64,000 bases of DNA from an uncultured Candidatus Saccharibacteria bacterium. Its GTDB lineage: Bacteria > Patescibacteriota > Minisyncoccia > Phycocordibacterales > Phycocordibacteraceae. Where the stretch lies: NCBI GenBank assembly GCA_964593365.1, contig CAZQGQ010000002.1, positions 85,671-149,670 of the forward strand, read 5' to 3'. Positions 1 through 64,000 of the stretch are shown piece after piece (positions within the stretch are counted from its first letter, which is position 1; every line of letters begins with the position of its first letter). The translations under genes were made by a program, and so were the position numbers. The notes beneath the pieces are model-generated. The model made no database searches. It saw nothing but the letters and a program-made list of their open reading frames with translations, and was not told where the DNA came from.

Positions 1-578
1 GTTCTTGCTACGAGAGTAGCGAGGTCATCTAGCGTGTGGGCAACGGGCCAGCGACCGTCTCCTGGAAGAGAATCTCGCCGTATCTCTATCACGATGACCT
101 CAGGACACCATCTGGCCACGGATTCAAGCTGAAACCGCGCGTCATCCACAAAGACAAATGGGGCGGCTTCCTTGTCCTCGGTAAGCCTTCGTATCGTAGG
201 CCCTTTTCTCCTGCTGGTGTACACAACGTTCTGCACAGGAAGATCAGTGAGGGCGCTTATAACTTTCGCGCGGATGAACATCTCTACTCCATAGGTAACA
301 ATGGTGCAGTTGTGGTCTGCAAGAAATGCAGCGACTTCCGGATAGAGATACTTCTTCAAGTCTTGAGGAGAAAGGACGAACCTTCCGTGGCTGAGGAATG
401 TACCAAGCGTGCGCATGAACCTTCGCTGCCGGGAATCGTTTTCCGAAGGGCTTCGAAGCTCTTGGATGGCTGCTCCAAGCTGCCGCCAGAGCTCAGTCAG
501 TGTTGGACGCCGCGCTACGCTTTTCTTAAACGCAGGAGTATCAAATATCGTGCGGTCAAAGTCGAGAAAATATTTCAT
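1..578 (-). CDS. HAD-superfamily hydrolase; partial, 3' end runs off the window start
   Basis: My own translation of the minus strand from 578 down to 1 has no stops: MKYFLDFDRTIFDTPAFKK...FVFVDDARFQLE... The DxDxT motif I (FLDFDRT) and a DD motif IV are present. Its ATG overlaps the TGA of the upstream lipid kinase (ATGA), suggesting translational coupling. It is absent from the ORF track because it has no stop inside the window. Confidence 0.6.
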   Translation of the reverse strand, partial: MKYFLDFDRTIFDTPAFKKSVARRPTLTELWRQLGAAIQELRSPSENDSRQRRFMRTLGTFLSHGRFVLSPQDLKKYLYPEVAAFLADHNCTIVTYGVEMFIRAKVISALTDLPVQNVVYTSRRKGPTIRRLTEDKEAAPFVFVDDARFQLESVARWCPEVIVIEIRRDSLPGDGRWPVAHTLDDLATLVAR

Positions 579-1459
579 GCAGAGGCAGGGACAAGCACTT
601 TAAATGCTTCCGGCACAAACTCAACGTCAAGCGTTGTCCCAGCGCTTATCATCTCCCCGTCCACGATGACCGGGATCTGTGTTTCCGAGGAGATCCGAAC
701 ATGCTTTGTGGTTACGACCGCCACATTCTGTGCATCACGCCACTCGCCAAACGCCGCAGCGCTCGCTAGCTGGAGAAGCTCGCCTGCCCCAGGCGCATCG
801 ATTACTGCAGCCTCCAGTACCTGCCGATCATCTGCAAGCGTGTTTGAAATGAGAGGACAGATGACTGACACTGCCTCGGCGCTTCCCTCATGCAGCTCGT
901 TAAAGCTGTAGTTCACTTTTGATGCAAATAAGTTTTCAAGTGCCTGCTTCCCTTCCTCAAGTGCAGTGGCAAGCTCTCCTTCTCGAAGCGCTTCGCGAGC
1001 CTTTGTCCAAAGTGCCGGAGCGCCAAAGATAGCCGCTATGAAGAATCGTTCTTTGCCGACTTTCCCTCCGGAAATAGTGCGCACGCTCGGCCGTTCAAAA
1101 GTCGTACGTACGATCTCTTCCCATCCCATATCGCCATAAAGTGCCTTTGGCAGGAGGTTCATAGTCCCTCCGGGAAGCGGGAGCAACACTGGTCCTTCCA
1201 TCGTTGCGCCCTGCGCTGCGGTGCGGATAGTGCCGTCCCCGCCAAAGACGATGAGGACATCGAGGTCATGACTGAGTGCCTGCGCGAACGCGCCCTCTAG
1301 CTTCTCTGCTTCTACAGACCATATCTGTGCACCCACGACCCCTGCTTCGCTGATAATAGCTTCTAGCTTATCTTTGGTAGCGTCATTAGTGCCGCCGCTC
1401 GTCGTATTAATAATCGCTCCCACTGCAAGTGAACGTGTCTGGATTGGGTCTTGGAGCAT
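575..1459 (-). CDS. Diacylglycerol/lipid kinase (DAGK_cat family, YegS/BmrU-like)
   Basis: 294-aa ORF with the DAGK catalytic-domain signature VLIVFGGDGTIRTAA and GPVLLPLPGGTMNLL. Confidence 0.8.
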   Translation of the reverse strand: MLQDPIQTRSLAVGAIINTTSGGTNDATKDKLEAIISEAGVVGAQIWSVEAEKLEGAFAQALSHDLDVLIVFGGDGTIRTAAQGATMEGPVLLPLPGGTMNLLPKALYGDMGWEEIVRTTFERPSVRTISGGKVGKERFFIAAIFGAPALWTKAREALREGELATALEEGKQALENLFASKVNYSFNELHEGSAEAVSVICPLISNTLADDRQVLEAAVIDAPGAGELLQLASAAAFGEWRDAQNVAVVTTKHVRISSETQIPVIVDGEMISAGTTLDVEFVPEAFKVLVPASA

Positions 1460-1589
1460 GGAAGGATTAGATAGACTGATGCCGCATCATGAGGCATCTT
1501 ACATGAAGGTTTCCTTAATATGCAGGACCCGCATGAGCTATTTGCTGGATTGCGTAGTAGAGTATCAGGATACCAGCTACGCAATTTAT

Positions 1590-1718
1590 ATGGCCGCAAA
1601 CAGTCATGGAGTGAGTCCGAAGAAGATACGAACCCGTCCGCATAAGACGGCTAAGCGCCTTGCAATCAAGGCAGCGCGCTTGGCAGCACAGGGAAAGAAA
1701 ACTGCAAAGAAACGCTAG
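1590..1718 (+). CDS. Small basic Lys/Ala-rich protein, hypothetical (histone H1/Hc1-like composition)
   Basis: Internal Met of track ORF 1374..1718: MAANSHGVSPKKIRTRPHKTAKRLAIKAARLAAQGKKTAKKR, followed by a hairpin. The start is uncertain, with alternative Mets at 1533 and 1503. The N-terminal part of the track ORF overlaps the divergent lipid kinase gene. Confidence 0.25.
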   Translation: MAANSHGVSPKKIRTRPHKTAKRLAIKAARLAAQGKKTAKKR

Positions 1719-1737
1719 CAACAGGAAAGAAATCGAA

Positions 1738-1768
1738 AAACGGCGGGCCCTAGGGTCCGCCGTTCAGT
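1738..1768 (-). terminator. Intrinsic terminator downstream of the OMP-like gene
   Basis: 10-bp GC-rich stem (acggcgggcc...ggtccgccgt) with a 4-nt loop. On the minus strand it is followed by UUUUUC. Confidence 0.6.
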
Positions 1769-1800
1769 CGTTAGTATGGGGTTGTTATTTGGTGCTTGGT

Positions 1801-2523
1801 TCAGTTGAAGCGATAGCGGCCGCCAAAATAGACGGCGTCCACCACCTGGTCCGGGTCGGTGTCCGGGATCGGAGCAGGAACAGCGTTTCCGTTGTTCCCG
1901 AGCGAGGTGATCACTCGCCCGAAGTCAGTGTGCCGATAGCTCAAGTCGAAGGCCCACTGATCAGTAGCGTTGTATTCGATGCCCGCGCCGTACGTTGGCG
2001 CGGTATCGTCGAGGGTGGCATACCGCTCGTAGCCGAAGTCGCCGCCGTTCAACGAACAGTGGCTGCCTGGCGAGACCGGAAATGCGACGGCGCGTCTGAC
2101 GCACGTTTGGGAGATTTCAGCCTCCCGCTGCGTCAGGCCGGCCGTCACATAGGGCATGAAGCGCCCCAATGACCACCCAGCAACGACTTCACCGGTGAGC
2201 AGGCTCCGAAGCCATGCACACTGATCGATGAAGTTTCCATCGTCTTCACAAGCCGACAACTGTCCGGCGGCGTAGCTTACGCGAACGCCGAGAACAAAGT
2301 TGTTGTCGAACTGGTGGTTGTAGCCCACAGTAATACCGGCGAACGCCCCGCTAAGATCGGGGTCAGGCTTTCCACCGGTGTAGGTGATCGGCGCCGACAC
2401 GCCGACCATATCCGCTCCAACATAAGGTCCTTGATGGCTTTCGACATCTTGGGCCCACGCAGGCGCTGAAGCCGTCATCATGATGGCCGCAACTGCAACT
2501 GAACCGAAAATTGCACTTTTCAT
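1801..2523 (-). CDS. Outer-membrane beta-barrel protein (OmpA-like/Omp25-Omp31 porin family) with Sec signal peptide
   Basis: N-terminus MKSAIFGSVAVAAIMMTASAPAWA-QD. The body has alternating amphipathic strands rich in G/Y/V/A, and the C-terminus is ...GGRYRFN, as in the OMP_b-brl / opacity-protein family. Confidence 0.55.
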   Translation of the reverse strand: MKSAIFGSVAVAAIMMTASAPAWAQDVESHQGPYVGADMVGVSAPITYTGGKPDPDLSGAFAGITVGYNHQFDNNFVLGVRVSYAAGQLSACEDDGNFIDQCAWLRSLLTGEVVAGWSLGRFMPYVTAGLTQREAEISQTCVRRAVAFPVSPGSHCSLNGGDFGYERYATLDDTAPTYGAGIEYNATDQWAFDLSYRHTDFGRVITSLGNNGNAVPAPIPDTDPDQVVDAVYFGGRYRFN

Positions 2524-2653
2524 AGAACTGCTCCCCTCGCTAGGTCATTTCTGACCCTGGGTAGACGAAATCCACGCCCCCATGGCGTGGTCCGTTTACA
2601 TAACTTACGTGTTTTTTAGCCCCGAGTCAAAAATTGAGCTTGTAGGTACAAGG

Positions 2654-3883
2654 TTATTGTCCCTGCCAGGCTACCCGGTAAATCGCACCTGAGCGGTCAT
2701 CTGATACGAAGACCACGCCTCCGGGCTCTGCAAGAAGCCCTACCGGGCGTCCAAGGACGCTATCTTCGTCTCCGCCTTCAGGCAGAAAACCAGACATGAA
2801 GTCTATGGGCGTGGTTGAGACCGGCATGCCGTTTGGCGCAAGGTCAAAGCGCACGACGCTGTAGCCGGTCGGAGTGCTGCGGTTCCAAGAACCGTGATAC
2901 GCGATAAGAGCGTCATGCCACATGTCTTCCGGCCATCCTTCCTCAGGCACGAAAGCGATTCCCAAAGCTGCTGAGTGCGCCTGGAGCGCTAGGTGCGGAG
3001 AAATCTTTCCTGTGCAGGGGTTTTGGATGTACTGCCGCTTATCGAAGTCGGTGTCGTGAACATTATTTCCGTAGCAGATAGGCCAGCCATAGTCATTCCC
3101 CTTCCGGATGATATTCACTTCGTCAGGAGGAATATTGTCCCCGAGGAGATCACGAGCATTGTCAGTGGCCCAGATCTCTCCCGTGACTGGATGGAGCGCG
3201 AGGAATACCGCATTACGAAGTCCTGTCGCATACACTTCTGAATCTCCGGTTGTGAGGTCTATGGCAGTTATCGTTGCGCGAAGCGGATTGGTTTCGTTAC
3301 AGACGTTGCAAGAGGAGCCGATCGAAACGAGCAATGTGTTGCTGTCAGGATGCATGAGGAAGGTCCTGGTGAAGTGCCCGGATCCCGCTGGAGTAGTGAG
3401 CAGCGTCTCGTCATAGGTTGCAGTACGAGCCGCTGGGTCATAGCTGTAACGCTTCACCGCGCCCTCCTCGCCTACGTAGAGGAAGCAACTTCCCCCCTCA
3501 TCACAGTCAAACAAGATGCCGTGCGGTTTGTTTAGGTTTTCAAGTATCGTGATGACCTCATCAGCCTCTGCGTCATTATTCTCGTCAGGAAGCGCGACGA
3601 TCTTTCCTGAGTTAAGGAGCGAAGCAACAAGAACGCCATTAGGGTCTCGAGTGAGGACACGGACCCCGGGAGTATCTCTCGAGTAAATGGTTGCTATGAA
3701 TCCTTCAGGAACGGGAAAAGGTGCGACAGGTCCTGCCGGAAGCGGTGGGGGCGGGTCTGTCTTCGTTACGGCCTTGATCAACCAGCTTGGCGGCGTTTTC
3801 TTCACATAATCATAGGCGGCGTATCCGCCAAGAAGCACGCAGAAGATGACGAGCAGGACGAGAGCAGTTTTGGGACGCATCAT
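2654..3883 (-). CDS. PQQ-dependent sugar dehydrogenase (soluble glucose/sorbosone dehydrogenase family), N-terminal membrane anchor
   Basis: 409 aa with an N-terminal TM helix. The GNDYGWP motif and beta-propeller repeats are typical of the GSDH family. Confidence 0.75.
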   Translation of the reverse strand: MMRPKTALVLLVIFCVLLGGYAAYDYVKKTPPSWLIKAVTKTDPPPPLPAGPVAPFPVPEGFIATIYSRDTPGVRVLTRDPNGVLVASLLNSGKIVALPDENNDAEADEVITILENLNKPHGILFDCDEGGSCFLYVGEEGAVKRYSYDPAARTATYDETLLTTPAGSGHFTRTFLMHPDSNTLLVSIGSSCNVCNETNPLRATITAIDLTTGDSEVYATGLRNAVFLALHPVTGEIWATDNARDLLGDNIPPDEVNIIRKGNDYGWPICYGNNVHDTDFDKRQYIQNPCTGKISPHLALQAHSAALGIAFVPEEGWPEDMWHDALIAYHGSWNRSTPTGYSVVRFDLAPNGMPVSTTPIDFMSGFLPEGGDEDSVLGRPVGLLAEPGGVVFVSDDRSGAIYRVAWQGQ

Positions 3884-3980
3884 TTATGCATGATACGTTG
3901 ATTTATCATGAAGGACAGATGAATGAAAATTGGAGCTGTGGAAAGTAAACCTGTGTATATAGGGTATATTTTATTTATCT

Positions 3981-5033
3981 ATGGCATTTGATGGACAGAA
4001 ACAACCAGGCCTTGAAGGTCCTAAGTGGCGCACTTGGGCAGAAGGAGCAAAGCAAATGCAGGAGTTGCGTCCTCTCTTTGAGAAAGCATATACGGAGATA
4101 GAAAACCGAAAGCAAATGAAGATGGCGGAAATCGCTGCTCGCTTCCATGTAACCGAAGAAGATGGTCTTGAGGAAAAAATGCTCAAAGAAGCAAAACAAA
4201 AGCTTCAGGAGATACAACGAACCCTTCCCTTCAAGACAGGTGACAAAGCTACCTTTACTAACCTTCGTAGAGAGGCAGAAACGATATTTGCGAAGCTTGG
4301 CGTCCCCATGTGGGTGCACGTCGACGAGACAGGCAATCTGGTGTCTGTGTTTGGGAAGGCCGAATCAACGTTTGCTGACGAACTTGACACACCTCTTACG
4401 CAGGATTCTGACGAGCAGCTTGCGCAGCGAGAGGCGGCATTCGAAAAGACTGAGACTGAACGAAAAGCGTTTGAGAAAGCTGCTACCACCTTCCTTACTC
4501 GCTACAAGAGCATGTGGGCGGGAGAAGGTTATCTTGGCATAAGCGTGGACGAAGCGCGCAAGGAGTTCTCTACCGCTCTCCATTCGTACGCGGTAGCGTG
4601 GCGAGATGCGATGGGAACTAAAGACGTATATGACATGGCCGCTTTTTATCAACGAACACTTCTCCCCGTTCTTGAGGAACAGAAAAGAATCCAAGAAAGC
4701 GATTCGGTGCTCATAGACGCACCTAAACGCCGAACAAAGCTGTGGCAATCCGTACTTCGTTTCTCAGTGTTCTTGCTTACCTTTGGGACAGCAACTGCCT
4801 ACGCCCCAAACGCAGGCGTGCAAGGCGCTACTACAGCCTCTTCAAGTGAGAACGGTATGGCCTTGCCCTATGACCCCTACCAACCATCGCTTGAGGGCGT
4901 GGATACACTGATTGAGGAATTGCTAAACGAGGACGGTACTCTTCCTGGCATCCCTGAACTACCTCCTCAAAGCTTGGGAAGCGACGAAGGTCTTGAGCCT
5001 GCGGACGCACCCAATATGCCTCAAGAACCGTAG
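3981..5033 (+). CDS. Hypothetical membrane protein (cytoplasmic coiled-coil N-terminal region, one TM helix, acidic/Pro-rich extracytoplasmic tail)
   Basis: 350 aa; charged helical N-terminal 240 aa, a TM segment LWQSVLRFSVFLLTFGTATAYA, and a C-terminal E/D/P-rich region. Confidence 0.5.
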   Translation: MAFDGQKQPGLEGPKWRTWAEGAKQMQELRPLFEKAYTEIENRKQMKMAEIAARFHVTEEDGLEEKMLKEAKQKLQEIQRTLPFKTGDKATFTNLRREAETIFAKLGVPMWVHVDETGNLVSVFGKAESTFADELDTPLTQDSDEQLAQREAAFEKTETERKAFEKAATTFLTRYKSMWAGEGYLGISVDEARKEFSTALHSYAVAWRDAMGTKDVYDMAAFYQRTLLPVLEEQKRIQESDSVLIDAPKRRTKLWQSVLRFSVFLLTFGTATAYAPNAGVQGATTASSSENGMALPYDPYQPSLEGVDTLIEELLNEDGTLPGIPELPPQSLGSDEGLEPADAPNMPQEP

Positions 5034-5034
5034 G

Positions 5035-5451
5035 CTAGGGTGAACACTTCTCGCAGGAGCAGCCTTTCGGCTTGATGTAATCGTTCCAGTATTCCTTGCC
5101 GTAATCGTAGGAAAACTCTTCTCCTTCCTTGATTTTGCGCCGTGCCATCACAAAGACGCGCTTATTGCGTATCTCAATCTCGCTGTTAGGCCGGCAGGAG
5201 TGGTTTATGTAGCGCGCGGTATTAGAGCGCATGGTTCCGTCTATGGTCTTTCGCTTGTTCACCTCGAACAGATACTTACTTCGGCTCGTATACACCTCCT
5301 CGCTTGAGATGGTGCGTCCCTTGTATTCGATGATGCAAGCGCCTTTCGGTATCTCTTCCCCGGCAAAAAGCCCAAGCCCTGCATGTGAGCGCTTCACGAC
5401 CACCTTAAATCCCCCTGGGACAAACTTCCCTTTCCGTTTAGTGCGCGGCAT
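5035..5451 (-). CDS. SET-domain protein (putative protein lysine methyltransferase)
   Basis: 138 aa. SET motifs are ARYINHSCRPN, EEFSYDYG and a post-SET Cys cluster CSCEKC. The N-terminus is very basic: PRTKRKGKFVPGG. It sits 4 nt downstream of the GH18 gene on the same strand. Confidence 0.8.
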   Translation of the reverse strand: MPRTKRKGKFVPGGFKVVVKRSHAGLGLFAGEEIPKGACIIEYKGRTISSEEVYTSRSKYLFEVNKRKTIDGTMRSNTARYINHSCRPNSEIEIRNKRVFVMARRKIKEGEEFSYDYGKEYWNDYIKPKGCSCEKCSP

Positions 5452-5455
5452 ACAG

Positions 5456-6643
5456 CTAATCGAGCTTCTTCCAAAGATCCGAATCTTCGCCTCCGTCTAT
5501 CTTGAAGATCGCTACGCCCTTGAGGCCAAGGGACTGCGCAAGGTCGATCTTGTCTTCGATCGCCTCTGCATCGCTCCACCAGACGAGATTGAACTTCACT
5601 TCCTGTCCCGTCTTGTTTGCCTGCGCAAGCGCGCGTGCAGCGACTTCGTTGCCGCTTGCCGTTCCCTTGGGAGCTGAGACAGAAGAGAGGAGACGCGTTC
5701 CGGAGTCGTCAGGGATATACGAGAAGGACAATTCTCCCGCGGAGTTCCGGCTTGGCGTTACATCATATTCATCAGCCGTATCAAGCGCGTACTCAGGATT
5801 CACAGACCAGAGCATGCGGTAGCCCTTGTACCAGTCTGGGGCAACCGTTACTTCTACTTCGCGTCCGTACGTCCCAACGCCAAGCACGATCTTGTCCTTG
5901 CTGATTGTTTGCGCTGTGAAGTTCACGACTTTGCGCACCCACTCAATGTCAGCGAGGGGCATATAGGGTGAGCCCTTTCGTGCGTCGTTAAGCTTCAAGT
6001 CAGCTCGCTGCTGGTCGTAGGTCATGAGGTTCACACGGTCGCAGTACTTGTTGATCTCGACGTAGTCGTTTGCGTACTCAATGACAGGCGGGATAACACG
6101 GTAGAGGGAATCCGGAGGCGTTCGCGCTTCGGTGGTGCAGACAAGCATCTTGCTGCCTAGCGCCGCATCGAGTTCCTTAAGGAACAGGGAGTAGTAGATC
6201 TTTGTGGCTGCCGACTTCCCTTCGTAGTCTATATCGACTCCGTCATACTTTCCTTTCTTGACCAGGTCAGCGATCCGCTTCACGTGATCGGCACGAAGTT
6301 TCGAATCCGAAAGAATCTTCTGGATGTTTACGGTATCGCTCCACATGACGGTAGGAACGACGAGCACCTTCTTTTTCTTGGCGTCCTTCAGAAGTTTGGA
6401 CCAGCTGCTTTTTGTGAGTCCCGCAAGATCCTTGAGGGTGCCGTCTGGCTGCACGCCAATGGCAAACGGGTGGATCATGTCCAGGTCCTTCAAGTTCTTT
6501 TGCGCATCCTTGGTTCCCTTTGAGCCGCTCCAATACGGAATCCAGCCGGAAACTTCGATATCAGCAGCGCGCGCGGAAGGAGCGCCTCCGAGAACGAGAG
6601 CAAGAACGAAAACAAGACTAAGTGATCGAGCAATGAGAGTCAT
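5456..6643 (-). CDS. Glycoside hydrolase family 18 (chitinase-like), secreted
   Basis: GH18 catalytic motif YDGVDIDYEG. I chose the start at MTLIARSLSLVFVLALVLGGAPSARA, a signal peptide (track ORF starts at 6712). A -10 TATACT sits 9 nt upstream of this ATG. Confidence 0.75.
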   Translation of the reverse strand: MTLIARSLSLVFVLALVLGGAPSARAADIEVSGWIPYWSGSKGTKDAQKNLKDLDMIHPFAIGVQPDGTLKDLAGLTKSSWSKLLKDAKKKKVLVVPTVMWSDTVNIQKILSDSKLRADHVKRIADLVKKGKYDGVDIDYEGKSAATKIYYSLFLKELDAALGSKMLVCTTEARTPPDSLYRVIPPVIEYANDYVEINKYCDRVNLMTYDQQRADLKLNDARKGSPYMPLADIEWVRKVVNFTAQTISKDKIVLGVGTYGREVEVTVAPDWYKGYRMLWSVNPEYALDTADEYDVTPSRNSAGELSFSYIPDDSGTRLLSSVSAPKGTASGNEVAARALAQANKTGQEVKFNLVWWSDAEAIEDKIDLAQSLGLKGVAIFKIDGGEDSDLWKKLD

Positions 6644-6684
6644 AGTGTTTCTAGTATAAATAAAATATCGAGTCCGCGCCACTT

Positions 6685-6712
6685 TTGACGCTTGGGGGCG
6701 AGAGCGTATCAT
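6685..6712 (+). promoter_or_regulatory. Sigma70-like promoter TTGACG-N16-TATCAT, -10 located 6 nt before the ATG at 6719 (leaderless)
   Basis: Read directly from the sequence; this is the same -35/-10 architecture that recurs across the window. Confidence 0.45.
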
Positions 6713-6718
6713 TTATGA

Positions 6719-7324
6719 ATGCTTCCAGCGTTCAAGAAACTCTCAACCCCTAAGAAAATCCAAGACTTTCTGGACACCCTTCCCATAAACTACGAGAAGC
6801 AGGGTGAGACTTGCATGAGCCCTTCACATGTCCTCAAAGCAAAGAAGGCGCACTGCCTCGAAGGAGCACTGCTTGCAGCTGCCGCGCTCTGGGCGTACGG
6901 GGAAAGGCCGCTCCTCATGAACCTCAAGTCTGCCAACGGGGACGACGATCACGCAGTTGCCCTGTATCGCATTAATGGCTACTGGGGTGCCATCTCAAAG
7001 ACCAACCATTCATCTCTTCGCTTCCGGGATCCCATATACAAAACCGTCCGCGAGCTCGCTCTCTCCTATTTCCATGAATACTTTGTAAACAAGACAGGTG
7101 CTAAGACTTTGCGTGCGTATTCAGATCCCTTACGTCTCACCCAGTTTGGAAAAGACTGGGTGACAAGTGAGAAGAATCTCTGGGCCATAGCCCACGCCCT
7201 TCGAGATGCTAAGCACCATGCACTCGTACCTGCTACCAATAAAAGGCATATACGAGCTGCAGATAAGATCGAGCGGCGCGCTGGAACGATCATTGAGTGG
7301 AAAAAGAGCGATCCGCGCACCTAA
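6719..7324 (+). CDS. Hypothetical protein, probably a papain-like fold Cys/His enzyme (NAT/transglutaminase-like motif)
   Basis: 201 aa. KKAHCLEGALLAAAAL resembles the catalytic Cys context of arylamine N-acetyltransferases and transglutaminase-like proteases, and a DDDH motif lies downstream. Confidence 0.4.
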   Translation: MLPAFKKLSTPKKIQDFLDTLPINYEKQGETCMSPSHVLKAKKAHCLEGALLAAAALWAYGERPLLMNLKSANGDDDHAVALYRINGYWGAISKTNHSSLRFRDPIYKTVRELALSYFHEYFVNKTGAKTLRAYSDPLRLTQFGKDWVTSEKNLWAIAHALRDAKHHALVPATNKRHIRAADKIERRAGTIIEWKKSDPRT

Positions 7325-7341
7325 AAGTGCCTCGTGCTACC

Positions 7342-8226
7342 ATGGGGCATCGTATGAAGCGGAACACCCAACTAGCAGCCGCCCTAGGAGTACTCATCGT
7401 CATATTGTTTGGGGTTATCTCCTATCTCTACTACCAAAAGACTGTGGCGCTTACCGATACCCGCATTGCCCTTGAAGAGGCAACGACGACATCCGCAATG
7501 CTTCAGGAGAAGCTTCGGACAGAAGAAGCGGAAAGTGACGTTCTTGCGGACGCGCTTCAGGCCGAGAAAGATCGGAACGATGCGTTTGAAGGAAAGATCA
7601 GCGAGATCAGCGGCACTGTGGGCAAGCTCGATAAGCTCTCGAAGATGGATCCTGAGCTTTTGCAGAAATACTCTAAGGTCTACTTCCTCAACGAGAACTA
7701 TGCTCCTTCGGCCCTGGCTACGGTAGATGTTGGCTACCGGTTTAACGAAGAGAAGCTTGAGGAGGTGCATGCACAGATGCTCCCGTTTCTCACTGAGCTT
7801 CTTGAGGATGCAAAAGATGACGACGTTGAGCTTCTCGTCGCCTCTTCCTACCGGTCCTTCGGGCGGCAAGGGGGCCTTAAGGCAAGCTATACGGTCCGGT
7901 ACGGCTCAGGGGCAAACGCTTTCTCCGCCGAGCAAGGATACTCAGAGCACCAGCTCGGGACAGCCATCGATTTCACTACTAAAGACGTGGGAGGCAATTT
8001 CGTAGGGTTTGATGACAGCGAAGCATTTGAATGGCTCACGCATAACGCATATAAATATGGGTTCATACTTTCCTACCCTGAAGGAAACGCGTACTACCAG
8101 TACGAACCGTGGCACTGGCGCTTTGTTGGAGAAGATCTTGCCCGAGACCTGCGGAATGACGATAAGAATTTTTACGACCTGGACCAGCGAGAGATTGATC
8201 CGTACCTGATTGATTTCTTTGATTAA
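7342..8226 (+). CDS. D-alanyl-D-alanine carboxypeptidase, VanY / peptidase M15B family, N-terminal TM anchor
   Basis: M15B motifs SSYRS, QGYSEHQLGTAIDF and EPWHWR. Start chosen at MGHRMKRNT to avoid overlap with the upstream gene (track start 7297). Confidence 0.8.
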   Translation: MGHRMKRNTQLAAALGVLIVILFGVISYLYYQKTVALTDTRIALEEATTTSAMLQEKLRTEEAESDVLADALQAEKDRNDAFEGKISEISGTVGKLDKLSKMDPELLQKYSKVYFLNENYAPSALATVDVGYRFNEEKLEEVHAQMLPFLTELLEDAKDDDVELLVASSYRSFGRQGGLKASYTVRYGSGANAFSAEQGYSEHQLGTAIDFTTKDVGGNFVGFDDSEAFEWLTHNAYKYGFILSYPEGNAYYQYEPWHWRFVGEDLARDLRNDDKNFYDLDQREIDPYLIDFFD

Positions 8227-8234
8227 ATGATCAA

Positions 8235-8277
8235 GGGCGCCGGAGACATGAAGTTCTCCGACGCCCTCTTCTTCGTT
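8235..8277. terminator. Intrinsic terminator after the VanY-like gene (possibly bidirectional)
   Basis: Stem gggcgccggaga / tctccgacgccc with an 8-nt loop, followed by a U-rich tail tcttcttcgtt. Confidence 0.6.
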
Positions 8278-8305
8278 AAAGGTGGAACTAGTGCTTGCCT
8301 GCTGC

Positions 8306-8464
8306 CTAGCGACCGCCCATGGGCTTACCTTTACGGATACCCTTGGTGATCGGCTTTTCTGGCATCAGACTTCGCACCGGACGGCGTTTCTCCCGACGTT
8401 TTTTAACGTGGTTTACCGCTTTGGCTTGGATCTGCTTTCGATCCGCTCTTAGACGCTTGGCCAA
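8306..8464 (-). CDS. Small highly basic protein (52 aa from a TTG start), hypothetical; may instead be a structured RNA
   Basis: Minus-strand frame (M/L)AKRLRADRKQIQAKAVNHVKKRREKRRPVRSLMPEKPITKGIRKGKPMGGR. A leaderless ATG at 8503 lies in-frame upstream but is separated by a TAG at codon 9. It is preceded by a clean promoter and followed by the 8235..8277 hairpin. Confidence 0.3.
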   Translation of the reverse strand: MAKRLRADRKQIQAKAVNHVKKRREKRRPVRSLMPEKPITKGIRKGKPMGGR

Positions 8465-8509
8465 GAGAATTCTCCCCTAACTGCAGGCGAACGCTACGCC
8501 CATTTGGAC

Positions 8510-8539
8510 GATACTAGCGGCATAGACGCTTGCGGTCAA
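8510..8539 (-). promoter_or_regulatory. Sigma70-like promoter TTGACC-N17-TAGTAT, 7 nt upstream of the ATG at 8503
   Basis: Consensus-like hexamers read on the minus strand. Confidence 0.5.
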
Positions 8540-8564
8540 CACGATATATACAGCGTATACAAAC

Positions 8565-8598
8565 TCTGGGCGCCGACATGAGAGTCGACGCCCAGTTT
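8565..8598. terminator. Hairpin terminator between the two small basic-protein genes
   Basis: 11-bp stem with one C/A mismatch (ctgggcgccgac...gtcgacgcccag), then TTTT on the plus strand and a U-rich tail on the minus strand. Confidence 0.45.
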
Positions 8599-8626
8599 TG
8601 ATAAATCGAGAATGGGAACGAGGTCG

Positions 8627-8773
8627 TCAGCTGGTCGCTTGCTGGATGAACCCGTGGCTCATCTGGTAGCGAACGTTGCGCTTACGCTCCCTTCGCTCCC
8701 GACGATTCTTGCGAACCGTTGGAGAAGATTGCCGGTGCTTAATCCGTTTTTTCTTCGCGCTTTTCTTGATCAT
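8627..8773 (-). CDS. Small highly basic protein (48 aa), hypothetical (ribosomal-protein-like composition)
   Basis: MIKKSAKKKRIKHRQSSPTVRKNRRERRERKRNVRYQMSHGFIQQATS. A strong SD GGGAGG sits 6-7 nt upstream, with a promoter just upstream. The longer track ORF 8627..8878 is probably an over-extension. Confidence 0.45.
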   Translation of the reverse strand: MIKKSAKKKRIKHRQSSPTVRKNRRERRERKRNVRYQMSHGFIQQATS

Positions 8774-8822
8774 CACTACCCTCCCGATGAGGCGAGCAAG
8801 GCGGATACACGCCCATATATTG

Positions 8823-8850
8823 ATTGTAGCTAAGGAGAGCTGCCGGTCAA
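8823..8850 (-). promoter_or_regulatory. Sigma70-like promoter TTGACC-N16-TACAAT for the 48-aa basic protein gene
   Basis: Read on the minus strand; it gives a 5' UTR of about 43 nt containing the GGGAGG SD. Confidence 0.5.
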
Positions 8851-8908
8851 AGGAGGGTAATGCAAAACCCGCAGCCACAAGGGCTGCGGGTTTTGGCTGT
8901 CTTTAAAT

Positions 8909-9517
8909 CTAGCGAAGAGCGAAGGTGTCGTCTTCGACCAGGGCACGGAGGTCTTCCTGGGTCTCAGGAATGTCGCTTAGGGCTACCTTTCCGATGACAC
9001 GGACCGAGACTCCGATGCAGACACCAAGGGCAAGGCTCGGGTTGGTCTGGATCCCGTGCACAGGGACGGTATCCGCCTGGTTCAAGAGGACGTCTACCTG
9101 CTGGCGCTTGCGGGAGTGCATGCTGTCCCCGATAACGCGGTAGCCGATCAAGTGCTCAACAGCCCCGAAGCGGCAGTTCTCAGAGTCCACTGACTCTCGG
9201 GTGATAGCGACGATGGTTCCGTACGGAAGGGTCCCGGCAAGGTCAACTGAGCGGGCAGCGATGACTTCCGGGTTTGAACGCGCTCCAGAGGCGGTCAGGT
9301 TCGGATTATGGTCGGTCTGCTCAGGTACGGCGTTATAAGACGTCAGCTTTACGAGCAGTTCCTCCTCGCCTGAGGCGCGGACAACGCTCGTCGGGGTAGC
9401 GACGGCAAGGGTGGTGGTTGCTACCTCGGCTGCTTCGGCAATAGGAGCCGAAACCTCCGGTGCGGGGGTTCCCGCGATAGCAAACAAGCCCACAAGGGCT
9501 ATAGCGATTGCATGCAT
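8909..9517 (-). CDS. 3D-domain protein (MltA/RlpA-like lytic transglycosylase-related), secreted
   Basis: N-terminal signal/TM segment. 3D-domain motifs LTSYNAV, TASGA, LPYGT and IGDSM. Confidence 0.65.
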   Translation of the reverse strand: MHAIAIALVGLFAIAGTPAPEVSAPIAEAAEVATTTLAVATPTSVVRASGEEELLVKLTSYNAVPEQTDHNPNLTASGARSNPEVIAARSVDLAGTLPYGTIVAITRESVDSENCRFGAVEHLIGYRVIGDSMHSRKRQQVDVLLNQADTVPVHGIQTNPSLALGVCIGVSVRVIGKVALSDIPETQEDLRALVEDDTFALR

Positions 9518-9808
9518 AAAGGAAAACCGGCTTTCGCCGGCGATGCATTGATACTAGCAAGGAGAGGCCATTTTGTCAATGCCTATGACATCATTCATAC
9601 ATATGTCAATAGTAGCACTCGCTGTAATACCCTTATTCTAGGCCGTTTGCTGACGACCTCAGGCCCTTAATGAGTATTCCACAGCCAAAAGCCCTGACAG
9701 GTATCCGCTTCACCTAATCTTCCGGGTCCACATGATACAAAAGACCCTAGTCCGGTGCTGCCGGAGCCGTCTTACCCGTCTAAAATAGACCAATGCCCTA
9801 CCCTGGGA

Positions 9809-9832
9809 GGCCCCGCTGCGGCGGGGTTTTTC
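9809..9832 (+). terminator. Orphan intrinsic terminator upstream of the histidine kinase gene
   Basis: Hairpin ccccgc-tgcg-gcgggg followed by TTTTT. I find no ORF above threshold on the plus strand between 9540 and 9800. Confidence 0.5.
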
Positions 9833-9897
9833 GTATATAAGGTTGTAGATTGCCTGAATTGTGCGTTATGGTACACAAACAGCACTCTTAGGCATAT

Positions 9898-11952
9898 ATG
9901 AGACTTTTCGGCATCACGGTCTCGTACCCCCGCACCAAACGCCACTGGCGATCGGGGGCCCTTCTCATGATCGCTTACATAGCGGCTACTCGCATTTCGA
10001 GCGCCCTATTTGCCGCCCCAGCGATCATCTTCCCCGCTTCAGGCATCGCCCTAGGCGGACTTTTTCTTGAAGGCCTTATCCTCTGGCCGTTTGTCTATTT
10101 CGCCTCCCTTATTGGCTACATCTTGAATGGGTCGACCTTGGTCACGATGGCGGTATTGCCAGTTGCTCACACCCTGCAGGCTGTCCTCGGGGCCTGGCTC
10201 TTGCGCAAGCTCAACGTTGATCCGATCTTCCATCGTCTTCGGGACATGTTTGCAGTGCTTGGCACAAGCCTTGTTCTTGCCATTTTTGTTCCCCTTGTTG
10301 GGATGTTTATCCTTGGCCCGTTGAACCAGCACTTCTACGGCATTGCCCCCTCAAGCGTCACGCTGATCTCGTGGTACACGGGCACCTTGTTCTCACTCCT
10401 CTTTTTTGCTCCGTTTGTGATGCGCTGGCTGTCAAAGCCCTACTTCAATCGGTCATGGTCCGAGATTCTTGAGATTGCAGCGGCCTTTGGCCTTCTCGCT
10501 CTTATCAGCGTGCCGCTCTTTTGGGATGGGGTCGTCGCCGTCTTGAATATCTCGCTCGTCTATTTCTTGCTGGTTCCCTTCTTCTGGATGGCTCTTCGCA
10601 TGGGAACGCGCTTCCTGACGCTTGCGCTTGTCTTCCTTGCGGTCGTCGCGATCTCCGGAACCATGTACGGGATGGGGGCTCCAGGTGCAGAGGATCTTGG
10701 AATGCGGCTCTTTCAGGTGCAGATATTCCTAAACATCATCGCTCTCATCTTTTATGTCCTTGTATCCCTTCAAGACGAGCGAACCATGGCTCAGTCGCTT
10801 CTTATATCCCAAGTGCAAAACCTCCGTGGAGCTCTCGATCAGCTCGCGTCTCAAAACCGTGCAAAAACTGAATTCATCGCCATGCTTGCCCACGAGCTTC
10901 GCAATCCACTGGCTCCTATTGCAAGCGGGATAGATTTACTAAAAGCAAAGGTCTCAGGTGAAGACGCTGGGACGCTCGACGTCATGCATAGCCGTATGCA
11001 GACAGTGAAGCGCCTCCTTGATGATCTTCTGGACGTCTCGCGCATAACTGAGCAAAAGCTCTCGCTTCAAAAAGAAACTGTTGATCTCTCAGCGCTTGCC
11101 CGTCACGCCGCTCTCTCCGCAGATCATTACTTTAAAGAACGCGATCAAACGCTTCTACTTAACCTACCTGATACTCCAGTGCTTATTGAGGCTGACCCGG
11201 TGCGCATTGAGCAAGTGCTCACGAACTTGCTCACGAACGCTTCGAAGTTCTCGAACATGGGCGAGGAAGTCTCCCTTACCGTTCGGCAATCAGGCTCTAT
11301 TGCAGAGGTGCTGGTCGTCGATCAGGGCGTTGGCATTGAGAAAGAAATGATCTCGCGCATCTTCGAACCATTCCTTCAAGTTGAGCTGGGACAACGCACC
11401 CGCCAGGGTCTTGGGATAGGACTTGCGCTGGTACGAAATCTCATTGAGATGCACGGAGGAACCGTAAAAGTGCGTAGCGAAGGGAAAGACAAAGGCAGCC
11501 AGTTCAGCGTTCTGCTGCCTTTGTCTACAGGAAAAGCGCCTGAAGCAAAAATCGTTATCCCCTCCCCTATTTCAGGGTCTGATAAAGCGCCGGGGGCCGG
11601 AAAGAAAGTCCTCGTCGTTGATGATAATGATGCTGCGGCCTGGGGTATTGGGAAACTGTTGGAAATCAAAGGGTATGAAATTGAGTACGCCTATGACGCC
11701 GAACAGGTTTTTGCACGGGTTGAGGAGTTCACGCCCGATGCCATTCTCCTCGACATCGGCCTCCCTGATCAAAGCGGGTATGACGTAGCGAAGACCCTAC
11801 GAGCACAAGGATACGCAGGCACGCTTGTGGCCCTCACCGGCTATAGTGAGGATGACGATCTTGATCGCGCGAAGGAAGTGGGCTTTGACCACCATCTCGT
11901 GAAGCCTGTTGGAATTGCAGAGCTTCGCAAGGTGCTTCCTCGCAACTCCTAG
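9898..11952 (+). CDS. Hybrid sensor histidine kinase (multi-TM sensor domain, HisKA, HATPase_c, C-terminal receiver)
   Basis: H-box AMLAHELRNPLAPI, ATPase G-boxes VVDQGVGIEKE and GLGIGLALV, and a receiver domain KVLVVDDNDAAA...LLDIGLPDQSG...KPV. Confidence 0.85.
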   Translation: MRLFGITVSYPRTKRHWRSGALLMIAYIAATRISSALFAAPAIIFPASGIALGGLFLEGLILWPFVYFASLIGYILNGSTLVTMAVLPVAHTLQAVLGAWLLRKLNVDPIFHRLRDMFAVLGTSLVLAIFVPLVGMFILGPLNQHFYGIAPSSVTLISWYTGTLFSLLFFAPFVMRWLSKPYFNRSWSEILEIAAAFGLLALISVPLFWDGVVAVLNISLVYFLLVPFFWMALRMGTRFLTLALVFLAVVAISGTMYGMGAPGAEDLGMRLFQVQIFLNIIALIFYVLVSLQDERTMAQSLLISQVQNLRGALDQLASQNRAKTEFIAMLAHELRNPLAPIASGIDLLKAKVSGEDAGTLDVMHSRMQTVKRLLDDLLDVSRITEQKLSLQKETVDLSALARHAALSADHYFKERDQTLLLNLPDTPVLIEADPVRIEQVLTNLLTNASKFSNMGEEVSLTVRQSGSIAEVLVVDQGVGIEKEMISRIFEPFLQVELGQRTRQGLGIGLALVRNLIEMHGGTVKVRSEGKDKGSQFSVLLPLSTGKAPEAKIVIPSPISGSDKAPGAGKKVLVVDDNDAAAWGIGKLLEIKGYEIEYAYDAEQVFARVEEFTPDAILLDIGLPDQSGYDVAKTLRAQGYAGTLVALTGYSEDDDLDRAKEVGFDHHLVKPVGIAELRKVLPRNS

Positions 11953-11954
11953 GG

Positions 11955-12989
11955 TTACCAGGAGAGCTGGCCTCCGGTCTTGTACTCGGTAACGCGAGTC
12001 TCGAAGAAGTTCTTCTCCTTGTTGAGGTCTACGGCCTCGCTCATCCACGTGAACGGGTTGGCAACCTTAAACTGCTGAGGAAGCCCGACAGACTCGAGGC
12101 GACGATCTGCAATGTGCTCAATGTACTGCTTGAAGCCTGCAGCATTCATACCGAAGATACCGCGCGGGAACACTTCCGTCGCGAATGTGTATTCAAGGAC
12201 AACTGCGCGCTTCACGAGATCAATGATGTGAGCCTGGAAATCAGGAGTCCAGAGTTCCGGCTGCTCCTCCTTGATTGAGTTGATCAAGTTGATACCGAAG
12301 TTAAGATGCTGCGACTCATCGCGCATGATGTACTGGATTTGTTCTGCAGAACCAGTGAGCTTGTTCTGGCGCTGGAAGCCGAACATAACCGCAAACGAGG
12401 AGTAGAAGAAGATGCCTTCAAGAATAAGCGAGAACACGCAGAGGTTCTCGAGGAACTTCTGATCGTTCTCGAACGTACCGGTCTTAAAGTCAGGCGCGAA
12501 GATTCCTTCGTTGAGCGCGAGCACCATGTTGTCTTTGTTGTAGATGGATTCCACCTGACGATACATGTTGAAGATTCTCGATTGGTCCATACCGAGTGAC
12601 TCAACGATGTACTGATACGCGTGCGTGTGAATCGCTTCTTCGTATCCTTGGCGAAGAAGGTACATGCGGCACTCAGGCGACGTGATGTGCTTGTAGAGCG
12701 CGAGCACGACGTTGTTTGCCGCGATGGAGTCAGCGGTCGTGAAGAAACCAAGCACCGTTTCAAAGGCCTGGCGCTCGTCAGCAGAGAGAACATCCTTTGA
12801 TTTCCACTGCTCAATGTCGCGTTGCATTGAAATCTCAGTTGGCAGCCAGTGGTTTGAGTTTCCGGCAAGGTACGCTTCCCATGCGAACGTGTGGCGCATC
12901 GGGTAAAGCTGCATCACATCGGCATCTTTTCCGTTTATGACGCGGCGTGCATTAACATCAACTGGCGTGGCTCCTTTGTTAATTGGCAT
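11955..12989 (-). CDS. nrdB: Ribonucleotide reductase class Ia beta subunit
   Basis: Ferritin-like diiron/tyrosyl-radical motifs (EEAIHTHAYQYI, RDESQHLNFG). ATG at MPINKG with SD AGGAA 8 nt upstream; the track start 13025 is a TTG. Confidence 0.85.
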   Translation of the reverse strand: MPINKGATPVDVNARRVINGKDADVMQLYPMRHTFAWEAYLAGNSNHWLPTEISMQRDIEQWKSKDVLSADERQAFETVLGFFTTADSIAANNVVLALYKHITSPECRMYLLRQGYEEAIHTHAYQYIVESLGMDQSRIFNMYRQVESIYNKDNMVLALNEGIFAPDFKTGTFENDQKFLENLCVFSLILEGIFFYSSFAVMFGFQRQNKLTGSAEQIQYIMRDESQHLNFGINLINSIKEEQPELWTPDFQAHIIDLVKRAVVLEYTFATEVFPRGIFGMNAAGFKQYIEHIADRRLESVGLPQQFKVANPFTWMSEAVDLNKEKNFFETRVTEYKTGGQLSW

Positions 12990-13157
12990 GGTGGATTCCT
13001 GGTTAGTTACTAATTGAGCAGACAAGTGCTCGGCGTTGGTTGGACTCGTATTTTCTCGCGTATAACCGTACGGTGCAAGGTGTGGAGAGCGGATTAAGAC
13101 ACGTCCCTAAAAGCGGGAAAAGGAAAGCCTCTACTAAGACCGTCCTACGGCCTTGTT

Positions 13158-13190
13158 TCAACAAAAAAGCCCCTTTCGGGGCTTTTCGTT
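13158..13190 (-). terminator. Intrinsic terminator between nrdA and nrdB
   Basis: On the minus strand, GAAAAGCCCCGAAAGGGGCUUUUUUGUUG follows directly after the nrdA stop codon. Confidence 0.7.
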
Positions 13191-13191
13191 T

Positions 13192-16047
13192 CTAGCTCTC
13201 GCAGCTCTCGCACACCCCTGACTCCTCCCCTGCGGCCACTCTGGCAAGCTTCGCCTTCCACTCCTCAGGGCTAAAGCCCTCTGGCACTGACGGAGCTGCA
13301 ACTTCAGCCACCGGCGCTGTTTCAATAGACGCCATTGCGGTCGAGACGATAGAGGCGCCACGGGTATGGGTTGCGCCGAACTCTGCGGTTGAGACCGTTG
13401 ATTTCTCTACCTGGGACGCTCCAAGCGTACGGAGGTAATACGTGGTCTTGAGACCCATTTTCCAAGCGAGGAAGTACACGTCGGAAAGATCCTTGCCTGA
13501 CGTACCGTTATAGAAGATGTTCAGGGACTGGGACTGGTCGATCCACTTGCCGCGCTCTGCTGCGGCCTTCACGAGCCAACGTCCATCGATTTCGAACACC
13601 TCCTTATACTTGGCACGAAGCTCAAGCGGGATCTCTTCGATCGTCTGGATGGAGCCGTCTGCGTACTTGATGCGGTTCAGCATGCCTGTGTTCCAAAGGC
13701 CGTTCTTCTTCAAGTCCTCGATGAGGTACTTGTTCACGACGACGAAGTCCCCTTCCTTGTTGCTCTTCACGTAGATGTTCTTGTAGATAGGTTCTACGCA
13801 AGGGATGCAGCCGACTAAGTTTGCCGTTGATGCGGTTGGCGCGATCGCCATCGTGTTTGAGTTACGCATGCCGTACTTGGCAACGTGCTCGCGCACTGGT
13901 GTCCAATCAAGTTTACCTTCGTACTGCAGATCGATCGCTTCACCGCGTTCTTTTGCAAGAAGCTCGATCGTGTCTTGCGGGAAGAGGTTGCGATCCCACT
14001 TGGATCCCTTGTAGGTCTCATATGCACCGCGCTCCTTAGCGAGTTCTGATGATCCGAGAATCGCGTAGTAGGAAACGATCTCCATAGAGTCAGATGCGAA
14101 CTCGACTGCCTCATCAGAATCGAAGTTGATGCCGAGCATGTACAAGGCATCATGGTAGCCGCGAACGCCAAGCCCAACCGGACGATGTCGCATGTTCGAG
14201 CGACGAGCGTCTTCGGTCGGATAGTAGTTCAGGTCGATAACGTTATCGAGCATGCGCATGCCGGTTCGGATCACGCGGCCCATGAGTTCCTGATCGAGCT
14301 TTCCGTTTGCTACGAAACGCGCGAAGTTGATCGAGCCTAGGTTACATACCGCAGTCTCGTCAGCGCTCGTGTTCAGCGTAATCTCTGTGCAGAGGTTTGA
14401 GTTGTGCACGACGCCCACATGGTCTTGCGGCGAACGGACGTTCGACGGATCCTTCCAGGTGATCCACGGATGTCCCGTTTCAAAGAGCATTGCGAGCATC
14501 TTCTTCCAAAGATCTCCCGCTGGAATTCGCTTCCACAGCTTGATCTCACCGCGGTCTGCCATTGCTTCGTACTGTGCGTACTTATTTTCAAATGCTGCGC
14601 CATACAGGTCATGGAGATCAGGGACGTCAGATGGCGTGAACAAGGTCCAGTCTCCCCCGTCGCGAACGCGCTTCATGAATAGGTCTGGGATCCAGTTTGC
14701 CGTGTTGATGTCGTGGGTGCGGCGTCGCTCATCTCCCGTGTTCTTACGAAGCTCAAGGAAGTCCTCGATATCAAGGTGCCAGGTCTCAAGGTAGACGCAG
14801 CCTGCGCCTCGGCGCTTGCCGGAGCGGTTAATGGCGAGGTTGACGTCGTTAGCGATCTTTAGGAACGGCACGATGCCCTGAGAACCTACTCCTGTGCCCT
14901 TAATAAAGGTTCCTGTGGCTCGAACTGGGGTCCAGTCGGTTCCTGTGCCTCCTGACCACTTAAGGTACTGGGCATTGTCTGAGAAGGACTTGAAGATTGC
15001 CCCAAGATCGTCTGGGACGGTGTTGAGGAAGCAGTTTGAGAGCTGCGCCTTCAACGCTCCTGACTGGAAGAGGGTGCGGCCTCCAGGCGTGTAATAGAAG
15101 CCTGAGAGAACGTCGTAGAACTCAAGCACGCTTGCCTCTCGAGTCGCTTCAGACTCGTTCAAGGCGAGGCCCATGGCAATGCGCATCCAGAGCATCTGCG
15201 GAGTCTCAAGCTGCTTCTTGGTGTCCTTATCCTCCATGCAGTAACGAGACGAGAGAATCTCAAGACCCATGTACTCAAACAAGTGTTCGTTCTCAAGCTT
15301 CATCGCGCGAGCAAGCTTCTCAAGATCGTACTCACCCATTCGTGGGTCCAGCATCTCGTCTGCGATCATCTTGTGAATATTTCGCGCGAAGATCGTTGCG
15401 TGCGCGTCTTGGAGATTCTGATTCTTGAAGTCAACACCGAATACATCGCGGTACATCTTGTCGAGCAAGAGACGAGCAGCGAGTTTCGAGTACGCGATGT
15501 CGCGTTCGATCATCGAGCGCACCACCATGATGGTTGCGCGCATGATGTCATCGGTCGTGATGCCTTCGTAAAGCTCGTACTTCAATTGCGTGACGATCGA
15601 ATCAACATCAATGAAGCCATCGACGCCGACTGCATCCTTTATGAAATTAACAAGCGTGGTGCGAACCTCCTCTTCTGAAAACGGCTCCGACTTTCCGGAG
15701 CGCGTGCGTACGTTCAGTGTCTGCTCTTCAATCTTCTCGAGTGTCTCCTGCTTCTTCTCTTCGCGAATCTTCGTGTGCTCAAAGCGATAGACGATGTAGT
15801 GCTTAGCGACGGAGTGGTAGCCACCGCGCATGAGGATCATTTCAACGCGATCCTGCACGTTTTCAACTGACGGAGTTGCTTCTGGAAAGGCTTTCTCGAC
15901 TTCATCGACAACCGTAAAGGTCATTTCGCGAAGCGTGTCTTCGGTAACCGGCACATTCATCGCGAGAAACGCATTGCGTATCGCGTTGGTGATCTTCACT
16001 GCATCGAATTCGACGACTGAACCGTTCCTTTTTTTGATGTTTCTCAT
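13192..16047 (-). CDS. nrdA: Ribonucleotide reductase class Ia alpha subunit with N-terminal ATP-cone
   Basis: 951 aa. The ATP-cone is MRNIKKRNGSVVEFDAVKI. The large catalytic barrel is present, and the C-terminal redox Cys pair is ...GVCESCES. Confidence 0.9.
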   Translation of the reverse strand: MRNIKKRNGSVVEFDAVKITNAIRNAFLAMNVPVTEDTLREMTFTVVDEVEKAFPEATPSVENVQDRVEMILMRGGYHSVAKHYIVYRFEHTKIREEKKQETLEKIEEQTLNVRTRSGKSEPFSEEEVRTTLVNFIKDAVGVDGFIDVDSIVTQLKYELYEGITTDDIMRATIMVVRSMIERDIAYSKLAARLLLDKMYRDVFGVDFKNQNLQDAHATIFARNIHKMIADEMLDPRMGEYDLEKLARAMKLENEHLFEYMGLEILSSRYCMEDKDTKKQLETPQMLWMRIAMGLALNESEATREASVLEFYDVLSGFYYTPGGRTLFQSGALKAQLSNCFLNTVPDDLGAIFKSFSDNAQYLKWSGGTGTDWTPVRATGTFIKGTGVGSQGIVPFLKIANDVNLAINRSGKRRGAGCVYLETWHLDIEDFLELRKNTGDERRRTHDINTANWIPDLFMKRVRDGGDWTLFTPSDVPDLHDLYGAAFENKYAQYEAMADRGEIKLWKRIPAGDLWKKMLAMLFETGHPWITWKDPSNVRSPQDHVGVVHNSNLCTEITLNTSADETAVCNLGSINFARFVANGKLDQELMGRVIRTGMRMLDNVIDLNYYPTEDARRSNMRHRPVGLGVRGYHDALYMLGINFDSDEAVEFASDSMEIVSYYAILGSSELAKERGAYETYKGSKWDRNLFPQDTIELLAKERGEAIDLQYEGKLDWTPVREHVAKYGMRNSNTMAIAPTASTANLVGCIPCVEPIYKNIYVKSNKEGDFVVVNKYLIEDLKKNGLWNTGMLNRIKYADGSIQTIEEIPLELRAKYKEVFEIDGRWLVKAAAERGKWIDQSQSLNIFYNGTSGKDLSDVYFLAWKMGLKTTYYLRTLGASQVEKSTVSTAEFGATHTRGASIVSTAMASIETAPVAEVAAPSVPEGFSPEEWKAKLARVAAGEESGVCESCES

Positions 16048-16269
16048 ACCGTCATGGGGCTAGAGGTTTGATAATTCGGCCGAGGACGCAAGCGAGAAAA
16101 GTGACTCTTTGTGTCCGGCCAACTCCTTGCTTGGAGGCTCATGGTACCACGCACCGTTCTTCCAAAAACCCTGTGGACATCGCTCATCGACACGAAATTC
16201 ACGCTCTTTCAAGAGCTCCTCTGAAAACGCTAATGATACGGGGCCTGTAGTAGCCCTTTGATGAAGCAA

Positions 16270-17040
16270 TTAGCTTTTGAAGCCTGCGCCGCGGATGAAA
16301 AGCCAGAGCGTGACGGCAAAAAAGAGGATCGTGAGCCCAATAAGGACCGCAAAGCACAAGACGATGTTGATGTCTGAGAATCCGAGGAACCCATACCGGA
16401 AGGCATTCACCATATAAAGGATAGGGTTGAAGAGAGACAGGGTGCGAAACGGCTCAGGGAGCAAGGAGATCGAATAGAAGACGCCGCCAAGGTACGTAAG
16501 CGGAGTCAGCACGAACGTCGGCACGATTGAGATAGCATCGAAGGATTTAGCGAAGAAGCCGTTCACCAGGCCGGCAAACGAAAACAGGAACGAAGTGAGG
16601 AGTGCGGCCGCAAAGATGACCCACGTGTTCGTTATGGGTAGGTCCGTAAACAGGAGCGACGTAACGATAACCAAAAAGCCGACCAGGAATGAGCGCACGA
16701 CGCCTCCTGCGACAAAGCCCGCGACGATAACCCAGCTTGGCATAGGCGACACCAAGAGCTCCTCGATGTTCTTGATGAACTTAGCAAAGTAGAACGTCGA
16801 CACCGTGTTCATATACGCGCTCGTGATAATCGTCATCATTACAAGACCCGGCACGATGAAATCGATATAGGAATGTCCGTTGATCGGATCGAGTTGCGAC
16901 CCGATGAATGTACCGAAGATAACGAAGTAGAGCGCCATCGTGATGATTGGCGGAAGCAAGGTTTGCGACCAGATGCGGAATATGCGAATGACGTCCTTGC
17001 GGACCATCGTGTAAAACCCGATGAGAGCGGCATTTCTCAT
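16270..17040 (-). CDS. ABC-2 family transporter permease
   Basis: 256 aa with six predicted TM helices. It overlaps the upstream ATPase gene by 4 nt. Confidence 0.75.
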   Translation of the reverse strand: MRNAALIGFYTMVRKDVIRIFRIWSQTLLPPIITMALYFVIFGTFIGSQLDPINGHSYIDFIVPGLVMMTIITSAYMNTVSTFYFAKFIKNIEELLVSPMPSWVIVAGFVAGGVVRSFLVGFLVIVTSLLFTDLPITNTWVIFAAALLTSFLFSFAGLVNGFFAKSFDAISIVPTFVLTPLTYLGGVFYSISLLPEPFRTLSLFNPILYMVNAFRYGFLGFSDINIVLCFAVLIGLTILFFAVTLWLFIRGAGFKS

Positions 17041-17831
17041 GGCGTGTTTATTAACTCAAGGAAAATGTCCTCGAGCTTTTTGTTTTCGTGCTTTGCAAGA
17101 AGGTCTTGTGTTTGTTCGTCAGTAACGACGACTCCCTTATTGATGATCGCAAGATGACGCGAGAGCTGCTCCGCTTCTTCAAGGTAGTGGGTCGTAAGGA
17201 CGATAGTCGTCCCTTCCCCGTTGATGCGTCGAAGAAATTCCCACATGCCGCGGCGAAGCTCGACGTCGACTCCTGCCGTTGGCTCATCAAGAAGAATAAT
17301 CTTTGGCTGGTGTATAAGGCCGCGCGCAATCATGAGGCGACGCTTCATTCCTCCCGAGAGCGCCTGCGACTTATCATTTCGCTTTTCCCAGAGCCCAAGA
17401 TCCTTCAAGATGCGCTCAGCAACTGGCATGGCTTCCTTACGCGGGATGCCGTAGTAGCCTGCCTGATCGAGGACGATATCGATCACTTTCTCAAAGATGC
17501 TGAAGTTGAACTCCTGGGGCACCAGACCTATATAGGACTTCACCTTATCCGGATCCTCATCAATACATATACCGTTTACCTTTACCGTTCCCTCGGACTT
17601 CTCAACCAGGCCCGCAAGTACCCCTATAAGGGTTGTTTTACCGGCTCCGTTTGGCCCCAGCAAGGCGAAAAACTCTCCTGCAGGCACCGTTAGGGATACT
17701 CCTTTAAGAGCTTCCGTTGGCGTCGCGCTTTTATCGCTCTTTTTGTAGGTCTTCTTAAGACCGGTGATTTCAAGTGCTGGAGGAACTGACATGTAGCGGG
17801 CAGTATAACATTTGCGTGTATGCAGGGACAT
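17037..17831 (-). CDS. ABC transporter ATP-binding protein
   Basis: Walker A GPNGAGKTT, signature LSGGMKRR, Walker B ILLDEPT. The start may instead be the internal Met at 17792. Confidence 0.85.
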   Translation of the reverse strand: MSLHTRKCYTARYMSVPPALEITGLKKTYKKSDKSATPTEALKGVSLTVPAGEFFALLGPNGAGKTTLIGVLAGLVEKSEGTVKVNGICIDEDPDKVKSYIGLVPQEFNFSIFEKVIDIVLDQAGYYGIPRKEAMPVAERILKDLGLWEKRNDKSQALSGGMKRRLMIARGLIHQPKIILLDEPTAGVDVELRRGMWEFLRRINGEGTTIVLTTHYLEEAEQLSRHLAIINKGVVVTDEQTQDLLAKHENKKLEDIFLELINTP

Positions 17832-17883
17832 TTCCCAATCCTAAGATCACTATGACGCGAGCGTCGAATGTATACTGGAGGTC

Positions 17884-19545
17884 ATGAACGCCCCGGAACT
17901 CAAGGAACATCTCGCATCCCTACTCCAGGGAGACGTTGAGGACGATGCTGCGACACTTAAGAAGTTTTCTCGCGACACCAGCGTCTTCGAGCGGATGCCC
18001 TCTCTTGTCGTCTACCCTAAAGATGCAAATGATGTTTCAAGCTTAGTGAAAGCAGTGCGAAAGGCCAAAGAAGACGGTGAAGATGTTTCTATCACCGCAC
18101 GCTCTGCAGGAACGGATATGACCGGAGGGCCGCTCACTCGCTCCATCGTTGCGGAGTTCATGCGCTACATGAATAAAGTGATCGAGGTTGGCGAAGGCTA
18201 CGCTGTTACAGAGCCTGGTGCGTTCTATCATGACTTCGAAGACGCGACGCTTGCCAAAGGCTATCTACTTCCCTCCTACCCTGCTTCCCGTTCACTCGCT
18301 GCAATGGGCGGCATCGTTAACAACAACTCGGGCGGTGAACGTACATTGAAATACGGCAAGACTGACCGCTACGTTGATGAGCTTGATGTCGTGCTTTCAG
18401 ACGGAACGCAGACAACCTTCAAAGCGCTCGGCCCTGACGAGCTCGCGAAGAAAAAGGAACAGCAGGATTTTGAAGGCGATATCTATCGCCGCATGAGCGC
18501 TCTCATCATCGAGAACCGAACCCAGATAGAAGCAGCACGTCCTCGCGTCTCGAAAAACTCAGCCGGGTATGCACTCTGGGACGTTTTTGATACGGATAAC
18601 GGAACCTTCAACCTCGCAAAGCTCATCACGGGAGCTCAAGGAACTCTGGCTCTTACGACCAAGATGAAGCTCTCCCTCATTAAGCCCAAAGGCCACCGCG
18701 CGATGCTCGTGGTCTTCGTCTCAGACGAGAAGGTTCTTCCTGAGGTGGTACGGCGTGTCTTGGCCCTCTCTCCCGAATCGTTTGAGTCTTATGACCATCA
18801 CACTTTTACGCTTGCACTTCGCTTCCTGCCGCAGATGCTCGGGCAGATGGGGCTGCTACGCGCCATACACCTAGGATGGTCCTTTATTCCCGAGATCTGG
18901 ATGGCACTAACCGGAGGCGTTCCGAAACTCATTCTCATGGCCGAGTTTGCAGAAGATACGATCCAAGAAGCGGATAAGAAAACCGTTGCAGCAAAAGAAG
19001 CACTCAAAGATCTACACCTTCCAACGAAAGTGGAGTGGAATGAGAAGTCATCTGAAAAATACTGGACGGTGCGCCGGGAAAGCTTCGCGCTCCTTCGAAA
19101 GAATCTGCATGGACTCTATGCAAGCCCGTTCATCGACGACTTTGTCGTTCCTCCGGATTCCTATCCTGAGTTTCTTCCAGAACTGAATGCGCTTCTCGAG
19201 CAATATAAGGACCGCTTCATTTACACGATCGCGGGGCACATTGGTAACGGGAATTTCCACATCATCCCGCTCATGAATCTCAATTCCCCCGAAGTGCGCC
19301 ATGTCATCATTGAGCTTGGGCCGAAAGTATACGAGCTTGTCCTTAAATATGGAGGGACGACGACCGGAGAGCATAATGACGGCATCATCCGAACGCCCTA
19401 CCTTCCGATGCTCTTTGGCGAGGAGATGGTTGCGCTCTTTGAAAAGACGAAGCGGATCTTTGATCCCATGAATATCTTCAATCCAGGCAAAAAAGTGGGC
19501 GGCACCTTCGCCGATATTGAGCGGGACATGCTCACGAGGGCGTAA
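17884..19545 (+). CDS. FAD-linked oxidase (GlcD / D-lactate dehydrogenase-like, FAD_binding_4 + C-terminal domain)
   Basis: 553 aa; FAD-binding PCMH-type N-terminal domain and a C-terminal HIGNGNFH motif. A -10 TGTATACT lies 7 nt before the ATG. Confidence 0.8.
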   Translation: MNAPELKEHLASLLQGDVEDDAATLKKFSRDTSVFERMPSLVVYPKDANDVSSLVKAVRKAKEDGEDVSITARSAGTDMTGGPLTRSIVAEFMRYMNKVIEVGEGYAVTEPGAFYHDFEDATLAKGYLLPSYPASRSLAAMGGIVNNNSGGERTLKYGKTDRYVDELDVVLSDGTQTTFKALGPDELAKKKEQQDFEGDIYRRMSALIIENRTQIEAARPRVSKNSAGYALWDVFDTDNGTFNLAKLITGAQGTLALTTKMKLSLIKPKGHRAMLVVFVSDEKVLPEVVRRVLALSPESFESYDHHTFTLALRFLPQMLGQMGLLRAIHLGWSFIPEIWMALTGGVPKLILMAEFAEDTIQEADKKTVAAKEALKDLHLPTKVEWNEKSSEKYWTVRRESFALLRKNLHGLYASPFIDDFVVPPDSYPEFLPELNALLEQYKDRFIYTIAGHIGNGNFHIIPLMNLNSPEVRHVIIELGPKVYELVLKYGGTTTGEHNDGIIRTPYLPMLFGEEMVALFEKTKRIFDPMNIFNPGKKVGGTFADIERDMLTRA

Positions 19546-19668
19546 TCCACAGGACACGCATCGACATTGCTTTTTGGTGATTTGTGTCCCATACTTGGAC
19601 TAACTCGCAGGTTTCAAGAGGCTTCGGCAGTTCGGTATCGGCGAGAACTTAAAAAATCACGTTCACGC

Positions 19669-20043
19669 ATGGCTAATACCAAGTTGTACGTCGGAGGCAT
19701 CCCCTACCGCACGACCGAAGATGAGATGCGAACCGCCTTTGAAGAGGCCGGAGCAGTCACATCAGCAAGCATTATTATGGACCGCATGACGGGCCGCTCA
19801 CGAGGTTTCGGCTTCGTTGAAATGGCTGACGAAGCGGGAGCCCAGGCAGCTATCGACCGCTGGGACGGCAAGGAATTTGATGGGCGCACGCTCTCAGTTT
19901 CCTTTGCTCGCCCTCAGGGTGATCGCCCTCCTCGCGAAGGCGGTGGAGGTGGCAGTCGCGGAGGTTTTGGCGGCGGTAACCGCGGAGGCGGCTACGGCGG
20001 CGGAAACAACGATCGCGGAGGCTACCACAGCGGAGGCTACTAA
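19669..20043 (+). CDS. RNA-binding protein with RRM domain and Gly-rich C-terminal tail
   Basis: RNP2 LYVGGIPY and RNP1 RGFGFVEM, followed by a GGGGSRGGFGGGNRGGGYGGGN tail. Start at the internal Met MANTKLY. Confidence 0.85.
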   Translation: MANTKLYVGGIPYRTTEDEMRTAFEEAGAVTSASIIMDRMTGRSRGFGFVEMADEAGAQAAIDRWDGKEFDGRTLSVSFARPQGDRPPREGGGGGSRGGFGGGNRGGGYGGGNNDRGGYHSGGY

Positions 20044-20055
20044 TTTCGCTTACAG

Positions 20056-20099
20056 AAAAACACCCGGGAATTTCTTCCCGGGTGTTTTTTGTTTGTTTT
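20056..20099. terminator. Bidirectional intrinsic terminator between convergent genes
   Basis: Stem acacccgggaa-tttc-ttcccgggtgt, flanked by an A-tract and a T-tract. Confidence 0.8.
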
Positions 20100-20105
20100 A
20101 CGACC

Positions 20106-20642
20106 CTAAAAATCAACGTCGCCTGAGACTTCGGGCAATACGACCTGCAGCCTCTCTAGGATCCGTCTTACTTTAGCTGCCTGAGGCTTGTCTTGTAGCC
20201 AGCTAATCAAGCGGGCACGCATCTGGAATCCATCAGTCGTAAAAAGTCCGCTGAATGAAAGATCAGCTGGGTCTTCCATGAAATGCTCAGCGCGCATCGT
20301 ATCCATAGTCGGATCTGCAGCTGTTGCAGCATTAATAGCATCGAGAAACTCTTGATAGTCCATCCGAGCCGCGGAAACTATCTTCAGATAGATTGCCTGG
20401 TCCGTATCCCGCAGTTCATCCAGAGCATGTGTCATGAGATACGTCAGTCGCTGAAACTCGACGAAGAAGCTCTCCTGTTCTTCTCGGCCTGGACTATCAG
20501 CCTCGCGCATGAGCCCCATGAGCTCCTGCAGCATCGCAAGTTCGCCTTCTTCCTCTTCGGTCAGCGTACCGAGATCCTCAACGATCTTTTCTGGGGATAC
20601 TGGCTCTGTGCTGGTCGGAGGTCCACCTTCGTTTTTAGCCAT
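20106..20642 (-). CDS. Hypothetical acidic protein
   Basis: 178 aa, E/D-rich and helical, with no recognisable motif. Confidence 0.45.
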   Translation of the reverse strand: MAKNEGGPPTSTEPVSPEKIVEDLGTLTEEEEGELAMLQELMGLMREADSPGREEQESFFVEFQRLTYLMTHALDELRDTDQAIYLKIVSAARMDYQEFLDAINAATAADPTMDTMRAEHFMEDPADLSFSGLFTTDGFQMRARLISWLQDKPQAAKVRRILERLQVVLPEVSGDVDF

Positions 20643-20664
20643 AGTTACATTATATCTTCTAGAT

Positions 20665-20985
20665 TCACTCCACGACTCCTATCGGATAAACATGAGTCGC
20701 TGGCTCTTCGTACGGATGCGTAGATTTAATCGCCTTGAGCACGTCCGTGAGCTTATCCTCTGCACACACCGTCTCGATGCGTTCTTCCTCAACCGCTTCG
20801 AGCTTACCCACTTCGCCTATCGTTGGGTGAGCACCTTCTTCAGGCTTGAAACGACCCGTTCCCTTCAGAGTAAAGCTGCAATGGGAGTAGTTACCTATTT
20901 TGCCTGCGCCCGCTTGCCCGATTGCCTCGCGCACTTTGTCTGCGTGCGTTTCTGGCACATATATAACGATCTTATATCTCTTCAT
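20665..20985 (-). CDS. Small PII-like fold protein (CutA/Nif3-insert-like), function unknown
   Basis: 106 aa. The C-terminal HPYEEPATHVYPI resembles the CutA1/Nif3 family C-terminus; the family assignment is tentative. Confidence 0.4.
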   Translation of the reverse strand: MKRYKIVIYVPETHADKVREAIGQAGAGKIGNYSHCSFTLKGTGRFKPEEGAHPTIGEVGKLEAVEEERIETVCAEDKLTDVLKAIKSTHPYEEPATHVYPIGVVE

Positions 20986-21009
20986 ACTAGAGAGTGTACC
21001 TTACGCGTA

Positions 21010-22257
21010 TTAGCTCTTATGCCTTGGACGGTGAGAGCTTCGCACCCGCACAGCCACCGGATGCTTATGCTCACGTATCACAAACTGATAGGCAATCCAG
21101 GTAACAAGTATGAATCCTGCGCCGATAGCGATGGTCCACGAGGGGCCAATAAGGGTATAGGCGATACCTGCAATAAAGGGACCTACCGCCCATCCGAGAT
21201 CCTGGAACACGTTAATGATTCCAGACACGAGCCCGTCGCTATCATGCTCCTTATCGAGGGAGTGGAGCCACGACCAGAGCGTAATGCTTGCCATCTCCTC
21301 GCCCGTCGTTGCGAGAAAGCCAAACAGAAGGAAGAGCCATGAGAAATGGAAGCCAAGGAAGAGGCCTGAGACTGAGAAGAGTAGGATGCCGAAGAAGACG
21401 AGGGTCCGCTTGTTCCACCGGTCTGCGAGCGATCCGAGGAAAAATCCCAGAACAACAACCGCAAAATCGAAGATGCCAAGCCCGAGAGAAAGCAGGCCTG
21501 CGTCTGCCTGATGAACGATGACGATCGGCACGACAAACCAGATGATGCCGTAGAAGACGGATGAACTAAACCCAAGCAATAGAAGCATCCCACTTGCGGG
21601 GTTGAGCTTTGCCAGGGCCTTAAAGGTATCAGGAAGGAACTTTCGCCGTACGAAATAGTGATGTTGCGGATGCTTTTTCTCGACATGCACCGAGGTATGA
21701 TCCTTTGGAGAAAGACGTATAGCGACAAGCGCCAGCAGGAGCGCGCAGACCATCCAGAGCGCTATGAATTGGGGTGAGAGAAGGAGGGCGATACCAAGGA
21801 CAGCGCTTATGAGAACGACTCCCAATGAGCCGAACACGTCGCGAAAGGAGATGAACTTCCCCGCATGTGCCTTAGGGGCATGCGAGAGAATATAGGCATT
21901 AACTCCTGGACCGAAAAATACCCATCCAAAAATAGAGATGCCAAGACTTATAAGATAGGTAGTGAGCGAGAATTCAAGTACCAGAATTCCAGCTGCCAGT
22001 ACGAACAGAATAGTGCCGAGCGTCAGGAGCTTACGGTAGCCGTAACGGTCAAGAAGATGCCCTACTGGTACATCAAGGATGAGCTGCGCAAGCGCGCACC
22101 CTCCCATAAGAGTTCCTACTACCCAAAGCGGGAGAAGCTTCTCTCCAAGAGGCGCAACCACAGAGTAATGGAGTCCTGCCCCAAACTTGAACAGGATGAG
22201 AAATATCCAGAACGGAAGGAAGGCGAGAAAGATGCGGTAGATATTCGGAGCAGTCAC
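21010..22257 (-). CDS. MFS transporter
   Basis: 415 aa with 12 predicted TM helices and an MFS-type loop DRYGYRK. Confidence 0.8.
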   Translation of the reverse strand: MTAPNIYRIFLAFLPFWIFLILFKFGAGLHYSVVAPLGEKLLPLWVVGTLMGGCALAQLILDVPVGHLLDRYGYRKLLTLGTILFVLAAGILVLEFSLTTYLISLGISIFGWVFFGPGVNAYILSHAPKAHAGKFISFRDVFGSLGVVLISAVLGIALLLSPQFIALWMVCALLLALVAIRLSPKDHTSVHVEKKHPQHHYFVRRKFLPDTFKALAKLNPASGMLLLLGFSSSVFYGIIWFVVPIVIVHQADAGLLSLGLGIFDFAVVVLGFFLGSLADRWNKRTLVFFGILLFSVSGLFLGFHFSWLFLLFGFLATTGEEMASITLWSWLHSLDKEHDSDGLVSGIINVFQDLGWAVGPFIAGIAYTLIGPSWTIAIGAGFILVTWIAYQFVIREHKHPVAVRVRSSHRPRHKS

Positions 22258-22306
22258 CCAAGGAGTATAACTTGTACCGGCCTGGTAGGGACTCGGACCT
22301 CTGCTG

Positions 22307-22774
22307 TTACCCGCACTTGGTCACGCTCGCTTCAGAGGGACCCAGCACCTGGCGCTTCTTCCCTTCAGCGTGCCACCCAACAAGGTTTGAAAGCACTTGG
22401 AAGAACGTGGCGATGCCTGCAAGAGCGAGTATAAGGATGATCGGCCACGCGATCGCAGAAGCGAAGTAGAAAAAGACGACGAAGAAGCTGAACCAGAGCC
22501 CCGTGCACCATGGGCAGTTGATAAGCTGCGCGAACGTTCCTACAAACGTTCCAGGATCCTTGCCTGCAACTGCGGTTCGGATGAACTGGGTAATGACGTC
22601 ATAGCTTGCAAGGCGTATGAGGCGGAAGATGGCGAGCGCCATCAACACGAAATCACCAACAGAGATGTGGCGAGCGAGCAGTCCCTCGCGAAGGAGCCAG
22701 TCAGTCCCGATAAGGACAAGAGCGGCAAAGAAAACACCAAAGAGGACGTTCCAGAATGCGTTACGCATGCGCAT
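22307..22774 (-). CDS. Membrane protein, DUF1360-like
   Basis: CPWCTGLW motif with 4 TM helices. Start chosen at MRMRNAF; the track start 22861 would overlap the divergent prmC gene. Confidence 0.5.
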   Translation of the reverse strand: MRMRNAFWNVLFGVFFAALVLIGTDWLLREGLLARHISVGDFVLMALAIFRLIRLASYDVITQFIRTAVAGKDPGTFVGTFAQLINCPWCTGLWFSFFVVFFYFASAIAWPIILILALAGIATFFQVLSNLVGWHAEGKKRQVLGPSEASVTKCG

Positions 22775-22790
22775 AGTATATCGTACTTGA

Positions 22791-23531
22791 ATGGAAGCGG
22801 ACAAATCAGATATACAGGCACTCATACGGGAGAAGTATGAAGGCGACGCGGATGCCGACATCTCTCAGGACGTTATGCGCCTTGCTGCGGGAGAACCGCT
22901 TGCCTACGTGATCGGGCACATCCCCTTTTTGGGCCTGACGATTACTCTTGATTCTCATCCCCTTATTCCCCGCCCTGAGACTGAGTGGTGGACCGAAAAG
23001 CTGGTAGCGCATCTAAACGAACGCGGCGTCTCAACCGTGCTTGATCTGTGCGCCGGCTCAGGAGCAATCGGCTTAGCGACCCTCAAACATGTTCCAGGCG
23101 TCCACGTCTCCTTTGGCGAAGTGGCACGTGAACACTCCGCGCTCATTCAAAAGAACCTTGAAAGCAATAATCTCGACGCATCTCGCGCAGATATCAGAAC
23201 GGGAGATCTCTTTGCGCCATTTACGGGAGAGCGCTTCGACGTCATTGCTACTAACCCTCCGTATATACCTCAAGGACGAGAACTCCCCGTAAGCGTGAGC
23301 GCCTTTGAGCCAGCAGAAGCTTTATACGGAGGCGAAGACGGTTTGCACCTTATCCGCCAGATCGCCCAAGAAGCGAGAGAGCACCTCCATCCAGGCGGCG
23401 AGCTTTGGATGGAATGCGATACCGAACATATAGAGGAGGTGCAAAAGCTCTTACTTGAGGGTGGTGCGATATCCGCCGCAATCCAAAACGACCAGTATGA
23501 GCGCCCTCGGCTTGTGCTAGCATTGTACTGA
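22791..23531 (+). CDS. prmC: Release-factor glutamine N5-methyltransferase
   Basis: NPPY motif (DVIATNPPYIP) and SAM-binding LDLCAGSGAIG. Confidence 0.85.
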   Translation: MEADKSDIQALIREKYEGDADADISQDVMRLAAGEPLAYVIGHIPFLGLTITLDSHPLIPRPETEWWTEKLVAHLNERGVSTVLDLCAGSGAIGLATLKHVPGVHVSFGEVAREHSALIQKNLESNNLDASRADIRTGDLFAPFTGERFDVIATNPPYIPQGRELPVSVSAFEPAEALYGGEDGLHLIRQIAQEAREHLHPGGELWMECDTEHIEEVQKLLLEGGAISAAIQNDQYERPRLVLALY

Positions 23532-23532
23532 C

Positions 23533-23772
23533 ATGGACCAGGGCCCTTCGATCCCAACCTCGCTTCCAACGGTGATAGAGCTGCCTGGTCTTGAGACTCT
23601 GCTTGCGATTGTCGTCACCATCATCTTTATCTGGTGGCTGGTGTTCACCATTGTGGCGGGATACCACCTGATGCGCTTTGCGCGCGAGTCCTGGCTTACC
23701 GTTCCCGCAATCGCGCTGCACTTGTTTATCTCCGCATGGATATTCGTGTTTGCCACCGGCGGACTCCACTAA
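23533..23772 (+). CDS. Small membrane protein (2 TM), hypothetical
   Basis: 79 aa; its start is 1 nt after the prmC stop. Confidence 0.45.
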   Translation: MDQGPSIPTSLPTVIELPGLETLLAIVVTIIFIWWLVFTIVAGYHLMRFARESWLTVPAIALHLFISAWIFVFATGGLH

Positions 23773-23775
23773 TAT

Positions 23776-24348
23776 ATGGCTGAATTTTCACTACATCATA
23801 ACGAGAAGATCATCATGGTGGTCAGGAAGCACCCGCTTATCTTGGTGGGTTCGCTCATTCCGTATGCCATTCTCGATTACCTGCCCTACCTCCTTCCAGC
23901 GCTTGGTCGCTTCCTTGAGACGGCGAGCGCCGCAAACGTGGTCGGCTGGATCGATATCCTCTCTTTTGAGAACCCGTGGACGCGCTTCATCATCGGCATC
24001 TACTGGCTCTTTGTCTGGATGGGCGCCTTCGGCACGTTCATAAACTTCTATCTCGATCAGTGGTACATCACGACTGAGCGCATCGTTGACATCGATCAGA
24101 AAGATTTCTGGCACCGCCAGGTGTCTACGCTCCTTCTCACGCGCGTCGAAGACGTGGAGACCAATATCAGCGGGCTCTTTGATACCTTGTTTGGTTTTGG
24201 CACCATCTCAGTAGAAACAGCAGGCGCAGAGCCTGGACGCTTTAAGATGCCGGGGCTTTCGCGTCCTCGGGAGGTTCGCGACCTTATCCTTAAGGAAGCA
24301 GCCCGATCACGCCGGGAAGAGAATATCGGCGTCGAGCCGAAGGCGTGA
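23776..24348 (+). CDS. Membrane protein with bacterial PH domain (bPH_2 / YdbT-like)
   Basis: 190 aa; two TM helices followed by a PH-like region (YITTERIVDIDQKDFW...). Confidence 0.5.
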   Translation: MAEFSLHHNEKIIMVVRKHPLILVGSLIPYAILDYLPYLLPALGRFLETASAANVVGWIDILSFENPWTRFIIGIYWLFVWMGAFGTFINFYLDQWYITTERIVDIDQKDFWHRQVSTLLLTRVEDVETNISGLFDTLFGFGTISVETAGAEPGRFKMPGLSRPREVRDLILKEAARSRREENIGVEPKA

Positions 24349-24376
24349 GAAAAATCCGCTCCTCTGCTACACTCTT

Positions 24377-25642
24377 TTGATGAGCGATAAAAAGCAGCTT
24401 GATACTGAGCCTTATAAGGGCGTCCGGGACTTCTATCCAGCCGATATGGCAGAACGGAAGGCAATGTTTGGCGTTATCCGGAACGTGCTGACAAGCTACG
24501 GCTATGAAGAATACGACGCTTCCCCACTCGAGCGTTCTGAGTTGTATGAGAAGAAAGGTAACGAAGAAATAATCCGAGAGCAGACTTACAGTTTCGAGGA
24601 CCGCGGCGGAAGACGCATCACGCTTCGTCCTGAGATGACGCCGACCCTGGCCCGCATGGTCGCCGGCAAGCGCCGCGAACTTATATTCCCGCTCCGATGG
24701 TTCTCGATCGGAAACCGCTTCCGCTATGAGCGCATGCAGCGCGGGCGAACCCGCGAGTTCTATCAGACAGACGTGGACTTCATCGGTCTTCCTGAGGGCG
24801 AGGCAGATGTGGAGGCACTCACAATCGCAAGCACTGTTCTCAAAGCTTTTGGCGCAACAGAGAACGATTTCACCATCCGCGTAAGCTCGCGGGCGCTTCT
24901 TGGCGCTGCCTGCAAAGCCACCGGACTCACTGATGAGGAAGGCGTTCGAGCGTACTGGCAGCTCCTTGATAAGAAAGCAAAGATGCCTGCCGAAGAGTTT
25001 GAAGCTGCGCGAAAAGGAAATCCTGATCCGTTGGCTGCCGTTGAAGAAGCAACTGATCCTGAGGTGCGTGCCCAAAAAGAGAAGCTATTTGGGATGATCG
25101 AGACGATCAAGGCGCGCGGCATTACCAACATTTCCTTTGACCCAGAAATCGTACGCGGATTCGATTACTACACCGGCATGGTGTTTGAGGTATATGACAC
25201 CGATCCGAAGAACTCGCGCTCCCTCTTTGGCGGAGGTCGCTATGACGGACTGGTCGCCTTGTTTGGCGGCGATCCTATCCCTGCAGTTGGGTTTGCCTTC
25301 AGCGACGTTGTGATCCGAGACTTCCTTGAGATCCATAACTTACTACCGCAAGCTAAAAGCGTAGCGGGAGTCTATCTTGGAACTCCGAGCACCGATACGA
25401 TTCCAGCAGCTCAGGAGTTCGCAAAGACCCTCCGTGCAGCGGGCATCTCTGTCTTCGTAAACCTCTCCGACAAGGGCCTTGGAGACCAGGTAAAAAACGC
25501 TGACCGCCGCGGTATTCCCTTCTTCATTGCCTACGGACAAGACGAGGCGTCAGGAACCGAGATCCGCATCAAGAATCTTGCAACGGGAGAGGAGACAACG
25601 GTATCGAAAGCTGACGCAGCGAAGACACTAAGCGCGAAGTAG
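24377..25642 (+). CDS. hisS: Histidyl-tRNA synthetase
   Basis: Class II aaRS motifs, including the HisRS-specific RGFDYYTGMVFE and GGRYD. Confidence 0.9.
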   Translation: MMSDKKQLDTEPYKGVRDFYPADMAERKAMFGVIRNVLTSYGYEEYDASPLERSELYEKKGNEEIIREQTYSFEDRGGRRITLRPEMTPTLARMVAGKRRELIFPLRWFSIGNRFRYERMQRGRTREFYQTDVDFIGLPEGEADVEALTIASTVLKAFGATENDFTIRVSSRALLGAACKATGLTDEEGVRAYWQLLDKKAKMPAEEFEAARKGNPDPLAAVEEATDPEVRAQKEKLFGMIETIKARGITNISFDPEIVRGFDYYTGMVFEVYDTDPKNSRSLFGGGRYDGLVALFGGDPIPAVGFAFSDVVIRDFLEIHNLLPQAKSVAGVYLGTPSTDTIPAAQEFAKTLRAAGISVFVNLSDKGLGDQVKNADRRGIPFFIAYGQDEASGTEIRIKNLATGEETTVSKADAAKTLSAK

Positions 25643-25643
25643 C

Positions 25644-26222
25644 ATGCGGGCGATTACGTTTGATATTGAAACTAAGCTCACTCCGATTGTACGCGGGCGC
25701 CTTGATGTGAATACCATGGAACTGACGGTAGTTGGGGTCCATGACTCTTCGACTGGCGAGTATTCCTCGTACCTCAAAGAAGACCTGCCGAAACTCTGGC
25801 CCGTGCTTGAGGGAGCAGACATGCTGATCGGCTTTAACTCAGACAGCTTCGATATTCCCCTCTTGAACCGTTACTACCCGGGTGATCTCACGAAGATCCG
25901 TTCCCTTGATCTTCTCACCGAGGTGCACAAGGCGCTTGGCCGACGCATTAGACTCCAGTCTCTTGCCGAAGCTACTCTTGGTAAAGGAAAGAAGGGCGAC
26001 GGCCTCCAGGCTGGCGTCTGGTGGGAAGAAGGTCTTTATGACAAAGTACGCGAATACTGCGTCGAGGACGTGCGTCTCACGCGCGAACTCTATGACTACG
26101 CCCGCGAGCACGGGCATTTGAAATACAAGGACCTGAACAAAAAGAAAGAGATTCAGATAGACGGATCCCAGTGGGAAGCCCCGGGCGAAGGACGCTCACT
26201 CACTCATACCTTGGGGATTTAA
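25644..26222 (+). CDS. DEDD-family 3'-5' exonuclease (RNase_H-like fold)
   Basis: Exo I FDIET, Exo II GFNSDSFDIPLL and Exo III YCVEDVRLTRELY. It starts 2 nt after the hisS stop. Confidence 0.7.
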   Translation: MRAITFDIETKLTPIVRGRLDVNTMELTVVGVHDSSTGEYSSYLKEDLPKLWPVLEGADMLIGFNSDSFDIPLLNRYYPGDLTKIRSLDLLTEVHKALGRRIRLQSLAEATLGKGKKGDGLQAGVWWEEGLYDKVREYCVEDVRLTRELYDYAREHGHLKYKDLNKKKEIQIDGSQWEAPGEGRSLTHTLGI

Positions 26223-26315
26223 CGCGTTGCGGCTATCGCCAGCCTCGTGTAGGATGCCCCGACGTGCTTTGCGAAATAGGTTGCGGAGCACCAAGCACAA
26301 GGGGCAGAGACCTAG

Positions 26316-26645
26316 ATGAGACAGTACCCGTACGCGGAGATTGGGATGTATTTTATTGATGGAGGGCTGGATGAAGGCGCCCAAGCGCGTCTTAACGACA
26401 TCATTCAGCGTGTCGCTCAGGAGAGCGTAAAAGCGCCGACACTGACCAGGGTTATCACGAGCAAGCAACCGCTCGTGAAGCCAAGGTCGGTTCAACTCGT
26501 GCGCATGGTCGCCTCGCGACACCTCCACGGTCAGGTATTCCAATCAATCGCAGTTGCGGCGCGTATCGCCTATCACGAGATGCGCGACGTCTTTATCGGC
26601 ACTGAAATCGGCAACGAATCCTCCGTCCTGCTCTTGCGAGCATAA
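26316..26645 (+). CDS. Hypothetical protein
   Basis: 109 aa; SD AAGGGG upstream and a terminator downstream. Confidence 0.45.
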   Translation: MRQYPYAEIGMYFIDGGLDEGAQARLNDIIQRVAQESVKAPTLTRVITSKQPLVKPRSVQLVRMVASRHLHGQVFQSIAVAARIAYHEMRDVFIGTEIGNESSVLLLRA

Positions 26646-26670
26646 CGGGGGCAACGGCGCCACTACTTAC

Positions 26671-26702
26671 AGCCGCGTGGTGAAAACCGCGCGGCTCGTT
26701 TT
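26671..26702 (+). terminator. Intrinsic terminator
   Basis: gccgcgtgg-tgaaaa-ccgcgcggc followed by tcgttttt. Confidence 0.65.
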
Positions 26703-26723
26703 TACCCATGCTATCCTTTTTGC

Positions 26724-27416
26724 ATGGATCAAAAGAACCCGTATTTGCTTCCGGTTGCGATCATTATTGCAGGCGCGATTCTAGCAGGCGCCATCTATCT
26801 TGTCCGGACGGGAGGAGTTATCGCAACGCCGATGGGAGACACGTCTCTTACTCGCCCTGTAGACGATACTGACCGTGTCGTTGGGAGCCCGGATGCTCCG
26901 GTCATGATCGTCGAATATTCCGATATCGACTGTGCGTACTGTAAAGACTTCCAGGCAGTTCTCGAGCAGCTTATGGCTGAGTACGGACCAGGCGGACAAG
27001 TTGCTTGGACATACAGGCACTTCCCCGTCCTTTCCCTGCATCCAAACGCAGCTCTCCATGCTGAAGCCGCAGAATGCGCAGGGTCGCTTGGTGGCACTAA
27101 TGCCTTCTTCCGCTTCATCGGTGCACTCCAGCAGGCTGCTCCTGACATCAACCAGTTCAGTCCTTCCGGATACGAAGGCGTCGTGACCTCGCTTGGCCTT
27201 TCGGTTGCCGACTTCAATAGCTGCGTTCAAAGCGACCGGTTCGTTGGAAAAGTGACAAGTGATTTTGAGAACGCGGTTGATGCTGGCGGAACAGGAACTC
27301 CTTACACGGTCATCTTAATTGAAGGAAGCGAACCGCTTTCCATTACTGGCGCTATACCCTACGCCGCGATGAAAGAGGTTATCGACCAGGCGCTTACGAA
27401 AGTCACGACGGAGTAA
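26724..27416 (+). CDS. DsbA-family thiol:disulfide oxidoreductase (BdbD-like), membrane anchored
   Basis: Redox active site DIDCAYCKDF and a cis-Pro region, with an N-terminal TM helix. Confidence 0.8.
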   Translation: MDQKNPYLLPVAIIIAGAILAGAIYLVRTGGVIATPMGDTSLTRPVDDTDRVVGSPDAPVMIVEYSDIDCAYCKDFQAVLEQLMAEYGPGGQVAWTYRHFPVLSLHPNAALHAEAAECAGSLGGTNAFFRFIGALQQAAPDINQFSPSGYEGVVTSLGLSVADFNSCVQSDRFVGKVTSDFENAVDAGGTGTPYTVILIEGSEPLSITGAIPYAAMKEVIDQALTKVTTE

Positions 27417-30204
27417 CAAGCTCAAGCACGGCATCATACGAAGACGCTTCACCTGAGCGCCACGACCCAGATAGGAGTTCTCGTACCACCGCGTCAAACT
27501 CAGCAAGAGCTTCTGCTTCTCTCTCGATGCTGACGAGAACTGGATGTTCCTTAACGCGATCAGGCCCGACCTCAATGAGTGAAGCGCATGTAGGCGCGTG
27601 ACCGCTTTCTTTTAACAAATGGACATACAGCATGAGCTGGCGGACATGCGCCTCGTCTTTTGCAGAGACAGTGCTTCCTGTCTTGAAATCAATCACGCAC
27701 TCCCCGGCAGAGGTTTCAAATAACGCATCGAGTTTCCCCTGCAAGATAACGGGAACGCCGTCAACCACGCGTGTCACCTTGAAGGCCTTCTCGACAGCAA
27801 TGGGCTTACCTTCCGGAAGCATCGTTGTCTCATAAAATGTAAGCGTGCGCTTTGCATCTCGCATGAGAGCTTCAAAGACAGCGTCTCGTGGAAGAAGCGA
27901 GAAACGAAACGCGTTTTCAAGCGTACGCTCTGACGCCGCGCTATCATTTCCTTCAAGCAAGGATGCGATACCTGCGTGGACTGCATTTCCGAATACCAGT
28001 GGCCCTTGCGGAGGCTCTTTGATACGTAGTACTCGCGAGGCGAAGAACTTGGCTGGCGAGGCAAGATAATCATTCAATGCAGAGGGCGAAAGACCATCTT
28101 CAGTCAGATAGATCTTTGAAAGACGGATAAGGAGCTCTGAGGCTTTCTCGGTGCTATGGAGTATGGGCAGCCGGGATGCTTCTACGGAGACTTCCGAAAG
28201 GCCTTCGGGCATGAGCACAGAGGCTCGACGCTCGCGTCCATCCCTGCTTTCTGCAGGATACGAGAGATACGCCTTGTCCTTGGCTCTCGTGAGTGCAACG
28301 TAGAAGAGGCGGCGGGAATCCTCAATCGACTGCTTCTGGGCAAAGGGAGACGGGATGAGCGCTGGCTTGCCGCCCCGCTCCCAGCCGTTTTCGGTCAGAT
28401 CCGGTATGACGACGTGCTTGAATTCCATGCCCTTGGCCTTGTGCGCCGTGATCACGGTGACCATTCCCTCTCGCTCGGTGACCGACTCCTTCACGAAGGA
28501 AAGCTCGTGCTCCCCTGCCTGCGCGAGCTCTTCCATCGCTTCTCGGAAGGTTGCTCCCTCTTTATGAACCGAAACCTCTTCAAGATGCATCATCAGTTTC
28601 CGTACAAGCGATATGTCATCAAGGTATTCCGCGTGCGAGAGGAAATAATCGCGCGCGCCAGATTCAGCAAATATCCTTGAGAAACACTCGATGGGCGTCT
28701 CAGCGATAGAGCGAGGAACAAGCGAGGACAACACTTCCCCGATCTGCGGGTATGCCTTGTGCAACTCTACAAGAAGCTCATGGTCGCGAGTTCGCCGAAG
28801 CATGAGGAGCATCTCCTCAGCGGGGGCTTTCCACCACGGTGCGCACAAAGCGATCCGAAGCGATCCAAAGCGGCTTGGGTCTCCAATGTATTCCATGAGC
28901 GAGAGAAGGGCTCGTGGAAGCGGACGCGAGGTAAGGGATACGTCTCCTGCGCGAAGGACCGGCACTCCTGAAGCCTGTAGCGCCTGAGCAACGAGGTCTG
29001 CGACTTCGTTCTTGCGGCTTATGACCGCGATGTCATGCGGAGCAGTTCCTTCGCTAATCAAGCCCTGAATAAGGGAGCTTATCTTCGCGCGCTCATCCAG
29101 CGGATCAGAAGCCGTAATCTTTTGAAGCGACGGCCCCTGCTCCCCTCTGGTTGCGGTAAGGCGCGGGTGCTCGCCGATAGGGGCAACGACCTCGTGCGCG
29201 GTATCCAAGATGTCTTGGAAGGAACGGAAAGATTCTGAGAGCGCTATCACTTTCGCGCGAGGAAAGAGCTCCGTAAACGAGCGGAAGCCCCCGAGGTCTG
29301 CTCCTTGGAAGCGGTAGATCGCCTGCTTCTCGTCTCCAACGACAAAGAGGTTTGGGAAATCATCCGCGGCAAGAAGCTCCAGAAGCTTATGCTGAAGCGC
29401 GTTGGCGTCCTGGTGCTCATCTGCAAGCACATACTGATACGTCTCCTGCAGCTCAGCACGAAGCGTATCATCTTCCGCTAGTCGCCCGACAAGAGTGGTG
29501 AGCATGTCAGAGAAGTCATACGTGCCCCGAGCTTCTTTGAGTTCTTGATAGCGCGTAAGGACACGAACCGCCTCATCCACTTTATCAACGCGCTCAAGCT
29601 TTTCCTGACCTTCCTTTTTGAGTTGCCCGGCCTGCGCTCCTCGCACATACACCAACGATTCATCGGCTCGTATGCGATCCCGTTCCCCCTCTCCCCAGGA
29701 AGCGTAGAGAGCAAGCGAGACATTCTCGCGAGACAAAGTCTCATGTAAACGCTTCAGGTCATCCAAATAGGTAAAGGGAGCTTTGGGTGGGCGAAGCATT
29801 TCAACATCGGCGCCCTCAAGCGCTTCCCGCAAAAGAAGAATTTGTTCCACTTCTCCCGCAAGGCGCTTGCCTTCATAGCCTGGGAAATGCTGGGGATACC
29901 GGTTCATCACAAGCTCTGCAAATCCGTGGAAGGTCGTGATTGTCACATCGCGTGCGGTCGCCTCCCCCACAAGTCCCGAGAGTCTGGTGCGCATGGTTCG
30001 TGCCGCAGAGTCGGTAAAGGTAAGCGCCAGCACGCTGTGCGCTCCCGCCTGCGTGATCTTGAGAATGTTAGCAATGCGAAGCGTTAGGACATGCGTCTTC
30101 CCAGTCCCAGGTCCTGCGATAACCAGTACGGGCCCCTCGACCGTATCGACGGCTTCCTTTTGAGGAGCATTAAGTCCCGCGTACGCCGTAGCAAACTCAG
30201 CCAT
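27403..30204 (-). CDS. UvrD/PcrA-family SF1 helicase fused to a C-terminal PD-(D/E)xK nuclease domain
   Basis: Helicase motif I AGPGTGKT and further helicase motifs. The C-terminal approx. 200 aa carry FGNAVHAGI, GKLDAL...CVIDFKTG and QLMLY, matching a RecB-like nuclease. Confidence 0.85.
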   Translation of the reverse strand: MAEFATAYAGLNAPQKEAVDTVEGPVLVIAGPGTGKTHVLTLRIANILKITQAGAHSVLALTFTDSAARTMRTRLSGLVGEATARDVTITTFHGFAELVMNRYPQHFPGYEGKRLAGEVEQILLLREALEGADVEMLRPPKAPFTYLDDLKRLHETLSRENVSLALYASWGEGERDRIRADESLVYVRGAQAGQLKKEGQEKLERVDKVDEAVRVLTRYQELKEARGTYDFSDMLTTLVGRLAEDDTLRAELQETYQYVLADEHQDANALQHKLLELLAADDFPNLFVVGDEKQAIYRFQGADLGGFRSFTELFPRAKVIALSESFRSFQDILDTAHEVVAPIGEHPRLTATRGEQGPSLQKITASDPLDERAKISSLIQGLISEGTAPHDIAVISRKNEVADLVAQALQASGVPVLRAGDVSLTSRPLPRALLSLMEYIGDPSRFGSLRIALCAPWWKAPAEEMLLMLRRTRDHELLVELHKAYPQIGEVLSSLVPRSIAETPIECFSRIFAESGARDYFLSHAEYLDDISLVRKLMMHLEEVSVHKEGATFREAMEELAQAGEHELSFVKESVTEREGMVTVITAHKAKGMEFKHVVIPDLTENGWERGGKPALIPSPFAQKQSIEDSRRLFYVALTRAKDKAYLSYPAESRDGRERRASVLMPEGLSEVSVEASRLPILHSTEKASELLIRLSKIYLTEDGLSPSALNDYLASPAKFFASRVLRIKEPPQGPLVFGNAVHAGIASLLEGNDSAASERTLENAFRFSLLPRDAVFEALMRDAKRTLTFYETTMLPEGKPIAVEKAFKVTRVVDGVPVILQGKLDALFETSAGECVIDFKTGSTVSAKDEAHVRQLMLYVHLLKESGHAPTCASLIEVGPDRVKEHPVLVSIEREAEALAEFDAVVRELLSGSWRSGEASSYDAVLELVTPS

Positions 30205-30215
30205 AGGAGCAGTGT

Positions 30216-30252
30216 AACAAAAAACAGCCGACGCATCCGCCGGCTGTTTTTG
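30216..30252 (-). terminator. Intrinsic terminator after rpoD (hairpin with flanking A- and T-tracts)
   Basis: On the minus strand, cagccggcggaugcgucggcug is followed by UUUUUUGUU. It ends 10 nt before the helicase-nuclease start codon. Confidence 0.65.
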
Positions 30253-30257
30253 GTCTT

Positions 30258-31517
30258 TTAGTAGCTCTTCAAACGACGCGCCTTTTCGTGCGTACGGATC
30301 TTCTCAAGCGCTTTCGCTTCAATCTGGCGGATTCGCTCGCGCGTAACGCCGAACTCGCGACCCACCTCTTCAAGGGTGTGATAGATGCCGTCAAGGAGTC
30401 CATGGCGCATTTCCAATATCTTTCGCTCTTTGGGAGAGAGGTCATCGAGGATATCGCGAACCTGTTCGGTCAAGATGCGCTCTGAGGATTCTTGGACCGG
30501 AGACGGGATCTTGTCGTCTGCAATAAAGTCACCAAGCGTTGATTTGTCATCGTCATCGGATCCGATCGGGTTTTCAAGCGAGAGCGTGTCCTGGTTGATC
30601 TTCTCGATCTGGTAGATCTTCTCAACTTCAACGCCCATCTCTACCGCAATCTCTTCAGGCTGCGCATCGCGGCCAAGCGCCTGCGACAGGCGACGCGACA
30701 CCTGCTTGTACTTAGCGATGGTTTCCACCATGTGGACAGGAATGCGGATGGTGCGGGACTGGTCGGCAAGGGCGCGAGTGATGGCCTGGCGAATCCACCA
30801 TGTTGCGTAGGTTGAGAACTTGTACCCTTTCTTCCAGTCGAACTTATCGACGGCTTTAAAGAGACCAATGTTCCCTTCTTGGATAAGGTCGAGGAGCGTC
30901 AGATCTGGAGAACGGCCGACGTATTTCTTTGCGATAGAGACCACGAGGCGAAGGTTGCTTCGTGCAAGGATGTTGCGAGCCTCGTCATCTCCAGCGTCAA
31001 TGCGCTTAGCGAGCTCGCGCTCCTCAGCCGCAGTCAGAAGTGGGTACTGGCCGATCTCACGAAGGTAGATCTGGATGGAGTCGTAGCTTGCTGAGTCGCG
31101 ACCTTTGATGTTGCGAGTTGCAAGATACTCGTCCGCATTGTCTTCGAGCATGCCGCCTTCAAGAATGTCGATACCGGTCGTGACGAAGCGCTCATAGAGC
31201 TCATCGAGGAAGTTAACGTCATCCTCAACATGCGGAAATTCCTTAAGAATCTCGCTATAGGTGATGTAGCCTCGCTCGCGCCCCTTTACGATAAGCGCTT
31301 CTGCCTTCTTCATGCGATCAGACGCTGCTGACTTTTTAGCACCCTGCACGCCAGCGCGAACGACGGCCATAGCGCGCTTTTGTACTGGAGCCTTCTTCTG
31401 CACCTTCTTAGCTTTAGGAGCCGCCTTCTTTGGCTTTGCCTTTGGCTTATGCGTCGAAGAACGCGCTGAAGATGCACGCTTGGTGGTTGTTTTTTTCTTC
31501 ATCTTAGGTGAGGCCAT
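30258..31517 (-). CDS. rpoD: RNA polymerase sigma factor, sigma-70 (RpoD)
   Basis: Regions 1.2 to 4 are present (YLREIG; region 2.4 [12 protein letters not shown]; region 4.2 [24 protein letters not shown]), with a basic N-terminal tail. Confidence 0.95.
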
Positions 31518-31544
31518 AATGAATTAAATAGTATGAAAAACCTA

Positions 31545-33212
31545 TTAAGCGAGCTTCGCGAGGCGCTCGGACGCTTCTTTGCATGCTTGAAGCGCTTGCT
31601 GTACTTCTGTATCGTCCTTGCTTGACTCAGCACGACGCAGGCGCGTCGTAGCTTGTTCAAGCGCTGCAACGAGAACGGAGCGCTCGAATGCGCTTAAGAG
31701 ATCCTGTGCTGCACGTTCTGCAGGCGACTCTCCGTAGAGAAGGCCGGCCTCAAAAAGGGCGCGCTCGGAGACAGGGTCGTCCCGTAGCGCTACACCACTA
31801 ATCCGAGCGTACTCGGCCCCGACCCATTTGGCAAGCTCGGTGCCCGGGTATGCCTGTGCGACGGCATGAATAAGCTCATCTCGCGGAGTTGCAAGCTGCG
31901 GCACGCTCGCTCCACTGGTTCCTTTGACCTCTGGTTCCTGCGGAAGCGTCTCCCCTTTTGGAAGAGAAGCACGTACTGCCTCAACGGAAGAACCAAGCGA
32001 ACGAGCAACGATGCTTACGAAGTGTTCACGCTCCAAGGGACTTTTGATCGCAGCGACTAGTGGCATCACAACGCGTTCAGCGGCAATCACGAGCTTATGC
32101 TGATCGGGCTCAGCTGCTGAGAGAACCGAGAGGAAGAACTCGATGATCGGCTCTGCTTCTTTGATACGGCGCACCAGGTCCTGCGGCGTCTCATGCGCGA
32201 GGTCTGCCGGATCCTTTCCGATAGGAAGTCGGACCGCCTTTACTCGCAAGCCTTCACGAAGCGCTGCGTGTGCGTTCTTAGCTGAGGCTGCAAGACCCGC
32301 GCGGTCCGCATCAAGGGCGAGCATCAGGTTCTCCGAATAGCGCTTGATAAGGGAGAGATGCTCACGAGAAAGCGCCGTACCAGAAAGCGCGATCGTATTC
32401 TTGAACCCGATCTGATGCATAAGCAGGAGATCGAACTGCCCCTCAACCAAGAGCGTGAATCCACGCTCCCGGATCGCATCCTTGGCCCGGTCCATCCCGA
32501 AGAGAACGCCTGACTTTCGGAAGAGGATCGTTTCAGGAGAATTGAGGTATTTGGCAGGATCCTCGCTTACAAGCGCGCGGCCAGTGAATGCGACTACCCG
32601 CCCTGCGGCGTCTCGTATCGGGAACATCAACCGGTTACGGAACCGATCGTAGTAGGTGCCCCGCTTCCCGTCTGCCTCTTTGATAAGTCCTGCTGACAGG
32701 AGCTCGTCGTTTGAGAACCCTGCAGTCGTGAGCTCTTCCAAAAGCCCTCGCCAGGCGTCAGGCGCATATCCTAAGTTCCACGATGCGATATTTTCTTTGG
32801 TGAGACCGCGCGAAAGCGCATAGCTATACGCAGCGCCCTTCAGGTCGAGATTCCTCGCATAGAAGCTTTCTGCGCGAGCCATTGCCTCTCGGATGCGCTC
32901 AACCTTCTTCGAGTCCTTGTTTCCTGCGCTGTATTCAAGCGTGACACCCGCTTTCTCTGCAAGAATCTTCAACGCTCCCTTGAAGTCCACGCCCTCCATC
33001 TTCTCGATGAAGCTAAACGCGTCTCCCCCCTGCCCCGATGAGAAGCAGTAGTAAGTGCCCCGGTCAGGCGAGACGAAGAACGACGGCGTCTTCTCCTTAT
33101 TGAAGGGAGAGAGTCCTTTGTAGTTTCTGCCAGCCTTAACAAGCTTGACGTAGGGGGTGACCACGTCGACGATCGAGAGCTTGTCTTTTATTTGTTGGAC
33201 GGTGTCAGCCAT
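31545..33212 (-). CDS. dnaG: DNA primase
   Basis: CHC2 zinc finger (YYCFSSGQGGDAFSF) and a Toprim domain. Start taken at MADTVQQIKDKL (track start 33269). Confidence 0.85.
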   Translation of the reverse strand: MADTVQQIKDKLSIVDVVTPYVKLVKAGRNYKGLSPFNKEKTPSFFVSPDRGTYYCFSSGQGGDAFSFIEKMEGVDFKGALKILAEKAGVTLEYSAGNKDSKKVERIREAMARAESFYARNLDLKGAAYSYALSRGLTKENIASWNLGYAPDAWRGLLEELTTAGFSNDELLSAGLIKEADGKRGTYYDRFRNRLMFPIRDAAGRVVAFTGRALVSEDPAKYLNSPETILFRKSGVLFGMDRAKDAIRERGFTLLVEGQFDLLLMHQIGFKNTIALSGTALSREHLSLIKRYSENLMLALDADRAGLAASAKNAHAALREGLRVKAVRLPIGKDPADLAHETPQDLVRRIKEAEPIIEFFLSVLSAAEPDQHKLVIAAERVVMPLVAAIKSPLEREHFVSIVARSLGSSVEAVRASLPKGETLPQEPEVKGTSGASVPQLATPRDELIHAVAQAYPGTELAKWVGAEYARISGVALRDDPVSERALFEAGLLYGESPAERAAQDLLSAFERSVLVAALEQATTRLRRAESSKDDTEVQQALQACKEASERLAKLA

Positions 33213-33272
33213 GGTGTTGATTGTACGCGAGAGAAACCACGAACCCGCCAGAGGCGGGTCCAAGGTCAAACA

Positions 33273-36200
33273 CTACTGTGCGTTTGCAAGCGCCCGAGAG
33301 GCTTCTGCCTCTTCCGCTTCTGCGGCTCGCACTTGGCGCGCCGCGCGGATCTTACCAACTGACTCGTGCTTCTTGGAGCCTGCGAACCCGGTTCCAGCCG
33401 GGATCAAGCGGCCAAGAATCACGTTTTCCTTGAGGCCGCGGAGCGTGTCCACTGATCCCTTCAAGGCGGCGCTGATCAAGACCTTCGTCGTCTGCTCGAA
33501 TGAAGCAGCTGAGAGGAAGGAACGGCGAGAGAGTGCCGACTCCTTGATACCAAGCACCATGCCCCTAGCTTTCGGAGGAATCTTGCCGGATGCGTCTGCA
33601 TCCTTCAAAGCCTCGTTGAATTCCCACTCCTCAACGACATCGCCGACGGAGTAATCAGAATCGCCCGTGTCAGTGATCTTCATGCGGGAGAACATCTGCT
33701 TCACGACCACCTCAAGGTGCTTGCGGGAAACGCTTGCGCCCTGGAGCTCGTAAATCTTCGAGGTCTCCGCAATGATGTATTCCTGCACGATTGCGCGTCC
33801 TGCGTTCTCGAACAACTCGTCGAGATCTGCTGATCCGTCAGACAAGAGCTGTCCCTTGGCGACCGTGTCTCCTTCTTTGACGAGCGGCATACGAGGGAAG
33901 CTGACGACGTATTCAACCAAGTCTCCCTTCTTCTTGCCCTTCTTGATGACCGATCCTTCAACCGGAGCGACGAGAATCGTCTTATCGCGTCCTTCTTCGC
34001 GGATCTCAACCACCATGCCTCCTGTCTTTGAGACGAGCGCAGGTACTTTCGGGCTTCGCTTCTCAAGCACTTCCTCAACGCGAGGAAGACCCTGGGTGAT
34101 GTCTCCACCAACGGACGCTGTTCCTCCGGCGTGGAAGGTACGCATCGTGAGCTGGGTTCCCGGCTCTCCAATTGCCTGGGCTGCAACGGTTCCAACCGCT
34201 TCACCAAGGTCAACGAGTTCCTGAGTCGTGAGGTCCATACCGTAGCAAGACGCACAGATACCGTGACGGGTATCGCAGGTCATCGGCGAGCGAACCGTAA
34301 CCGAGTTGATGGTCTCATCAGCTGCGATTGCGAGCGCGTCTTCTGATTCAAGATAGGTTCCCTTCTTGAGCATCTTTCCATTGACTGAGACCTCGGAAGC
34401 GAGCGTTCGTCCGCGAACCGATTCAGAGAAGTCGATACGAATACCTGAAGCGGAGATGCGGTTGATGCTGATACCGTTCTTGCCGGCACAATCTCGTTCT
34501 GTGACGATCGAGTCCTGAGCAACGTCGAACAAGCGGCGAGTCAGGTATCCTGCGCGCGCGGTTCCAAGAGCAGTGTCGGTCAAACCTTTTCGGGAACCGT
34601 GGGTCGACATGAAGTACTCAACCGGGTTCAGTCCTTCCATCATCGACGAGATGATTGGGAGTTCGATCGTGTCTCCTGCCGTGTTCTGGATAAGACCCTT
34701 CATACCCACCATCTGGGTGAGGTTTCCAATCGATCCGCGAGCACCGGAACTGATGATGTCGTGGACGGGACTGGTAGGGCTTAGGCCATCGCTCACGAGT
34801 TTCTCAACTTCGTTTTTAGCTCCGTGCCAGGTCTCAATGACGATACGGCGCTTCTCATCTTCTGAGAGAAGTCCTTCTTTGAATTCGCCCTCAACGCGCT
34901 CAACTTTCAAGCGAGCTTCCTCGATCACCTTTCCTTTTCCTTCAGGAACGGATACGTCATCGAAGCTCCAGGTAATACCTGCAGTCGTTGCGTATTCGAA
35001 TCCGAAACGCTTCACGCGGTTCACGATCTTTGGAACAGCATCAAGTCCGTACTTCTTCATGGAATCGATAACGATTCCTGAAAGCACCTTCTTCGTCACG
35101 GCCGTATTTACGTACGGGTAGTCAGACGGAAGAACGGTGTTGAAGAGGAGGCGTCCAACGGTCGTTTCAAATGCCTTGCCTTCAAACTCCGCATACTTCT
35201 CTTTCTCGATGACCGGAAGCACGAAGATCTTTGCGCGAAGGTCAACGGCATCATAGTCGTGAGCGAGGATGGCTGCGTTAGGACTCTGGAAGTACTTCCC
35301 TTCGCCCTTAGCTCCTTCGAGCATCTTCGTAAGCCAGTAACAACCAAGCGCGATGTCGTGGGAGGTTGCGATAACTGGAGAACCCGATCCCGGCTTCAAG
35401 ATGTTCTTGTTAGCCGACATGACGTTCTTAGCTTCCCACTGCGCTTCTTCTGAAAGCGGCACGTGGATAGCCATCTGGTCTCCGTCGAAGTCCGCGTTAA
35501 AGGCCGGACACACAAGCGGGTGCAGCTGGATAGCATCTCCTTCGATAAGGCGAGGGCGGAATGCCTGGATACCCTGGCGGTGAAGCGTTGGGGCGCGGTT
35601 CAAGAGAACGTACTTGCCTTCGATTGCTTCTTCGAGGATTTCCCACACTTCAGCAACGCCGTCTTCGATCAAGCGTCCTGCGCCGCGGATGTTGAAGGCG
35701 AGTTCGCGATCAAGGAGTCCTGCGATAACGAACGGACGGAAGAGTTCGAGTGCCATGTGCTTTGGGATACCGCACTCATCGAGTTCCATGTCAGGACCGA
35801 CGACGATCACTGAGCGGCCCGAGTAGTCAACGCGCTTTCCAAGCAAGTTCTGGCGGAAGTAACCCTGCTTTCCCTTCAAGTAGTCAGCAAGCGACTTCAG
35901 CGGTCGGCGCTGAGCCGGCGTCAATGCGCCTCCTGAAGCACCTGACTTGCGGATTGAGTTATCAAGAAGAGCGTCAACTGCTTCTTGGAGAATACGCTTC
36001 TCGTTTCGAAGGATGACCTCCGGAGCGTGAATATCGAGAAGCTTCTTCAAGCGGTTGTTGCGGTTGATGACGCGACGATAAAGGTCGTTAACGTCAGAGG
36101 TTGCGTGGCGACCTCCTTCAAGCGCGACCATCGGGCGAAGTGCTGGCGGGATAACCGGGATCTTCGTGAGGAACATCCACTCAGGACGAACGCCAGAAGC

Positions 36201-37013
36201 GATCATCGATGAAAGAAGTGAGATGCGCTTTGCAAGCTTCTCGCGCTCAGCAGCCGGAGCTGTCTGGTAGCGCACTTCAAGCTCGGCCTTCAAGGTGTCG
36301 AGCTTAAGCGTGCGGAAGATGTCGTAGATGGCTTCTGCGCCGATCTTTGCTTCAAAGAGAGTTCCGTACTTAACCGAGAAGCGGTGATACTGCATCTCGT
36401 CAAAGACGCGTCCAACGACGATGGAGTCGATCTCCGTGTGCGCAAGCGCCATCTTCTCCTTGAGAGCTTCGCGCTCCTTATCATTTGCTGAAGCCTTGTG
36501 CTTGGTCTTGTATTCGCTATCAAGCTCGTTCAAGAGGCGCTTTTTAACGTCTTCGGCGACCTTGGTCACGATGTAGCCTGCGAAGTAGACGACCTTCTCG
36601 AGGTCTGATCCTGGGATGCCAAGAATAAGAGCCATGCGGCTTGGCATGGAGCGGAGGAACCAGATGTGCGCGACAGGCGTCACGAGCTCGATGTGGCCCA
36701 TGCGCTCGCGTCGAACGATAGAGCGAGTTATTTCAACACCGCACTTATCGCAGACGATACCCTTATAACGGATGCCTTTGTACTTACCGCAGTAACACTC
36801 GTAATCCTTTTCAGGACCGAAAATCTTTTCATCGAAGAGCCCGTGCTTCTCAGAGCGCTGGGTTCGATAGTTGATGGTCTCAGGCTTGGTGATCTCGCCG
36901 CGGGACCATTCAAGAATGCGCTCAGGGGATGCGAGCGAGAGACGGAGCGCGTTCCAATCGTTTGCACGACCGCCGAAGAACTTCTTCTGACCTTGGTTTT
37001 TGGTGATAGCCAT
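33273..37013 (-). CDS. rpoC: DNA-directed RNA polymerase subunit beta'
   Basis: 1246 aa. Zinc-binding CYCGKYKGIRYKGIVCDKCGVE and catalytic NADFDGDQM. Confidence 0.95.
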   Translation of the reverse strand: MAITKNQGQKKFFGGRANDWNALRLSLASPERILEWSRGEITKPETINYRTQRSEKHGLFDEKIFGPEKDYECYCGKYKGIRYKGIVCDKCGVEITRSIVRRERMGHIELVTPVAHIWFLRSMPSRMALILGIPGSDLEKVVYFAGYIVTKVAEDVKKRLLNELDSEYKTKHKASANDKEREALKEKMALAHTEIDSIVVGRVFDEMQYHRFSVKYGTLFEAKIGAEAIYDIFRTLKLDTLKAELEVRYQTAPAAEREKLAKRISLLSSMIASGVRPEWMFLTKIPVIPPALRPMVALEGGRHATSDVNDLYRRVINRNNRLKKLLDIHAPEVILRNEKRILQEAVDALLDNSIRKSGASGGALTPAQRRPLKSLADYLKGKQGYFRQNLLGKRVDYSGRSVIVVGPDMELDECGIPKHMALELFRPFVIAGLLDRELAFNIRGAGRLIEDGVAEVWEILEEAIEGKYVLLNRAPTLHRQGIQAFRPRLIEGDAIQLHPLVCPAFNADFDGDQMAIHVPLSEEAQWEAKNVMSANKNILKPGSGSPVIATSHDIALGCYWLTKMLEGAKGEGKYFQSPNAAILAHDYDAVDLRAKIFVLPVIEKEKYAEFEGKAFETTVGRLLFNTVLPSDYPYVNTAVTKKVLSGIVIDSMKKYGLDAVPKIVNRVKRFGFEYATTAGITWSFDDVSVPEGKGKVIEEARLKVERVEGEFKEGLLSEDEKRRIVIETWHGAKNEVEKLVSDGLSPTSPVHDIISSGARGSIGNLTQMVGMKGLIQNTAGDTIELPIISSMMEGLNPVEYFMSTHGSRKGLTDTALGTARAGYLTRRLFDVAQDSIVTERDCAGKNGISINRISASGIRIDFSESVRGRTLASEVSVNGKMLKKGTYLESEDALAIAADETINSVTVRSPMTCDTRHGICASCYGMDLTTQELVDLGEAVGTVAAQAIGEPGTQLTMRTFHAGGTASVGGDITQGLPRVEEVLEKRSPKVPALVSKTGGMVVEIREEGRDKTILVAPVEGSVIKKGKKKGDLVEYVVSFPRMPLVKEGDTVAKGQLLSDGSADLDELFENAGRAIVQEYIIAETSKIYELQGASVSRKHLEVVVKQMFSRMKITDTGDSDYSVGDVVEEWEFNEALKDADASGKIPPKARGMVLGIKESALSRRSFLSAASFEQTTKVLISAALKGSVDTLRGLKENVILGRLIPAGTGFAGSKKHESVGKIRAARQVRAAEAEEAEASRALANAQ

Positions 37014-37023
37014 ACGAGTTGGA

Positions 37024-40000
37024 TTAAGCGTCTGCTTCTAATGGCTTATCAATGGGCTCGATATCAAGCGCGAGACCGCGGATCTGGTTGGTCAACACCG
37101 AGAAGGAAGCCGGAGTACCCGAGTGGGTCACCGGTTCGCCCTTCACGATCGCATCGAAGGTCGCCGAGCGTCCCTGGATGTCGTCAGACTTGATGGTGAG
37201 CATTTCGCGGAGCGTGTATGCAGCTCCATATCCAAGAAGTGCCCACACTTCCATTTCTCCAAAGCGCTGTCCTCCGTTTTGCGCCTTTCCGCCAAGCGGC
37301 TGCTGCGTAATAAGGGAGTACGGACCGATGGATCGCATGTGGATCTTGTCTTCCACCATGTGGTGAAGCTTCAAGATATACATGTATCCGACTGAGATGG
37401 CCTGCGCGAATGCTTCGCCCGTGCGTCCGTCAAAGAGTCTCATCTTGCCCGAGCGGTCAAAGCCCGCCTTCTCAAGCTCTTCGCGAATCTCGGCGGCAGT
37501 TGCGCCTGCAAACGGAGGAACGATTGCCTGGTAGCCAAGCGTATGTGCGGCAAGTCCCAAGTGAAGCTCGAGAATCTGTCCGAGGTTCATACGAGACGGA
37601 ACGCCAAGTGGGGTCAAGATGATATCGACTGGATTGCCGTCCTTATCGTAAGGCATGTCTTCAGCTGGAAGCACGCGAGAAATAACACCCTTGTTTCCGT
37701 GGCGTCCTGCGAGCTTGTCTCCCACTGAGACGTTTCGAACCTGAGCGACGGTAACGACAATCTTCTTGATGATGCCGGTCTCAAGCTGGTCTCCCTTCTC
37801 GCGTGAGAAGACGCGTACACCAATGACACGGCCACGCTTCCCTCCTTCCATGCGAAGCGAGGTATCCTTCACGTCCTTTGCCTTGTCTCCGAAGATGGAA
37901 CGCAAGAGACGCTCTTCTGGAGTGAGCTGGGTCTCGCCCTTCGGCGTTACCTTACCGACGAGAATGTCGCCGGGACGCACTTCAGCACCGATGCGGACAA
38001 CTCCTTCTTCGTCGAGGTTCTTCAATCGAAGCTCACCGACGTTCGGGATGTCGTGGGTGGTGACTTCAGCACCAAGCTTGGTGTCGCGGACAGCAGCTTC
38101 GAAGTCTTCAATATGAATAGTGGTGAACTTGGACTGCTGCACGAGGCGCTCTGAGACGATGATGGCGTCTTCATAGTTAGCACCGCTCCAGCTCATGAAG
38201 GCAACGCGGACGTTTTGACCGAGTGCCATCTGGCCGTTTGCAGAGGAAGAAGCATCAGCAAGCACGTCTCCCTTCTTGATCTTGTCGCCAGTTGCGACGA
38301 TCGGACGCTGGTTGAAGGCCGAGTTCTGGTTGGTCTGCATGAGTTCCTGCAGACGATACTCCTTGGTCTTGCCATCCTTGTTCTTGATCTGAATGCGGCG
38401 CGCGTCAGCAAAGATGACGTCTCCTGCCTCTTCAGCGATGACGAGGCGTCCCGTGTTTCGGGCTGCGTGCTCTTCGATACCGGTAGCAACGAGCGGTGCT
38501 TCCGGAATAAGAACCGGTGTAGCTTGTTTCTGCATGTTCGAACCCATGAGTGCGCGGTTCGCGTCGTCGTGGTCGACGAATGGAATCATCGCGGTTGCGG
38601 CAGAGAACATCTGATAGGTCGATACGTCGATAAGATCGAGGTCGCCTCGCGCAACGACAGCAGGCTCGCCTCCCTTTCGGGCTTCGATCGAGTCAGGAAC
38701 GATGCGTCCCTTGTCATCGAGCGGGGTTGCGGCGTGCGCGATCGACTTGGTCTCTTCTTCAAGCGCGTTCAAGTACACGATCTCGTCAGTGACGACGCCG
38801 TTTTTCACAACTGCGTACGGAGTTTCGATAACGCCAAACTCGTTGGTGCGGGCATGAAGCGCCATGCGAAGAATAAGACCGATGTTCTGACCTTCTGGCG
38901 TGTGGATCGGGCAGAGGCGTCCGTAGTGGGATGGGTGCACGTCGCGCACTTCAAAGCCTGCACGTTCGCGCGTAAGTCCTCCCGGGCCGAGAGCTGACAG
39001 GGTGCGCATGTTCTCAAGCTCAGCAAGAATGTTCTGCTGGTCCATGAACTGCGAAAGCTGGTTGGCTGTGAAGAACTCGCGGATCGATGCCTGGAGTGGA
39101 CGTGGGTTAACGAATGCCATCGGGAGCGACGTCTCGCTTTCAATCGTAGACATGCGGTCCTGGATGTTGCGCTTCATGCGCGACATACCAACGCGCATAC
39201 GTGCCTGGAGCAATTCTCCGACAAAGCGGACGCGGCGGAAGCCGAGGTGATCGATATCATCTGGAATTGCGTCTGGAGTTGCGTTCAAGCGTGAGATCTC
39301 GCCGACGATGCGAATGAGGTCGGTGAAGCCGAGCGAGCGGTCCTTGAGAGCCTTCACGTCTGTTGCAAGACCGAAGCGCGCATTCAAGCGGTGACGTCCG
39401 ACTTTCGAGAGGTCATAGCGCTCAGGCGTGAACAGGGTGTTCACGTACTGCTTAGCGTTGTCTGCGGTTGCGAGGTCTCCGTCTCGCATGCGGCGGTGTA
39501 CTTCCATGTACGCCTCTTCCGGGGTCTTAGCAGGGTCGTGCTCAAGGGTAGCGGCAAGGGATGCGAGTGCTGCCTCGTTTCCTTTGAAATGCTTTGCGAG
39601 GTCTTCCTTAGAACCTCCGCCAAAGATGGTGAGGAGGTTGGTGATCGGGAACTTTCGCTTGCGGTCGATCTTTACGAAGATAGCGCCATCTGGTTCTGAG
39701 TCGATCTCAATCCATACGCCTCGAGACGGGATGATCTTTGCGCCAAAGTAGCGCTTTCCTTTTATATCTTCTGCGACGAAGAAAGCACCGAAGGAGCGAG
39801 CGAGCTGGGGGACGATTGCGCGCTCAACGCCAGATACCACAAAAGAACCATGCGGGGTCATCATCGGAAGGTCGGCAAGGAAAATATCCTGCCGCTTCTC
39901 AGTTCCCATGGTCTTGTTCAAAAGTGTGACGGAAGCCTTGAGAGGAGCTTCATAGGTGCGCATGTTCTCGCGCGCCATTGCTTCATCTCCTTTCGGCTCA

Positions 40001-40287
40001 CCGAGCTCGAACCCATCGAATCGAAGTTCGAACTTCTTGCCGGAATAGTCAGGGATCGGAGAGAACTCCTTGAAGAGCTCCATGAGCCCCTCTTTGAGGA
40101 GCCAATCGAATGAGTCGCGCTGATGGGCGACGAGATCGGGGAAATCTACTTTGGGGGGCTTGTATGCCGAGAAGGTCTTCTGCGGGAGGGCTTTTTGCGT
40201 ACGCATGAGGATTCGATGATGAAAATTGGATAAACGCACAACGGACTCGCACACGGCGAGCCGCGTCTCGTTTTGAGACGCTTTCAA
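37024..40287 (-). CDS. rpoB: DNA-directed RNA polymerase subunit beta (apparent TTG start)
   Basis: 1087 aa with full RpoB conservation. The first codon reads TTG on the minus strand. Confidence 0.95.
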   Translation of the reverse strand: MKASQNETRLAVCESVVRLSNFHHRILMRTQKALPQKTFSAYKPPKVDFPDLVAHQRDSFDWLLKEGLMELFKEFSPIPDYSGKKFELRFDGFELGEPKGDEAMARENMRTYEAPLKASVTLLNKTMGTEKRQDIFLADLPMMTPHGSFVVSGVERAIVPQLARSFGAFFVAEDIKGKRYFGAKIIPSRGVWIEIDSEPDGAIFVKIDRKRKFPITNLLTIFGGGSKEDLAKHFKGNEAALASLAATLEHDPAKTPEEAYMEVHRRMRDGDLATADNAKQYVNTLFTPERYDLSKVGRHRLNARFGLATDVKALKDRSLGFTDLIRIVGEISRLNATPDAIPDDIDHLGFRRVRFVGELLQARMRVGMSRMKRNIQDRMSTIESETSLPMAFVNPRPLQASIREFFTANQLSQFMDQQNILAELENMRTLSALGPGGLTRERAGFEVRDVHPSHYGRLCPIHTPEGQNIGLILRMALHARTNEFGVIETPYAVVKNGVVTDEIVYLNALEEETKSIAHAATPLDDKGRIVPDSIEARKGGEPAVVARGDLDLIDVSTYQMFSAATAMIPFVDHDDANRALMGSNMQKQATPVLIPEAPLVATGIEEHAARNTGRLVIAEEAGDVIFADARRIQIKNKDGKTKEYRLQELMQTNQNSAFNQRPIVATGDKIKKGDVLADASSSANGQMALGQNVRVAFMSWSGANYEDAIIVSERLVQQSKFTTIHIEDFEAAVRDTKLGAEVTTHDIPNVGELRLKNLDEEGVVRIGAEVRPGDILVGKVTPKGETQLTPEERLLRSIFGDKAKDVKDTSLRMEGGKRGRVIGVRVFSREKGDQLETGIIKKIVVTVAQVRNVSVGDKLAGRHGNKGVISRVLPAEDMPYDKDGNPVDIILTPLGVPSRMNLGQILELHLGLAAHTLGYQAIVPPFAGATAAEIREELEKAGFDRSGKMRLFDGRTGEAFAQAISVGYMYILKLHHMVEDKIHMRSIGPYSLITQQPLGGKAQNGGQRFGEMEVWALLGYGAAYTLREMLTIKSDDIQGRSATFDAIVKGEPVTHSGTPASFSVLTNQIRGLALDIEPIDKPLEADA

Positions 40288-40340
40288 AATTCTTTCTAAT
40301 TTGCCCCCAGAGTGCCCCCGCCACTCAATCAGTTCTGGAT

Positions 40341-40369
40341 AAGGGGAGTATATTCCGGGGGTCCGGGAC
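40341..40369 (-). promoter_or_regulatory. Sigma70-like promoter TTGACG-N17-TATACT upstream of rpoB
   Basis: Read on the minus strand; it would give a 5' UTR of about 47 nt. Confidence 0.5.
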
Positions 40370-40400
40370 CGTCAAGGGAGGGTGTGGATTGCCTCAAACC

Positions 40401-41060
40401 CTACTTCCTCCCCTTCTTCCACTCATCGATTTTCGCCTGATGCCCGCTTTGTAGGACGCTCGGGACTTTGTACTTCTTCCCTTCCCATTCGATTGAATCA
40501 GGCCGTGTATATACTTCCCCGCTTGAAATCCTGCGCTCCTCTACTGATTCATCTTTTCCGAGCACGCCTGGGATGCGTCTGGTAACTGCGTCCACTATTG
40601 CCATGGCAGGCACTTCTCCACCTGTGAGCACTGCCTCCCCGACCGAATAACGCTTCAATGTTCCAAGTGTCTTCAGGATCTTTGCAGCCCTCTCATCAAT
40701 ACCCTCGTAGCGCCCGCAGACCAGGACTACATCATCAAACGAGATGAGTTTGTCAGCTTCTTTATTATCAAATGCCTTTGCGCCCGGCTGAAACCAGATG
40801 ATTGCCGCCTTTCCCTTCTTACGTCCGATCGCTTTCTTCACGGCTTTTGCTACAGGAAGTGCTGTCATGACCATTCCTGGACCTCCTCCATATGGCCGTT
40901 CGTCTACCTTGCCCCATCTATTGGTTACAAAATCGCGAGGGCTTTGGTAGGAAACGGAAATCTTCTTGTTCTTTCGAGCGCGGCCAAGGATAGAAGCGGA
41001 CAGATACGGCTCACAGGCTTCTGGGAAAAGCGTGATGAGGTGGAAACGAAGTGTGCTCAT
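40401..41060 (-). CDS. trmD: tRNA (guanine37-N1)-methyltransferase
   Basis: SPOUT-fold TrmD motifs LITLFPE, RPYGGGPGMV and CGRYEGIDER. Confidence 0.9.
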   Translation of the reverse strand: MSTLRFHLITLFPEACEPYLSASILGRARKNKKISVSYQSPRDFVTNRWGKVDERPYGGGPGMVMTALPVAKAVKKAIGRKKGKAAIIWFQPGAKAFDNKEADKLISFDDVVLVCGRYEGIDERAAKILKTLGTLKRYSVGEAVLTGGEVPAMAIVDAVTRRIPGVLGKDESVEERRISSGEVYTRPDSIEWEGKKYKVPSVLQSGHQAKIDEWKKGRK

Positions 41061-41443
41061 ATTTCATCAGGTCCGTGGTATGCATTTATAACGTCTACGA
41101 AGTTGTCGCGGCCGCTTGGACGATTAGAGCCAGTAAAGAACAGTCTCGCTTCGCCTTCCACCGTTTCTCGTATCTTGTTGAAGGATCTGTTGAAAAGATC
41201 TAAAGGGAGCTCCCGTACTGCAATCGTCTGGAACGAAGCGTCTTTTTGAAGTGATTCGATTCGTCCGGCTACCTGGGTACCAGGTCCATACAGCGCATAG
41301 GTTTTCTTTGCGGTGCGAAAAAGGGCCATGCATGGCTTGTAATCAAACTTGTTTATATCTGCAAGAAACACAGAAAGTGCTTCTTCATTCACCCCTTCAC
41401 GCTTAAAAGGTTGCATTCCTTCTAGCGGATCTGATTTTCCCAT
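41057..41443 (-). CDS. Hypothetical protein occupying the rimM position of the rpsP operon; weak nucleotidyl-cyclase-like motifs
   Basis: 128 aa. It has no PRC-barrel or RimM signature. Short stretches VFLADINKFD and YALYGPGTQVAGRIESL resemble class III cyclase motifs, but the domain is too short. Confidence 0.3.
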   Translation of the reverse strand: MGKSDPLEGMQPFKREGVNEEALSVFLADINKFDYKPCMALFRTAKKTYALYGPGTQVAGRIESLQKDASFQTIAVRELPLDLFNRSFNKIRETVEGEARLFFTGSNRPSGRDNFVDVINAYHGPDEI

Positions 41444-41447
41444 ATCT

Positions 41448-41756
41448 TTATCCTAACGCATCGACGACCTGATCGACTGATTTAGCGTCTCCTTCTCCAA
41501 AGCGCTTGCCGCCAACCGGCTCATTGATCTTCAGGTTCACCCGGGCGTTATGCTTCATACCAACCACGCGAAGAAGGGTGCGTAGTGCCTTAGCAATGTT
41601 TCCATCCTTGCCGATTATCTTGCCCATATCGTCGGGCGAGACGGTAAGGGTCAACAGCACGCCCATCTCATCAACGCCGCGGGTAATCGCGACCTGGTCA
41701 GGATTATCAACAAGGGCTTTAACAACGTACTCGAGAAATTCGTGGTCTTGGTCCAT
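41448..41756 (-). CDS. KH-domain RNA-binding protein (YlqC/UPF0109 family)
   Basis: 102 aa; KH fold with GXXG motif IGKDGNIAKALR. Confidence 0.8.
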   Translation of the reverse strand: MDQDHEFLEYVVKALVDNPDQVAITRGVDEMGVLLTLTVSPDDMGKIIGKDGNIAKALRTLLRVVGMKHNARVNLKINEPVGGKRFGEGDAKSVDQVVDALG

Positions 41757-41826
41757 AAAGTGGTTCAGTCGTTAAGGGATATTCAGATAGACACTGTACG
41801 CACACGCACCCATAGGCGCGATGAAG

Positions 41827-42282
41827 TTAGGCTGCTGGAGCCTCAGCGGCAACTGCGTCAGCAGGCGCTTCCGCAGGAGCAGCTTCAACTGGAGTCTCAG
41901 CAGGAACTGCTTCAGCTGCAACTTCAGCTTCTTCGGGAAGAGGGGCTACTGCGGCTGCAGCAACGGGAGCTGCGGCAGGCGCTACCTCTTCAGTTCCCTC
42001 CTTCTTAATCGGAGATTTCTTTGAAAGGACGTTTACCTTCTTGCCTTCAAGGATGCCCTTCGTGATAAGGAGGTTATTAAGGGAAGGAGAAACCTGGGCT
42101 CCCTTGCCGATCCAATCCTTGATACGGTCTCCTTCTGCGCTGAAAGCTTTGGTCTTTGGGTTGTAGGTGCCGACGAGGTCGACATAGGTGCCGGCCTTAG
42201 GGCCAGAGGTTTTTTCGAGTACGACGATACGGAACGCTGGGTCGTTCGTGCGGCCGATTCGCTGAAAACGGATCATCAACAT
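41827..42282 (-). CDS. rpsP: 30S ribosomal protein S16 with Ala/Pro/Glu-rich C-terminal extension
   Basis: The N-terminal approx. 85 aa match bS16 (MLMIRFQRIGRTNDPAFRIVV...). The C-terminal approx. 60 aa are a low-complexity A/P/E/V repeat. Confidence 0.9.
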   Translation of the reverse strand: MLMIRFQRIGRTNDPAFRIVVLEKTSGPKAGTYVDLVGTYNPKTKAFSAEGDRIKDWIGKGAQVSPSLNNLLITKGILEGKKVNVLSKKSPIKKEGTEEVAPAAAPVAAAAVAPLPEEAEVAAEAVPAETPVEAAPAEAPADAVAAEAPAA

Positions 42283-42290
42283 AGTTTCGG

Positions 42291-42319
42291 GAGAATAGCA
42301 GAATTAGAGCCCAGGGTCA
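42291..42319 (-). promoter_or_regulatory. Sigma70-like promoter TTGACC-N17-TATTCT, 8 nt upstream of the rpsP ATG (leaderless)
   Basis: Read on the minus strand. Confidence 0.45.
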
Positions 42320-42511
42320 ACTATAAAAAGTTGTGCGACGGACCAGAGGTGAACCGGGTCCGCCGCACGGTAGTACGAAGCTCAACCGCTTCGCCTGGTA
42401 GTCACAGGGCTCCGGCTAAAGGGCTACCTGCGGCCTTCGTAACCAGGGGAATCTTTCGAAGGCAGCGCAATCGTAGCATAACGATACTAATCTGCTAGAG
42501 TATTCAATAAC

Positions 42512-44506
42512 GTGGCTAGCGACCGACAAGTATATGAAGGGCCGATAACGATAACCCGCACCGGCAAGGGCTTTTTCACCTACGACCCTGATGAGGAAGA
42601 CATCTTCGTCTCGCAGGAGGGACTTGGTGCTGCCTTCCATGGAGACGTCGTTCGCCTTGAAGTCATCGGCAAGAGCCGGGACATAAAGACGGGGGCTCCC
42701 CGCCTCAATGGTCGCGTCCAGGACATTGTCTCTCGCTCTCGCGAACTCTTTGTCGGAAAGCTTATCGAGGAGTCCGGACGCACACTGCTTGCTCCTGATT
42801 GGAAAAAGATGCACGTGCCTTTCTTCGTTAAAGGAGAGAGCCTTCCTCTTGGACACAAGGTCGTCCTTCGCTTTAAGGGCTGGGATGAGGAATCTCAGTA
42901 CCCTTGGGGAGTAGTAGAGGAAGTAATCGGTCCTGCAGGAGTGCATGAGACGGAGATGCGCGCACTCGCGCTCTCACAGGGCTTTAGCTCAGACTTCCCT
43001 CCTTCCGTAGTGAGCGAAGCAAAGACCCTCGAAGAAACAGGCGAAGAGATGATTCGCGCGGAAGCGGCCGTCTCAGTACCGTGGGGCACTTCACATGAAG
43101 GAACAGCACGCCGAGATTTCCGGAATATCCCGACATTCACGATTGACCCGGCTGACGCAAAAGACTTCGACGACGCTCTCTCCGTACGAAAGCTCCCTGA
43201 CGGGAAAATCGAGGTAGGTGTGCACATCGCAGACGTATCCTTCTTCGTTAAGCCAGGAAACGCGCTTGATCGAGAGGCCCGAAAGCGCGCGACGAGCGTG
43301 TACCTGGTGGACCGCACCATTCCCATGCTCCCCCACGTGCTCTCGACTAACTTCTGTTCGCTGAACCCGAACGTTGACCGTCTGTCCGTGTCTGCCGTAT
43401 TCGTGCTCGATGAGAATGCCGGAATCATCGACCGCTGGTTTGGCGAGACCGTCATCCATTCAGACAAGCGCTTCGCGTATGAGGAGGCCCAGGAAGTGCT
43501 CGACAAGCAGGAAGGCCCGATGCTTGAGGAGCTGAACATCCTTCGCGACCTCTCGAAAAAGATCCGCACAAGGCGCGTCGCCTCTGGTGCTATCGAGTTT
43601 GATACCGCCGAAGTGAAGATCGAGCTTAACGAGGAAGGCGCCCCTATCGCGGTCCACCTCAAGGAGCGCAAGGAGACAAACCTCCTCATCGAGGATTTCA
43701 TGCTTCTGGCAAACGTTGCGGTTGCTGAATTTGTCGCAGGCCAGGTAAAGAAAGAAGGAAACAACATGCTTGGTGTCTACCGAGTCCACGACGTCCCGAA
43801 CGCAGAGCGCATTGAGGACCTCTCCTCCTTCTTGAAGGTCATGGGCTATGAGCTTCCTGTGCTTCCCGGAGGGAAGGTCAAAGGAACCGACCTGAACGCC
43901 CTTCTTGCAAAAGTGAAAGGCACGCCGGAGGAATACCTCATCAAGATGGCAACGCTCCGCTCGATGGCTAAGGCAACGTATGCGACCAAGAACGTCGGGC
44001 ACTACGGCCTTGCGTTTGAGTTTTATACGCACTTCACATCCCCTATCCGACGCTACCCAGACGTCTTGGTGCACCGCATGGTCAAGCACTACGCTTCTGG
44101 AAAGAGCGTCACGCCAGGAGAAGTTGCAGAGTTCGACCAGCTCGCACTCCATTCCTCAGAGCGCGAAGTCGCTGCCTCCGAAGCCGAGCGCGATTCGATC
44201 AAGATGAAGCAGGTTGAATTCCTTGCAGGAAGGATCGGCGAAGAGTTTGCAGCTGTTATCTCTGGAGTTTCAGAGCGAGGCTTCTATGTTGAGCTTAACG
44301 AGACACGTGCAGACGGCATGGTTCGAGTAAGCACACTTGGGAACGACTACTACACCTATGACCAGAAGCGCTATCGCCTTGTGGGCGAACGAACCAAGAA
44401 GGAATACGCCCTTGGTGACCCTATCAAGGTAAAGCTGATTGCTGCACGCATTCCTGAGCGAGAGCTAGATTTTGAACTCGTTGAAACGCCGTCCGCCCCT
44501 CTCTAG
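42512..44506 (+). CDS. rnr: Ribonuclease R (RNB-family 3'-5' exoribonuclease with OB/cold-shock and S1 domains)
   Basis: RNB catalytic motifs (DFDDALS and others) and a C-terminal S1 domain. By my reading the first codon may be a GTG a few nt upstream of the track start. Confidence 0.9.
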   Translation: MASDRQVYEGPITITRTGKGFFTYDPDEEDIFVSQEGLGAAFHGDVVRLEVIGKSRDIKTGAPRLNGRVQDIVSRSRELFVGKLIEESGRTLLAPDWKKMHVPFFVKGESLPLGHKVVLRFKGWDEESQYPWGVVEEVIGPAGVHETEMRALALSQGFSSDFPPSVVSEAKTLEETGEEMIRAEAAVSVPWGTSHEGTARRDFRNIPTFTIDPADAKDFDDALSVRKLPDGKIEVGVHIADVSFFVKPGNALDREARKRATSVYLVDRTIPMLPHVLSTNFCSLNPNVDRLSVSAVFVLDENAGIIDRWFGETVIHSDKRFAYEEAQEVLDKQEGPMLEELNILRDLSKKIRTRRVASGAIEFDTAEVKIELNEEGAPIAVHLKERKETNLLIEDFMLLANVAVAEFVAGQVKKEGNNMLGVYRVHDVPNAERIEDLSSFLKVMGYELPVLPGGKVKGTDLNALLAKVKGTPEEYLIKMATLRSMAKATYATKNVGHYGLAFEFYTHFTSPIRRYPDVLVHRMVKHYASGKSVTPGEVAEFDQLALHSSEREVAASEAERDSIKMKQVEFLAGRIGEEFAAVISGVSERGFYVELNETRADGMVRVSTLGNDYYTYDQKRYRLVGERTKKEYALGDPIKVKLIAARIPERELDFELVETPSAPL

Positions 44507-44521
44507 AGTCAGATTATCTCT

Positions 44522-45316
44522 ATGGCGTTTTCTTTGAACAAAATGCTTAGTGGGTGGCGCGAACCTCGCCAAGCATCAAAAGAGACTGCCGAAGCCATTC
44601 TCCCCTACCCCGTACGCGATCATCTTCGCGAAAGTACACAGCTCCCGAAAGAACTTGTCCACTCTCTGGTGCGGGACGGCTCTGCGGAGCGCTTTGGATT
44701 TGAAAACGCAGCTCTCTATCTTGCTATGAAAGCAAGCAGCACCGACCCTGATCTTGAGAAGGAACTTCTTCACGAACTTGCTGAGGCTCTTTCCACCAAT
44801 AAGGATACGCAGCGTGCCCAGCTCGTGCGCGCGTTCGCCGAGTCCGCTGTCTCTCGAATACCTGGCGAATGGACAGTTGATGCACGGAATCTCGCACGTA
44901 TTTCACGCCATGGATTTCGCAACACAGACGAGCGGTATCGCACGCACGCGACAAGGCTCGCGTCAGACCCTCGAAACGTATGCATCGTTGGACACGCGAC
45001 GTTCGTCGGCATTGCCTCTTTCATCGACGCATTCGCACAGGCAGGCAAACGTCTTGCCATCGTGGTTCCTTCCTTTATCCCCGAGACGGATGCACGCGTC
45101 GCACCCGATGAGCGGAACTATCCGGTGGGATATGTCGTTGAACCAGATGGGTCCGTACGGGACCTTTTGAAAAGCGATTTCTCGGAAACCGTACGTACAG
45201 TAGTCGTCGACGACGTTCGTAGGACGGGCAAGACCGAAGAACAGGTGCTTACCTATTTCAACGCACTGGGTGTCGAAAATATCGACATGGAGCCGCTCCA
45301 AGACGCATCGTCCTAG
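44522..45316 (+). CDS. Phosphoribosyltransferase-domain protein (ComF-like?), hypothetical
   Basis: The C-terminal PRPP-binding motif VVVDDVRRTGKT is preceded by a helical N-terminal domain. It starts 15 nt after the rnr stop. Confidence 0.5.
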   Translation: MAFSLNKMLSGWREPRQASKETAEAILPYPVRDHLRESTQLPKELVHSLVRDGSAERFGFENAALYLAMKASSTDPDLEKELLHELAEALSTNKDTQRAQLVRAFAESAVSRIPGEWTVDARNLARISRHGFRNTDERYRTHATRLASDPRNVCIVGHATFVGIASFIDAFAQAGKRLAIVVPSFIPETDARVAPDERNYPVGYVVEPDGSVRDLLKSDFSETVRTVVVDDVRRTGKTEEQVLTYFNALGVENIDMEPLQDASS

Positions 45317-45323
45317 TTAGCTC

Positions 45324-46577
45324 CTATTCCTCAAGAATGCGAGAGAGTGCAAGCGCATACGCAGCTTCCCGAAGTGTCACTCCGCGGAAAAGCGCAAAGT
45401 CGGCAACGTCCCGATATGCATCGTTCATGATTTCCTCAAGCCGATCGCTTGTTTGTAGCGCCGTCCATGTCTCCCCTGACCTGTTCTGAAGCCATTCAAA
45501 ATACGAGACGGTAACTCCGCCTGCGTTTGCAAGCACGTCTGGGACAACGGCAACGCCTTGCGCAGCAAGAATCTCATCTGCCTCGGGAGTCGTCGGGCCG
45601 TTCGCAATTTCAAGCACGATGCCTGCTTTCACATCCTTCGCGTTCCCTTGGTGTATCTGCTCTTCAAGAGCCGCTGGTACTAAAATTTCCACCGGTTCTG
45701 TGATGACTGCTTCAGTTCCAAGTATCTGGGAGTCGTCTCCCATCTGGGTTCCTGCGTCGCATACGGATCCTTCCTTCTCTTTTATAGAGCAAGCGAGCTC
45801 GACGTTAATACCGTTCGCCACAACTAGAGTCCCTTGCGAGTCAGCAAGCGCCGTTATTGAGACGCCCATATCTGAAAGGAGCTTTGCGGCCTGCGCTCCT
45901 GCGTTTCCTGCTCCCTGTATGGCAGCGCGAAGTTTTGAAGCGTCCACATTCTGATCTTTCAGAAGCGCGCGGAGCACAATAATCGCCCCGTCAGCGGTTG
46001 CCGTATCGCGCCCGAGAATGCCGCCGTTTCCTATGCTCTTCCCGGTGATCATTGCGGGAGCCTTGTGGCCGACGATCCGCTCATACTCAGCAAGCATGGT
46101 GTCCATGATCTCTGGATTAGTCGCCATGTCAGGGGCGGGAACGTCGATATCAGGACCGAAGTGCTCAGCAAAGGCCTTCACGTACTCGCGCGCGAGCGCA
46201 TGGGTTTCCGTATGTGAAAGCTTCTTCGGATCAACAGACACTCCTCCCTTACCTCCTCCAAACGGAATACCAACGACCGCGCACTTGATCGCCATCATAG
46301 CGGCAAGCGCCGATACCTCGTCCTCGTCAGCTGCCGGATGGAAGCGGATGCCGCCTTTGTAAGGCCCCCGTCTGTTATTGAACTGCACGCGGTATGCCGG
46401 AAAAGATGCTGTGCCGCCTCCGTCTAGCGGGATCGTGAGCTCCGCGCGAAGCACGCGGTCAGGAGTCATGAGCTTCGTGCGCTGCTCTTCTGAAAGCCCG
46501 AGGAGGTCAGCGGCCTTGCTGGTGTTGTGCTTGAAATACTGAAACGCGGCCATGATAGGAGCAGTATATCCCACCAA
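45324..46577 (-). CDS. Glutamate dehydrogenase (Glu/Leu/Phe/Val dehydrogenase family), TTG start
   Basis: Catalytic Lys motif GGGKGG and a Rossmann GxGxxG motif. The first codon is TTG, 3 nt after an upstream terminator. Confidence 0.9.
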   Translation of the reverse strand: MVGYTAPIMAAFQYFKHNTSKAADLLGLSEEQRTKLMTPDRVLRAELTIPLDGGGTASFPAYRVQFNNRRGPYKGGIRFHPAADEDEVSALAAMMAIKCAVVGIPFGGGKGGVSVDPKKLSHTETHALAREYVKAFAEHFGPDIDVPAPDMATNPEIMDTMLAEYERIVGHKAPAMITGKSIGNGGILGRDTATADGAIIVLRALLKDQNVDASKLRAAIQGAGNAGAQAAKLLSDMGVSITALADSQGTLVVANGINVELACSIKEKEGSVCDAGTQMGDDSQILGTEAVITEPVEILVPAALEEQIHQGNAKDVKAGIVLEIANGPTTPEADEILAAQGVAVVPDVLANAGGVTVSYFEWLQNRSGETWTALQTSDRLEEIMNDAYRDVADFALFRGVTLREAAYALALSRILEE

Positions 46578-46627
46578 TGGAAAACGCCTGCGTACTAGCC
46601 GCAGGCGTCATCCCAATAAGTCATCAC

Positions 46628-46792
46628 TTACTCCTTCGTTTCCGGAGGAGTCGGTTCCGCTTTGGGACGATCCTTTGGGGGTGGCTGCCAGCTGGGTACA
46701 TCCAGACTCGACCCTTTGTCACCCTTTTTGTGATGCCCGCCAAGCGGATTATAGCGATCCTTTTCTGGAATGGGAGGTTTTTCTTTATCCAT
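46628..46792 (-). CDS. Small Pro-rich protein (54 aa), hypothetical; possible regulatory uORF
   Basis: MDKEKPPIPEKDRYNPLGGHHKKGDKGSSLDVPSWQPPPKDRPKAEPTPPETKE. SD GGAGG is 9 nt upstream. It is followed by a perfect hairpin (aacgcctgcg...cgcaggcgtt) plus TTTT immediately before the GDH start. It falls below the ORF-track size cutoff. Confidence 0.35.
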   Translation of the reverse strand: MDKEKPPIPEKDRYNPLGGHHKKGDKGSSLDVPSWQPPPKDRPKAEPTPPETKE

Positions 46793-46848
46793 AGCAGTAG
46801 TCCTCCAGGCGGCTTGTTGTACGTGAGGTCATAAAAAGTGTCAATGCA

Positions 46849-49056
46849 TTATTTTGCTACCTGCATTGCCTCTTCGAACTTGACTGAGAGGAGCTTGCTG
46901 ATGCCGTCGCCTCCCATAGTGACGCCGTACAAAATACCTGCACGACCCATGGTCTCGCGGTTGTGCGTGATAACGACGAGCTGCGAGCGCTTGGAGAGGC
47001 TATCGATCATGTCTCCGTAGCGGCGCGAGTTAGCTTCGTCGAGAGCCGCGTCGGTCTCATCAAGGATCAAAAATGGCGGCGGATTCACCTGGCTCATCGC
47101 GAAGATGAGCGCGATTGAGGTAAGTGCGCGCTCGCCTCCTGAAAGCTGCATAAGAGACTGCAGCCGTTTCTTAGGGAGATTCACCTGCACCTCAAGGCCA
47201 GGGCGTACCTCTCGCTGTACTTCTTCTGGAGCTTCGTCTTCTTCGTCCTCTTCAGCAGGAGCGATATCCTCAAGCACGAGCTTTGCTCCTCCTCCCCCGA
47301 ACATGAGCGCGAAGAACTCGGTAAACGATTCGTTCACCTTCGCCAGTCCTTCCGCAAAGTTCTTCGCAAGCTCCTCATCAAGATCGCGAATCAGCTCCTC
47401 GAGGCCGATGACTGAGTTGGCAAGATCTTGAAGCTCGGTAGCAAGGAACTCCTCGCGGTTCTTGGTTTCCATATATTCGCTTCGCACTTCTTCTCCGGTG
47501 CCTCCCGCCTCTTCAAGACGAATCTTCAGGCGCTCAAGGGTTCGCTTGCGGTCTTCTTGCACTTTGCGGTCTTCCTCGGGAAGTTCAGACAGCGGCTCGT
47601 ATGAAAAGGCTTGGCTTCCGGCAAGCGCGAGTACTTCTGCTCGCTCGCGTTCAAGCTCCTCGCCAAGGTAATTTAATTCTTTGATTCTTGCTTCAATGCG
47701 CGCGAGTGAAGATTCGAGCTTTGCGCGCGTTTCTGCAAGCTCAAGTATTCGGTGCTGATTCTCACGTCCGGTCTCCTCATGCGCCGTGCGCTCCTCGCGT
47801 GCCTTAGCAAGCACCTTCCGCGCTTCCTCTACGCGAAGCGCTATTGCGCGATCTTTATCTGAAAGCGCCTCTCGCTCTTTCTCAAACTTCTGCACGGCCT
47901 GCTCCTCATCTGCAAGATAGTCGCTCTCGCTTGCCCCATAGCGGTCAAAGAAGGCCATGACCGCAGAGCGAAGCGCTCGAAGGGCTGCAGAGAATGCGGA
48001 GATATCTGCTGTTTCAGACAGTGCGGTCTGTCGCTCTACTTCGTCTTTGAGGACCTTCAGGTCTTCGCGCGGGACTTTCACATACGGCTCGCGGGCTAGG
48101 AGTGCACTGCGACGCTTGGCCTCAGACAACGCTCCTTCAATACGACCCATGTCTCGCGAGAGATCGGACTGTTCTGCGATTGCACGATCAAGCTCGCGCT
48201 CTGCCTGGCGCACAGCTTCAATGCGCTTCATTCCTTCGCTCTCTCCCGTCGTCTCTCGCTCAAACACTGAAATTTCTTGCTCGGCAACAGCAAGGCGCGC
48301 TGACGTGTCGCGTTCCTCAGCTTCAGTCTTTACCCGCTCTACCGCAAGGTATTTTTCTTCTATTGCAAAGTATTCGCGCGCGGAGCCTGCAAGGTCTCGC
48401 CCGAGCTCTTCTGCGCGCTCCAACTTCTCTACCTGCTTCTGCAAGAACTTCAGGTGCGGAGAAAGTTCCCGACGAAGGGCTTCTACTTCCCGTACGTTGT
48501 CGCGAGTCTTATCGAGCTTTCGGATCGCTTCCTGCTTCTTGAATTCAAAGACCTTAAGGCCGAGCGCGTCCTCGAGCATGGCTCGGCGCTCACGCGGAGC
48601 TGAAAGCAAGATACGATCCGCTTCTCCTTGAGAAATGATGTGGTGACCGGTCTCGCCGATGTTTGCGGAAGCGAGGAGTTCCTGGATATCGCGGAGGCGA
48701 ACCTTGGAACCGTTGATGGAGTACTCGCTTGCTCCGTCTCGGAATACCGCACGCTCTATCTGTACCTCGTCAAAATCGATCTTAGGGAAGATGCGCTTGG
48801 TGTTATCAAAGATGATCACTACCGATGCACGGTTCGCGCGAGGGTTCGTATGTGAGCCCGCAAAAATAAGATCCTCGCTTCGCTTGCCGCGCATGCTTTT
48901 CATGGATTGTTCGCCAAGCGCGAAGCGGAAGGCTTCTGCGACGTTTGATTTACCTGAACCGTTAGGGCCCACAATGGCAGTAGCTGCCGACGAGAAATCG
49001 AGCACGGTTTTCCGTGCGAACGATTTGAACCCGACGACTTCAAGCCGCTTCAGCAT
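46849..49056 (-). CDS. smc: SMC-family ATPase, short form (approx. 736 aa, no recognisable hinge domain)
   Basis: SMC N-terminal head MLKRLEVVGFKSF...GPNGSGKSN, a long coiled coil, and a C-terminal signature LSGGERALTSIALIFA plus Walker B FLILDETDAALD. The track ORF extends to 49491, but the true start is the internal Met at 49056, with a -10 TATAAT 7 nt upstream. Confidence 0.8.
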   Translation of the reverse strand: MLKRLEVVGFKSFARKTVLDFSSAATAIVGPNGSGKSNVAEAFRFALGEQSMKSMRGKRSEDLIFAGSHTNPRANRASVVIIFDNTKRIFPKIDFDEVQIERAVFRDGASEYSINGSKVRLRDIQELLASANIGETGHHIISQGEADRILLSAPRERRAMLEDALGLKVFEFKKQEAIRKLDKTRDNVREVEALRRELSPHLKFLQKQVEKLERAEELGRDLAGSAREYFAIEEKYLAVERVKTEAEERDTSARLAVAEQEISVFERETTGESEGMKRIEAVRQAERELDRAIAEQSDLSRDMGRIEGALSEAKRRSALLAREPYVKVPREDLKVLKDEVERQTALSETADISAFSAALRALRSAVMAFFDRYGASESDYLADEEQAVQKFEKEREALSDKDRAIALRVEEARKVLAKAREERTAHEETGRENQHRILELAETRAKLESSLARIEARIKELNYLGEELERERAEVLALAGSQAFSYEPLSELPEEDRKVQEDRKRTLERLKIRLEEAGGTGEEVRSEYMETKNREEFLATELQDLANSVIGLEELIRDLDEELAKNFAEGLAKVNESFTEFFALMFGGGGAKLVLEDIAPAEEDEEDEAPEEVQREVRPGLEVQVNLPKKRLQSLMQLSGGERALTSIALIFAMSQVNPPPFLILDETDAALDEANSRRYGDMIDSLSKRSQLVVITHNRETMGRAGILYGVTMGGDGISKLLSVKFEEAMQVAK

Positions 49057-49071
49057 TGAGGCAATTATACC

Positions 49072-49116
49072 GTATATAAATGTGTTGACGCGCGCCCGTA
49101 TCAGGTAGCGCGCGTC
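49072..49116. repeat. 45-bp element containing a perfect inverted repeat GACGCGCGC-N12-GCGCGCGTC (copy 1)
   Basis: It lies between the end of small membrane gene 49146..49460 and the SMC promoter. The sequence is gtata-aaa-gtgttgacgcgcgcccgtatcaggtagcgcgcgtc. Confidence 0.8.
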
Positions 49117-49145
49117 TAAATCACCGTGAGGTGATGGGTGCCGTC

Positions 49146-49460
49146 TTAGGCGTATCTTGTTGGTTTCATCATAAAGCTGATGAGACCGACAAATCCCAAC
49201 AATACGGCGACTGCGGTGGTAATCGTCGTCAGAAGGCTCCAGTGGACGAACTGCGTGTGGGTGTCCTGGAATAGAAACACCGTAGCCCACATGATCAGGG
49301 CTGCCGCCGTCATGATGCAGCGCGAACCGCGAGGCCATCCGAAGCGAACTCCGAATCGCTCCGCGACAAGCACTACAAAGACAACGACAGTCGCCGGAAC
49401 CGCGAGCAGCAGCGCGAACTGAACTTCTAACGGAGAAAACGTGAAGAACGTTTGGGTCAT
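49146..49460 (-). CDS. Small membrane protein (3 TM), paralog A
   Basis: 104 aa with SD AAGGGG. It is similar in length and topology to the 49631..49915 ORF. Confidence 0.5.
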   Translation of the reverse strand: MTQTFFTFSPLEVQFALLLAVPATVVVFVVLVAERFGVRFGWPRGSRCIMTAAALIMWATVFLFQDTHTQFVHWSLLTTITTAVAVLLGFVGLISFMMKPTRYA

Positions 49461-49565
49461 CGGTTGTAAGCCCCTTGCTCTCGTACCGCACGAGAGCCTC
49501 GTTGAGGACTATGACACTAACAGCCGTCTTTGTCTAATTCAGTATAAATCGGTTACGGATATGCA

Positions 49566-49610
49566 GTATAGAAACGTGTTGACGCGCGCCCGTATGAGGT
49601 AGCGCGCGTC
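49566..49610. repeat. 45-bp palindromic element (copy 2; 41/45 identical to copy 1)
   Basis: gtatagaaacgtgttgacgcgcgcccgtatgaggtagcgcgcgtc, located about 20 nt downstream of paralog B. Confidence 0.8.
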
Positions 49611-49630
49611 TCCTGTTCGGCTCTGGCTTT

Positions 49631-49915
49631 TTATGCCGGCCCGTATTTTCTCCACCATCGAAGCACGAGGCACCCGATGAAATAGAGCATGGCCAAGCCG
49701 AACAGTGTGGTCCCGATGTCCCACGGTTTATAGTCAGTCCAAGCGGACTCGAACAGACATGCCACAGAACCTGCGGAACACGCCGTCGCGAGAAAGAACG
49801 CTTGAAGGATTGGCTTACGCCGCTCCATCGCCGCCATCAGAAGAGCAATGCCTCCGATGATGGCAACCAACGCAACCGTGAGAATAATAACGGGTTCGGA
49901 CGAGAATATCGTCAT
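49631..49915 (-). CDS. Small membrane protein (3 TM), paralog B
   Basis: ATG start at MTIFSSEPV (the track start 49942 is a GTG). Confidence 0.45.
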   Translation of the reverse strand: MTIFSSEPVIILTVALVAIIGGIALLMAAMERRKPILQAFFLATACSAGSVACLFESAWTDYKPWDIGTTLFGLAMLYFIGCLVLRWWRKYGPA

Positions 49916-49968
49916 GAGTGTTACCCCATACCTCTGTACCACACAGAGGCTTCGAAAGAACTATAACA

Positions 49969-50652
49969 CTACCATCCGCTCTTGTCTAGTCCGGCCTGGG
50001 CCGCTGCTTGTTCCGCTTCCTGCTTGCTCTTCCCTACCCCTCGAGCGATCTCCTTCTCACCTATGTAAACGCCAACAGTGAAATCGCGGTCATGGTCCGG
50101 ACCGTCTTCGCGGATCGTCTTGTATGCAGGAGTGATTCCCTTATGTTCCTGCGCTGCTTCCTGGAACTTACTTTTCGCATCCTGCCACGCGCGCGCCTCG
50201 ATGACCGGATCGAGCTTCGGGAACAAATGCTTTATGAGAAAGGCGTCAGCAGCTTCATATCCCTGATCAAGATAGAGGGCGCCAAGCAATGCCTCGAAAG
50301 CGTTTGCGAGAATGATCTGACGAGCACGTCCCGTGTCGCGCTTTTCCCCGCGCGAGAGAAGCAGCATGTCATTGATCCCGAGCTTCTCGGCAGTCTCTGC
50401 AAGCGAGACGGTATTCACAAGAGCCGCACGAAAGGCAGTCAGTTCTCCCTCCGGCTTTTGCGGAAACTTCGTGAAAAGAAACTGGGTCGCGGAGAGCTCG
50501 AGCACGGCATCCCCCAGAAACTCAAGCCGCTCGTTATGCGCCTTCGAGCTCTTGTTCTCGTTCAGGTAGGAGCGGTGCGTCAGCGCCTCCTCGAAGAGGT
50601 CGAGGTTAGAAAAAGTGAGCCCGAGCTTTTGCGCACACGCATTAAAATCCAT
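49969..50652 (-). CDS. rnc: Ribonuclease III
   Basis: RNase III signature ERLEFLGDAVLEL and a C-terminal dsRBD. Confidence 0.9.
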   Translation of the reverse strand: MDFNACAQKLGLTFSNLDLFEEALTHRSYLNENKSSKAHNERLEFLGDAVLELSATQFLFTKFPQKPEGELTAFRAALVNTVSLAETAEKLGINDMLLLSRGEKRDTGRARQIILANAFEALLGALYLDQGYEAADAFLIKHLFPKLDPVIEARAWQDAKSKFQEAAQEHKGITPAYKTIREDGPDHDRDFTVGVYIGEKEIARGVGKSKQEAEQAAAQAGLDKSGW

Positions 50653-50685
50653 TGGTATGAAGAGTATAAGAAACCAGAAAAAACG

Positions 50686-51585
50686 CTACTTTCCCGAGCG
50701 GTCGAGCAGTTTCTGGACCGCGGTCGTCACTATGGGGAGCATGTCGTCGTAGAAGTTGAGGTTGATGATGTCTTGGAGCCTAAACCACTTGGCGTCGTCT
50801 AGGCCACCCTTCCCTTCTTCAAGCTTCAGCGGGATGTACTCGGCTTTGGCAAGGAAATACGTCACGTGCTTTCGGAACTTTCCTTTCTCCGGGTGCGAAG
50901 CGACGTATTCGTTCTCTCCGATCACATCCTCAAGGATGATATCGATTCCCATCTCTTCCTTTATTTCCCGCACCGTTCCTGCAGACAGTTCCTCCCCTTC
51001 CCACAAGCGTCCCTTAGAGAGAGTCCAGCGGCCAAACACATCGTGTACCAAGGCAAGGTAATACTGGCCTTCGTGGAAAGAATAGACGACTGCGCCGCCA
51101 AGCTCCTCAACCGGAAGCTCCTTGTGCGGCTTCTTCTCGCGCTTCCCTTGCTCGTCTTTGCCCGGGCTTCCGATTTCCTTATAGACGGCACCAAGCACTC
51201 CGTTAATGAATCGTCCGGATGATTCTCCGCCAAACACCTTGGCAAGCTCAATGGCTTCGTTAATGGCTACTTTAGGTGGAACCTGCGCGCGGTCTGAGAA
51301 CAAAAGCTCGTACAAGCCGATGCGAAGAATGTTGCGGTCGATAGCTGCGATCTTTTCAATGGGCCACTCAGGAGCGGCTTTCGCGATGATAAGGTCGAGA
51401 TCAGTTTTCTTGGCGATCACGCCCGTAAGGAGGTTTTCCATAAACGGCCGATCCGTATCGCTTCCCCCGAACTCTCCGAAGTTTCGCGCAAGCGCCTCGG
51501 GAGCATCGGTATCGGGTACAGCGGCTGTGTCCCACTCGAAGAGCGTTTGTAATACTACCGAACGGGCGAGATGCCGATTAGCCAT
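50686..51585 (-). CDS. nusB: NusB-like antitermination domain fused to a C-terminal NUDIX hydrolase domain
   Basis: The N-terminal approx. 150 aa form a NusB fold (RNILRIGLYELLF...). The C-terminal domain has a complete Nudix box, GRLWEGEELSAGTVREIKEEMGI. Confidence 0.8.
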   Translation of the reverse strand: MANRHLARSVVLQTLFEWDTAAVPDTDAPEALARNFGEFGGSDTDRPFMENLLTGVIAKKTDLDLIIAKAAPEWPIEKIAAIDRNILRIGLYELLFSDRAQVPPKVAINEAIELAKVFGGESSGRFINGVLGAVYKEIGSPGKDEQGKREKKPHKELPVEELGGAVVYSFHEGQYYLALVHDVFGRWTLSKGRLWEGEELSAGTVREIKEEMGIDIILEDVIGENEYVASHPEKGKFRKHVTYFLAKAEYIPLKLEEGKGGLDDAKWFRLQDIINLNFYDDMLPIVTTAVQKLLDRSGK

Positions 51586-51661
51586 ATATGGAAAGAACTC
51601 CTCGTAGCGTACCAGGAGGATGCGTCGCGCGCAAAATGCGCGAATTTAGAAAATGGGGAAA

Positions 51662-51997
51662 CTATGCTCCGCCGCCAAATCCCGAGCGACTCTTAGCGCG
51701 ATCTTGCACCATGCGGCCAACGAGTCCTGGCTTCTTTACCTTCTCCTTCTCTTCCTTCTCGACATGGACATGGCCTTCTGCAGGTCCCATCTTATCGGCC
51801 TTCGTGCTTTCCTTTACCTTCTTGACCTTCTTAGGAGCGATGACCTTCCCGCGGTACATACCAGTAGACTCATCGATGCGATGAGGCAGGCGAAGAGTGC
51901 CGCTGTCCTTATCCTTCACGAGCTTCATGTTCTTCAAAGCGTGATGGCTTCGGCGGTTCTTGGTATGGGAACTGGTGTGGCGCATTCGTACAGACAT
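51662..51997 (-). CDS. rpmF: 50S ribosomal protein L32 with approx. 55-aa Lys/Glu-rich C-terminal extension
   Basis: The N-terminus MSVRMRHTSSHTKNRRSHHAL is the bL32 signature. The extension is rich in K/E/V. Confidence 0.8.
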   Translation of the reverse strand: MSVRMRHTSSHTKNRRSHHALKNMKLVKDKDSGTLRLPHRIDESTGMYRGKVIAPKKVKKVKESTKADKMGPAEGHVHVEKEEKEKVKKPGLVGRMVQDRAKSRSGFGGGA

Positions 51998-52025
51998 AGG
52001 CGCTACCTTACCTTAAAGTCCCCAA

Positions 52026-52622
52026 TTACGCAAAGGCTTTGCAGAAACTGCGTCGATGGACGCTTGAGAGCCCGTGCTCTCGGATAGCCGCTTGGTGCGC
52101 CTTGGTGCCGTATCCCTTGTGACGCTCAAAGCCGTAGGAAGGATAGTCGGCCGCGAGAGAGACCATATACCTGTCTCGGACCACTTTTGCGGCAACAGAG
52201 GCGAGCATGATGGCCGGAATGGTCGAGTCTCCCCGCACCACCGTTTCCTGCTCATACCCTTCTGGCGCATGGAGGAGTCCATCCAAAAATACCCGAGCTT
52301 CAAGGGGGTCCGGCGCAAGTTCGCGAACGCCCGCATGCACGGCACTCACTACCGCCTTCGTGATCCCAGCTCGATCAATAACAGACGCGCTCACTGACTT
52401 CACGCAAAAGCGGATCTCCCCCGCCTCCTTTCGTTCAAGCAAGAGAGCGAATATCCGTTCCCGATTCTTCTCGGAAAGTTGTTTGGAATCATTGAGGCCC
52501 GGGAACGCTTCCAGGAAATCAAATCCCTCAGTAGCGGCGACTACGCCAACCGCGACAGGGCCCGCCAAGGGACCCCGGCCCGCTTCGTCAACCCCGAGTA
52601 TCAGCTTCATTTTTCTCGCCAT
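52026..52622 (-). CDS. rnhB: Ribonuclease HII
   Basis: GVDEAGRGPLAGPV active-site motif. The likely start is MKLILGV at 52610. Confidence 0.9.
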   Translation of the reverse strand: MARKMKLILGVDEAGRGPLAGPVAVGVVAATEGFDFLEAFPGLNDSKQLSEKNRERIFALLLERKEAGEIRFCVKSVSASVIDRAGITKAVVSAVHAGVRELAPDPLEARVFLDGLLHAPEGYEQETVVRGDSTIPAIMLASVAAKVVRDRYMVSLAADYPSYGFERHKGYGTKAHQAAIREHGLSSVHRRSFCKAFA

Positions 52623-52821
52623 CTTCTTTAGGAACGATCGTAATCTTTTCTACTCCCTTGGGAGCGCGCTTTACGGTTATCTCGAACCCGGTTCCCTCTC
52701 TTAGAAAATTAAACAGGGCGGCGCCAACCGTGGTCACCGTCTCAAACGAGCGGCGCTTACGCTCAGCCTCGTCTCTTTGTCGGCGTCTGGCGTCCAGGGA
52801 CTCGTCTACGAATTCGCTCAT
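52588..52821 (-). CDS. Hypothetical small protein
   Basis: 77 aa with a -10 TATAGT 6 nt upstream of the ATG. It overlaps the rnhB 5' end. Confidence 0.3.
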   Translation of the reverse strand: MSEFVDESLDARRRQRDEAERKRRSFETVTTVGAALFNFLREGTGFEITVKRAPKGVEKITIVPKEDGEKNEADTRG

Positions 52822-52893
52822 AAAATAACTATAGCATCGCGGTAAAATCCGGGATGCTACGCGTTTGGAAGGCCTTTGTTGTATCCTTCAGGT

Positions 52894-55800
52894 ATGGCCG
52901 GCCGGTTCATCCATTTACATACCCACAGCCACTACAGCTTCCTTCAGGCCCTCCCGAAGGTTAATGAGCTTGTGGACAAGACGAAAGAGGAAGGAATGGA
53001 CGCCGTAGCGCTCACCGACTCCGGCAACCTCCATGGCGCGATCGAGTTTTATAAAGCCGCGACTAAGGCTGGGATAAAGCCGATCATCGGCGTTGACGCG
53101 TATGTTGCTCCCCGCTCACGCTTTGATAAGGAGCGCCAGGAAGATTCACATCGAACACGCATCGTTCTTTTAGCTGAGAACATGGTGGGCTACAAGAACC
53201 TCCTGAAGCTTGTCACCAAATCATTTACCGAAGGATTCAACGACCGTCCGCGCATGGACCGCGAGCTATTGAAAGAACACTCGGAAGGATTGATCGCTAT
53301 CATGCCGTCCTTTGCAGGCGATGTCCCTCTCTTGCTTCGCGCAGGCGACGCCGCGGGAGCAGCAGGTGCGCTCGCCGAATACCAGAGCATCTTCGGCAAA
53401 GACAATCTCTATCTTGAAATCTCCCACCACCCGAAGGTCGAAGGACATAAGCGAGTGATGGATGAGGTGAAGAAGCTTGCGGGAGACTCTGGCGCAAAGC
53501 TCGTCGCGCAGCATGATGTGTATTACCTCTCTCCTGACGACCGCGAAGCGCGTGAAGTGATGAAGCGCATCCAGAACGCGCACCAGGCACCAGGCTACAG
53601 CGCAGAGGAAGACTTCTCCTTTGTCTCAGAGAAAGACATGCGCAAGTGGTTTGCGGACGTTCCGGAGGCAGTGGATGAGAGCGGGCGCATCGCTGATCGC
53701 TGCAACATTGAGATGACGCTTGGGCAGTGGGTCTTTCCTGAGATCCCGACGGACGAGGGCAAGACGCACGACCAGATGCTTCGCGAGCGAGCGTATGCCG
53801 GGCTTACGGCGCGCGCCATGGAAAAGTCTGATGACGTTGAGGTCCGTATCGAGTACGAGCTCAAGATCATCGGCGATAAGGGCTTTGCTCCTTATTTCCT
53901 CGCCGTTTCCGACCTCCTTACCTTTGCAAAGCAAAACGGCATCCTGACCACGACTCGCGGATCTGCAGGAGGCTCTTTGATCTCGTACCTGGTCGGCATC
54001 ACGAACGTCGACCCAATGTTCTACAAGCTTCCCTTCGAGCGCTTCTTGAACCCCGAGCGTCCGAAAGCTCCCGACATCGACATGGACTTTGCTGACGATC
54101 GGAGAAACGAGGTGATCGCCTACGCCAAGCAAAAGTATGGCGAGGACCGCGTAGCGCAGATCGGAACATTCGGCACCATGCTCGCACGAGCCGCTGTTCG
54201 AGACGTTGCGAGAGCGTTGGGCCATTCCTACGGAACGGGCGACCGGATCGCAAAACTGATCCCGCTTGGCTCTCAAGGATTCCCGATGACAATCGCGCGT
54301 GCCATGGAAATGGAAGATGATTTGAAAGCGCTCTATCGAGAGGACGAAGACGTGCGCGAAATCATTGATCTTGCAAAGCGAATCGAGGGCTGCGTGCGGC
54401 ATGTCGGCGTGCACGCCGCAGGCGTCGTTGTCGCTCCTTCACCACTCACTGATTGGACGCCAGTGCAGTTTGACCCGAAGGGCGAAGGCATTCTTATTAC
54501 GCAGTACGACATGTATTCGATCACGGACGAATACGGAGGCGTGGGTCTCCTGAAGTTCGACTTCCTGGGAATCAAGAACCTCGCCATTCTTGCAGCCGCC
54601 GTTGACCGGGTCGCGGAAACCAAAGGCATATACATAGACATCGAGACGGTGCCCCTTGATGACGACAAGACTTTCGCGATGCTCGCTCGAGGCGAGACAG
54701 AAGGCACCTTCCAGCTAAACGGTTCAGGCATGACCCGCTACCTCAAGGAACTTCGTCCCACCACCATCCACGACATCAACGCCATGGTGGCGCTCTATCG
54801 TCCGGGACCGATGGAAACGATCCCGCAGTACATCGAGCGAAAGCGAAACCCTAAGCTCATCCGCTTCATTGATGAGCGCATGAAGGAATACCTCGATACG
54901 TCCTACGGCGTCATCGTGTATCAAGACGACGTGCTTTTGACCGCAGTGAACCTTGCCGGCTACTCCTGGCTTGAAGCTGACACGCTTCGAAAAGCCATGG
55001 GTAAGAAGATTCCGGAAATCATGATGGCCGAGAAGGACAAGCTCATCAAAGGTTTTGTTGAGTACGGCAAGCTCTCTGCCGATAAGGCAGAAGCCATTTG
55101 GAAACTGATTGAACCGTTTGCAGCCTACGGCTTTGGTAAGGCTCACGCCGCTTCCTACGGCAAGGTGGCCTACCAGACCGCCTACCTGAAAGCCAACTAC
55201 CCGGTTGAATACATGGCAGCGGTACTCTCTGCTGATGCGGGAGACGTTGAGAAGATTTCTATCTCTGTTGCTGAGTGCGATCGCCTTAAGATTCCCGTAC
55301 TCCCACCAGACATTAATGAGAGCCGATCAACCTTCACCGTAGTGGATGAAGGCAAGGCGATTCGCTTCGGCCTCTCCTCGATCAAGAACTTCGGCGAGGG
55401 CATCTCGGAAGCCATTATGACCGAGCGCGAGGCGAACGGCGCCTTCAAGGACCTCGCCGATTTCCTCTCCCGAATCGACTCCAGGAACTTGAATAAGAAA
55501 TCTCTTGAATCCTTGATCCGCTGCGGAGCGCTCGATCGCTTCGGGGAACGCGGGAATCTGCTTCATAACGTCGAAGTGCTTCTCACCTTCCATCGCGAGG
55601 CAAGCGCTCCAGCCGAGCAGGACTCCTTGTTTGCAGCAGCCGCGCCAACGCTCGCCTTCCCACAAGAAGGAGCGCCTCTCTCAATGATCCAAAAGCTTGC
55701 GTCTGAGAAAGAGCTTCTTGGCATTTATGTCTCCGGACACCCGCTCGATGCTCACGCAGATAAGACAAGCAAGGCTTCTGTTTCCATTGGACAGATAAAG

Positions 55801-56061
55801 GCAGAGCCGATGCCGGGTATTCCGCTTATTCTCCCCGTCCTTATTTCTGAGGTACGCACCATCCTCACCAAGAAAGGCGAGAAGATGGTCTTCCTTAAAC
55901 TTGAAGACAAGAGTGGGGACATTGAAGCTGTTATCTTCCCCAAGCTCTATAAGGAACACGCGGACAAGATCGTCACGGGCGCCTGTCTTCTGGTGAAAGG
56001 AAGTGTTTCTAACCGCAACGGCGAGCTCTCGCTTTCCATAGAGAATCTCAAGTCTATTTAG
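52894..56061 (+). CDS. dnaE: DNA polymerase III alpha subunit
   Basis: PHP domain HLHTHSHYS, the polymerase core and an OB domain. Start at MAGRFIHLH (track start 52876). Confidence 0.95.
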   Translation: MAGRFIHLHTHSHYSFLQALPKVNELVDKTKEEGMDAVALTDSGNLHGAIEFYKAATKAGIKPIIGVDAYVAPRSRFDKERQEDSHRTRIVLLAENMVGYKNLLKLVTKSFTEGFNDRPRMDRELLKEHSEGLIAIMPSFAGDVPLLLRAGDAAGAAGALAEYQSIFGKDNLYLEISHHPKVEGHKRVMDEVKKLAGDSGAKLVAQHDVYYLSPDDREAREVMKRIQNAHQAPGYSAEEDFSFVSEKDMRKWFADVPEAVDESGRIADRCNIEMTLGQWVFPEIPTDEGKTHDQMLRERAYAGLTARAMEKSDDVEVRIEYELKIIGDKGFAPYFLAVSDLLTFAKQNGILTTTRGSAGGSLISYLVGITNVDPMFYKLPFERFLNPERPKAPDIDMDFADDRRNEVIAYAKQKYGEDRVAQIGTFGTMLARAAVRDVARALGHSYGTGDRIAKLIPLGSQGFPMTIARAMEMEDDLKALYREDEDVREIIDLAKRIEGCVRHVGVHAAGVVVAPSPLTDWTPVQFDPKGEGILITQYDMYSITDEYGGVGLLKFDFLGIKNLAILAAAVDRVAETKGIYIDIETVPLDDDKTFAMLARGETEGTFQLNGSGMTRYLKELRPTTIHDINAMVALYRPGPMETIPQYIERKRNPKLIRFIDERMKEYLDTSYGVIVYQDDVLLTAVNLAGYSWLEADTLRKAMGKKIPEIMMAEKDKLIKGFVEYGKLSADKAEAIWKLIEPFAAYGFGKAHAASYGKVAYQTAYLKANYPVEYMAAVLSADAGDVEKISISVAECDRLKIPVLPPDINESRSTFTVVDEGKAIRFGLSSIKNFGEGISEAIMTEREANGAFKDLADFLSRIDSRNLNKKSLESLIRCGALDRFGERGNLLHNVEVLLTFHREASAPAEQDSLFAAAAPTLAFPQEGAPLSMIQKLASEKELLGIYVSGHPLDAHADKTSKASVSIGQIKAEPMPGIPLILPVLISEVRTILTKKGEKMVFLKLEDKSGDIEAVIFPKLYKEHADKIVTGACLLVKGSVSNRNGELSLSIENLKSI

Positions 56062-56125
56062 CGCTCATTGAGCGAAGTGCTTGAAAGTGCTATACGTAGC
56101 GTAAGGCAATGGAAGGAGTAAAGCC

Positions 56126-56335
56126 ATGCCCGATGACGAACGTGATCTTGACGCAACTGGCGGTTCGGAACTCATGGAGGAAATTCGGCAGTACAAGCGC
56201 AGCAATCCGCAGCGGTTTGGTGAAGCACGAATACTCTTCGCCCTTCTGAATCGGATTGAAGCACTCGAAACCCGACTAGCCGCCCACGAGCAGCCCGGCC
56301 CAACCAGCGGCGAGGGGGATCACCCGCTGAGATAA
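56126..56335 (+). CDS. Small hypothetical protein (69 aa)
   Basis: Strong SD GGAAGGAG 8 nt upstream, and a terminator hairpin downstream at about 56362..56390. Confidence 0.45.
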   Translation: MPDDERDLDATGGSELMEEIRQYKRSNPQRFGEARILFALLNRIEALETRLAAHEQPGPTSGEGDHPLR

Positions 56336-56361
56336 CCTCTCAGCCTCCGACACTAAGAACG

Positions 56362-56390
56362 CGGCGGTCCCAAGGGATCGCCGTTGTTTT
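56362..56390 (+). terminator. Intrinsic terminator after the 69-aa ORF
   Basis: cggcggtcccaagggatcgccg followed by ttgtttt. Confidence 0.55.
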
Positions 56391-56395
56391 ATCCT

Positions 56396-56423
56396 TTGAC
56401 AAGAAAAAAGCCCCTCCTATACT
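56396..56423 (+). promoter_or_regulatory. Sigma70-like promoter TTGACA-N16-TATACT driving the thrS leader
   Basis: Consensus -35 and a near-consensus -10. The -10 ends 7 nt before the leader-peptide ATG. Confidence 0.6.
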
Positions 56424-56430
56424 GGAACCT

Positions 56431-56466
56431 ATGCAGCTTCAGACAACTACCACCACCGCTCTCTAG
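56431..56466 (+). CDS. thrS leader peptide MQLQTTTTTAL (five consecutive Thr codons), leaderless
   Basis: ATG CAG CTT CAG ACA ACT ACC ACC ACC GCT CTC TAG, read directly. The Thr codons overlap hairpin segment 1 of the attenuator. Confidence 0.6.
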   Translation: MQLQTTTTTAL

Positions 56467-56530
56467 CGCTTGCGGCGTGGTAGTTACTCCTTTCGAAACC
56501 TACCCCGCCCAAGCGGGGATTTTTATTTAA
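56446..56530 (+). promoter_or_regulatory. Transcription attenuator with alternative hairpins 1:2, 2:3 and 3:4, ending in an intrinsic terminator (approx. 56503..56529) 22 nt before thrS
   Basis: Segments 1 (56446-59) and 2 (56472-84) pair over 12 bp. Segment 2 pairs with segment 3 (56500-08) over 9 bp with a 3-nt bulge. Segments 3 and 4 form the terminator ccccgc-ccaa-gcgggg followed by atttttattt. Confidence 0.6.
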
Positions 56531-56551
56531 CGACGTATAATAGCCATCACC

Positions 56552-58303
56552 ATGAACCCAGCATCTAAGGAACTCGAAGCAAAACGCCACACGCTCGCCC
56601 ACCTGCTTGCCGCTGCAGTTATGAAAATGCATCCGGACGCAAAGCGCACCATCGGTCCGGCTATCGACGACGGCTTCTATTTCGACTTCGAGTTTTCAAG
56701 CCCGCTGTCTGAGAAAGACTTCCCCAAGCTTGAGAAGGAAATGCGTCGCCTCCTTCCTTCCTGGAAATCCTTTGAGAAGTTCGACCTCTCCCCTGAACAG
56801 GCAAAGGAGGAGTACCCGGGCAACCCCTACAAGCATGAGCTTATCGACGAGTTTTCAAAAGATGGCGGTACCCTCTCCTTCTACAAATCCGGTGAGTACT
56901 GGGATCTCTGCCGCGGCGGCCACGCCGAGAATCCAGCCAAGGAAATAGCTTCTGACTCATTCAAGCTTGACCGGGTCGCAGGAGCGTATTGGCGAGGCGA
57001 TGAGAAGAACACGATGCTCACCCGTATCTATGCGCTTGCCTTTGATACCAAGGAAGAGCTCGATGCATATATCGCACAACGAGAAGAAGCCAAGAAGCGC
57101 GATCACCGCGAGCTTGGGGAGAAACTCGATCTCTTCCACTTTGACGAGGCCATCGGAAAAGGGCTTCCTATCTGGCTTCCCAAAGGCAACATCATCAAGG
57201 AAGAACTAGAGCGGTGGGCAAAAGATACTGAATCAGAATGGGGCTACGACCGTGTGACAACTCCTATCATCACCAAGGAGGACCTCTTTTACACCTCTGG
57301 TCACCTTCCCCTCTACAAAGAAAGTATGTACGCGCCGATACAGATTGAGGAAGAGACTTACTACATCAAGCCGATGAACTGTCCCTTCCATCACAAGGCG
57401 TATGCCGCTCGACCAAAGAGCTACCGCGATCTTCCTGTGCGCTACGCAGAATATGGATGGTGCCACCGTTTTGAGGATTCCGGCAGCCTGTTCGGCCTTA
57501 TGCGGGTTCGAGGAATGCAGATGAACGATGCGCACATTTATATCCAGAAAGAGAATGCCGTTGAAGAGTTTGTGCGGGTGATTCAATTGCATGAGTACTA
57601 CTACAAAACCCTCGGTATTAAGAACTACGAGATGGAACTCGCACTTCGAGACCCTTCTAAGATGGACAAATACCATGGAGACGAGGAGGACTGGAAGGAT
57701 GCCGAACGGATGACTATCGAAGCTATGGAAAAATCCGGCGTTCCATTCAAGGTGGTCAACGAAGGCGCCGCATTCTACGGACCAAAAATGGACTTCCAAA
57801 TCTACTCTTCTATTGGACGTTCCTTTACTGCCTCGACCAACCAATTGGACTTGTTCATGGGCAAGCGTTTCGGGCTTGAGTATGTAGACGCAGACGGTAC
57901 TCGCAAGACCCCCGCGATCATCCACCGAGCCCCCCTTGGCACTCACGAACGATTTATTGGATTCCTTATTGAGCACTATGGAGGCGCCTTCCCGCTTTGG
58001 CTTGCACCGGTCCAAACGCGCATTCTCCCGGTCTCTGAAAAGCACGCCGCCTACGGTACCGAGCTCTTTACCGCCCTCAAGGCAGCCGGTATTCGCGTAG
58101 AGCTTGATAGCGCAAACGACTCTCTGGGCAAGCGCATACGAAACGCGAAGATGGAAAAGGTTCCCTACCTGCTTGTCGTTGGCGATGCGGAGATAGAGGG
58201 AAAAACGGTCACTGCAGAAAGCAGGGACGGCGGAAAGCTCGAGCCTATGAGCATCGAGGCGTTTATCGAGCGAGCCAAGGAAGAGATCAAGACTCGCGCC
58301 TAA
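56552..58303 (+). CDS. thrS: Threonyl-tRNA synthetase (no N-terminal TGS domain)
   Basis: Starts in the second additional domain (HTLAHLLAAAV). Class II catalytic core and a C-terminal anticodon-binding domain are present. A TATAAT lies 10 nt upstream of the ATG. Confidence 0.9.
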   Translation: MNPASKELEAKRHTLAHLLAAAVMKMHPDAKRTIGPAIDDGFYFDFEFSSPLSEKDFPKLEKEMRRLLPSWKSFEKFDLSPEQAKEEYPGNPYKHELIDEFSKDGGTLSFYKSGEYWDLCRGGHAENPAKEIASDSFKLDRVAGAYWRGDEKNTMLTRIYALAFDTKEELDAYIAQREEAKKRDHRELGEKLDLFHFDEAIGKGLPIWLPKGNIIKEELERWAKDTESEWGYDRVTTPIITKEDLFYTSGHLPLYKESMYAPIQIEEETYYIKPMNCPFHHKAYAARPKSYRDLPVRYAEYGWCHRFEDSGSLFGLMRVRGMQMNDAHIYIQKENAVEEFVRVIQLHEYYYKTLGIKNYEMELALRDPSKMDKYHGDEEDWKDAERMTIEAMEKSGVPFKVVNEGAAFYGPKMDFQIYSSIGRSFTASTNQLDLFMGKRFGLEYVDADGTRKTPAIIHRAPLGTHERFIGFLIEHYGGAFPLWLAPVQTRILPVSEKHAAYGTELFTALKAAGIRVELDSANDSLGKRIRNAKMEKVPYLLVVGDAEIEGKTVTAESRDGGKLEPMSIEAFIERAKEEIKTRA

Positions 58304-58305
58304 GC

Positions 58306-58560
58306 CTACTTCCCTTCCTGGGAGAGCGCTTTCACGATGTCGTCTATCGTGAGCTCGTTGCGGTCCTTTTTGAGCGAACTGAACCCTTCATGGGACGAGT
58401 AGGTCATGCGGGGGCGAGACGCTCTGGTTGGCGGCTGCACGGGACCATGATGCGCGTCTTTCTTCTTGAAGAAGGCCGGGAAGACCTTAAACAGGAGCAC
58501 GTACGCTATGAAGGCGCTCCAGAGCACGAGGCCAAGGATGAAGAGGATGAGTTCGATCAT
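58306..58560 (-). CDS. Small membrane protein, hypothetical
   Basis: 84 aa; an N-terminal TM helix and a charged C-terminal tail. Confidence 0.4.
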   Translation of the reverse strand: MIELILFILGLVLWSAFIAYVLLFKVFPAFFKKKDAHHGPVQPPTRASRPRMTYSSHEGFSSLKKDRNELTIDDIVKALSQEGK

Positions 58561-58634
58561 GGTTTCCTAAAGTATGCCACAGGCAGGTATAGAAAAAGCC
58601 CCAGGTTGTTACCCGGGGCTTTTTCTTCTAGCGC

Positions 58635-60008
58635 TTATGCTCCAAGAGCAAGCTTTGCGCCGCGGATGCCGGTCATGCGGCTTCCTTCGATCATCGCGTC
58701 GATGCGAGAGGCGATACCGTCGGTGTCGCTCACTGCTGCACGAATCTCTGAAAGGAATTCCTCAATGCCCGTACCGTTAGCTGCTGCCGTTCGAAGCTGC
58801 TCGATAACGTTCTCGTTGTCATTGGCTTCAAGGGCCGTGACGAATGCGTTTACGTCTGTTGCAGATTCTTCTTCGGTCTCGTCAGCAAGCTCAGAGTAAG
58901 AAGCGTTTCCTGCGTAGGCTGGGACGAGGGAGCGGAACATGCCCTTTGAGAACATGAAGTACGCTACGCCGCCTGCACCTGCGATAAGAAGCACCCAGTA
59001 CGCCATGATTGCAGGAGAGATGTCTCCAAGACCCGTGTAAGGGATCGAAGAGAGGTAGACGACCTGCGGAGGGTTCTGCGGTGGCTCATCAGTGAAGACG
59101 GTGCTTGAGAACGCATTGTCGTTGTCATCATCGTCCTCATCAACGTTCACCGTAACCGAACAGGTTGCTTCGTCTCCGTCGTTATCTTCTACCGTCATGC
59201 GGAAGGTCGTGTCCTCGTCAACGGTTACGCGCTCTTCGCCGCCGTCCTCGTCAACTGAACCGATACCCTGGTTGATGCTAGCCTCTTCTGCGTCATCGGT
59301 CTCCCATGAGAGTGTTACGCGGTCTCCCTCGTCAACGCTCTTGTCGGAAGCCTCAAGGTCGCAAGATGGCTCGTCATCGTTGTTGTTATCGTTGTCATCA
59401 TCATCGTCGTCATCATCGTTTGAACCGTTGGTGATGTTGATGTTCGAATTGTTGTTCTGATCATCGTCATCATCATTGTTGTTGCTATTGGATCCTGAGT
59501 AGATGCCCGGGCCGCCGACATACTTGTTCTTGTATGCGTAGTCACCGAAGTCAGGGTAATTCTGGTTCTGGTTGGTATTCGTGCTGTTCTCCTGGTTCGT
59601 GTTGTTCTCGTTTGAGATTGCAACGCCGCCGATGTAGTTGTCGTTTCCGTTCTGATTGATGTTGACGTTGTTGTTGTAGGTGGTCTCGTTGTCGTTGTCC
59701 TGCCAGCTAAAGTTGAGGTTAAGGCCGCCTCCATAGCTCGATCCGTAGTTAGAACCCGATCCGTAGTTGTAGGTCGGAGTCTTCGGATAGCTGTAGGTGG
59801 GCTTGTACCCTCCGTAGCTACCGCAACACGAAGTCGTGCCGTAGATCGTGCCAGCGCTTGAGTAGCCGCTGCCACTTCCGTAGCTGCCACCAAGATCGTA
59901 CGTGCTGTACGCAAGAGCAGCAGACGGGATGGCAAAGCCAACACCGACGACCACCGCGATCACTGCAAGAACCTTTGCGAACCCATTGCCCGTGATGTTT
60001 TGTTTCAT
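58635..60008 (-). CDS. Surface protein with extreme low-complexity regions, an acidic Cys-bracketed domain, a TM helix and a C-terminal cytoplasmic tail
   Basis: A signal peptide is followed by G/S/Y-rich, N/Q-rich and poly-D tracts. An approx. 75-aa domain runs from CDLEASDKSVDEGDRVTLSWE to ATCSVTVNVDED. Then comes IPYTG plus a TM helix, with about 100 aa C-terminal to it. Confidence 0.6.
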   Translation of the reverse strand: MKQNITGNGFAKVLAVIAVVVGVGFAIPSAALAYSTYDLGGSYGSGSGYSSAGTIYGTTSCCGSYGGYKPTYSYPKTPTYNYGSGSNYGSSYGGGLNLNFSWQDNDNETTYNNNVNINQNGNDNYIGGVAISNENNTNQENSTNTNQNQNYPDFGDYAYKNKYVGGPGIYSGSNSNNNDDDDDQNNNSNINITNGSNDDDDDDDDNDNNNDDEPSCDLEASDKSVDEGDRVTLSWETDDAEEASINQGIGSVDEDGGEERVTVDEDTTFRMTVEDNDGDEATCSVTVNVDEDDDDNDNAFSSTVFTDEPPQNPPQVVYLSSIPYTGLGDISPAIMAYWVLLIAGAGGVAYFMFSKGMFRSLVPAYAGNASYSELADETEEESATDVNAFVTALEANDNENVIEQLRTAAANGTGIEEFLSEIRAAVSDTDGIASRIDAMIEGSRMTGIRGAKLALGA

Positions 60009-60069
60009 GTTTGAGTAATTTAGAAAGTAATTAAGCCTTTATTTTGTGCCACCTACGGGACAAACCCAT

Positions 60070-60097
60070 AGATACCAGTAGATTAGCACAAGGCAAT
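60070..60097 (-). promoter_or_regulatory. Sigma70-like promoter TTGACA-N16-TAATCT for the surface-protein gene
   Basis: Read on the minus strand. Confidence 0.45.
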
Positions 60098-60104
60098 ACT
60101 TTGT

Positions 60105-60127
60105 CAAGCCCTACCAAAAAACCGCCC
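60105..60127 (-). terminator. Intrinsic terminator after gene 60168..61262
   Basis: On the minus strand, gaccgccucagggcgguc is followed by UUUUUU. Confidence 0.7.
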
Positions 60128-60167
60128 TGAGGCGGTCATTTGGCAGTATCTATCTCCTTTTGGGAGG

Positions 60168-61262
60168 TTAGCGTCGGTCTCGAATCTGAGGCCAATCGCG
60201 TCCAGAGAGCGTATGTGTGCCGTCCTGGAGCGATTCCCAACGAACAAGGGCGGGTGCGTAGCTAATGCCACGGCGGCGCTCTTCTGCGGTTGGAACTGGG
60301 CAGATAACCACCCATCCGCGCTTGTCGGCATCGAGCATCGGAACTGAGATGGATCCGTTTTGTCCTTGGACAAACGCAGCATATGTTTCCATTCCAATAT
60401 CTGCGCCTGCAACGTCACGGATACCAAGCTGGCGTCGGTTTCGCTGAATAACATCAAAGGCAGCGCGACGAGGGTCGCAGGCGTCCCCGATGCAAAGGAG
60501 CGTTGATGGCTCAACATCTGGCCAGCACACGTCTGCGATCGTCGCTGATGCTGATTCGTCGGTAGGAACTACCGCTCCGACCACGAAGAAGCCGCGGTTT
60601 GGCATTCCCTCGATGACGATGTCTGCACATTCAACCTGAGGACGAGGCGTTTCAGGAGTTGGGACGTTCTCAAGGGTCAAGAACTGGACAGCGATGTTGT
60701 TGCAGATCTCAAGGTGCGTGAAGATAGCGACCTTGCTTGGATCAGCCTCATTTCGAACTACCCAGCGTTCAGCCTCAAGCATGGTGCCGAGGTGGGTATC
60801 CTCTCCCCGAGCTGGGGTTCGCACGACTCCGCGCCGAAGATCGAGGTTCACTCGACCGCCTTCGTTTACGAGAGCCTGGCGTCCACCGCTGGTGGAAATT
60901 GGACCCTGCGTCATGAGGTCGAATCGCTCGCCGTTAGGATCAAGCGTGTCCGGGTCTACTCCCTGAATGAGGGCAGTATCGAAGTTTGATGGTCCTTCGA
61001 TGATGCGGCGAGCCTGGGCAGACATAGCTGCGTCAAACCACGCTGGATGGCGTGCGCCTTCAAACATGGTGACTGCCTCTGCTTTGGTACCTCGGTACGG
61101 ATTGTCTCGGAGATATTCCAAAGTAACTGCCCCGCGCTCTGCTTCTTGCACACGCTCCTGAGCTGCTGCTGGAGTAGTAGTCGCAGCTTCTGCAGCACCA
61201 AGACCAATTGCTGCGGCAGCCATTGCTCTCCAATTAAATCCTCCTGGTTCTTTGCGGGCCAT
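60168..61262 (-). CDS. Secreted hypothetical protein
   Basis: 364 aa with an Ala-rich signal-like N-terminus. Several Cys pairs are present but no recognisable motif. Confidence 0.5.
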   Translation of the reverse strand: MARKEPGGFNWRAMAAAAIGLGAAEAATTTPAAAQERVQEAERGAVTLEYLRDNPYRGTKAEAVTMFEGARHPAWFDAAMSAQARRIIEGPSNFDTALIQGVDPDTLDPNGERFDLMTQGPISTSGGRQALVNEGGRVNLDLRRGVVRTPARGEDTHLGTMLEAERWVVRNEADPSKVAIFTHLEICNNIAVQFLTLENVPTPETPRPQVECADIVIEGMPNRGFFVVGAVVPTDESASATIADVCWPDVEPSTLLCIGDACDPRRAAFDVIQRNRRQLGIRDVAGADIGMETYAAFVQGQNGSISVPMLDADKRGWVVICPVPTAEERRRGISYAPALVRWESLQDGTHTLSGRDWPQIRDRR

Positions 61263-61309
61263 ATTTGTAAGGTTAGTTATTAGGGTATGCCACTTGGAAT
61301 GATACAGGA

Positions 61310-62008
61310 CTATGTCCCGTTTCCAAGGGCCTCGGTTGAATAAAGCTTCGCAGTCACGATGAAGCGGTCTGACTTTGCCCCGAAGGTGTCGCAGGTAGCG
61401 AGCGTGAGCTTCGAGCCTGAGACATCGAGCGGAATCTCGCCGCTTTCTGTGTTTGACTGCTCCACCGTTTCTACGGCGTAGGTATAGGCCTTATCTTTGC
61501 CATACACCGTGATCAGGTCCCCTTCCTTGAGGTTCTGGATCCCGTTGAAGGCCTTATAGGCCTGGTTATGGACCACTGGCAGGTAGCTTGAGTGCCCGAA
61601 GATAAGCACGTTTCCTTCAGCCCCGAGCGTTCCGGTTCCTGGGTAGCGGACAGCCCCCGTAAGCAAGGCTTGGTCGAGCGCGCTGATGCGGGTGGTGTTT
61701 GGGTTTGAGACGTTAGCCTCGACGCCTATCGCAGGGATCTTGATACGAACTGGGAGCTCCCCTTCTGCAACGAGCGCGACTGCTGGAGTCTCAGGTTCGG
61801 CAACTATTGGTGCGTTAGTTGGCATCTGACTAAAAGCAGCAAAGGATGACGGGATCATGCCGATACCAGAGAGCGTCTGGAACGAAAGCAAAAAGATAAG
61901 TGCAAAAAAGAAAAGGAAGCTCCACTTATGGGCGAGCACTTCCTCTACAGGGGTTTTTGCAGGCGCTGCGTGATGCGCGTTACTCATAGAAATACTATAC
62001 CACAGCAA
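61310..62008 (-). CDS. Sortase-family transpeptidase
   Basis: N-terminal TM helix. Catalytic His in VLIFGHS, catalytic Cys in LTLATCDT, and a conserved Arg (RFIVTAKL). Confidence 0.8.
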   Translation of the reverse strand: MLWYSISMSNAHHAAPAKTPVEEVLAHKWSFLFFFALIFLLSFQTLSGIGMIPSSFAAFSQMPTNAPIVAEPETPAVALVAEGELPVRIKIPAIGVEANVSNPNTTRISALDQALLTGAVRYPGTGTLGAEGNVLIFGHSSYLPVVHNQAYKAFNGIQNLKEGDLITVYGKDKAYTYAVETVEQSNTESGEIPLDVSGSKLTLATCDTFGAKSDRFIVTAKLYSTEALGNGT

Positions 62009-62080
62009 ATATGCTTCTTGTCAACCCCCGTTTCCCCTTTGTCTTGACAAAAGTATTGGGTATGGGGTAGATTACCGGGA

Positions 62081-63067
62081 ATGGAAACACCTTCATCCCA
62101 CGAGCAGCACACCCCGAGCCGGAAGGCTGCGGTTAACGGCCTCGCCGTTGTTGGCGTCATCGCGCTTGTCGTTGGCGGTATCTTGCTTGTCGTCTACGCA
62201 GCCCGCTACATTCCTGAGACCCTCTCTCGCCTCGCGGGTGCCGTGTACCTCTCCCCTGAAGAGACCGTAAACCCTGAAGATGAAGAAACCCCGGTAGAGA
62301 CACCTGAAACCCCAGAAACACCGGTGACTCCAACCACACCAGGTACAACATCTACACCCGCAGTTAATCCTCCTGTTAAGACAACTCCAGGTGGAGTCAT
62401 TACGGTTCCTCGCGCCCTCACCGGCTCCCCTGACCTTCAGCCTGAGATTCTTGCGCTTGGGTACCTCCAGAACAATTCGGCAAACTCGTTTGTCACGGCA
62501 AACGATCTTTCGGCAAACGATCGTCCTGCGATCCGCTTCCGTGTCCGCAACGTTGGAACAAACGCAGTGAACTACTGGCAAGTGCGCGTGGAGTATCCTA
62601 CCGAAGACAGCCAGGATTCATACGTCATCACCTCTCGCGACCTTCTTATGCCAGGCGGCTATAAGGACTTTACATTTGGATTTGATAATCCTGACGAAGG
62701 AAGCGACCGCCTCTTTGTCGTTACTGCAGATCCAGGTAATGGCGTTCGTGAAAGCAACGAAGGCAACAATCGCGACTCTGCATCTATCGACATCGGCCGC
62801 ACAAGTGGCTCAAACAACAACTCAAGCCGACTCGCTTGCGATCTTAGTGTCTCTCCAAGCCGCATTGACGAGGGAGAGCGAGCTACTCTTCGCTGGGAAG
62901 CTGATGGCGCTGATGATGCACGAATCAATGAGGGCATCGGCTCAGTCGACGAGGATGAAGGCTCTGAACGTGTCTCCCCTCGCGAAGACACCACGTATCG
63001 CCTGACGGTTGAGAATGACGACGATACTGAGACCTGTTCAGTAACGCTTCGCGTTGACGAAGACTAA
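62081..63067 (+). CDS. Membrane-anchored surface protein with a CARDB-like domain and a C-terminal acidic Cys-bracketed domain (paralogous to that in 58635..60008)
   Basis: N-terminal signal anchor, an ETPETPETP linker, and a CARDB-like region (RFRVRNVGTNAVNYWQVRV). The C-terminal domain runs from CDLSVSPSRIDEGERATLRWE to TCSVTLRVDED. Confidence 0.6.
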   Translation: METPSSHEQHTPSRKAAVNGLAVVGVIALVVGGILLVVYAARYIPETLSRLAGAVYLSPEETVNPEDEETPVETPETPETPVTPTTPGTTSTPAVNPPVKTTPGGVITVPRALTGSPDLQPEILALGYLQNNSANSFVTANDLSANDRPAIRFRVRNVGTNAVNYWQVRVEYPTEDSQDSYVITSRDLLMPGGYKDFTFGFDNPDEGSDRLFVVTADPGNGVRESNEGNNRDSASIDIGRTSGSNNNSSRLACDLSVSPSRIDEGERATLRWEADGADDARINEGIGSVDEDEGSERVSPREDTTYRLTVENDDDTETCSVTLRVDED

Positions 63068-63085
63068 GAGACATTTCTTACGAAG

Positions 63086-63114
63086 AGCGCCCGGTTTATG
63101 CCGGGCGTTTTTCT
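63086..63114 (+). terminator. Intrinsic terminator
   Basis: gcgcccgg-tttatg-ccgggcg followed by ttttt. Confidence 0.7.
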
Positions 63115-63142
63115 TTGACTTTAAACATTAAAATGTTATACT
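63115..63142 (+). promoter_or_regulatory. Sigma70-like promoter TTGACT-N16-TATACT
   Basis: It begins immediately after the terminator U-tract. The -10 lies 7 nt before a leaderless ATG that opens a 7-codon mini-ORF (MPQLSRG). Confidence 0.5.
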
Positions 63143-63191
63143 AATATCAATGCCGCAGTTGTCACGCGGTTAGAGTTCGGGAGCGTTTGTT

Positions 63192-63290
63192 ATGAGAAAT
63201 GGTCCTGGGGTAGCTTTCGGGTGTTTTGTTGTGGCCGCATTCCTTCTAATGGCGGTCCTCTCAATCCTCGGCTGGGATCCCTACAACTGA
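63192..63290 (+). CDS. 32-aa hydrophobic micro-protein (single TM), hypothetical
   Basis: MRNGPGVAFGCFVVAAFLLMAVLSILGWDPYN, with SD GGGAG 9 nt upstream. Confidence 0.3.
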   Translation: MRNGPGVAFGCFVVAAFLLMAVLSILGWDPYN

Positions 63291-63419
63291 TCAACAATTC
63301 TTCCCAAAACTTGCAGGCCTATCTTCCAAGATGGGCCTGTCTTTTTATAGTTGACAATTTCAGAAATGAGCGCAGGATTTATATACCCCGTACGGAAGTA
63401 CGGAACATGGAGCAAGCAC

Positions 63420-63575
63420 ATGACTGGTCGCCTTGATCAAGATCAAAACGAGGATCGATACAGAGTTCCGCCGCCGCCGAAAGACGGTATGGGAGGGGTC
63501 ATCATTGGAGCAACGCTCGCTGCGTTTGCCCTTGGTGCCCTCTTCCTGGCCTGGAAATTCGATTTATTCCCGTAG
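63420..63575 (+). CDS. 52-aa small protein with C-terminal TM helix, hypothetical
   Basis: MTGRLDQDQNEDRYRVPPPPKDGMGGVIIGATLAAFALGALFLAWKFDLFP, with SD GGAG 8 nt upstream (an internal Met of track ORF 63351..63575). Confidence 0.3.
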   Translation: MTGRLDQDQNEDRYRVPPPPKDGMGGVIIGATLAAFALGALFLAWKFDLFP

Positions 63576-63607
63576 ATCGTCCAAGATGACGCCGCGCTCG
63601 CAACATG

Positions 63608-63647
63608 ACTGGGTCTCCTGTACGTATGGAGACCCAGTTTGCTTTTT
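63608..63647 (+). terminator. Intrinsic terminator (11-bp stem) abutting the gyrB stop codon
   Basis: actgggtctcc-N9-ggagacccagt followed by ttgcttttt. Confidence 0.65.
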
Positions 63648-64000
63648 ATACGTCTAGGTTCGCGAGCTTTGCGTTTGACTGAATGAACGACTTTCGTGAA
63701 GCCACATCCGTTCCCATCAAGATGTCGAAGATGCGATCCGCTTCCCCTGCGTCTTCAACCGTCACCTGTTTCAATACTCGTCGCGCAGGATCCATAGTCG
63801 TCTCCCAGAGCTCAGATGCATTCATCTCTCCAAGACCTTTGTAGCGCTGGATGGAGAACTTCGCTTTCTTACCCTTCACATCCGCTTCGGTCTCTTCACC
63901 CTCCTCCACTCCCTCTTCTGCAAGCTGTGCTTCCTCAATTACTTCTGCGTCTTTGCCAATGATCTTAAACTTCTCTTCGTCAGAGTATGCATAGAAAATC
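63646..64000 (-). CDS. gyrB: DNA gyrase subunit B, C-terminal end (partial, continues beyond the window)
   Basis: C-terminal GyrB signature [21 protein letters not shown]...[18 protein letters not shown]. The reading frame stays open to position 64000. Confidence 0.8.

What the first reader, a model, noticed from the sequence alone, without database searches (positions are those of the whole stretch)
46849..49056. Short SMC-like ATPase with no recognisable hinge domain
The true ORF starts at the internal Met (MLKRLEVVGF...), not at the track start, and encodes about 736 aa. It has an N-terminal Walker A head, about 400 aa of near-continuous coiled coil, and a C-terminal head with the canonical SMC signature (LSGGERALTSIALIFA) and Walker B. 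A canonical SMC is about 1150-1200 aa with a central globular hinge of about 150 aa. I see no hinge-like glycine-rich globular segment here, only a short break in the coil near residues 440-500. That gives either a minimal hinge or a RecN/SbcC-like fold-back architecture that still uses SMC head motifs.
Basis: partly seen in the sequence, partly recalled or inferred. Interest (0 to 1): 0.55.

Follow-up and report, generated by a model that had tools for sequence, protein, structure and literature searches.

The report
Half-length SMC protein without a hinge
This gene encodes a chromosome-organising SMC ATPase from an ultra-small (CPR/Patescibacteria) bacterium whose dimerising hinge domain and about half of each arm are replaced by a small four-helix cap, and it belongs to a large, conserved family that tests what an SMC motor really needs.

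Summary
The gene is window 46849-49056 (minus strand), starts at ATG (MLKRLEVVGF) and encodes 735 aa. Its heads are plainly bacterial Smc (B. subtilis Smc head E 2e-90; all ATPase motifs intact). No hinge is detectable by Pfam, by a profile search of PDB sequences, or in AlphaFold models.

One detail needs correcting. The real turn-around is at 323-376, a confidently modelled (pLDDT 93) two-helix insert that caps the arm as a four-helix tip.

This is not an accident. At least 388 homologues (663-782 aa, down to 41% identity, Parcubacteria/Paceibacterota labels) share the design, the arm length is almost invariant, and the rnc-smc gene order of canonical smc is kept. Forty-five relatives carry a single CxxC(G)Q motif at the same tip, like a Rad50 zinc hook, so the tip is probably the dimerisation site.

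It most likely is the genome's only condensin-type Smc. I could not test ScpA/ScpB, a second SMC, or cap dimerisation. A "hinge-less SMC" clade was reported from marine Actinobacteria in 2025. I found no description of this family, its cap or its hook variants.

The parts
46849..49056 (-). Short hinge-less smc gene: 735 codons plus stop, ATG start at 49056
   Evidence: Homologues of 725-776 aa align from residue 1. Pfam SMC_N spans 1-720.
48556..49056 (-). N-terminal half of the ATPase head (res 1-167), including Walker A GPNGSGKS at 48946-48969
   Evidence: Residues 2-208 are 45% identical to B. subtilis Smc over 207 aligned positions.
48091..48555 (-). N-terminal strand of the coiled-coil arm (res 168-322, 155 aa, about 23 nm), with a minor break at 270-271
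   Evidence: AlphaFold helices 168-269 and 272-322. The neck (168-215) is nearly as conserved as the heads, and the distal part is poorly conserved.
48127..48162 (-). Conserved motif LSRDMGRIEGAL (res 299-310; h-G-R-h-E-G-x-h, a GxxxG pattern) about 20 residues before the tip
   Evidence: G304 is conserved in 221 and G308 in 224 of 243 helical-apex homologues. The GRLEG motif is also present in the hook-type relatives.
47929..48090 (-). Apex cap (res 323-376): loop EPYVKVP, helix A (330-348), helix B (352-374). It replaces the hinge.
   Evidence: Apex-only AlphaFold model has pLDDT 93.2. The hydrophobic pattern is conserved in 243 sequences, with V328 and F369 100% hydrophobic. No Pfam or PDB-sequence relative. 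No Foldseek match below E 0.3.
47299..47928 (-). C-terminal strand of the arm (res 377-586, 210 aa), including the joint
   Evidence: AlphaFold helices 377-479, 497-517 and 522-586.
47491..47619 (-). Joint discontinuity in the C-terminal strand (res 480-522).
   Evidence: Aligns to the head-proximal segment of B. subtilis Smc. Best structural match is 5xei, Smc head plus coiled coil plus joint, E 4.5e-23. Conserved in the family.
46852..47298 (-). C-terminal half of the head (res 587-735): signature LSGGE (47131-47145), Walker B FLILDE (47056-47073), and a variable acidic loop at res 598-616
   Evidence: It is 50% identical to B. subtilis Smc over 114 positions. The loop is variable.
49969..50652 (-). 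rnc (RNase III), the conserved upstream neighbour of smc
   Evidence: The order L32 - NusB/NUDIX - rnc - smc is kept in all related loci whose contig reaches upstream of smc (about 24). rnc-smc adjacency is also seen in a Mycoplasma locus with a canonical SMC.
49082..49116 (-). 35-bp inverted-repeat element just upstream of the smc start. A second copy lies at 49576-49610.
   Evidence: 2 matches against 0 expected. Sequence context. Its role (hairpin terminator of the small ORFs, or operator) was not tested.

Best explanation
This is most likely the organism's single condensin-type Smc, in a shortened form that has lost the hinge.

Shown. Each chain has a complete Smc-type ABC ATPase head (res 1-167 plus 587-735), and a conserved neck and joint. 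The head-proximal arm segment has an almost fixed length, and the N-terminal strand as a whole is about 155 residues (roughly 23 nm against roughly 47-50 nm in B. subtilis). The chain turns at residues 323-376, where two extra helices pack with the ends of the two arm strands into a small four-helix cap. No alpha/beta hinge is present.

Inferred. Two chains are joined permanently at this cap, in the way a hinge or a Rad50 zinc hook would join them, and transiently at the heads when ATP binds. This would make a small rod or ring that loads on DNA and organises a chromosome of about 650 kb, probably together with a kleisin such as ScpA. The main reason to place dimerisation at the cap is that 45 close relatives with the same arm length have, at exactly this position, a single CxxC(G)Q motif. 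One such motif cannot bind zinc alone and would need a second chain.
For: - Heads: B. subtilis Smc head E 1.9e-90, against Rad50 at about 1e-9. NCBIfam SMC_prok_B is the top family by far at 530.9 bits, with recN at 41.5 and Rad50 at 57 or less. All catalytic motifs are intact.
- No hinge: (positive control).
- Fold-back architecture: full model, apex model at pLDDT 93.2, and head plus joint match to 5xei.
- Real, selected family: the 120 closest hits are 68-100% identical and 119 of them are 725-776 aa. The best 150 of the 50%-identity cluster representatives are almost all 660-782 aa (three are shorter fragments) and mostly align in one full-length stretch. Across 288 aligned homologues the total length is 663-782 aa, median 740.
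- Arm length: the N-strand from the head to the GxxxG motif has a median of 141 aa (IQR 140-141), although distal arm residues are only about 27-30% conserved.
- Cap: its hydrophobic heptad pattern is conserved across 243 sequences.
- Positional orthology: rnc-smc adjacency is conserved in about 24 related loci and in a Mycoplasma locus with a hinge-bearing SMC.
- Hook relatives: 45 of the 388 retrieved proteins have CxxC at the tip, and it is usually the only pair of cysteines in the protein. Their N-strand is 142 aa.
- Small genome: the same genome is assembled as contigs of 646,682 and 658,957 bp.
- Literature: replacing the B. subtilis hinge by the P. furiosus Rad50 zinc hook gives a functional Smc, and short arms work in specific length classes. 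Natural arm-length modes are 238, 341 and 515 aa, with minor ones at 163 and 423 (PMC5344682).
Against: - Cap dimerisation is not shown. No multimer prediction was available. The monomer model is confident on its own, so the hydrophobic residues could be buried within one chain.
- The window protein has no cysteine, so the hook argument works only by analogy.
- ScpA and ScpB were not found in the window or in the 10 kb on each side. The rest of the genome could not be read.
- A second SMC elsewhere in the genome is not excluded.
- The NCBIfam score is below the curated Smc cut-off.
- Similarity of the CxxC region to the Rad50 hook is sub-threshold: Pfam E 0.005-0.03 in 3 of 29 sequences, and PDB 1L8D at E 4.6.
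- The full-length model is only moderately confident (pLDDT 75.6, pTM 0.43).
Confidence: 0.55

Rival explanations
1. The cap is only a monomeric closure of the arm. The protein pairs solely through ATP-engaged heads, perhaps bridged by a kleisin. It would then act as a clamp or sensor on DNA with two free arms, not as a ring closed at the far end.
For: The apex is modelled confidently as a single chain (pLDDT 93.2). Its conserved hydrophobic positions fit an intramolecular four-helix bundle. The protein has no cysteine or other obvious cross-linking motif. The cap has no structural relative among known dimerisation domains.
Against: Relatives with the same arm length have a half-site CxxC at the tip, which implies pairing of two chains there. 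The near-invariant arm length is easier to explain if the two arms must align along a rod. Every studied SMC, Rad50, RecN and MukB joins its arms distally (established knowledge; PMC5344682).
Confidence: 0.2
2. It is a paralogue with a repair or defence role (RecN-, SbcC/Rad50-, Lamassu- or MADS-like), and sits beside a canonical full-length Smc encoded elsewhere in the genome.
For: The architecture (heads plus a short fold-back coil with no hinge) resembles RecN and SbcC. The PADLOC mad3 model hits at 2e-60 and LmuB at 3e-21. Most of the genome could not be inspected.
Against: The heads are far closer to Smc than to any of these families. The gene sits in the conserved housekeeping rnc-smc position, with no nuclease, SbcD or other mad/lmu genes nearby, in about 24 genomes. 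The genome is only about 650 kb. Smc duplication in prokaryotes is stated to be undescribed (PMC12153180). The mad3 model covers only the head halves.
Confidence: 0.1
3. The arms do not fold back within one chain. Two chains pair antiparallel along their whole length, giving a dimer with a composite head at each end.
For: A monomer prediction cannot exclude this. The cap helices could serve as a central junction.
Against: AlphaFold folds the chain back on itself, and the head plus neck plus joint match solved Smc fragments, in which both strands come from one chain. Intramolecular folding is established for SMC, Rad50 and MukB.
Confidence: 0.05
4. It is an artefact: a truncated, chimeric or decaying smc gene from a metagenome assembly.
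For: The database gene call for this very locus is wrong at its 5' end (880 aa).
Against: The same architecture and length occur in hundreds of independent assemblies from several sources. The reading frames are intact, the catalytic motifs are invariant and the synteny is conserved.
Confidence: 0.01

Closest known systems
Bacterial Smc of Smc-ScpAB (B. subtilis Smc; NCBIfam TIGR02168 SMC_prok_B)
   Same: Head sequence (45-50% identity), all ATPase motifs, conserved neck and joint, intramolecular antiparallel arm, and gene position directly downstream of rnc.
   Different: It has no hinge domain. The arm is about 155-210 residues per strand instead of about 344 (PMC5344682). The total is 735 aa instead of about 1186. 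The score is below the curated family cut-off. Its partners are unknown.
Engineered B. subtilis Mini-Smc and Smc(Zh), in which the hinge is replaced by the P. furiosus Rad50 zinc hook (Burmann et al. 2017, PMC5344682)
   Same: Smc heads are joined to a shortened arm and a non-hinge tip. The hook-type relatives look like natural counterparts of Smc(Zh). The arm length falls near the minor natural mode at 163 aa reported there.
   Different: These are natural proteins, conserved across a large clade. The window protein uses a helical cap, not a hook. Function has not been tested.
Rad50 / SbcC
   Same: Heads plus a fold-back coiled coil without a hinge. Relatives of the window protein carry a CxxC at the tip.
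   Different: Head similarity is weak (about 1e-9 to 1e-16). The window protein has no cysteine. No Mre11/SbcD gene is nearby. Hook similarity is sub-threshold even in the CxxC relatives.
'Hinge-less' SMC clade from ocean metagenomes assigned to Actinobacteria (Sussfeld et al. 2025, PMC12153180)
   Same: SMC-type heads, no hinge, no CxxC, apparently the only SMC in its genomes, and abundant.
   Different: It is a different lineage (Actinomycetes against Patescibacteria labels). That paper describes no cap, no hook variants and no arm-length constraint.
RecN
   Same: A short SMC-like ATPase whose fold-back coiled coil ends without a hinge.
   Different: The recN model scores 41.5 bits against a cut-off of 407.85. 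RecN is about 550 aa. The gene context here is that of smc, not of recN.

Membership tests
Bacterial Smc (condensin-type, TIGR02168 / Pfam SMC_N + SMC_hinge) | Bipartite ABC ATPase head with Walker A, Q-loop, signature LSGGE, Walker B and H-loop, closest to Smc heads | tested here: met
   B. subtilis Smc head E 1.9e-90, with 45-50% identity.
Bacterial Smc (condensin-type, TIGR02168 / Pfam SMC_N + SMC_hinge) | Central globular hinge dimerisation domain (PF06470) | tested here: not met
   No hit at E<=1, while a Mycoplasma SMC control scores 1.9e-25. A mid-region profile finds no hinge structure in the PDB. The models show only helices.
Bacterial Smc (condensin-type, TIGR02168 / Pfam SMC_N + SMC_hinge) | Whole-protein score at or above the curated equivalog cut-off | tested here: not met
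   530.9 bits against a cut-off of 567.35, in two stretches that skip the middle of the model.
Bacterial Smc (condensin-type, TIGR02168 / Pfam SMC_N + SMC_hinge) | Intramolecular antiparallel coiled-coil arm with a head-proximal neck and joint | tested here: met
   AlphaFold model. Foldseek best hit is 5xei, head plus coiled coil plus joint, E 4.5e-23. The arm is only about half the usual length.
Bacterial Smc (condensin-type, TIGR02168 / Pfam SMC_N + SMC_hinge) | Genomic position of smc (rnc-smc linkage) | tested here: met
   conserved in about 24 related loci and in the Mycoplasma control locus.
Bacterial Smc (condensin-type, TIGR02168 / Pfam SMC_N + SMC_hinge) | Works with kleisin ScpA and kite ScpB | not testable with these tools
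   None found in the window or in the 10 kb on each side. The rest of the roughly 650-kb genome could not be read.
Bacterial Smc (condensin-type, TIGR02168 / Pfam SMC_N + SMC_hinge) | Constitutive homodimer joined at the end of the arms | not testable with these tools
   No multimer prediction was available. This is inferred only from the CxxC relatives.
Rad50 / SbcC | CxxC zinc hook at the coiled-coil apex | tested here: not met
   The window protein has no cysteine. 45 relatives do have an apical CxxC, but their Pfam Rad50_zn_hook matches are sub-threshold.
Rad50 / SbcC | Rad50/SbcC-type head, with an adjacent Mre11/SbcD nuclease gene | tested here: not met
   Rad50 models score 57 bits or less against cut-offs of 700 or more. 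No nuclease gene among the neighbours.
RecN | Score above the cut-off of the recN model (TIGR00634) | tested here: not met
   41.5 bits against 407.85.
Defence-system SMC-like ATPases (Lamassu LmuB, MADS mad3, Gabija GajA) | Full-length match plus the system's partner genes in the neighbourhood | tested here: not met
   The mad3 hit (2e-60) covers only the head halves, and LmuB scores 3e-21. The neighbours are housekeeping genes in conserved synteny.
Hinge-less SMC clade of marine Actinobacteria (PMC12153180) | SMC heads, no hinge, no CxxC | tested here: met
   Searches compared with the description. This is an architectural match only.
Hinge-less SMC clade of marine Actinobacteria (PMC12153180) | Membership of that monophyletic clade | not testable with these tools
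   No sequences of that clade were available. The taxonomic labels differ.

The most novel reading that the evidence does not exclude
A large Patescibacteria lineage (the genomes labelled Parcubacteria/Paceibacterota) runs its chromosome with a minimal SMC that has neither a hinge nor long arms. Its two chains would be joined by a previously undescribed four-helix cap. In some sub-lineages the cap has been exchanged for a Rad50-like zinc hook, which would make those proteins natural SMC-hook chimeras. If so, the hinge, including its proposed role as a gate for passing transcription obstacles, would be dispensable for a working bacterial condensin, and the tip module would be freely exchangeable in evolution.
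Probability: 0.45. Interest if true: 0.75.

Novelty: new variant of a known kind. Interest (0 to 1): 0.62.

Why it matters
The hinge is part of the textbook definition of an SMC protein. It has been assigned roles in dimerisation, in DNA binding and loading and, recently, as a selective gate that lets the motor pass RNA- or ssDNA-tethered obstacles (PMC12647877). That paper also notes that SMCs with channel-less hinges tend to have much longer arms.

This family does the opposite. It has no hinge, and its arm is half the usual length and tightly fixed. It is conserved across a very diverse clade with tiny genomes. That makes it a natural counterpart to the engineered Mini-Smc and Smc(Zh) proteins (PMC5344682).

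At 735 aa it is also a compact candidate for structural and single-molecule work on what the minimal loop-extruding or DNA-entrapping SMC core is.

Finally, current curated models miss it. Database records for family members call it 'AAA family ATPase' or 'hypothetical protein' about as often as SMC.

Tried and rejected
- **Diverged hinge.** Rejected. There is no PF06470 hit at E<=1 in the window protein or in 5 diverse relatives, while a Mycoplasma SMC control scores 1.9e-25. A profile of the mid-region found only generic helical bundles in the PDB. Scanning 31 mid-regions one by one against Pfam found nothing consistent.
- **Apex related to a known dimerisation module (RecN tip, MukB hinge, Rad50 hook).** Foldseek of the confident apex model found nothing below E 0.3.
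- **Zinc hook in the window protein.** Rejected, because it has no cysteine.
- **Homology of the relatives' CxxC region to the Rad50 hook.** Only sub-threshold matches, so I call it hook-like, not a Rad50 hook.
- **RecN, Rad50, ASRP or defence-system membership.** Rejected on scores and gene context.
- **ScpA/ScpB.**
  - Pfam scans of 20 window ORFs of compatible size found none.
  - The Pfam tables of neighbouring genes in related and extended loci show none.
  - A motif scan for the ScpA N-terminal GPLDLL-type motif (recalled from memory) over 640 kb of fetched DNA found none.
  - This says nothing about the rest of the genome.
- **Single origin of the hook type.** A heads-only neighbour-joining tree splits the hook sequences into about 7 groups. 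The tree has no support values, so I draw no conclusion.
- **Literature.** Ten full-text searches found no description of this family. The nearest precedent is PMC12153180. The ABC-ATPase classification paper of Krishnan et al. 2020 is not held in the library, so I could not check it.
- **Unused.** The third large homology search and the metagenome scan. Neither can be restricted to this genome or clade, so neither would settle the open points.
Full report
**1. The observation**

The ORF listed mechanically at 46849-49491 (minus strand, 880 aa from GTG) contains an internal ATG at 49056 that yields a 735-aa protein beginning MLKRLEVVGF. Three results show that this is the true start.
- 119 of the 120 closest database homologues are 725-776 aa and align from residue 1. 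Only the JGI call of this same gene carries the extension.
- The extension overlaps a small membrane-protein ORF (49146-49460) in another frame.
- A TATAAT box lies 11 nt upstream of the ATG.

The protein has Walker A (GPNGSGKS, 30-37), a Q-loop, the signature LSGGE (638-642), Walker B FLILDE (662-667) and an H-loop.

Pfam places SMC_N across residues 1-720 (1.4e-67) and finds no SMC_hinge even at E<=1. NCBIfam puts SMC_prok_B far ahead of every other family, but in two stretches and below its cut-off (530.9 against 567.35). recN scores 41.5 bits and the Rad50 models 57 or less. Against PDB sequences the best hits are Smc heads (B. subtilis, 1.9e-90), and Rad50 is at about 1e-9. Identity to B. 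subtilis Smc is 45% over the N-terminal head and neck and 50% over the C-terminal head. So the short, hinge-less SMC is real.

**2. Anatomy**

An AlphaFold model built on 66 homologues (pLDDT 75.6) shows these elements, in order:
- head
- helices 168-269 and 272-322
- loop 323-329
- two short helices, 330-344 and 352-374
- helices 377-479, 497-517 and 522-586
- head

The best structural match of the full model is 5xei, 'Smc head domain with a coiled coil and joint' (E 4.5e-23). The discontinuity at 480-522 aligns with the head-proximal segment of B. subtilis Smc.

The chain turns at 323-376. A separate model of residues 285-400, built on 31 diverse homologues, is confident (pLDDT 93.2, pTM 0.64). 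It shows four helices: 286-322, 330-348, 352-374 and 377-399. That is the two arm ends plus a two-helix insert.

This tip has no detectable relative.
- A profile search of PDB sequences returns only generic or designed helical bundles, with E of 0.006 or worse.
- Pfam finds nothing consistent.
- Foldseek finds nothing below E 0.3, and no SMC or MukB hinge and no RecN tip.

The N-terminal strand is 155 residues, or about 23 nm. This length is my own conversion at about 0.15 nm per residue.

**3. A large, constrained family**

- The 120 closest proteins are 68-100% identical to the query.
- The best 150 representatives of 50%-identity clusters are 41-68% identical, almost all are 660-782 aa (three are shorter fragments), and most align in a single full-length stretch.
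- Source names, where given, are Parcubacteria, Paceibacterota, Kaiser-, Vogel- and Taylorbacteria and Patescibacteria. The product names are 'AAA family ATPase', 'hypothetical protein' or 'chromosome segregation protein'. 'Candidatus Paceibacterota' now maps to the phylum Minisyncoccota in the NCBI taxonomy.
- Conservation is uneven. The mean frequency of the commonest residue is 0.71-0.77 in the heads and 0.55-0.65 in the neck and joint. It is 0.27-0.30 in the distal arm and 0.23 in the cap.
- Arm length is nevertheless almost invariant. From the head to a conserved hGRhEGxh (GxxxG) motif the N-strand has a median of 141 residues (IQR 140-141) in 243 sequences.
- The cap keeps a strict hydrophobic pattern. 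Positions 328 and 369 are 100% hydrophobic, with heptad-like spacing in both inserted helices.

This is the signature of a folded, selected structure, not of a linker or a decaying gene.

**4. Relatives with a hook**

Forty-five of the 388 retrieved proteins have a shorter tip that contains one CxxC, nearly always CxxCGQ. Their median is 51 residues between the GxxxG motif and the first conserved C-strand position, against 81 in the other type. In most of them these are the only two cysteines in the protein. Several come from Vogelbacteria. Their arm length is the same, with a 142-residue N-strand.

A single CxxC supplies two of the four ligands a zinc ion needs. As in Rad50 and SbcC, this implies pairing of two chains at the tip. 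That step is my inference from established zinc-hook chemistry. Sequence similarity to the Rad50 hook itself is sub-threshold: Pfam E 0.005-0.03 in 3 of 29 sequences, and 1L8D at E 4.6. I therefore call these tips hook-like.

In a heads-only neighbour-joining tree the hook sequences fall into about seven groups. The tree has no support values, so the number of exchanges is open.

**5. Orthology**

The order L32 - NusB/NUDIX - rnc - smc is kept in every related locus whose contig reaches upstream of smc, about 24 loci. rnc also lies directly upstream of the hinge-bearing SMC in the Mycoplasma locus. This matches the classical rnc-smc-ftsY arrangement of Firmicutes, which is established knowledge. 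There is no nuclease or defence partner nearby. A strong PADLOC 'mad3' hit covers only the head halves and reflects general SMC-head similarity.

The same genome is assembled elsewhere as contigs of 646,682 and 658,957 bp, so the genome is about 650 kb. A published survey states that smc is single-copy in nearly all prokaryotes and that no duplication has been described (PMC12153180). Together these points make it likely, though not proven, that this is the genome's only Smc.

**6. Mechanism**

Shown:
- an intact Smc-type ATPase head
- a conserved neck and joint, which in canonical Smc is where the kleisin N-terminus binds and where head movements are passed into the arm
- a short arm of fixed length
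- a helical cap in place of the hinge

Inferred:
- Two chains are joined at the cap, by analogy with the hook-type relatives and with all other SMC-like proteins.
- They engage their heads on ATP binding and act with a kleisin on chromosomal DNA.
- The conserved GxxxG face near the tip, present in both tip types, may be where two helices cross closely, either between the two arms or within one.

Burmann et al. 2017 showed three relevant things in B. subtilis (PMC5344682).
- The fold of the dimerisation domain does not matter, because a Rad50 hook works in its place.
- Only particular arm lengths work.
- Natural arm lengths cluster at 238, 341 and 515 aa, with minor modes at 163 and 423.

Their pipeline required a recognisable hinge, so it would have discarded proteins like this one. 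The present arm is about 155-190 residues per strand, depending on where the boundaries are set. That puts it near their 163-aa class.

**7. What stays open**

ScpA/ScpB and a possible second SMC therefore remain untested. None lies in the window or in the 10 kb on each side.
- No multimer prediction was available, so cap dimerisation is not shown.
- The rival that the cap merely closes a monomeric arm keeps substantial weight.

**8. Novelty**

Ten full-text searches found no description of a hinge-less or hook-bearing SMC in Patescibacteria. The nearest precedent is Sussfeld et al. 2025. They report an abundant 'hinge-less' SMC clade, without CxxC, from ocean metagenomes assigned to Actinobacteria (PMC12153180). 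The concept is therefore published for another lineage. I did not find this family, its cap, its fixed half-length arm or its hook variants in the searchable literature.

A 2025 study proposes the hinge as a gate for obstacle bypass and notes that SMCs with channel-less hinges tend to have longer arms (PMC12647877). This family breaks that trend.

I rate it a new variant of a known kind, with moderately high interest.

Noticed in passing
window 49082-49116 and 49576-49610 (minus strand): Two copies of a 35-bp element, GACGCGCGC-TACCT(G/C)ATACGG-GCGCGCGTC-AACAC, with a perfect 9-bp inverted repeat. Each lies just downstream of one of two small three-TM-like ORFs (49146-49460 and 49631-49942). 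The first copy sits directly upstream of the smc start and its TATAAT. It could be a hairpin terminator, an operator, or a duplicated gene-plus-hairpin unit.
   Followed up: partly
window 46849-49491 (minus strand): The public gene call for this locus (P0001, 880 aa from GTG) is over-extended by 145 codons and overlaps the small membrane-protein ORF in another frame.
   Followed up: yes
related proteins P0154, P0271-P0305 and others (e.g. Candidatus Vogelbacteria): A subfamily of the same short SMC carries a single CxxCGQ at the coiled-coil tip, usually the only cysteines in the protein. These look like natural SMC heads on a zinc-hook-like apex.
   Followed up: partly
window 50686-51585 (minus strand): A NusB-NUDIX fusion protein, conserved immediately upstream of rnc-smc in all related loci that extend that far.
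   Followed up: no
window 1801-2523 (minus strand): A 240-aa protein with an outer-membrane beta-barrel domain (PF13505, 7e-16). This is unexpected in a CPR bacterium, a group generally thought to lack an outer membrane.
   Followed up: no
window 5035-5451 (minus strand) and 19567-20043 (plus strand): A SET-domain protein and an RRM_1 RNA-recognition-motif protein, both eukaryote-typical domains, in this small genome.
   Followed up: no
loci L003, L004, L006, L008, L012, L025, L027: MAGs with the same synteny and a 69-82% identical short SMC are titled 'Candidatus Saccharibacteria' or 'Bacillota' in their records. The taxonomic labels of these bins are probably wrong.
   Followed up: no
window 47209-47265 (minus strand; protein residues 598-616): An acidic, highly variable loop (APAEEDEEDEAPEEVQREV) is inserted in the C-terminal head. 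B. subtilis Smc lacks about 15 of these residues.
   Followed up: no

Follow-up and report, generated by a model that had tools for sequence, protein, structure and literature searches.

What does a Nudix domain do when it is joined to NusB, a core factor of rRNA antitermination and ribosome biogenesis? The question is raised by a gene of the window (the whole 64 kb stretch of DNA that was analysed), here called nusB::nudix, which runs from an ATG start through 299 codons with no internal stop. The features of the locus are collected in Table 1. The initial annotation had described a complete NusB followed, within the same ORF, by a Nudix domain whose box is intact, and Pfam, TIGR01951 and motif reading bore this out; the ORF exists as described, the sole correction needed being its strand, which is minus. 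At least 10 contigs, drawn from three or more JGI metagenomes, encode an identical 299 aa protein, and the same uninterrupted two-domain ORF is present in hundreds of homologues. The junction, which the initial annotation had advised checking, is therefore neither a frameshift nor a chimera. An assembly chimera, a frameshift or a read-through artefact, for which we found no supporting point, is ruled out by the independent assemblies, the best 80 of 80 species genomes and the hundreds of homologous clusters that carry the ORF, leaving this explanation with practically no probability.

Table 1. Coordinates of the nusB::nudix gene, its parts and its neighbours within the window
Feature	Position	Strand	Basis
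rnhB (RNase HII), upstream of rpmF, same orientation	52026..52622	-	Annotation, conserved loci
rpmF (ribosomal protein L32, 111 aa, C-terminal extension), directly upstream of nusB::nudix	51662..51997	-	Pfam L32p
Shine-Dalgarno-like GAGGAG, 12 nt 5' of the nusB::nudix ATG	51598..51603	-	Read from sequence
nusB::nudix ORF, 299 aa plus stop codon	50686..51585	-	ORF reading, Pfam; identical protein on at least 10 contigs
NusB domain, aa 1-138, seven helices	51172..51585	-	Pfam, TIGR01951, E. coli NusB alignment, AF2
Phe126 codon	51208..51210	-	Aligns with E. coli/Aquifex NusB F122 in helix alpha7
Flexible linker, aa 139-156, SPGKDEQGKREKKPHKEL, Lys/Glu-rich	51118..51171	-	AF2, homologue alignment
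Nudix-fold domain, aa 157-299, assigned to the Ap4A/ApnA-hydrolase clade	50689..51117	-	Pfam, Foldseek, family profile vs PDB
Nudix box, aa 192-214, GRLWEGEELSAGTVREIKEEMGI, canonical here	50944..51012	-	Motif reading
rnc (RNase III), 33 nt downstream of nusB::nudix	49969..50652	-	Pfam annotation
SMC-like ATPase, downstream of rnc, start codon uncertain	46849..49338	-	Annotation

The N-terminal domain looks like a functional NusB, in that it exceeded the cutoff of the NCBIfam nusB model TIGR01951 (123.2 bits against 88.35) and its Phe126 is invariant across the NusB::Nudix family. The E. coli and Aquifex counterpart of this residue, F122 of helix alpha7, stacks on U8 of BoxA (PMC3177189). PF01029 (NusB) matched aa 7-136 over profile positions 3-133 of 133 (E 1.3e-33, 116.6 bits against a cutoff of 23.1), and E. 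coli NusB aligned over its full length with the N-terminal 138 aa (E 1e-17). The structures matched by sequence were the NusB proteins of E. coli, Aquifex, Thermotoga and M. tuberculosis, and the AF2 model placed helices at aa 4-20, 25-39, 43-58, 60-70, 81-96, 104-119 and 121-138 with pLDDT >90. The protein thus resembles canonical NusB (E. coli, TIGR01951/PF01029) in its full-length alignment, its seven-helix model and the BoxA-stacking Phe of alpha7, but differs from it in a 160 aa C-terminal extension made up of the linker and the Nudix domain. The gene context differs as well, being rpmF-nusB-rnc here and ribH-nusB-thiL in E. coli.

A NusB-fold RNA-binding domain is also joined N-terminally to an rRNA-acting enzyme domain in the 16S rRNA m5C methyltransferase RsmB/Sun. 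In contrast to RsmB/Sun, NusB::Nudix is without a methyltransferase domain (60.8 bits against a cutoff of 319), and membership of that family was rejected, as its NCBIfam models scored 20-61 bits against cutoffs of 269-540 and matched only aa 30-153. The N-terminal domain is a true NusB equivalog and not a divergent RsmB N-domain. No second NusB-like ORF was found within the window, and Rfam and tRNA scans of the window for rRNA, BoxA context and other RNAs gave zero matches.

In Paceibacteria (Parcubacteria) the fused gene is of ancient origin and has become fixed. A search of related genomes for the same architecture, as the initial annotation had proposed, recovered hundreds of homologues and found the full-length fusion in the best 80 of 80 GTDB species-level loci, all from this group, with Kaiser-, Adler-, Nomura-, Zambryski-, Lloyd- and Moranbacteria among the lineages that carry it. 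Both Pfam domains were present in 120/120 and 119/120 of the top homologues in two sets, the exception (P0165) having a Nudix domain too degenerate for a precomputed Pfam match. The best 80 loci all keep the gene order rnhB-rpmF-nusB::nudix-rnc, as do the most divergent members (31-41% identity); rpmF retains its position upstream of the fused gene in related loci, rnc adjoins it in essentially all of the best 80, and smc usually follows next after rnc. Within the window, two small hydrophobic ORFs sit between rnc and the gene for the SMC-like ATPase. No convincing terminator was detected between nusB and either rnc or rpmF, where counts of candidate sites were not above those in shuffled sequence.

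A genuine unfused state was not found across lineages down to approximately 30% identity. The sole candidate for an ancestral pair of separate nusB and nudix genes (L087) was rejected because what parts the two halves is one TAA, in frame, at the codon for the conserved Tyr135; the reading frame continues past the TAA, and the split is a nonsense mutation or a sequencing error. Two apparently stand-alone relatives (P0133 and P0145) were likewise set aside as short-contig chimeras of an unrelated N-terminus with the C-terminal half of the family's Nudix domain. The unrelated stretch in P0133 is MutT-like. Since the fusion is fixed and ancient and is no assembly chimera, the Rosetta-stone hint of a functional link between NusB and Nudix, as the initial annotation had put it, may fairly be drawn. 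Public databases label all of these proteins simply NusB, which makes the second domain invisible in current annotation, and our literature search found no paper on the NusB-Nudix fusion.

The two domains are connected by a disordered linker of about 18 residues, variable in length among homologues, that starts where the BoxA-binding helix alpha7 ends. Its residues 144-150 had pLDDT <50 in the AF2 model, which showed no confident packing of NusB against Nudix (pTM 0.64).

By profile and by fold, the C-terminal domain belongs to the Ap4A/ApnA-hydrolase clade, which holds its closest characterized relatives. Pfam NUDIX (PF00293) matched aa 184-276 (E 1e-9, 38.9 bits against a cutoff of 21.1), and the box GRLWEGEELSAGTVREIKEEMGI, read directly, agrees with GX5EX7REUXEEXGU at all defined positions. 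The alpha/beta/alpha Nudix fold was modelled by AF2 with pLDDT >90 and superposed on Nudix structures in Foldseek with TM 0.84-0.88, the top match being the Aquifex Ap4A hydrolase 3i7u (TM 0.85-0.88). A family profile searched against the PDB gave 3i7u (E 1.4e-20), CT771 (1.9e-14), the Ap6A hydrolase Ndx1 (2.9e-14), 1kt9 (4e-11) and NUDT2 (5e-11), and Foldseek ranked the ApnA hydrolases in the same order; Dcp2, NrtR (3GZ8) and AraR (5BS6) were also among the PDB matches. We compared the domain with Aquifex aq_158 (3I7U), T. thermophilus Ndx1 (1VC8), the C. elegans enzyme (1KT9) and human NUDT2, and with the further relatives Chlamydia CT771 and the Nudix domain of mycobacterial MutT1/Rv2985. 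In addition to giving the best whole-domain profile and fold matches, this group shares with the fused family a W-T-x-x-K-G stretch ahead of the box, a loop rich in Lys and, towards the C-terminus, the Tyr that aligns with Y121 of C. elegans; it differs in that our domain is fused to NusB, is only approximately 25% identical, and has a degenerate box in about half of the family. A Nudix domain of the same clade with an E16 to K change is also found fused to Sigma70_r4 and DnaA-C HTH domains (P0254).

Orthology to other Nudix enzymes was rejected. The RppH models NF001936 and NF001938 gave 18.4 bits against 118 and 12.5 bits against 116, respectively; the NudC model NF001299 gave 17 bits against 158, and the zinc-binding and N-terminal domains of NudC are absent; MutT and NudI fell below their NCBIfam cutoffs. 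The NAD-cap and (p)ppGpp substrates suggested in the initial annotation found no specific support, the closest solved relatives being Ap4A/Ap6A hydrolases and the NudC and RppH models lying far below their cutoffs.

To see which parts of the Nudix domain are kept, we used 355 fused homologues, a sample enriched for relatives of two query sets. A fully canonical box was present in 182 of them (51%) and a perturbed one in the other 49%. At position 16, 58% have Glu and the remainder K, V, A, I or G, and E7, R15 and E19 also change often. One natural E16K relative (P0041) has the box GRLAEGEDIAAGTTRKIKEEIGL, and some close relatives (at least 72% identical; P0071 is one) have lost four residues inside the box. 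Box residues E20 (98%) and G1 (97%) are retained, and W187, W267, D182, K191, Y227, Y279 and K239 are 97-100% conserved. Fitch counts on a neighbour-joining (NJ) tree gave at least 40 changes at E16 as opposed to two at K191 and two at Y279, although the tree is approximate and the number of independent changes is accordingly a rough lower-bound estimate. The mean pairwise identity of the Nudix domain (59%) is close to that of NusB (66%), and the domain, almost as conserved overall as NusB, is under purifying selection.

The positions of the retained residues suggest what is being conserved. Aligned to Ap4A hydrolases, K191, K234-G235-K236..K239 and Y279, which are 85-99% conserved in the fused family, correspond to C. 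elegans K36, K79-G80-K81..K83 and Y121; these we take to be substrate-binding residues of the C. elegans enzyme, with the Tyr near the C-terminus presumably serving in stacking. Sequence alignment with these hydrolases is also the means by which the putative pocket residues were assigned. K191 is in addition the counterpart of RppH Q37, the residue preceding G1 of the box, which contacts the metal and the phosphates, and the equivalent of E16 is E53 of E. coli RppH, a Mg ligand (PMC7144940). The feature conserved across the family would therefore be a putative nucleoside-polyphosphate pocket, whilst the metal-binding catalytic glutamates are not conserved.

Because the pocket is conserved and the catalytic glutamates are not, we propose a recognition or effector role for the Nudix domain, which resembles a sensor of nucleotides or RNA ends more than it does an obligate enzyme. 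The overall explanation that we favour, with a confidence somewhat short of even, is a NusB whose Nudix module is coupled to NusB-S10-BoxA function and in which catalysis is facultative. According to this model, the fused protein would be the organism's NusB, the S10/BoxA-binding factor in rRNA transcription antitermination. We infer that its Nudix domain could bind a dinucleoside polyphosphate of the ApnA type, a related nucleotide or an RNA 5' end, a candidate RNA ligand being the Np4-capped or triphosphate 5' end of the BoxA-containing nascent rRNA leader, and that ligand binding may be coupled to the work of NusB, S10 and BoxA as rRNA is synthesized and then processed by RNase III. In lineages whose box is intact, that of the window among them, the domain probably also hydrolyses its ligand, by analogy with the active members of NrtR.

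The NrtR regulators offer a parallel of logic: their conserved role is effector binding, and proteins with perturbed signatures are inactive effector sensors whilst those with intact signatures are active (PMC2330246). NrtR and AraR also pair a Nudix fold with a nucleic-acid-binding domain and mix intact and perturbed signatures, as our family does. However, NrtR and AraR carry a winged-HTH DNA-binding domain at the C-terminus, and their Nudix domain derives from ADP-ribose pyrophosphatases, whereas the fused family has an N-terminal RNA-binding NusB and a Nudix domain that derives from ApnA hydrolases, as indicated by Pfam and by the profile search against the PDB; membership of NrtR/AraR was rejected on these grounds. 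Conserved ligand binding with facultative catalysis would match the NrtR-type pattern as a likeness of logic and not as family membership.

The likeliest of the alternatives, though one that we consider unlikely, is that the Nudix domain has been kept for hydrolysis carried out at the transcription complex. NusB-S10 on BoxA would set an RppH-like or decapping-like pyrophosphohydrolase near the 5' end of the nascent rRNA leader, where it would remove Np4N or NAD caps, convert ppp to p, or locally clear Ap4A or (p)ppGpp. The canonical box of this protein and of half its homologues, the near-complete conservation of E20, the linker that begins at the BoxA-binding helix and the operon shared with RNase III, which fits RNA processing, are all in keeping with such a role, as is the relatedness of ApnA hydrolases to the RNA 5'-end enzymes RppH and Dcp2, the latter among the PDB matches. 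RppH, a bacterial RNA 5' pyrophosphohydrolase and Np4A decapping enzyme, is itself a Nudix protein descended from ApnA hydrolases and so a plausible functional analogue for the intact-box members, but it is free-standing and the fused protein is not its orthologue. In Dcp2, likewise, a helical N-terminal region precedes a hinge and a Nudix domain, the last being found by both sequence and fold; however, Dcp2 is eukaryotic, the regulatory domain at its N-terminus has no relation to NusB, and full-length superposition was poor (rmsd ~12 A). Against obligate hydrolysis stand the replacement of E16 in 42% of homologues, the variability of E7, R15 and E19, the box deletion in close relatives, the strong purifying selection under which the domain stays despite catalytic losses, and the scores of 12-18 bits with RppH and NudC models that have cutoffs of 116-158. 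The suggestion of the initial annotation that nucleotide hydrolysis is coupled to transcription did not hold as a conserved property of the fusion, given the proportion of non-canonical boxes, the loss of Glu at position 16 and the deletions. Variant Nudix boxes can support catalysis or other chemistry in some families, so that loss of E16 is not proof of inactivity, and the retention of E20 and G1 counts against pure binding, which would need neither.

A second alternative dispenses with the ligand. The Nudix fold could be a non-enzymatic part of the antitermination complex, contacting RNA polymerase (RNAP), S10, NusA/NusG or RNase III. There is precedent in SuhB, which has an inositol-monophosphatase fold and is a non-enzymatic part of the E. 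coli rRNA antitermination complex, and the reduced genomes of CPR bacteria may be missing accessory factors; strong conservation of a domain with dispensable catalytic residues also fits this explanation. Yet the best-conserved residues (K191, the K-G-K..K loop and Y279) align with positions that bind phosphate and base in Ap4A hydrolases and RppH, which is evidence for a ligand pocket and not for a new surface of protein contact, and the lack of confident inter-domain packing in the AF2 model also speaks against it. We regard a purely structural role as very unlikely.

It is also conceivable that a housekeeping ApnA hydrolase was joined to NusB incidentally in a compact genome and that the halves work independently. 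Fusions accumulate in small genomes, and the disordered linker and the absence of predicted inter-domain contact would suit such an arrangement. However, the fusion is kept across lineages down to about 30% identity with no genuine unfused state found, the split in L087 being only apparent, and in a free-standing housekeeping hydrolase one would not anticipate recurrent loss of catalytic residues alongside continued conservation. We therefore judge incidental fusion to be highly improbable.

The reading that we prefer, a NusB with a Nudix recognition or effector module, can be taken one step further, at a much lower level of confidence. It is a very unlikely possibility that the NusB-S10-BoxA switch of Paceibacteria is directly gated by a dinucleoside polyphosphate such as Ap4A or by an Np4N or triphosphate RNA 5' end, which the pocket of the fused Nudix domain would read, with intact-box members resetting the signal by hydrolysis and degenerate members acting as pure sensors. 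If true, such gating would constitute a previously unknown link from an alarmone to rRNA synthesis in ultra-small bacteria.

For the control of ribosome synthesis in the minimal genomes of the candidate phyla radiation, a class-wide accessory domain beside the BoxA-binding helix represents a concrete and testable handle. The occurrence of intact and degenerate boxes within one family makes the fused proteins a natural experiment in which an enzyme fold may be turning into a sensor, and the family would join NrtR as a second case of the same logic. It is possible that NusB::Nudix links Ap4A-type alarmones or the chemistry of RNA 5' ends to rRNA synthesis and RNase III processing.

The initial annotation described nusB::nudix as a single ORF of 299 aa combining NusB and NUDIX domains with an intact Nudix box, and this description held; we add that the gene lies on the minus strand. 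Pfam placed NusB at aa 7–136 (E 1.3e-33) and NUDIX at aa 184–276 (E 1e-9), both over their gathering scores. The NCBIfam NusB equivalog TIGR01951 scored 123 bits against a cutoff of 88, and E. coli NusB was matched across its full length by the N-terminal 150 aa (E ~1e-17). The Nudix box (aa 192–214, GRLWEGEELSAGTVREIKEEMGI) fits GX5EX7REUXEEXGU at all defined positions, and a GAGGAG Shine–Dalgarno sequence is located 12 nt 5′ of the start codon.

A frameshift or assembly artefact at the junction, raised as a concern in the initial annotation, has a negligible probability, as the identical protein recurs in several JGI metagenomes, on at least 10 contigs (647–659 kb for the longest, with an unchanged gene neighbourhood on each), and the fusion is found across many species. 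In a search of 5.8 billion clusters, all of the best 120 homologues examined were ~300 aa in length with both Pfam domains; where labelled at all, they were named only 'NusB' and assigned to Patescibacteria, Kaiserbacteria, Paceibacterota or Parcubacteria. A GTDB scan with one genome per species gave at least 597 NusB relatives, and the best 80 loci analysed all carried the fusion at full length (spanning query residues 1 to ~297). These came from Kaiser-, Adler-, Lloyd-, Nomura- and Zambryskibacteria and from Paceibacterota/Parcubacteria/Minisyncoccia MAGs. A second profile, built from the most divergent fused members (mutual identity 26–41%), brought in a further 119 fused clusters, Moran- and Tagabacteria among them.

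One apparently unfused pair, at locus L087 of a relative, was rejected: a single in-frame TAA replaces the conserved Tyr135 codon (GAV*KE versus GAVYKE) and the frame goes on, identifying a nonsense mutation or sequencing error. In two 'stand-alone' matches on short contigs, P0133 (L084) and P0145, the C-terminal half of the family's Nudix domain follows an N-terminal stretch that is unrelated to it (MutT-like in P0133); both are probably assembly chimeras. The homologue P0209 (577 aa) has an unannotated N-terminal extension of ~316 aa, followed by a partial NusB domain and the Nudix domain.

Features of the window and of one locus from a relative
Feature	Coordinates	Strand	Remarks
MASE1 hybrid histidine kinase with receiver domain	9898-11952	plus	
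Ribonucleotide reductase with ATP-cone	13192-16047	minus	
UvrD-type helicase fused to PD-(D/E)XK nuclease	27403-30204	minus	
dnaG-rpoD	30258-33269	minus	
rpsP-KH(KhpA)-unknown-trmD	40401-42282	minus	
Small hydrophobic ORF	49146-49460	minus	104 aa; between rnc and smc; no Pfam match
Small hydrophobic ORF	49631-49942	minus	103 aa; between rnc and smc; no Pfam match
Sigma-70-like promoter match	49988-49960	minus	ahead of second small hydrophobic ORF
nusB::nudix	50686-51585	minus	299 aa; ATG start; no internal stops
rpmF (L32)	51662-51997	minus	111 aa; Pfam L32p covers aa 6-53 only
Large ORF	58635-60008	minus	457 aa; no Pfam match
Large ORF	60168-61262	minus	364 aa; no Pfam match
Split nusB (133 aa) and nudix (141 aa)	L087:542-1459 (GCA_013565675.1, JACCDV010735530.1)		separate gene calls, between rpmF and rnc

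The minus-strand gene order is rnhB (RNase HII), rpmF, nusB::nudix, rnc (RNase III), two small hydrophobic ORFs and smc. The gaps from rpmF to nusB and from nusB to rnc are 76 and 33 nt, and no convincing terminator was identified between these three genes in the window. L32 was directly upstream and RNase III directly downstream in essentially all of the 80 best species loci (the '+1600' distances obtained for these loci reflect overlapping stop-to-stop ORFs; the genes adjoin). Because the rpmF–nusB::nudix–rnc–smc order is also kept in the most divergent fused genes, the fusion belongs to an old, stable operon, in which its partners are a ribosomal protein and a pre-rRNA-cutting enzyme. The remainder of the window L32 is a Lys-rich C-terminal extension, and gene callers differ on the L32 start in loci L001 and L002 (88 versus 111 aa). 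In the divergent clade of fused genes, a SET-domain protein (135–140 aa) directly follows smc in this gene order (L085:7711-8118 and L086:7567-7989).

By sequence, the best solved relatives of the Nudix domain were Thermus thermophilus Ndx1 (an Ap6A hydrolase), Aquifex Ap4A hydrolase, Chlamydia CT771, mycobacterial MutT1 and Dcp2. By fold, the order was Aquifex Ap4A hydrolase (TM 0.85–0.88), Rv2985/MutT1, Ndx1, the C. elegans, human and Chlamydia Ap4A hydrolases, and Dcp2. A profile of the fused-family domain matched Aquifex Ap4A hydrolase over the full domain (E 1.4e-20), followed by CT771, Ndx1, C. elegans Ap4A hydrolase and human NUDT2. The NCBIfam equivalog models for RppH, NudC, MutT and NudI all scored far under their cutoffs. 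Together these results assign the domain to the ApnA-hydrolase clade and exclude orthology with the known enzymes that decap RNA or act on (p)ppGpp; the NAD-cap removal and (p)ppGpp turnover suggested previously gain no specific support.

Searching 1.84 billion cluster representatives (50% identity) with the Nudix domain alone gave only 866 matches at E<=1e-3, of which 137 reached E<=1e-10; the full-length ones were mostly NusB fusions. P0150 (L088:4001-4453) is a stand-alone 150 aa relative (39% identity, canonical box) that neighbours an integrase, a DNA methylase and a Phage_rep_O-like gene, in what looks like a phage or mobile element. P0254 (379 aa; box E16 to Lys) fuses a same-clade domain to Sigma70_r4 and Bac_DnaA_C helix-turn-helix domains, a second case in which this clade is joined to a nucleic-acid-binding scaffold.

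Conservation was counted over 355 distinct fused proteins, of which only 182 (51%) kept all defining box residues. Box E16 (aa 207) was Glu in 58%, and otherwise Lys (76 sequences), Val (31), Ala (16), Ile (9) or Gly (7); E7, R15 and E19 were 85–89% conserved, and E20 98%. By contrast, the candidate pocket residues were nearly invariant: W187 and W267 (99.7%), D182, K191 and Y279 (99.4%), Y227 (98.9%), F184 (98.3%) and K239 (97%). Among 120 relatives sharing 72% identity or more with the query, 38 had Lys at E16, and one subgroup had a four-residue deletion within the box (GGIEAG----EGTKQKIEAEIGV). Parsimony on an approximate neighbour-joining tree, with box columns left out, gave at least 40 Glu/non-Glu changes at E16, 38 at E19, 27 at R15 and 24 at E7, whereas E20 needed only 5 and K191 and Y279 needed 2 each; though the tree is approximate, the contrast is large. 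The Nudix domain is almost as conserved overall as NusB (mean pairwise identity 59% versus 66%).

K191, the K234-G235-K236..K239 loop and Y279 align to K36, K79-G80-K81..K83 and Y121 of C. elegans Ap4A hydrolase, which we take to mediate phosphate binding and adenine stacking. In E. coli RppH, E53 (box E16) is one of two Nudix-motif Mg ligands, and Q37, directly before box G1 and equivalent to K191, contacts metal and phosphates (PMC7144940). Our key finding, judged from sequence, is that ligand binding, but not catalysis, is probably conserved across the family. The query's own small clade (P0001–P0009) mostly keeps the canonical box, so the window protein may well be an active hydrolase. Variant Nudix boxes can, however, retain activity in some families.

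An AlphaFold2 model from a 42-sequence alignment (mean pLDDT 92) comprised a seven-helix NusB domain (aa 4–138), a low-confidence linker (aa 139–156; aa 144–150 below 50) and an alpha/beta/alpha Nudix domain (aa 159–298). The pTM of only 0.64 agrees with two domains that would be flexibly tethered without fixed packing. In the Aquifex NusB–NusE–BoxA structure, the BoxA site lies along the C-terminal helix alpha7, where F122 stacks on BoxA U8 (PMC3177189); the aligned F126 is invariant in the fused family. As the linker follows alpha7, it begins at the RNA-binding site.

We tentatively favour, at somewhat short of even confidence, a protein that is the cell's NusB with a Nudix recognition module. 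In NrtR, members with a perturbed signature are inactive effector (ADP-ribose) sensors and an intact-signature member is an active hydrolase (PMC2330246). The fused family likewise joins a Nudix domain to a nucleic-acid-binding domain, and its signatures are intact in some members and perturbed in others, with the pocket retained; NrtR and AraR structures were among the fold and profile matches. The initial annotation instead implied a tethered enzyme, RppH-like or decapping, for which hydrolysis tied to transcription would be obligate. The canonical box of the window protein fits this idea, but degeneration of the box in about half of the family, often by loss of E16, makes it unlikely. A structural, protein-binding module is improbable, and we give slightly less credence to an incidental fusion whose two halves work independently.

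No second nusB or second Nudix gene of this clade was detected within the 64 kb window, and no rRNA, tRNA (ARAGORN) or other Rfam family at gathering threshold in positions 1–64000. The two-domain architecture can be read from precomputed Pfam annotations, under source names that all read just 'NusB', and we found no paper on a NusB–Nudix fusion in the literature searched. We rate a NusB with a class-wide accessory Nudix domain as what is new here. If the favoured recognition module is correct, its ligand would be a nucleoside polyphosphate or the 5′ end of an RNA. Tethered beside the BoxA site, the module would couple this ligand to the role of NusB–S10–BoxA in rRNA synthesis and in processing by RNase III, with hydrolysis as an optional extra that is probably present in the window organism.

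Follow-up and report, generated by a model that had tools for sequence, protein, structure and literature searches.

The window, by which we mean the whole 64 kb stretch of DNA analysed here, taken from an uncultured bacterium of the Patescibacteria, carries on its forward (+) strand the gene thrS (56552-58303), which encodes a threonyl-tRNA synthetase (ThrRS) of 583 aa. The product contains the Pfam domains tRNA_SAD, tRNA-synt_2b and HGTP_anticodon, its N-terminal TGS domain is absent, and its best homologues are the ThrRS proteins of Patescibacteria/Parcubacteria. On its 5' side, the thrS control region is bounded by an intrinsic terminator (56361-56389, + strand; alignment columns 27-52), detected by a terminator scan and belonging to a 69-aa ORF (56126-56335); by alignment, it is homologous to the terminator that lies directly 5' of the thrS promoter in relatives. 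Between this terminator and thrS we found a predicted promoter (P1), a short leader ORF with a run of Thr codons, segments able to form alternative hairpins, a second intrinsic terminator and a candidate proximal promoter (P2), all on the + strand. A scan for further attenuators of the same type, using the combination of −10 box, mini-ORF and U-run, returned none in the window besides the thrS leader; hisS (24380-25642) has a plain leaderless promoter. No tRNA genes are present in the 64 kb window.

Promoters and leader ORF upstream of thrS

P1 (56396-56423) is predicted from a −35 element, TTGACA (56396-56401), and a −10 element, TATACT (56418-56423), separated by 16 nt, and is the sole site in the 64 kb window that matches the sigma-70 consensus at 11 of 12 positions. 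Seven nucleotides (ggaacct) separate its −10 element from the ATG (56431) of the leader ORF, confirming the arrangement from which the original prediction had started. The leader ORF (56431-56466) consists of 11 codons followed by a stop (ATG CAG CTT CAG ACA ACT ACC ACC ACC GCT CTC TAG) and encodes MQLQTTTTTAL, the peptide named in that prediction. Its UAG (56464-66) lies 85 nt upstream of the thrS ATG, and it has no Shine-Dalgarno sequence (SD). The geometry of TATACT, 7 nt and ATG, with no SD, suggests that the leader transcript would be leaderless, with a predicted transcriptional start site (TSS) at 56430/56431 given the spacing between the −10 element and the ATG.

The five consecutive Thr codons (ACA ACT ACC ACC ACC; 56443-56457) form the proposed sensor of charged tRNA-Thr. 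A run of at least five ACN codons occurs only once in the whole 64 kb window, both strands included, compared with 0.05 expected under a first-order Markov model.

A leader peptide without SD would be the usual case in this genome. A TANNNT box lies 5-10 nt before the start codon in 21 of the 50 genes of the window, as against 2.4% of internal ATGs, and the spacing of 6-7 nt between −10 and ATG is found in 14/50 genes, as against 0.9% of internal ATGs. SD sequences are not enriched: SD-like 4-mers precede 8 of the 50 genes, which equals the background. The genome is thus rich in leaderless genes, and a leaderless leader peptide fits it well. This signature makes plausible the suggestion, already part of the original prediction, that the mechanism would operate without an SD.

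The candidate promoter P2 is a −10-like TATAAT (56536-56541) located 10 nt 5' of the thrS ATG, and would yield a leaderless or nearly leaderless thrS mRNA. It occupies the position of a conserved thrS promoter in relatives, where TGnTATyCT is found 8-9 nt before the thrS ATG in 9/9 listed close relatives lacking the leader. A TANNNT box at a gap of 5-11 nt was also found at 4/7 other Thr-leader loci, compared with 5/34 T-box loci. With a −10 element of its own where the relatives have their promoter, thrS may be expressed independently of read-through from P1. The attenuator probably gates only transcripts from the strong upstream promoter, so that its control would be partial. There is no SD upstream of thrS either, and a read-through mRNA would therefore be SD-less. 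Since thrS genes under T-box control in the Candidate Phyla Radiation (CPR) likewise lack an SD, SD-less translation of a leadered thrS mRNA appears to be normal in these organisms.

Predicted structural switch in the leader RNA

The leader RNA can form three helices. Hairpin 1:2 (56445-56485), present in both the MFE and the centroid structure, pairs 56445-53 with 56477-85 through 9 perfect bp (AACUACCAC:GUGGUAGUU) and 56456-59 with 56472-75; it would act as an anti-antiterminator and possibly as a pause hairpin. Segment 1 (56445-59) overlaps the Thr codons at 56443-57, which bears out the placement of these codons within the hairpin, and segment 2 corresponds to 56472-85. Helix 2:3 (56467-56515), obtained by constrained folding, joins a 5' arm at 56467-83 to a 3' arm at 56500-15 through 15 bp with two 1x1 mismatches. 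This antiterminator covers the 5' arm, the loop and half of the 3' arm of the terminator. The intrinsic terminator 3:4 (56503-56528), found both by the scan and in the MFE and centroid structures, is composed of CCCCGC-CCAA-GCGGGG (56503-18), with a stem of 6 bp that are all GC, followed by A-UUUUU-A-UUU (56519-28). A GC hairpin with a U-tract before thrS was therefore correctly foreseen, while the spacing of 22 nt given for it was not: thrS begins 23-27 nt after the U-tract. The 25 nt 5' of the thrS ATG are unstructured in the predicted folds.

The MFE of the leader is −31 kcal/mol, with a z-score of −3.0 against dinucleotide shuffles, and this fold of the free RNA contains hairpin 1:2 together with the terminator. 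We then modelled stalled ribosomes in silico by masking their footprint on the RNA and folding the remainder under this constraint. With the A site on any of Thr codons 1-4, the antiterminator was predicted at −23.6 to −25.3 kcal/mol, against −12 kcal/mol for the terminator, which no longer formed. Placing the A site on the stop codon brought the predicted terminator back. Constrained folding thus reproduces the mutually exclusive 1:2, 2:3 and 3:4 helices that had been proposed, with helix 2:3 larger than implied. When the 36-nt spacer was shuffled, the antiterminator arose in 3.9% of the sequences, and all three states of the switch were reproduced by 10/1000 (1%).

The codon run, the promoter geometry, the terminator and the stall-dependent predicted folds support the proposal of trp/pheST-type attenuation of thrS, and we consider that the element is probably a ribosome-mediated transcription attenuator of this type, sensing charged tRNA-Thr. 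According to this model, P1 would start the RNA on the AUG of the 11-codon leaderless ORF or 1 nt upstream of it, and the ORF would then be translated. When Thr-tRNA is plentiful, the ribosome would reach the UAG and cover the antiterminator's 5' arm; without a loaded ribosome, hairpin 1:2 would sequester the same arm. In both situations the GC hairpin and the U-tract would form, and transcription would end some 25 nt short of thrS. If Thr-tRNA runs low, the ribosome would stall on Thr codons 1-4 and hold segment 1; segment 2 would be freed to pair with 56500-15, and the resulting 15-bp antiterminator would abolish the terminator, letting RNA polymerase enter thrS. Such a scheme presupposes pausing of the polymerase and its coupling to the ribosome, as well as translation of the SD-less read-through mRNA. 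The proximal TATAAT would probably be constitutive, and the attenuator may therefore provide an inducible boost over basal leaderless expression.

The thrS locus in relatives and in known systems

The comparison set comprised 160 thrS loci from GTDB genomes and JGI metagenomes, together with the contigs of the 7 closest proteins. Conservation in relatives, which the original prediction had itself chosen as its yardstick, was not found: none of the close relatives examined (L001-L008, L161, L162 and L164-L168), whose ThrRS are 72-81% identical to that of the window, carries the cassette. Such conservation is the customary comparative check on attenuators of this class, though not, strictly, one of their defining traits. 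Only one further copy of the leader was found, at L163; being identical and from the same organism, it makes a covariation analysis impossible. This sequence also occurs on JGI contig Ga0226658_10041208 (sample 3300022222). No homologues of the leader were found beyond this organism, and blastn-short revealed no nucleotide similarity between it and other Thr leaders. The comparative support consequently comes from non-homologous analogues and not from covariation. A placement by MAFFT had suggested that the leader arose when the thrS promoter and 5' coding region were duplicated; this origin was rejected, as the local alignment scores were not above those of shuffled sequences.

Thr leaders of similar logic and unrelated sequence are found 5' of thrS in 6/8 sampled members of a Microgenomates ThrRS clade (L041, L049, L053, L147, L169 and L170), each with a mini-ORF containing four or five Thr codons in a row. 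The ThrRS of these organisms belong to a different clade and share 50-56% identity with that of the window. Their leaders combine an ORF of 14-17 codons, 4-5 consecutive Thr codons, an antiterminator, a terminator and a −10-like box upstream of thrS (thrS-infC), and in several of them the −10 lies about 6 nt before the leader start. Folding of five of the six predicted an antiterminator with the ribosome on the Thr codons and a terminator with the ribosome on the stop codon. At L041, a terminator was predicted in every state, and the antiterminator was seen only by eye from the sequence. Most Microgenomates leaders appear as two-state switches whose free RNA adopts the antiterminator, whereas the window leader has a trp-like anti-antiterminator 1:2 and would terminate by default. 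A leader with nine Thr codons was found at L052 (Latescibacterota); neither this analogue nor L041 showed a switch in MFE folding. The tRNA genes adjoining the leaders of L053 and L169 are those for Asp and Val, not Thr.

In the mini-ORFs found upstream of thrS at 137 unique loci, runs of at least four and of at least five identical residues are most often runs of Thr, an enrichment that is small in absolute numbers (5/137 loci). A relaxed search for Thr-dense mini-ORFs added only unconvincing candidates, such as L030. Other relatives carry divergent T-boxes upstream of thrS, recognised by a motif in 32/137 loci and by sub-threshold Rfam matches.

A low level of charged tRNA leading to more synthetase is the physiological logic common to the E. 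coli pheM-pheST attenuator and to T-box systems, and is also the logic proposed here. The pheM-pheST system likewise controls an aminoacyl-tRNA synthetase (aaRS) gene through stalling at cognate codons in a short leader ORF, 1:2, 2:3 and 3:4 helices and an intrinsic terminator. It differs from the window element in amino acid and phylum, has no sequence relationship to it, and its ORF, on a leadered RNA, relies on an SD for translation, whereas the window ORF lies at the predicted 5' end without SD. The thrL leader of the enterobacterial thrABC operon (RF00506, Thr_leader) is similar in that a Thr-codon-rich peptide gates an intrinsic terminator; unlike the window element, it precedes a biosynthetic operon and not thrS, mixes Thr and Ile codons and depends on an SD. 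Thr_leader gave no match at its gathering score in the window and none at E<=10 in 56250-56650, and no Rfam family reached its gathering score anywhere in the 64 kb. The best Rfam match in 56250-56650 was NmsRb, which scored 25 bits (E = 0.066), its gathering score being 52, and it reflects only the generic shape of a hairpin followed by a terminator.

The novelty of a leaderless leader peptide in front of an aaRS gene had been overstated, as such peptides were already reported in Streptomyces lividans, including one upstream of thrS (PMC8079986), and in Deinococcus deserti (PMC4007540). In these cases the leader ORF begins at the TSS, as is predicted for the window; a −10 about 6-7 nt upstream, the lack of an SD, cognate codons and an aaRS target are shared too, and their hosts, like this organism, commonly use leaderless mRNAs. 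By its authors' account, thrL of Streptomyces contains just two Thr codons and no clear U-tract terminator (PMC8079986), whereas the window element, in the phylum Patescibacteria, combines five Thr codons in an unbroken run with a canonical terminator and a full switch of three helices. It also differs from the Streptomyces case in that the downstream thrS lacks an SD and has a candidate proximal promoter.

Alternative readings and biological meaning

An alternative that we regard as unlikely is that P1, the mini-ORF and the terminator form an independent small transcription unit, that is, an sRNA or micropeptide gene, with thrS transcribed from the TATAAT at 56536-41 only and a Thr run that senses nothing. 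This would suit a terminator that looks efficient and lies about 95 nt after P1, a proximal −10 positionally conserved with the relatives' thrS promoter, relatives that express thrS without such a leader, and a read-through mRNA devoid of SD. However, it leaves unexplained why the sole (ACN)5 run of the 64 kb is beside thrS, why the antiterminator appears exactly upon occupancy of the Thr codons, a behaviour seen in 1% of shuffles, and why non-homologous Thr-run mini-ORFs with terminators recur 5' of thrS elsewhere.

Another proposal, an add-on to ribosome-mediated attenuation and not an alternative to it, is an additional role in trans for the terminated leader RNA (~95 nt) or the peptide, as reported for rnTrpL of Sinorhizobium. 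No other promoter in the window matches the consensus as strongly as P1, so the terminated RNA should be abundant, and attenuator-derived sRNAs have a precedent (PMC6614838). Nevertheless, neither a target nor a conserved seed was found, the leader lacks homologues beyond this organism, and we hold such a dual function to be quite improbable.

The thrS T-boxes of Firmicutes, with their divergent counterparts in Patescibacteria/Chloroflexi relatives, share with the window element the gene, the tRNA-Thr charging signal and the terminator/antiterminator output, and those of Patescibacteria also its position. The difference is in the sensor, which in a T-box is uncharged tRNA bound directly by an RNA of about 200 nt and here would be the translating ribosome. 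The divergent T-boxes of the relatives raise the thought of a reduced, T-box-like tRNA switch without a ribosome, and the U-GGU-A of segment 2, complementary to ACC codons, that of a ThrRS operator in which this segment mimics the tRNA-Thr anticodon arm. Both forms of non-ribosomal sensing seem highly improbable. The T-box family (RF00230) gave no match at E<=10 in a 400-nt search; the conserved T-box sequence (..GGUGGNACCGCG..) is absent from the window leader by inspection, the regular-expression search having covered the 137 loci of relatives. Moreover, a leader of about 95 nt is too short for a Stem I, has no specifier loop, and its antiterminator contains two 1x1 mismatches only, in place of the 7-nt T-box bulge. 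Features of the E. coli-type thrS translational operator were not found: the GGU triplets are base-paired in stems in every predicted state and never displayed in a loop, and there is no SD for such an operator to occlude.

Finally, it is hardly credible that a promoter-like site, a short ORF and a hairpin came together here by chance: consensus scans across 55000-59500 did return sites resembling promoters and terminators about as often as shuffled sequence would, but a unique (ACN)5 run, an 11/12 promoter at leaderless spacing, a fold with z = −3 and a 1% switch, all directly 5' of thrS, are jointly very unlikely.

Ribosome-mediated attenuation is a textbook mechanism and leaderless aaRS leader peptides are known in Actinobacteria and Deinococcus, so that the advance is incremental. 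The genomes of Patescibacteria (CPR) are tiny, with few regulators that can be recognised and no amino-acid biosynthesis, and to our knowledge the regulation of their core translation genes is largely unknown. A literature search for leader-peptide attenuation, T-boxes or leaderless translation in CPR/Patescibacteria returned no report, and leader-peptide attenuation is apparently undescribed in Patescibacteria.

With some reserve, we lean towards a wider view in which leaderless Thr mini-ORF attenuators are a recurrent and uncatalogued form of thrS control in Patescibacteria, the Parcubacteria/Kaiserbacteria-like lineage of the window and the Microgenomates clade being examples. These attenuators would have evolved independently more than once and would alternate with divergent T-boxes at one and the same locus, typically being accompanied by a proximal promoter giving a leaderless thrS mRNA. 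Across relatives the thrS locus carries a T-box, a Thr leader or nothing, and the leaders lack sequence homology, making this one gene a compact example of rapid attenuator turnover and convergent invention. Beyond Rfam, which lacks this pattern, annotators may also look for a −10 box spaced 6-7 nt from a mini-ORF that carries consecutive cognate codons and is followed by a terminator. If the attenuation proposed for the window is true, CPR would monitor tRNA-Thr charging by transcription-translation coupling on leaderless, Shine-Dalgarno-free mRNAs. If the wider view is also true, organisms with minimal regulatory repertoires would sense tRNA charging through the coupling of ribosome and RNA polymerase on leaderless transcripts, and the cassette of the window would be a recent, lineage-specific gain.

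Anatomy and predicted switching of the thrS leader

The source bacterium is a CPR member of the Parcubacteria/Kaiserbacteria type (GC 52-55%). Its thrS gene (56552-58303, + strand; Pfam tRNA_SAD, tRNA-synt_2b and HGTP_anticodon, with no TGS domain found by Pfam) encodes a threonyl-tRNA synthetase (ThrRS) whose closest homologues, at most 81% identical, are annotated as Patescibacteria, Parcubacteria or Kaiserbacteria; upstream lie dnaE (52876-56061) and a 69-aa ORF (56126-56335) with its own terminator (56361-84). All parts of the original prediction, namely promoter, leaderless Thr5 ORF, hairpin over the Thr codons and terminator before thrS, are present on the + strand. The predicted distal promoter, P1, consists of a consensus -35 box TTGACA (56396-401) and, after a 16-nt spacer, TATACT (56418-423), followed 7 nt later by the ATG (56431) of the ORF MQLQTTTTTAL (stop at 56464-66), with the Thr codons ACA ACT ACC ACC ACC at 56443-57. 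By folding, hairpin 1:2 pairs 56445-59 with 56472-85; the terminator, a GC stem-loop at 56503-18 and its U-tract at 56520-28, lies ahead of the thrS ATG at 56552. Across both strands of the 64 kb window, this (ACN)5 run is unique (expected 0.05), P1 is the sole 11/12 consensus promoter match and the leader fold has z = -3.0; the arrangement is therefore not due to chance. The element belongs to neither the Thr_leader nor the T-box family of Rfam.

The leader was folded with its 5' part masked, mimicking ribosome cover. Unmasked RNA (-31 kcal/mol) forms hairpin 1:2 and the terminator. Placing the A site at Thr codons 1-4 yields a 15-bp antiterminator that pairs 56467-83 with 56500-15 (-23.6 to -25.3 kcal/mol) and absorbs the 5' arm, the loop and half of the 3' arm of the terminator, which by itself yields about -12 kcal/mol. 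A ribosome with its A site on the stop codon masks the antiterminator 5' arm, and the terminator is restored. Masked folding thus reproduced the alternative helices 1:2, 2:3 and 3:4 proposed earlier. Permuting the 36-nt spacer (n = 1000), with ORF and terminator unchanged, gave the antiterminator in 39/1000 shuffles and all three states in 10/1000. Given this three-state folding and its rarity among shuffles, trp-type attenuation logic, including default termination without ribosome loading, holds in silico.

Other promoter-plus-hairpin leaders were seen on the - strand of the window. At 9517-9579, the promoter TTGACA-17-TAGTAT precedes a terminator-like hairpin (GCCGGCGAAAGCCGG plus UUUUCC) that directly adjoins the ATG of ORF 8909-9517; this could be a structured 5' UTR or a further attenuator. 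Two near-duplicates (~49943-49990 and ~49492-49545), before ORF 49631-49942 and the SMC gene 46849-49491, each carry TAGACAA…TGTTAGTGTYATAGT, then a 9-bp hairpin with loop G(Y)GGUAC. Directly 3' of thrS, on the opposite strand, lies a Thr-rich 457-aa ORF (58635-60008, - strand) with three separate (ACN)4 runs (e.g., 59633-59698) and no Pfam match.

Leaderless-type gene starts and a probable proximal promoter

We surveyed the gene starts of 50 non-overlapping long ORFs of the window. In 21/50, a TANNNT hexamer, often extended (TGnTAnnnT), precedes the start codon by 5-10 nt, versus 2.4% at internal ATGs, with a sharp spacing peak at 6-7 nt (14/50 genes); SD-like tetramers, found in 8/50 ORFs, are at about background. 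This -10 box spacing and the lack of SD enrichment indicate that initiation in this organism is mostly on leaderless or SD-less mRNAs (examples at 17867-17886, 20643-20660, 26706-26726 and 61990-62030). The geometry of the leader ORF (TATACT, 7 nt, ATG) matches that of ordinary genes, such as the one at 17884 (TATACT, ggaggtc, ATG), and a leaderless leader peptide is credible in this genome. Several longest-ORF starts (TTG/GTG) are clearly wrong, the real ATG coming after the -10 box (for example 24380, dnaE at ~52894 and 31545-33269). Two further 10/12 consensus promoters precede leaderless mini-ORFs, one of 25 aa (MGVYPPCSPHREGSDDQEKREEKTD; 8739-8850, - strand) within a 680-nt stretch with no long ORF, the other of 7 aa (MPQLSRG; 63115-63173, + strand).

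For comparison, 160 thrS loci (L-numbers) from genome and metagenome collections were used together with contigs that encode the closest proteins. L163, which is identical, belongs to the organism of the window itself. The expected conservation of the Thr run and helices failed, the leader being absent from the close relatives L001-L008, L161, L162 and L164-L168 (72-81% ThrRS identity), so that the window element cannot be backed by covariation. In syntenic relatives, a conserved extended -10 box, TGnTATyCT, comes directly after the upstream gene's terminator, with the thrS ATG a further 8-9 nt on; this arrangement indicates that their thrS is leaderless. A MAFFT alignment of the upstream regions gives the window ~150 extra nt, and the leader cassette looks like a lineage-specific gain; the idea that it arose from a duplicated thrS 5' end was not supported. 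A perfect TATAAT (56536-41, + strand) stands 10 nt before the thrS ATG, and thrS probably retains this proximal promoter, P2; the attenuator would therefore gate P1 transcripts only. In L003 (78% ThrRS identity), a consensus promoter (TTGACA-17-TACAGT) and a ~130-nt structured leader (~2330-2470), whose terminator end adjoins the thrS promoter, contain neither a Thr run nor a T-box motif, match no Rfam family and form a candidate uncharacterised leader or small RNA.

Thr leaders and T-boxes at other thrS loci

Mini-ORFs with at least four consecutive Thr codons occur upstream of thrS at five loci (L041, L049, L052, L053 and L147), and in the upstream mini-ORFs Thr ranks first among residues that form runs of at least four and of at least five, such Thr runs being absent from the reverse-strand control. 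The ThrRS of L041, L049, L053 and L147, which belong to Microgenomates, are mutual best matches (62-69%; next best ~55%). Two more clade members, L169 (MKEINRITTTTTCS) and L170 (MKLSMLHITTTTRP), have Thr leaders, which are absent from L171 (Levybacteria) and L172/L173 (Roizmanbacteria); a Thr4-5 leader, antiterminator and terminator before thrS(-infC) is found in 6/8 sampled members (L041:2259-2433, L049:2188-2337, L053:2341-2460, L147:1162-1291, L169:~360-470, L170:~360-470). In all except L041, masked folds formed the antiterminator when the ribosome sat on Thr codons 1-3 and the terminator when it sat on the stop codon; the helix sequences differ among loci. In L041, a post-stop stretch read from the sequence matches the terminator 3' arm at 14/15 positions and could act as antiterminator; the MFE fold retains the terminator. 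These leaders have no nucleotide similarity to that of the window, and no Rfam family covers them.

In L041, L049 and L147, the start codon of the leader is preceded by a -10 box at a distance of 6 nt; 4/7 Thr-leader loci, versus 5/34 T-box loci, have a -10-like box 8-9 nt ahead of thrS. In L053 (2273-2365) and L169 (280-370), the leader ORF has no -10 box of its own and begins 7-13 nt past the 3' end of a tRNA-Val, preceded in L053 by tRNA-Asp; the leader 5' end may come from tRNA processing of a co-transcript. The L049 record (JBGSBR010000004.1) is labeled Weeksellaceae (Bacteroidota); its TGS-less ThrRS nests in the Microgenomates clade (69% identity to L053 and L147), its promoter is sigma-70-like, and the contig is probably misbinned. 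In L052 (Latescibacterota; ~2098-2270), thrS is preceded by a 36-codon uORF that includes an uninterrupted run of nine Thr codons (…PTATTTTTTTTTMCAG), together with a 10-bp terminator; MFE folding showed no antiterminator, and the nearest relatives of L052 in the set (L129, L133, L145, L150) were not flagged for such a run.

A T-box motif occurs in 32/137 unique thrS upstream regions. Sub-threshold Rfam matches (27-38 bits vs a gathering score of 93) mark divergent T-box leaders of Patescibacteria thrS (L009:2233-2436, L087:1134-1310, L092:1216-1425, L043:166-229), which standard annotation would overlook, and some relatives thus appear to regulate thrS via tRNA charging. T-box-controlled CPR thrS genes have no SD either, so that leadered SD-less thrS mRNAs evidently get translated in these organisms. 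At the Anaerolineae-type loci L059 and L124, a short uORF 3' of the T-box terminator (motif seen in L059) spans approximately -110 to -50 and -108 to -48, respectively, relative to thrS. It encodes a conserved peptide (VKTTTPQRPGGCVPLHFGTA and MSTTTPQRPGGCVLLYSGTA) that opens with three Thr codons, with an SD in front in L059, and could be either a conserved RNA element or a further level of control.

Proposed mechanism and known systems

The window observation is confirmed, and the anatomy, statistics and predicted structures of the leader support in silico a ribosome-mediated Thr attenuator for thrS, a reading that we consider quite likely. We infer the TSS, ORF translation, pausing with coupling, read-through and the translation of its mRNA, and the activity of P2, as follows. 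P1 would fire strongly, and a 70S ribosome would bind the 5'-terminal AUG. With ample Thr-tRNA, the ribosome would get to the UAG and mask 56467-77, so that the terminator forms and a ~95-nt transcript is released. With scarce Thr-tRNA, stalling on ACA/ACU/ACC would let the antiterminator form before segment 4, the terminator 3' arm, is made, and RNA polymerase would enter thrS. P2 would give basal leaderless thrS mRNA.

E. coli pheM-pheST and the classical leaders of trp, his and thr, which act by leader-peptide attenuation, follow this logic too. In Streptomyces lividans, leaderless leader peptides are reported to precede the aaRS genes thrS, leuS, trpS and alaS, thrL-thrS having two Thr codons and no clear terminator (PMC8079986), and switching between T-box and leader-peptide sensors is documented for orthologous genes (PMC2965389). 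Novelty is therefore moderate, since neither the mechanism nor its leaderless variant linked to aaRS genes is new. We found no report of such attenuation in Patescibacteria in the literature, and the window element stands as an unusually clean case, in a phylum with no earlier description and with a probable dual-promoter arrangement.
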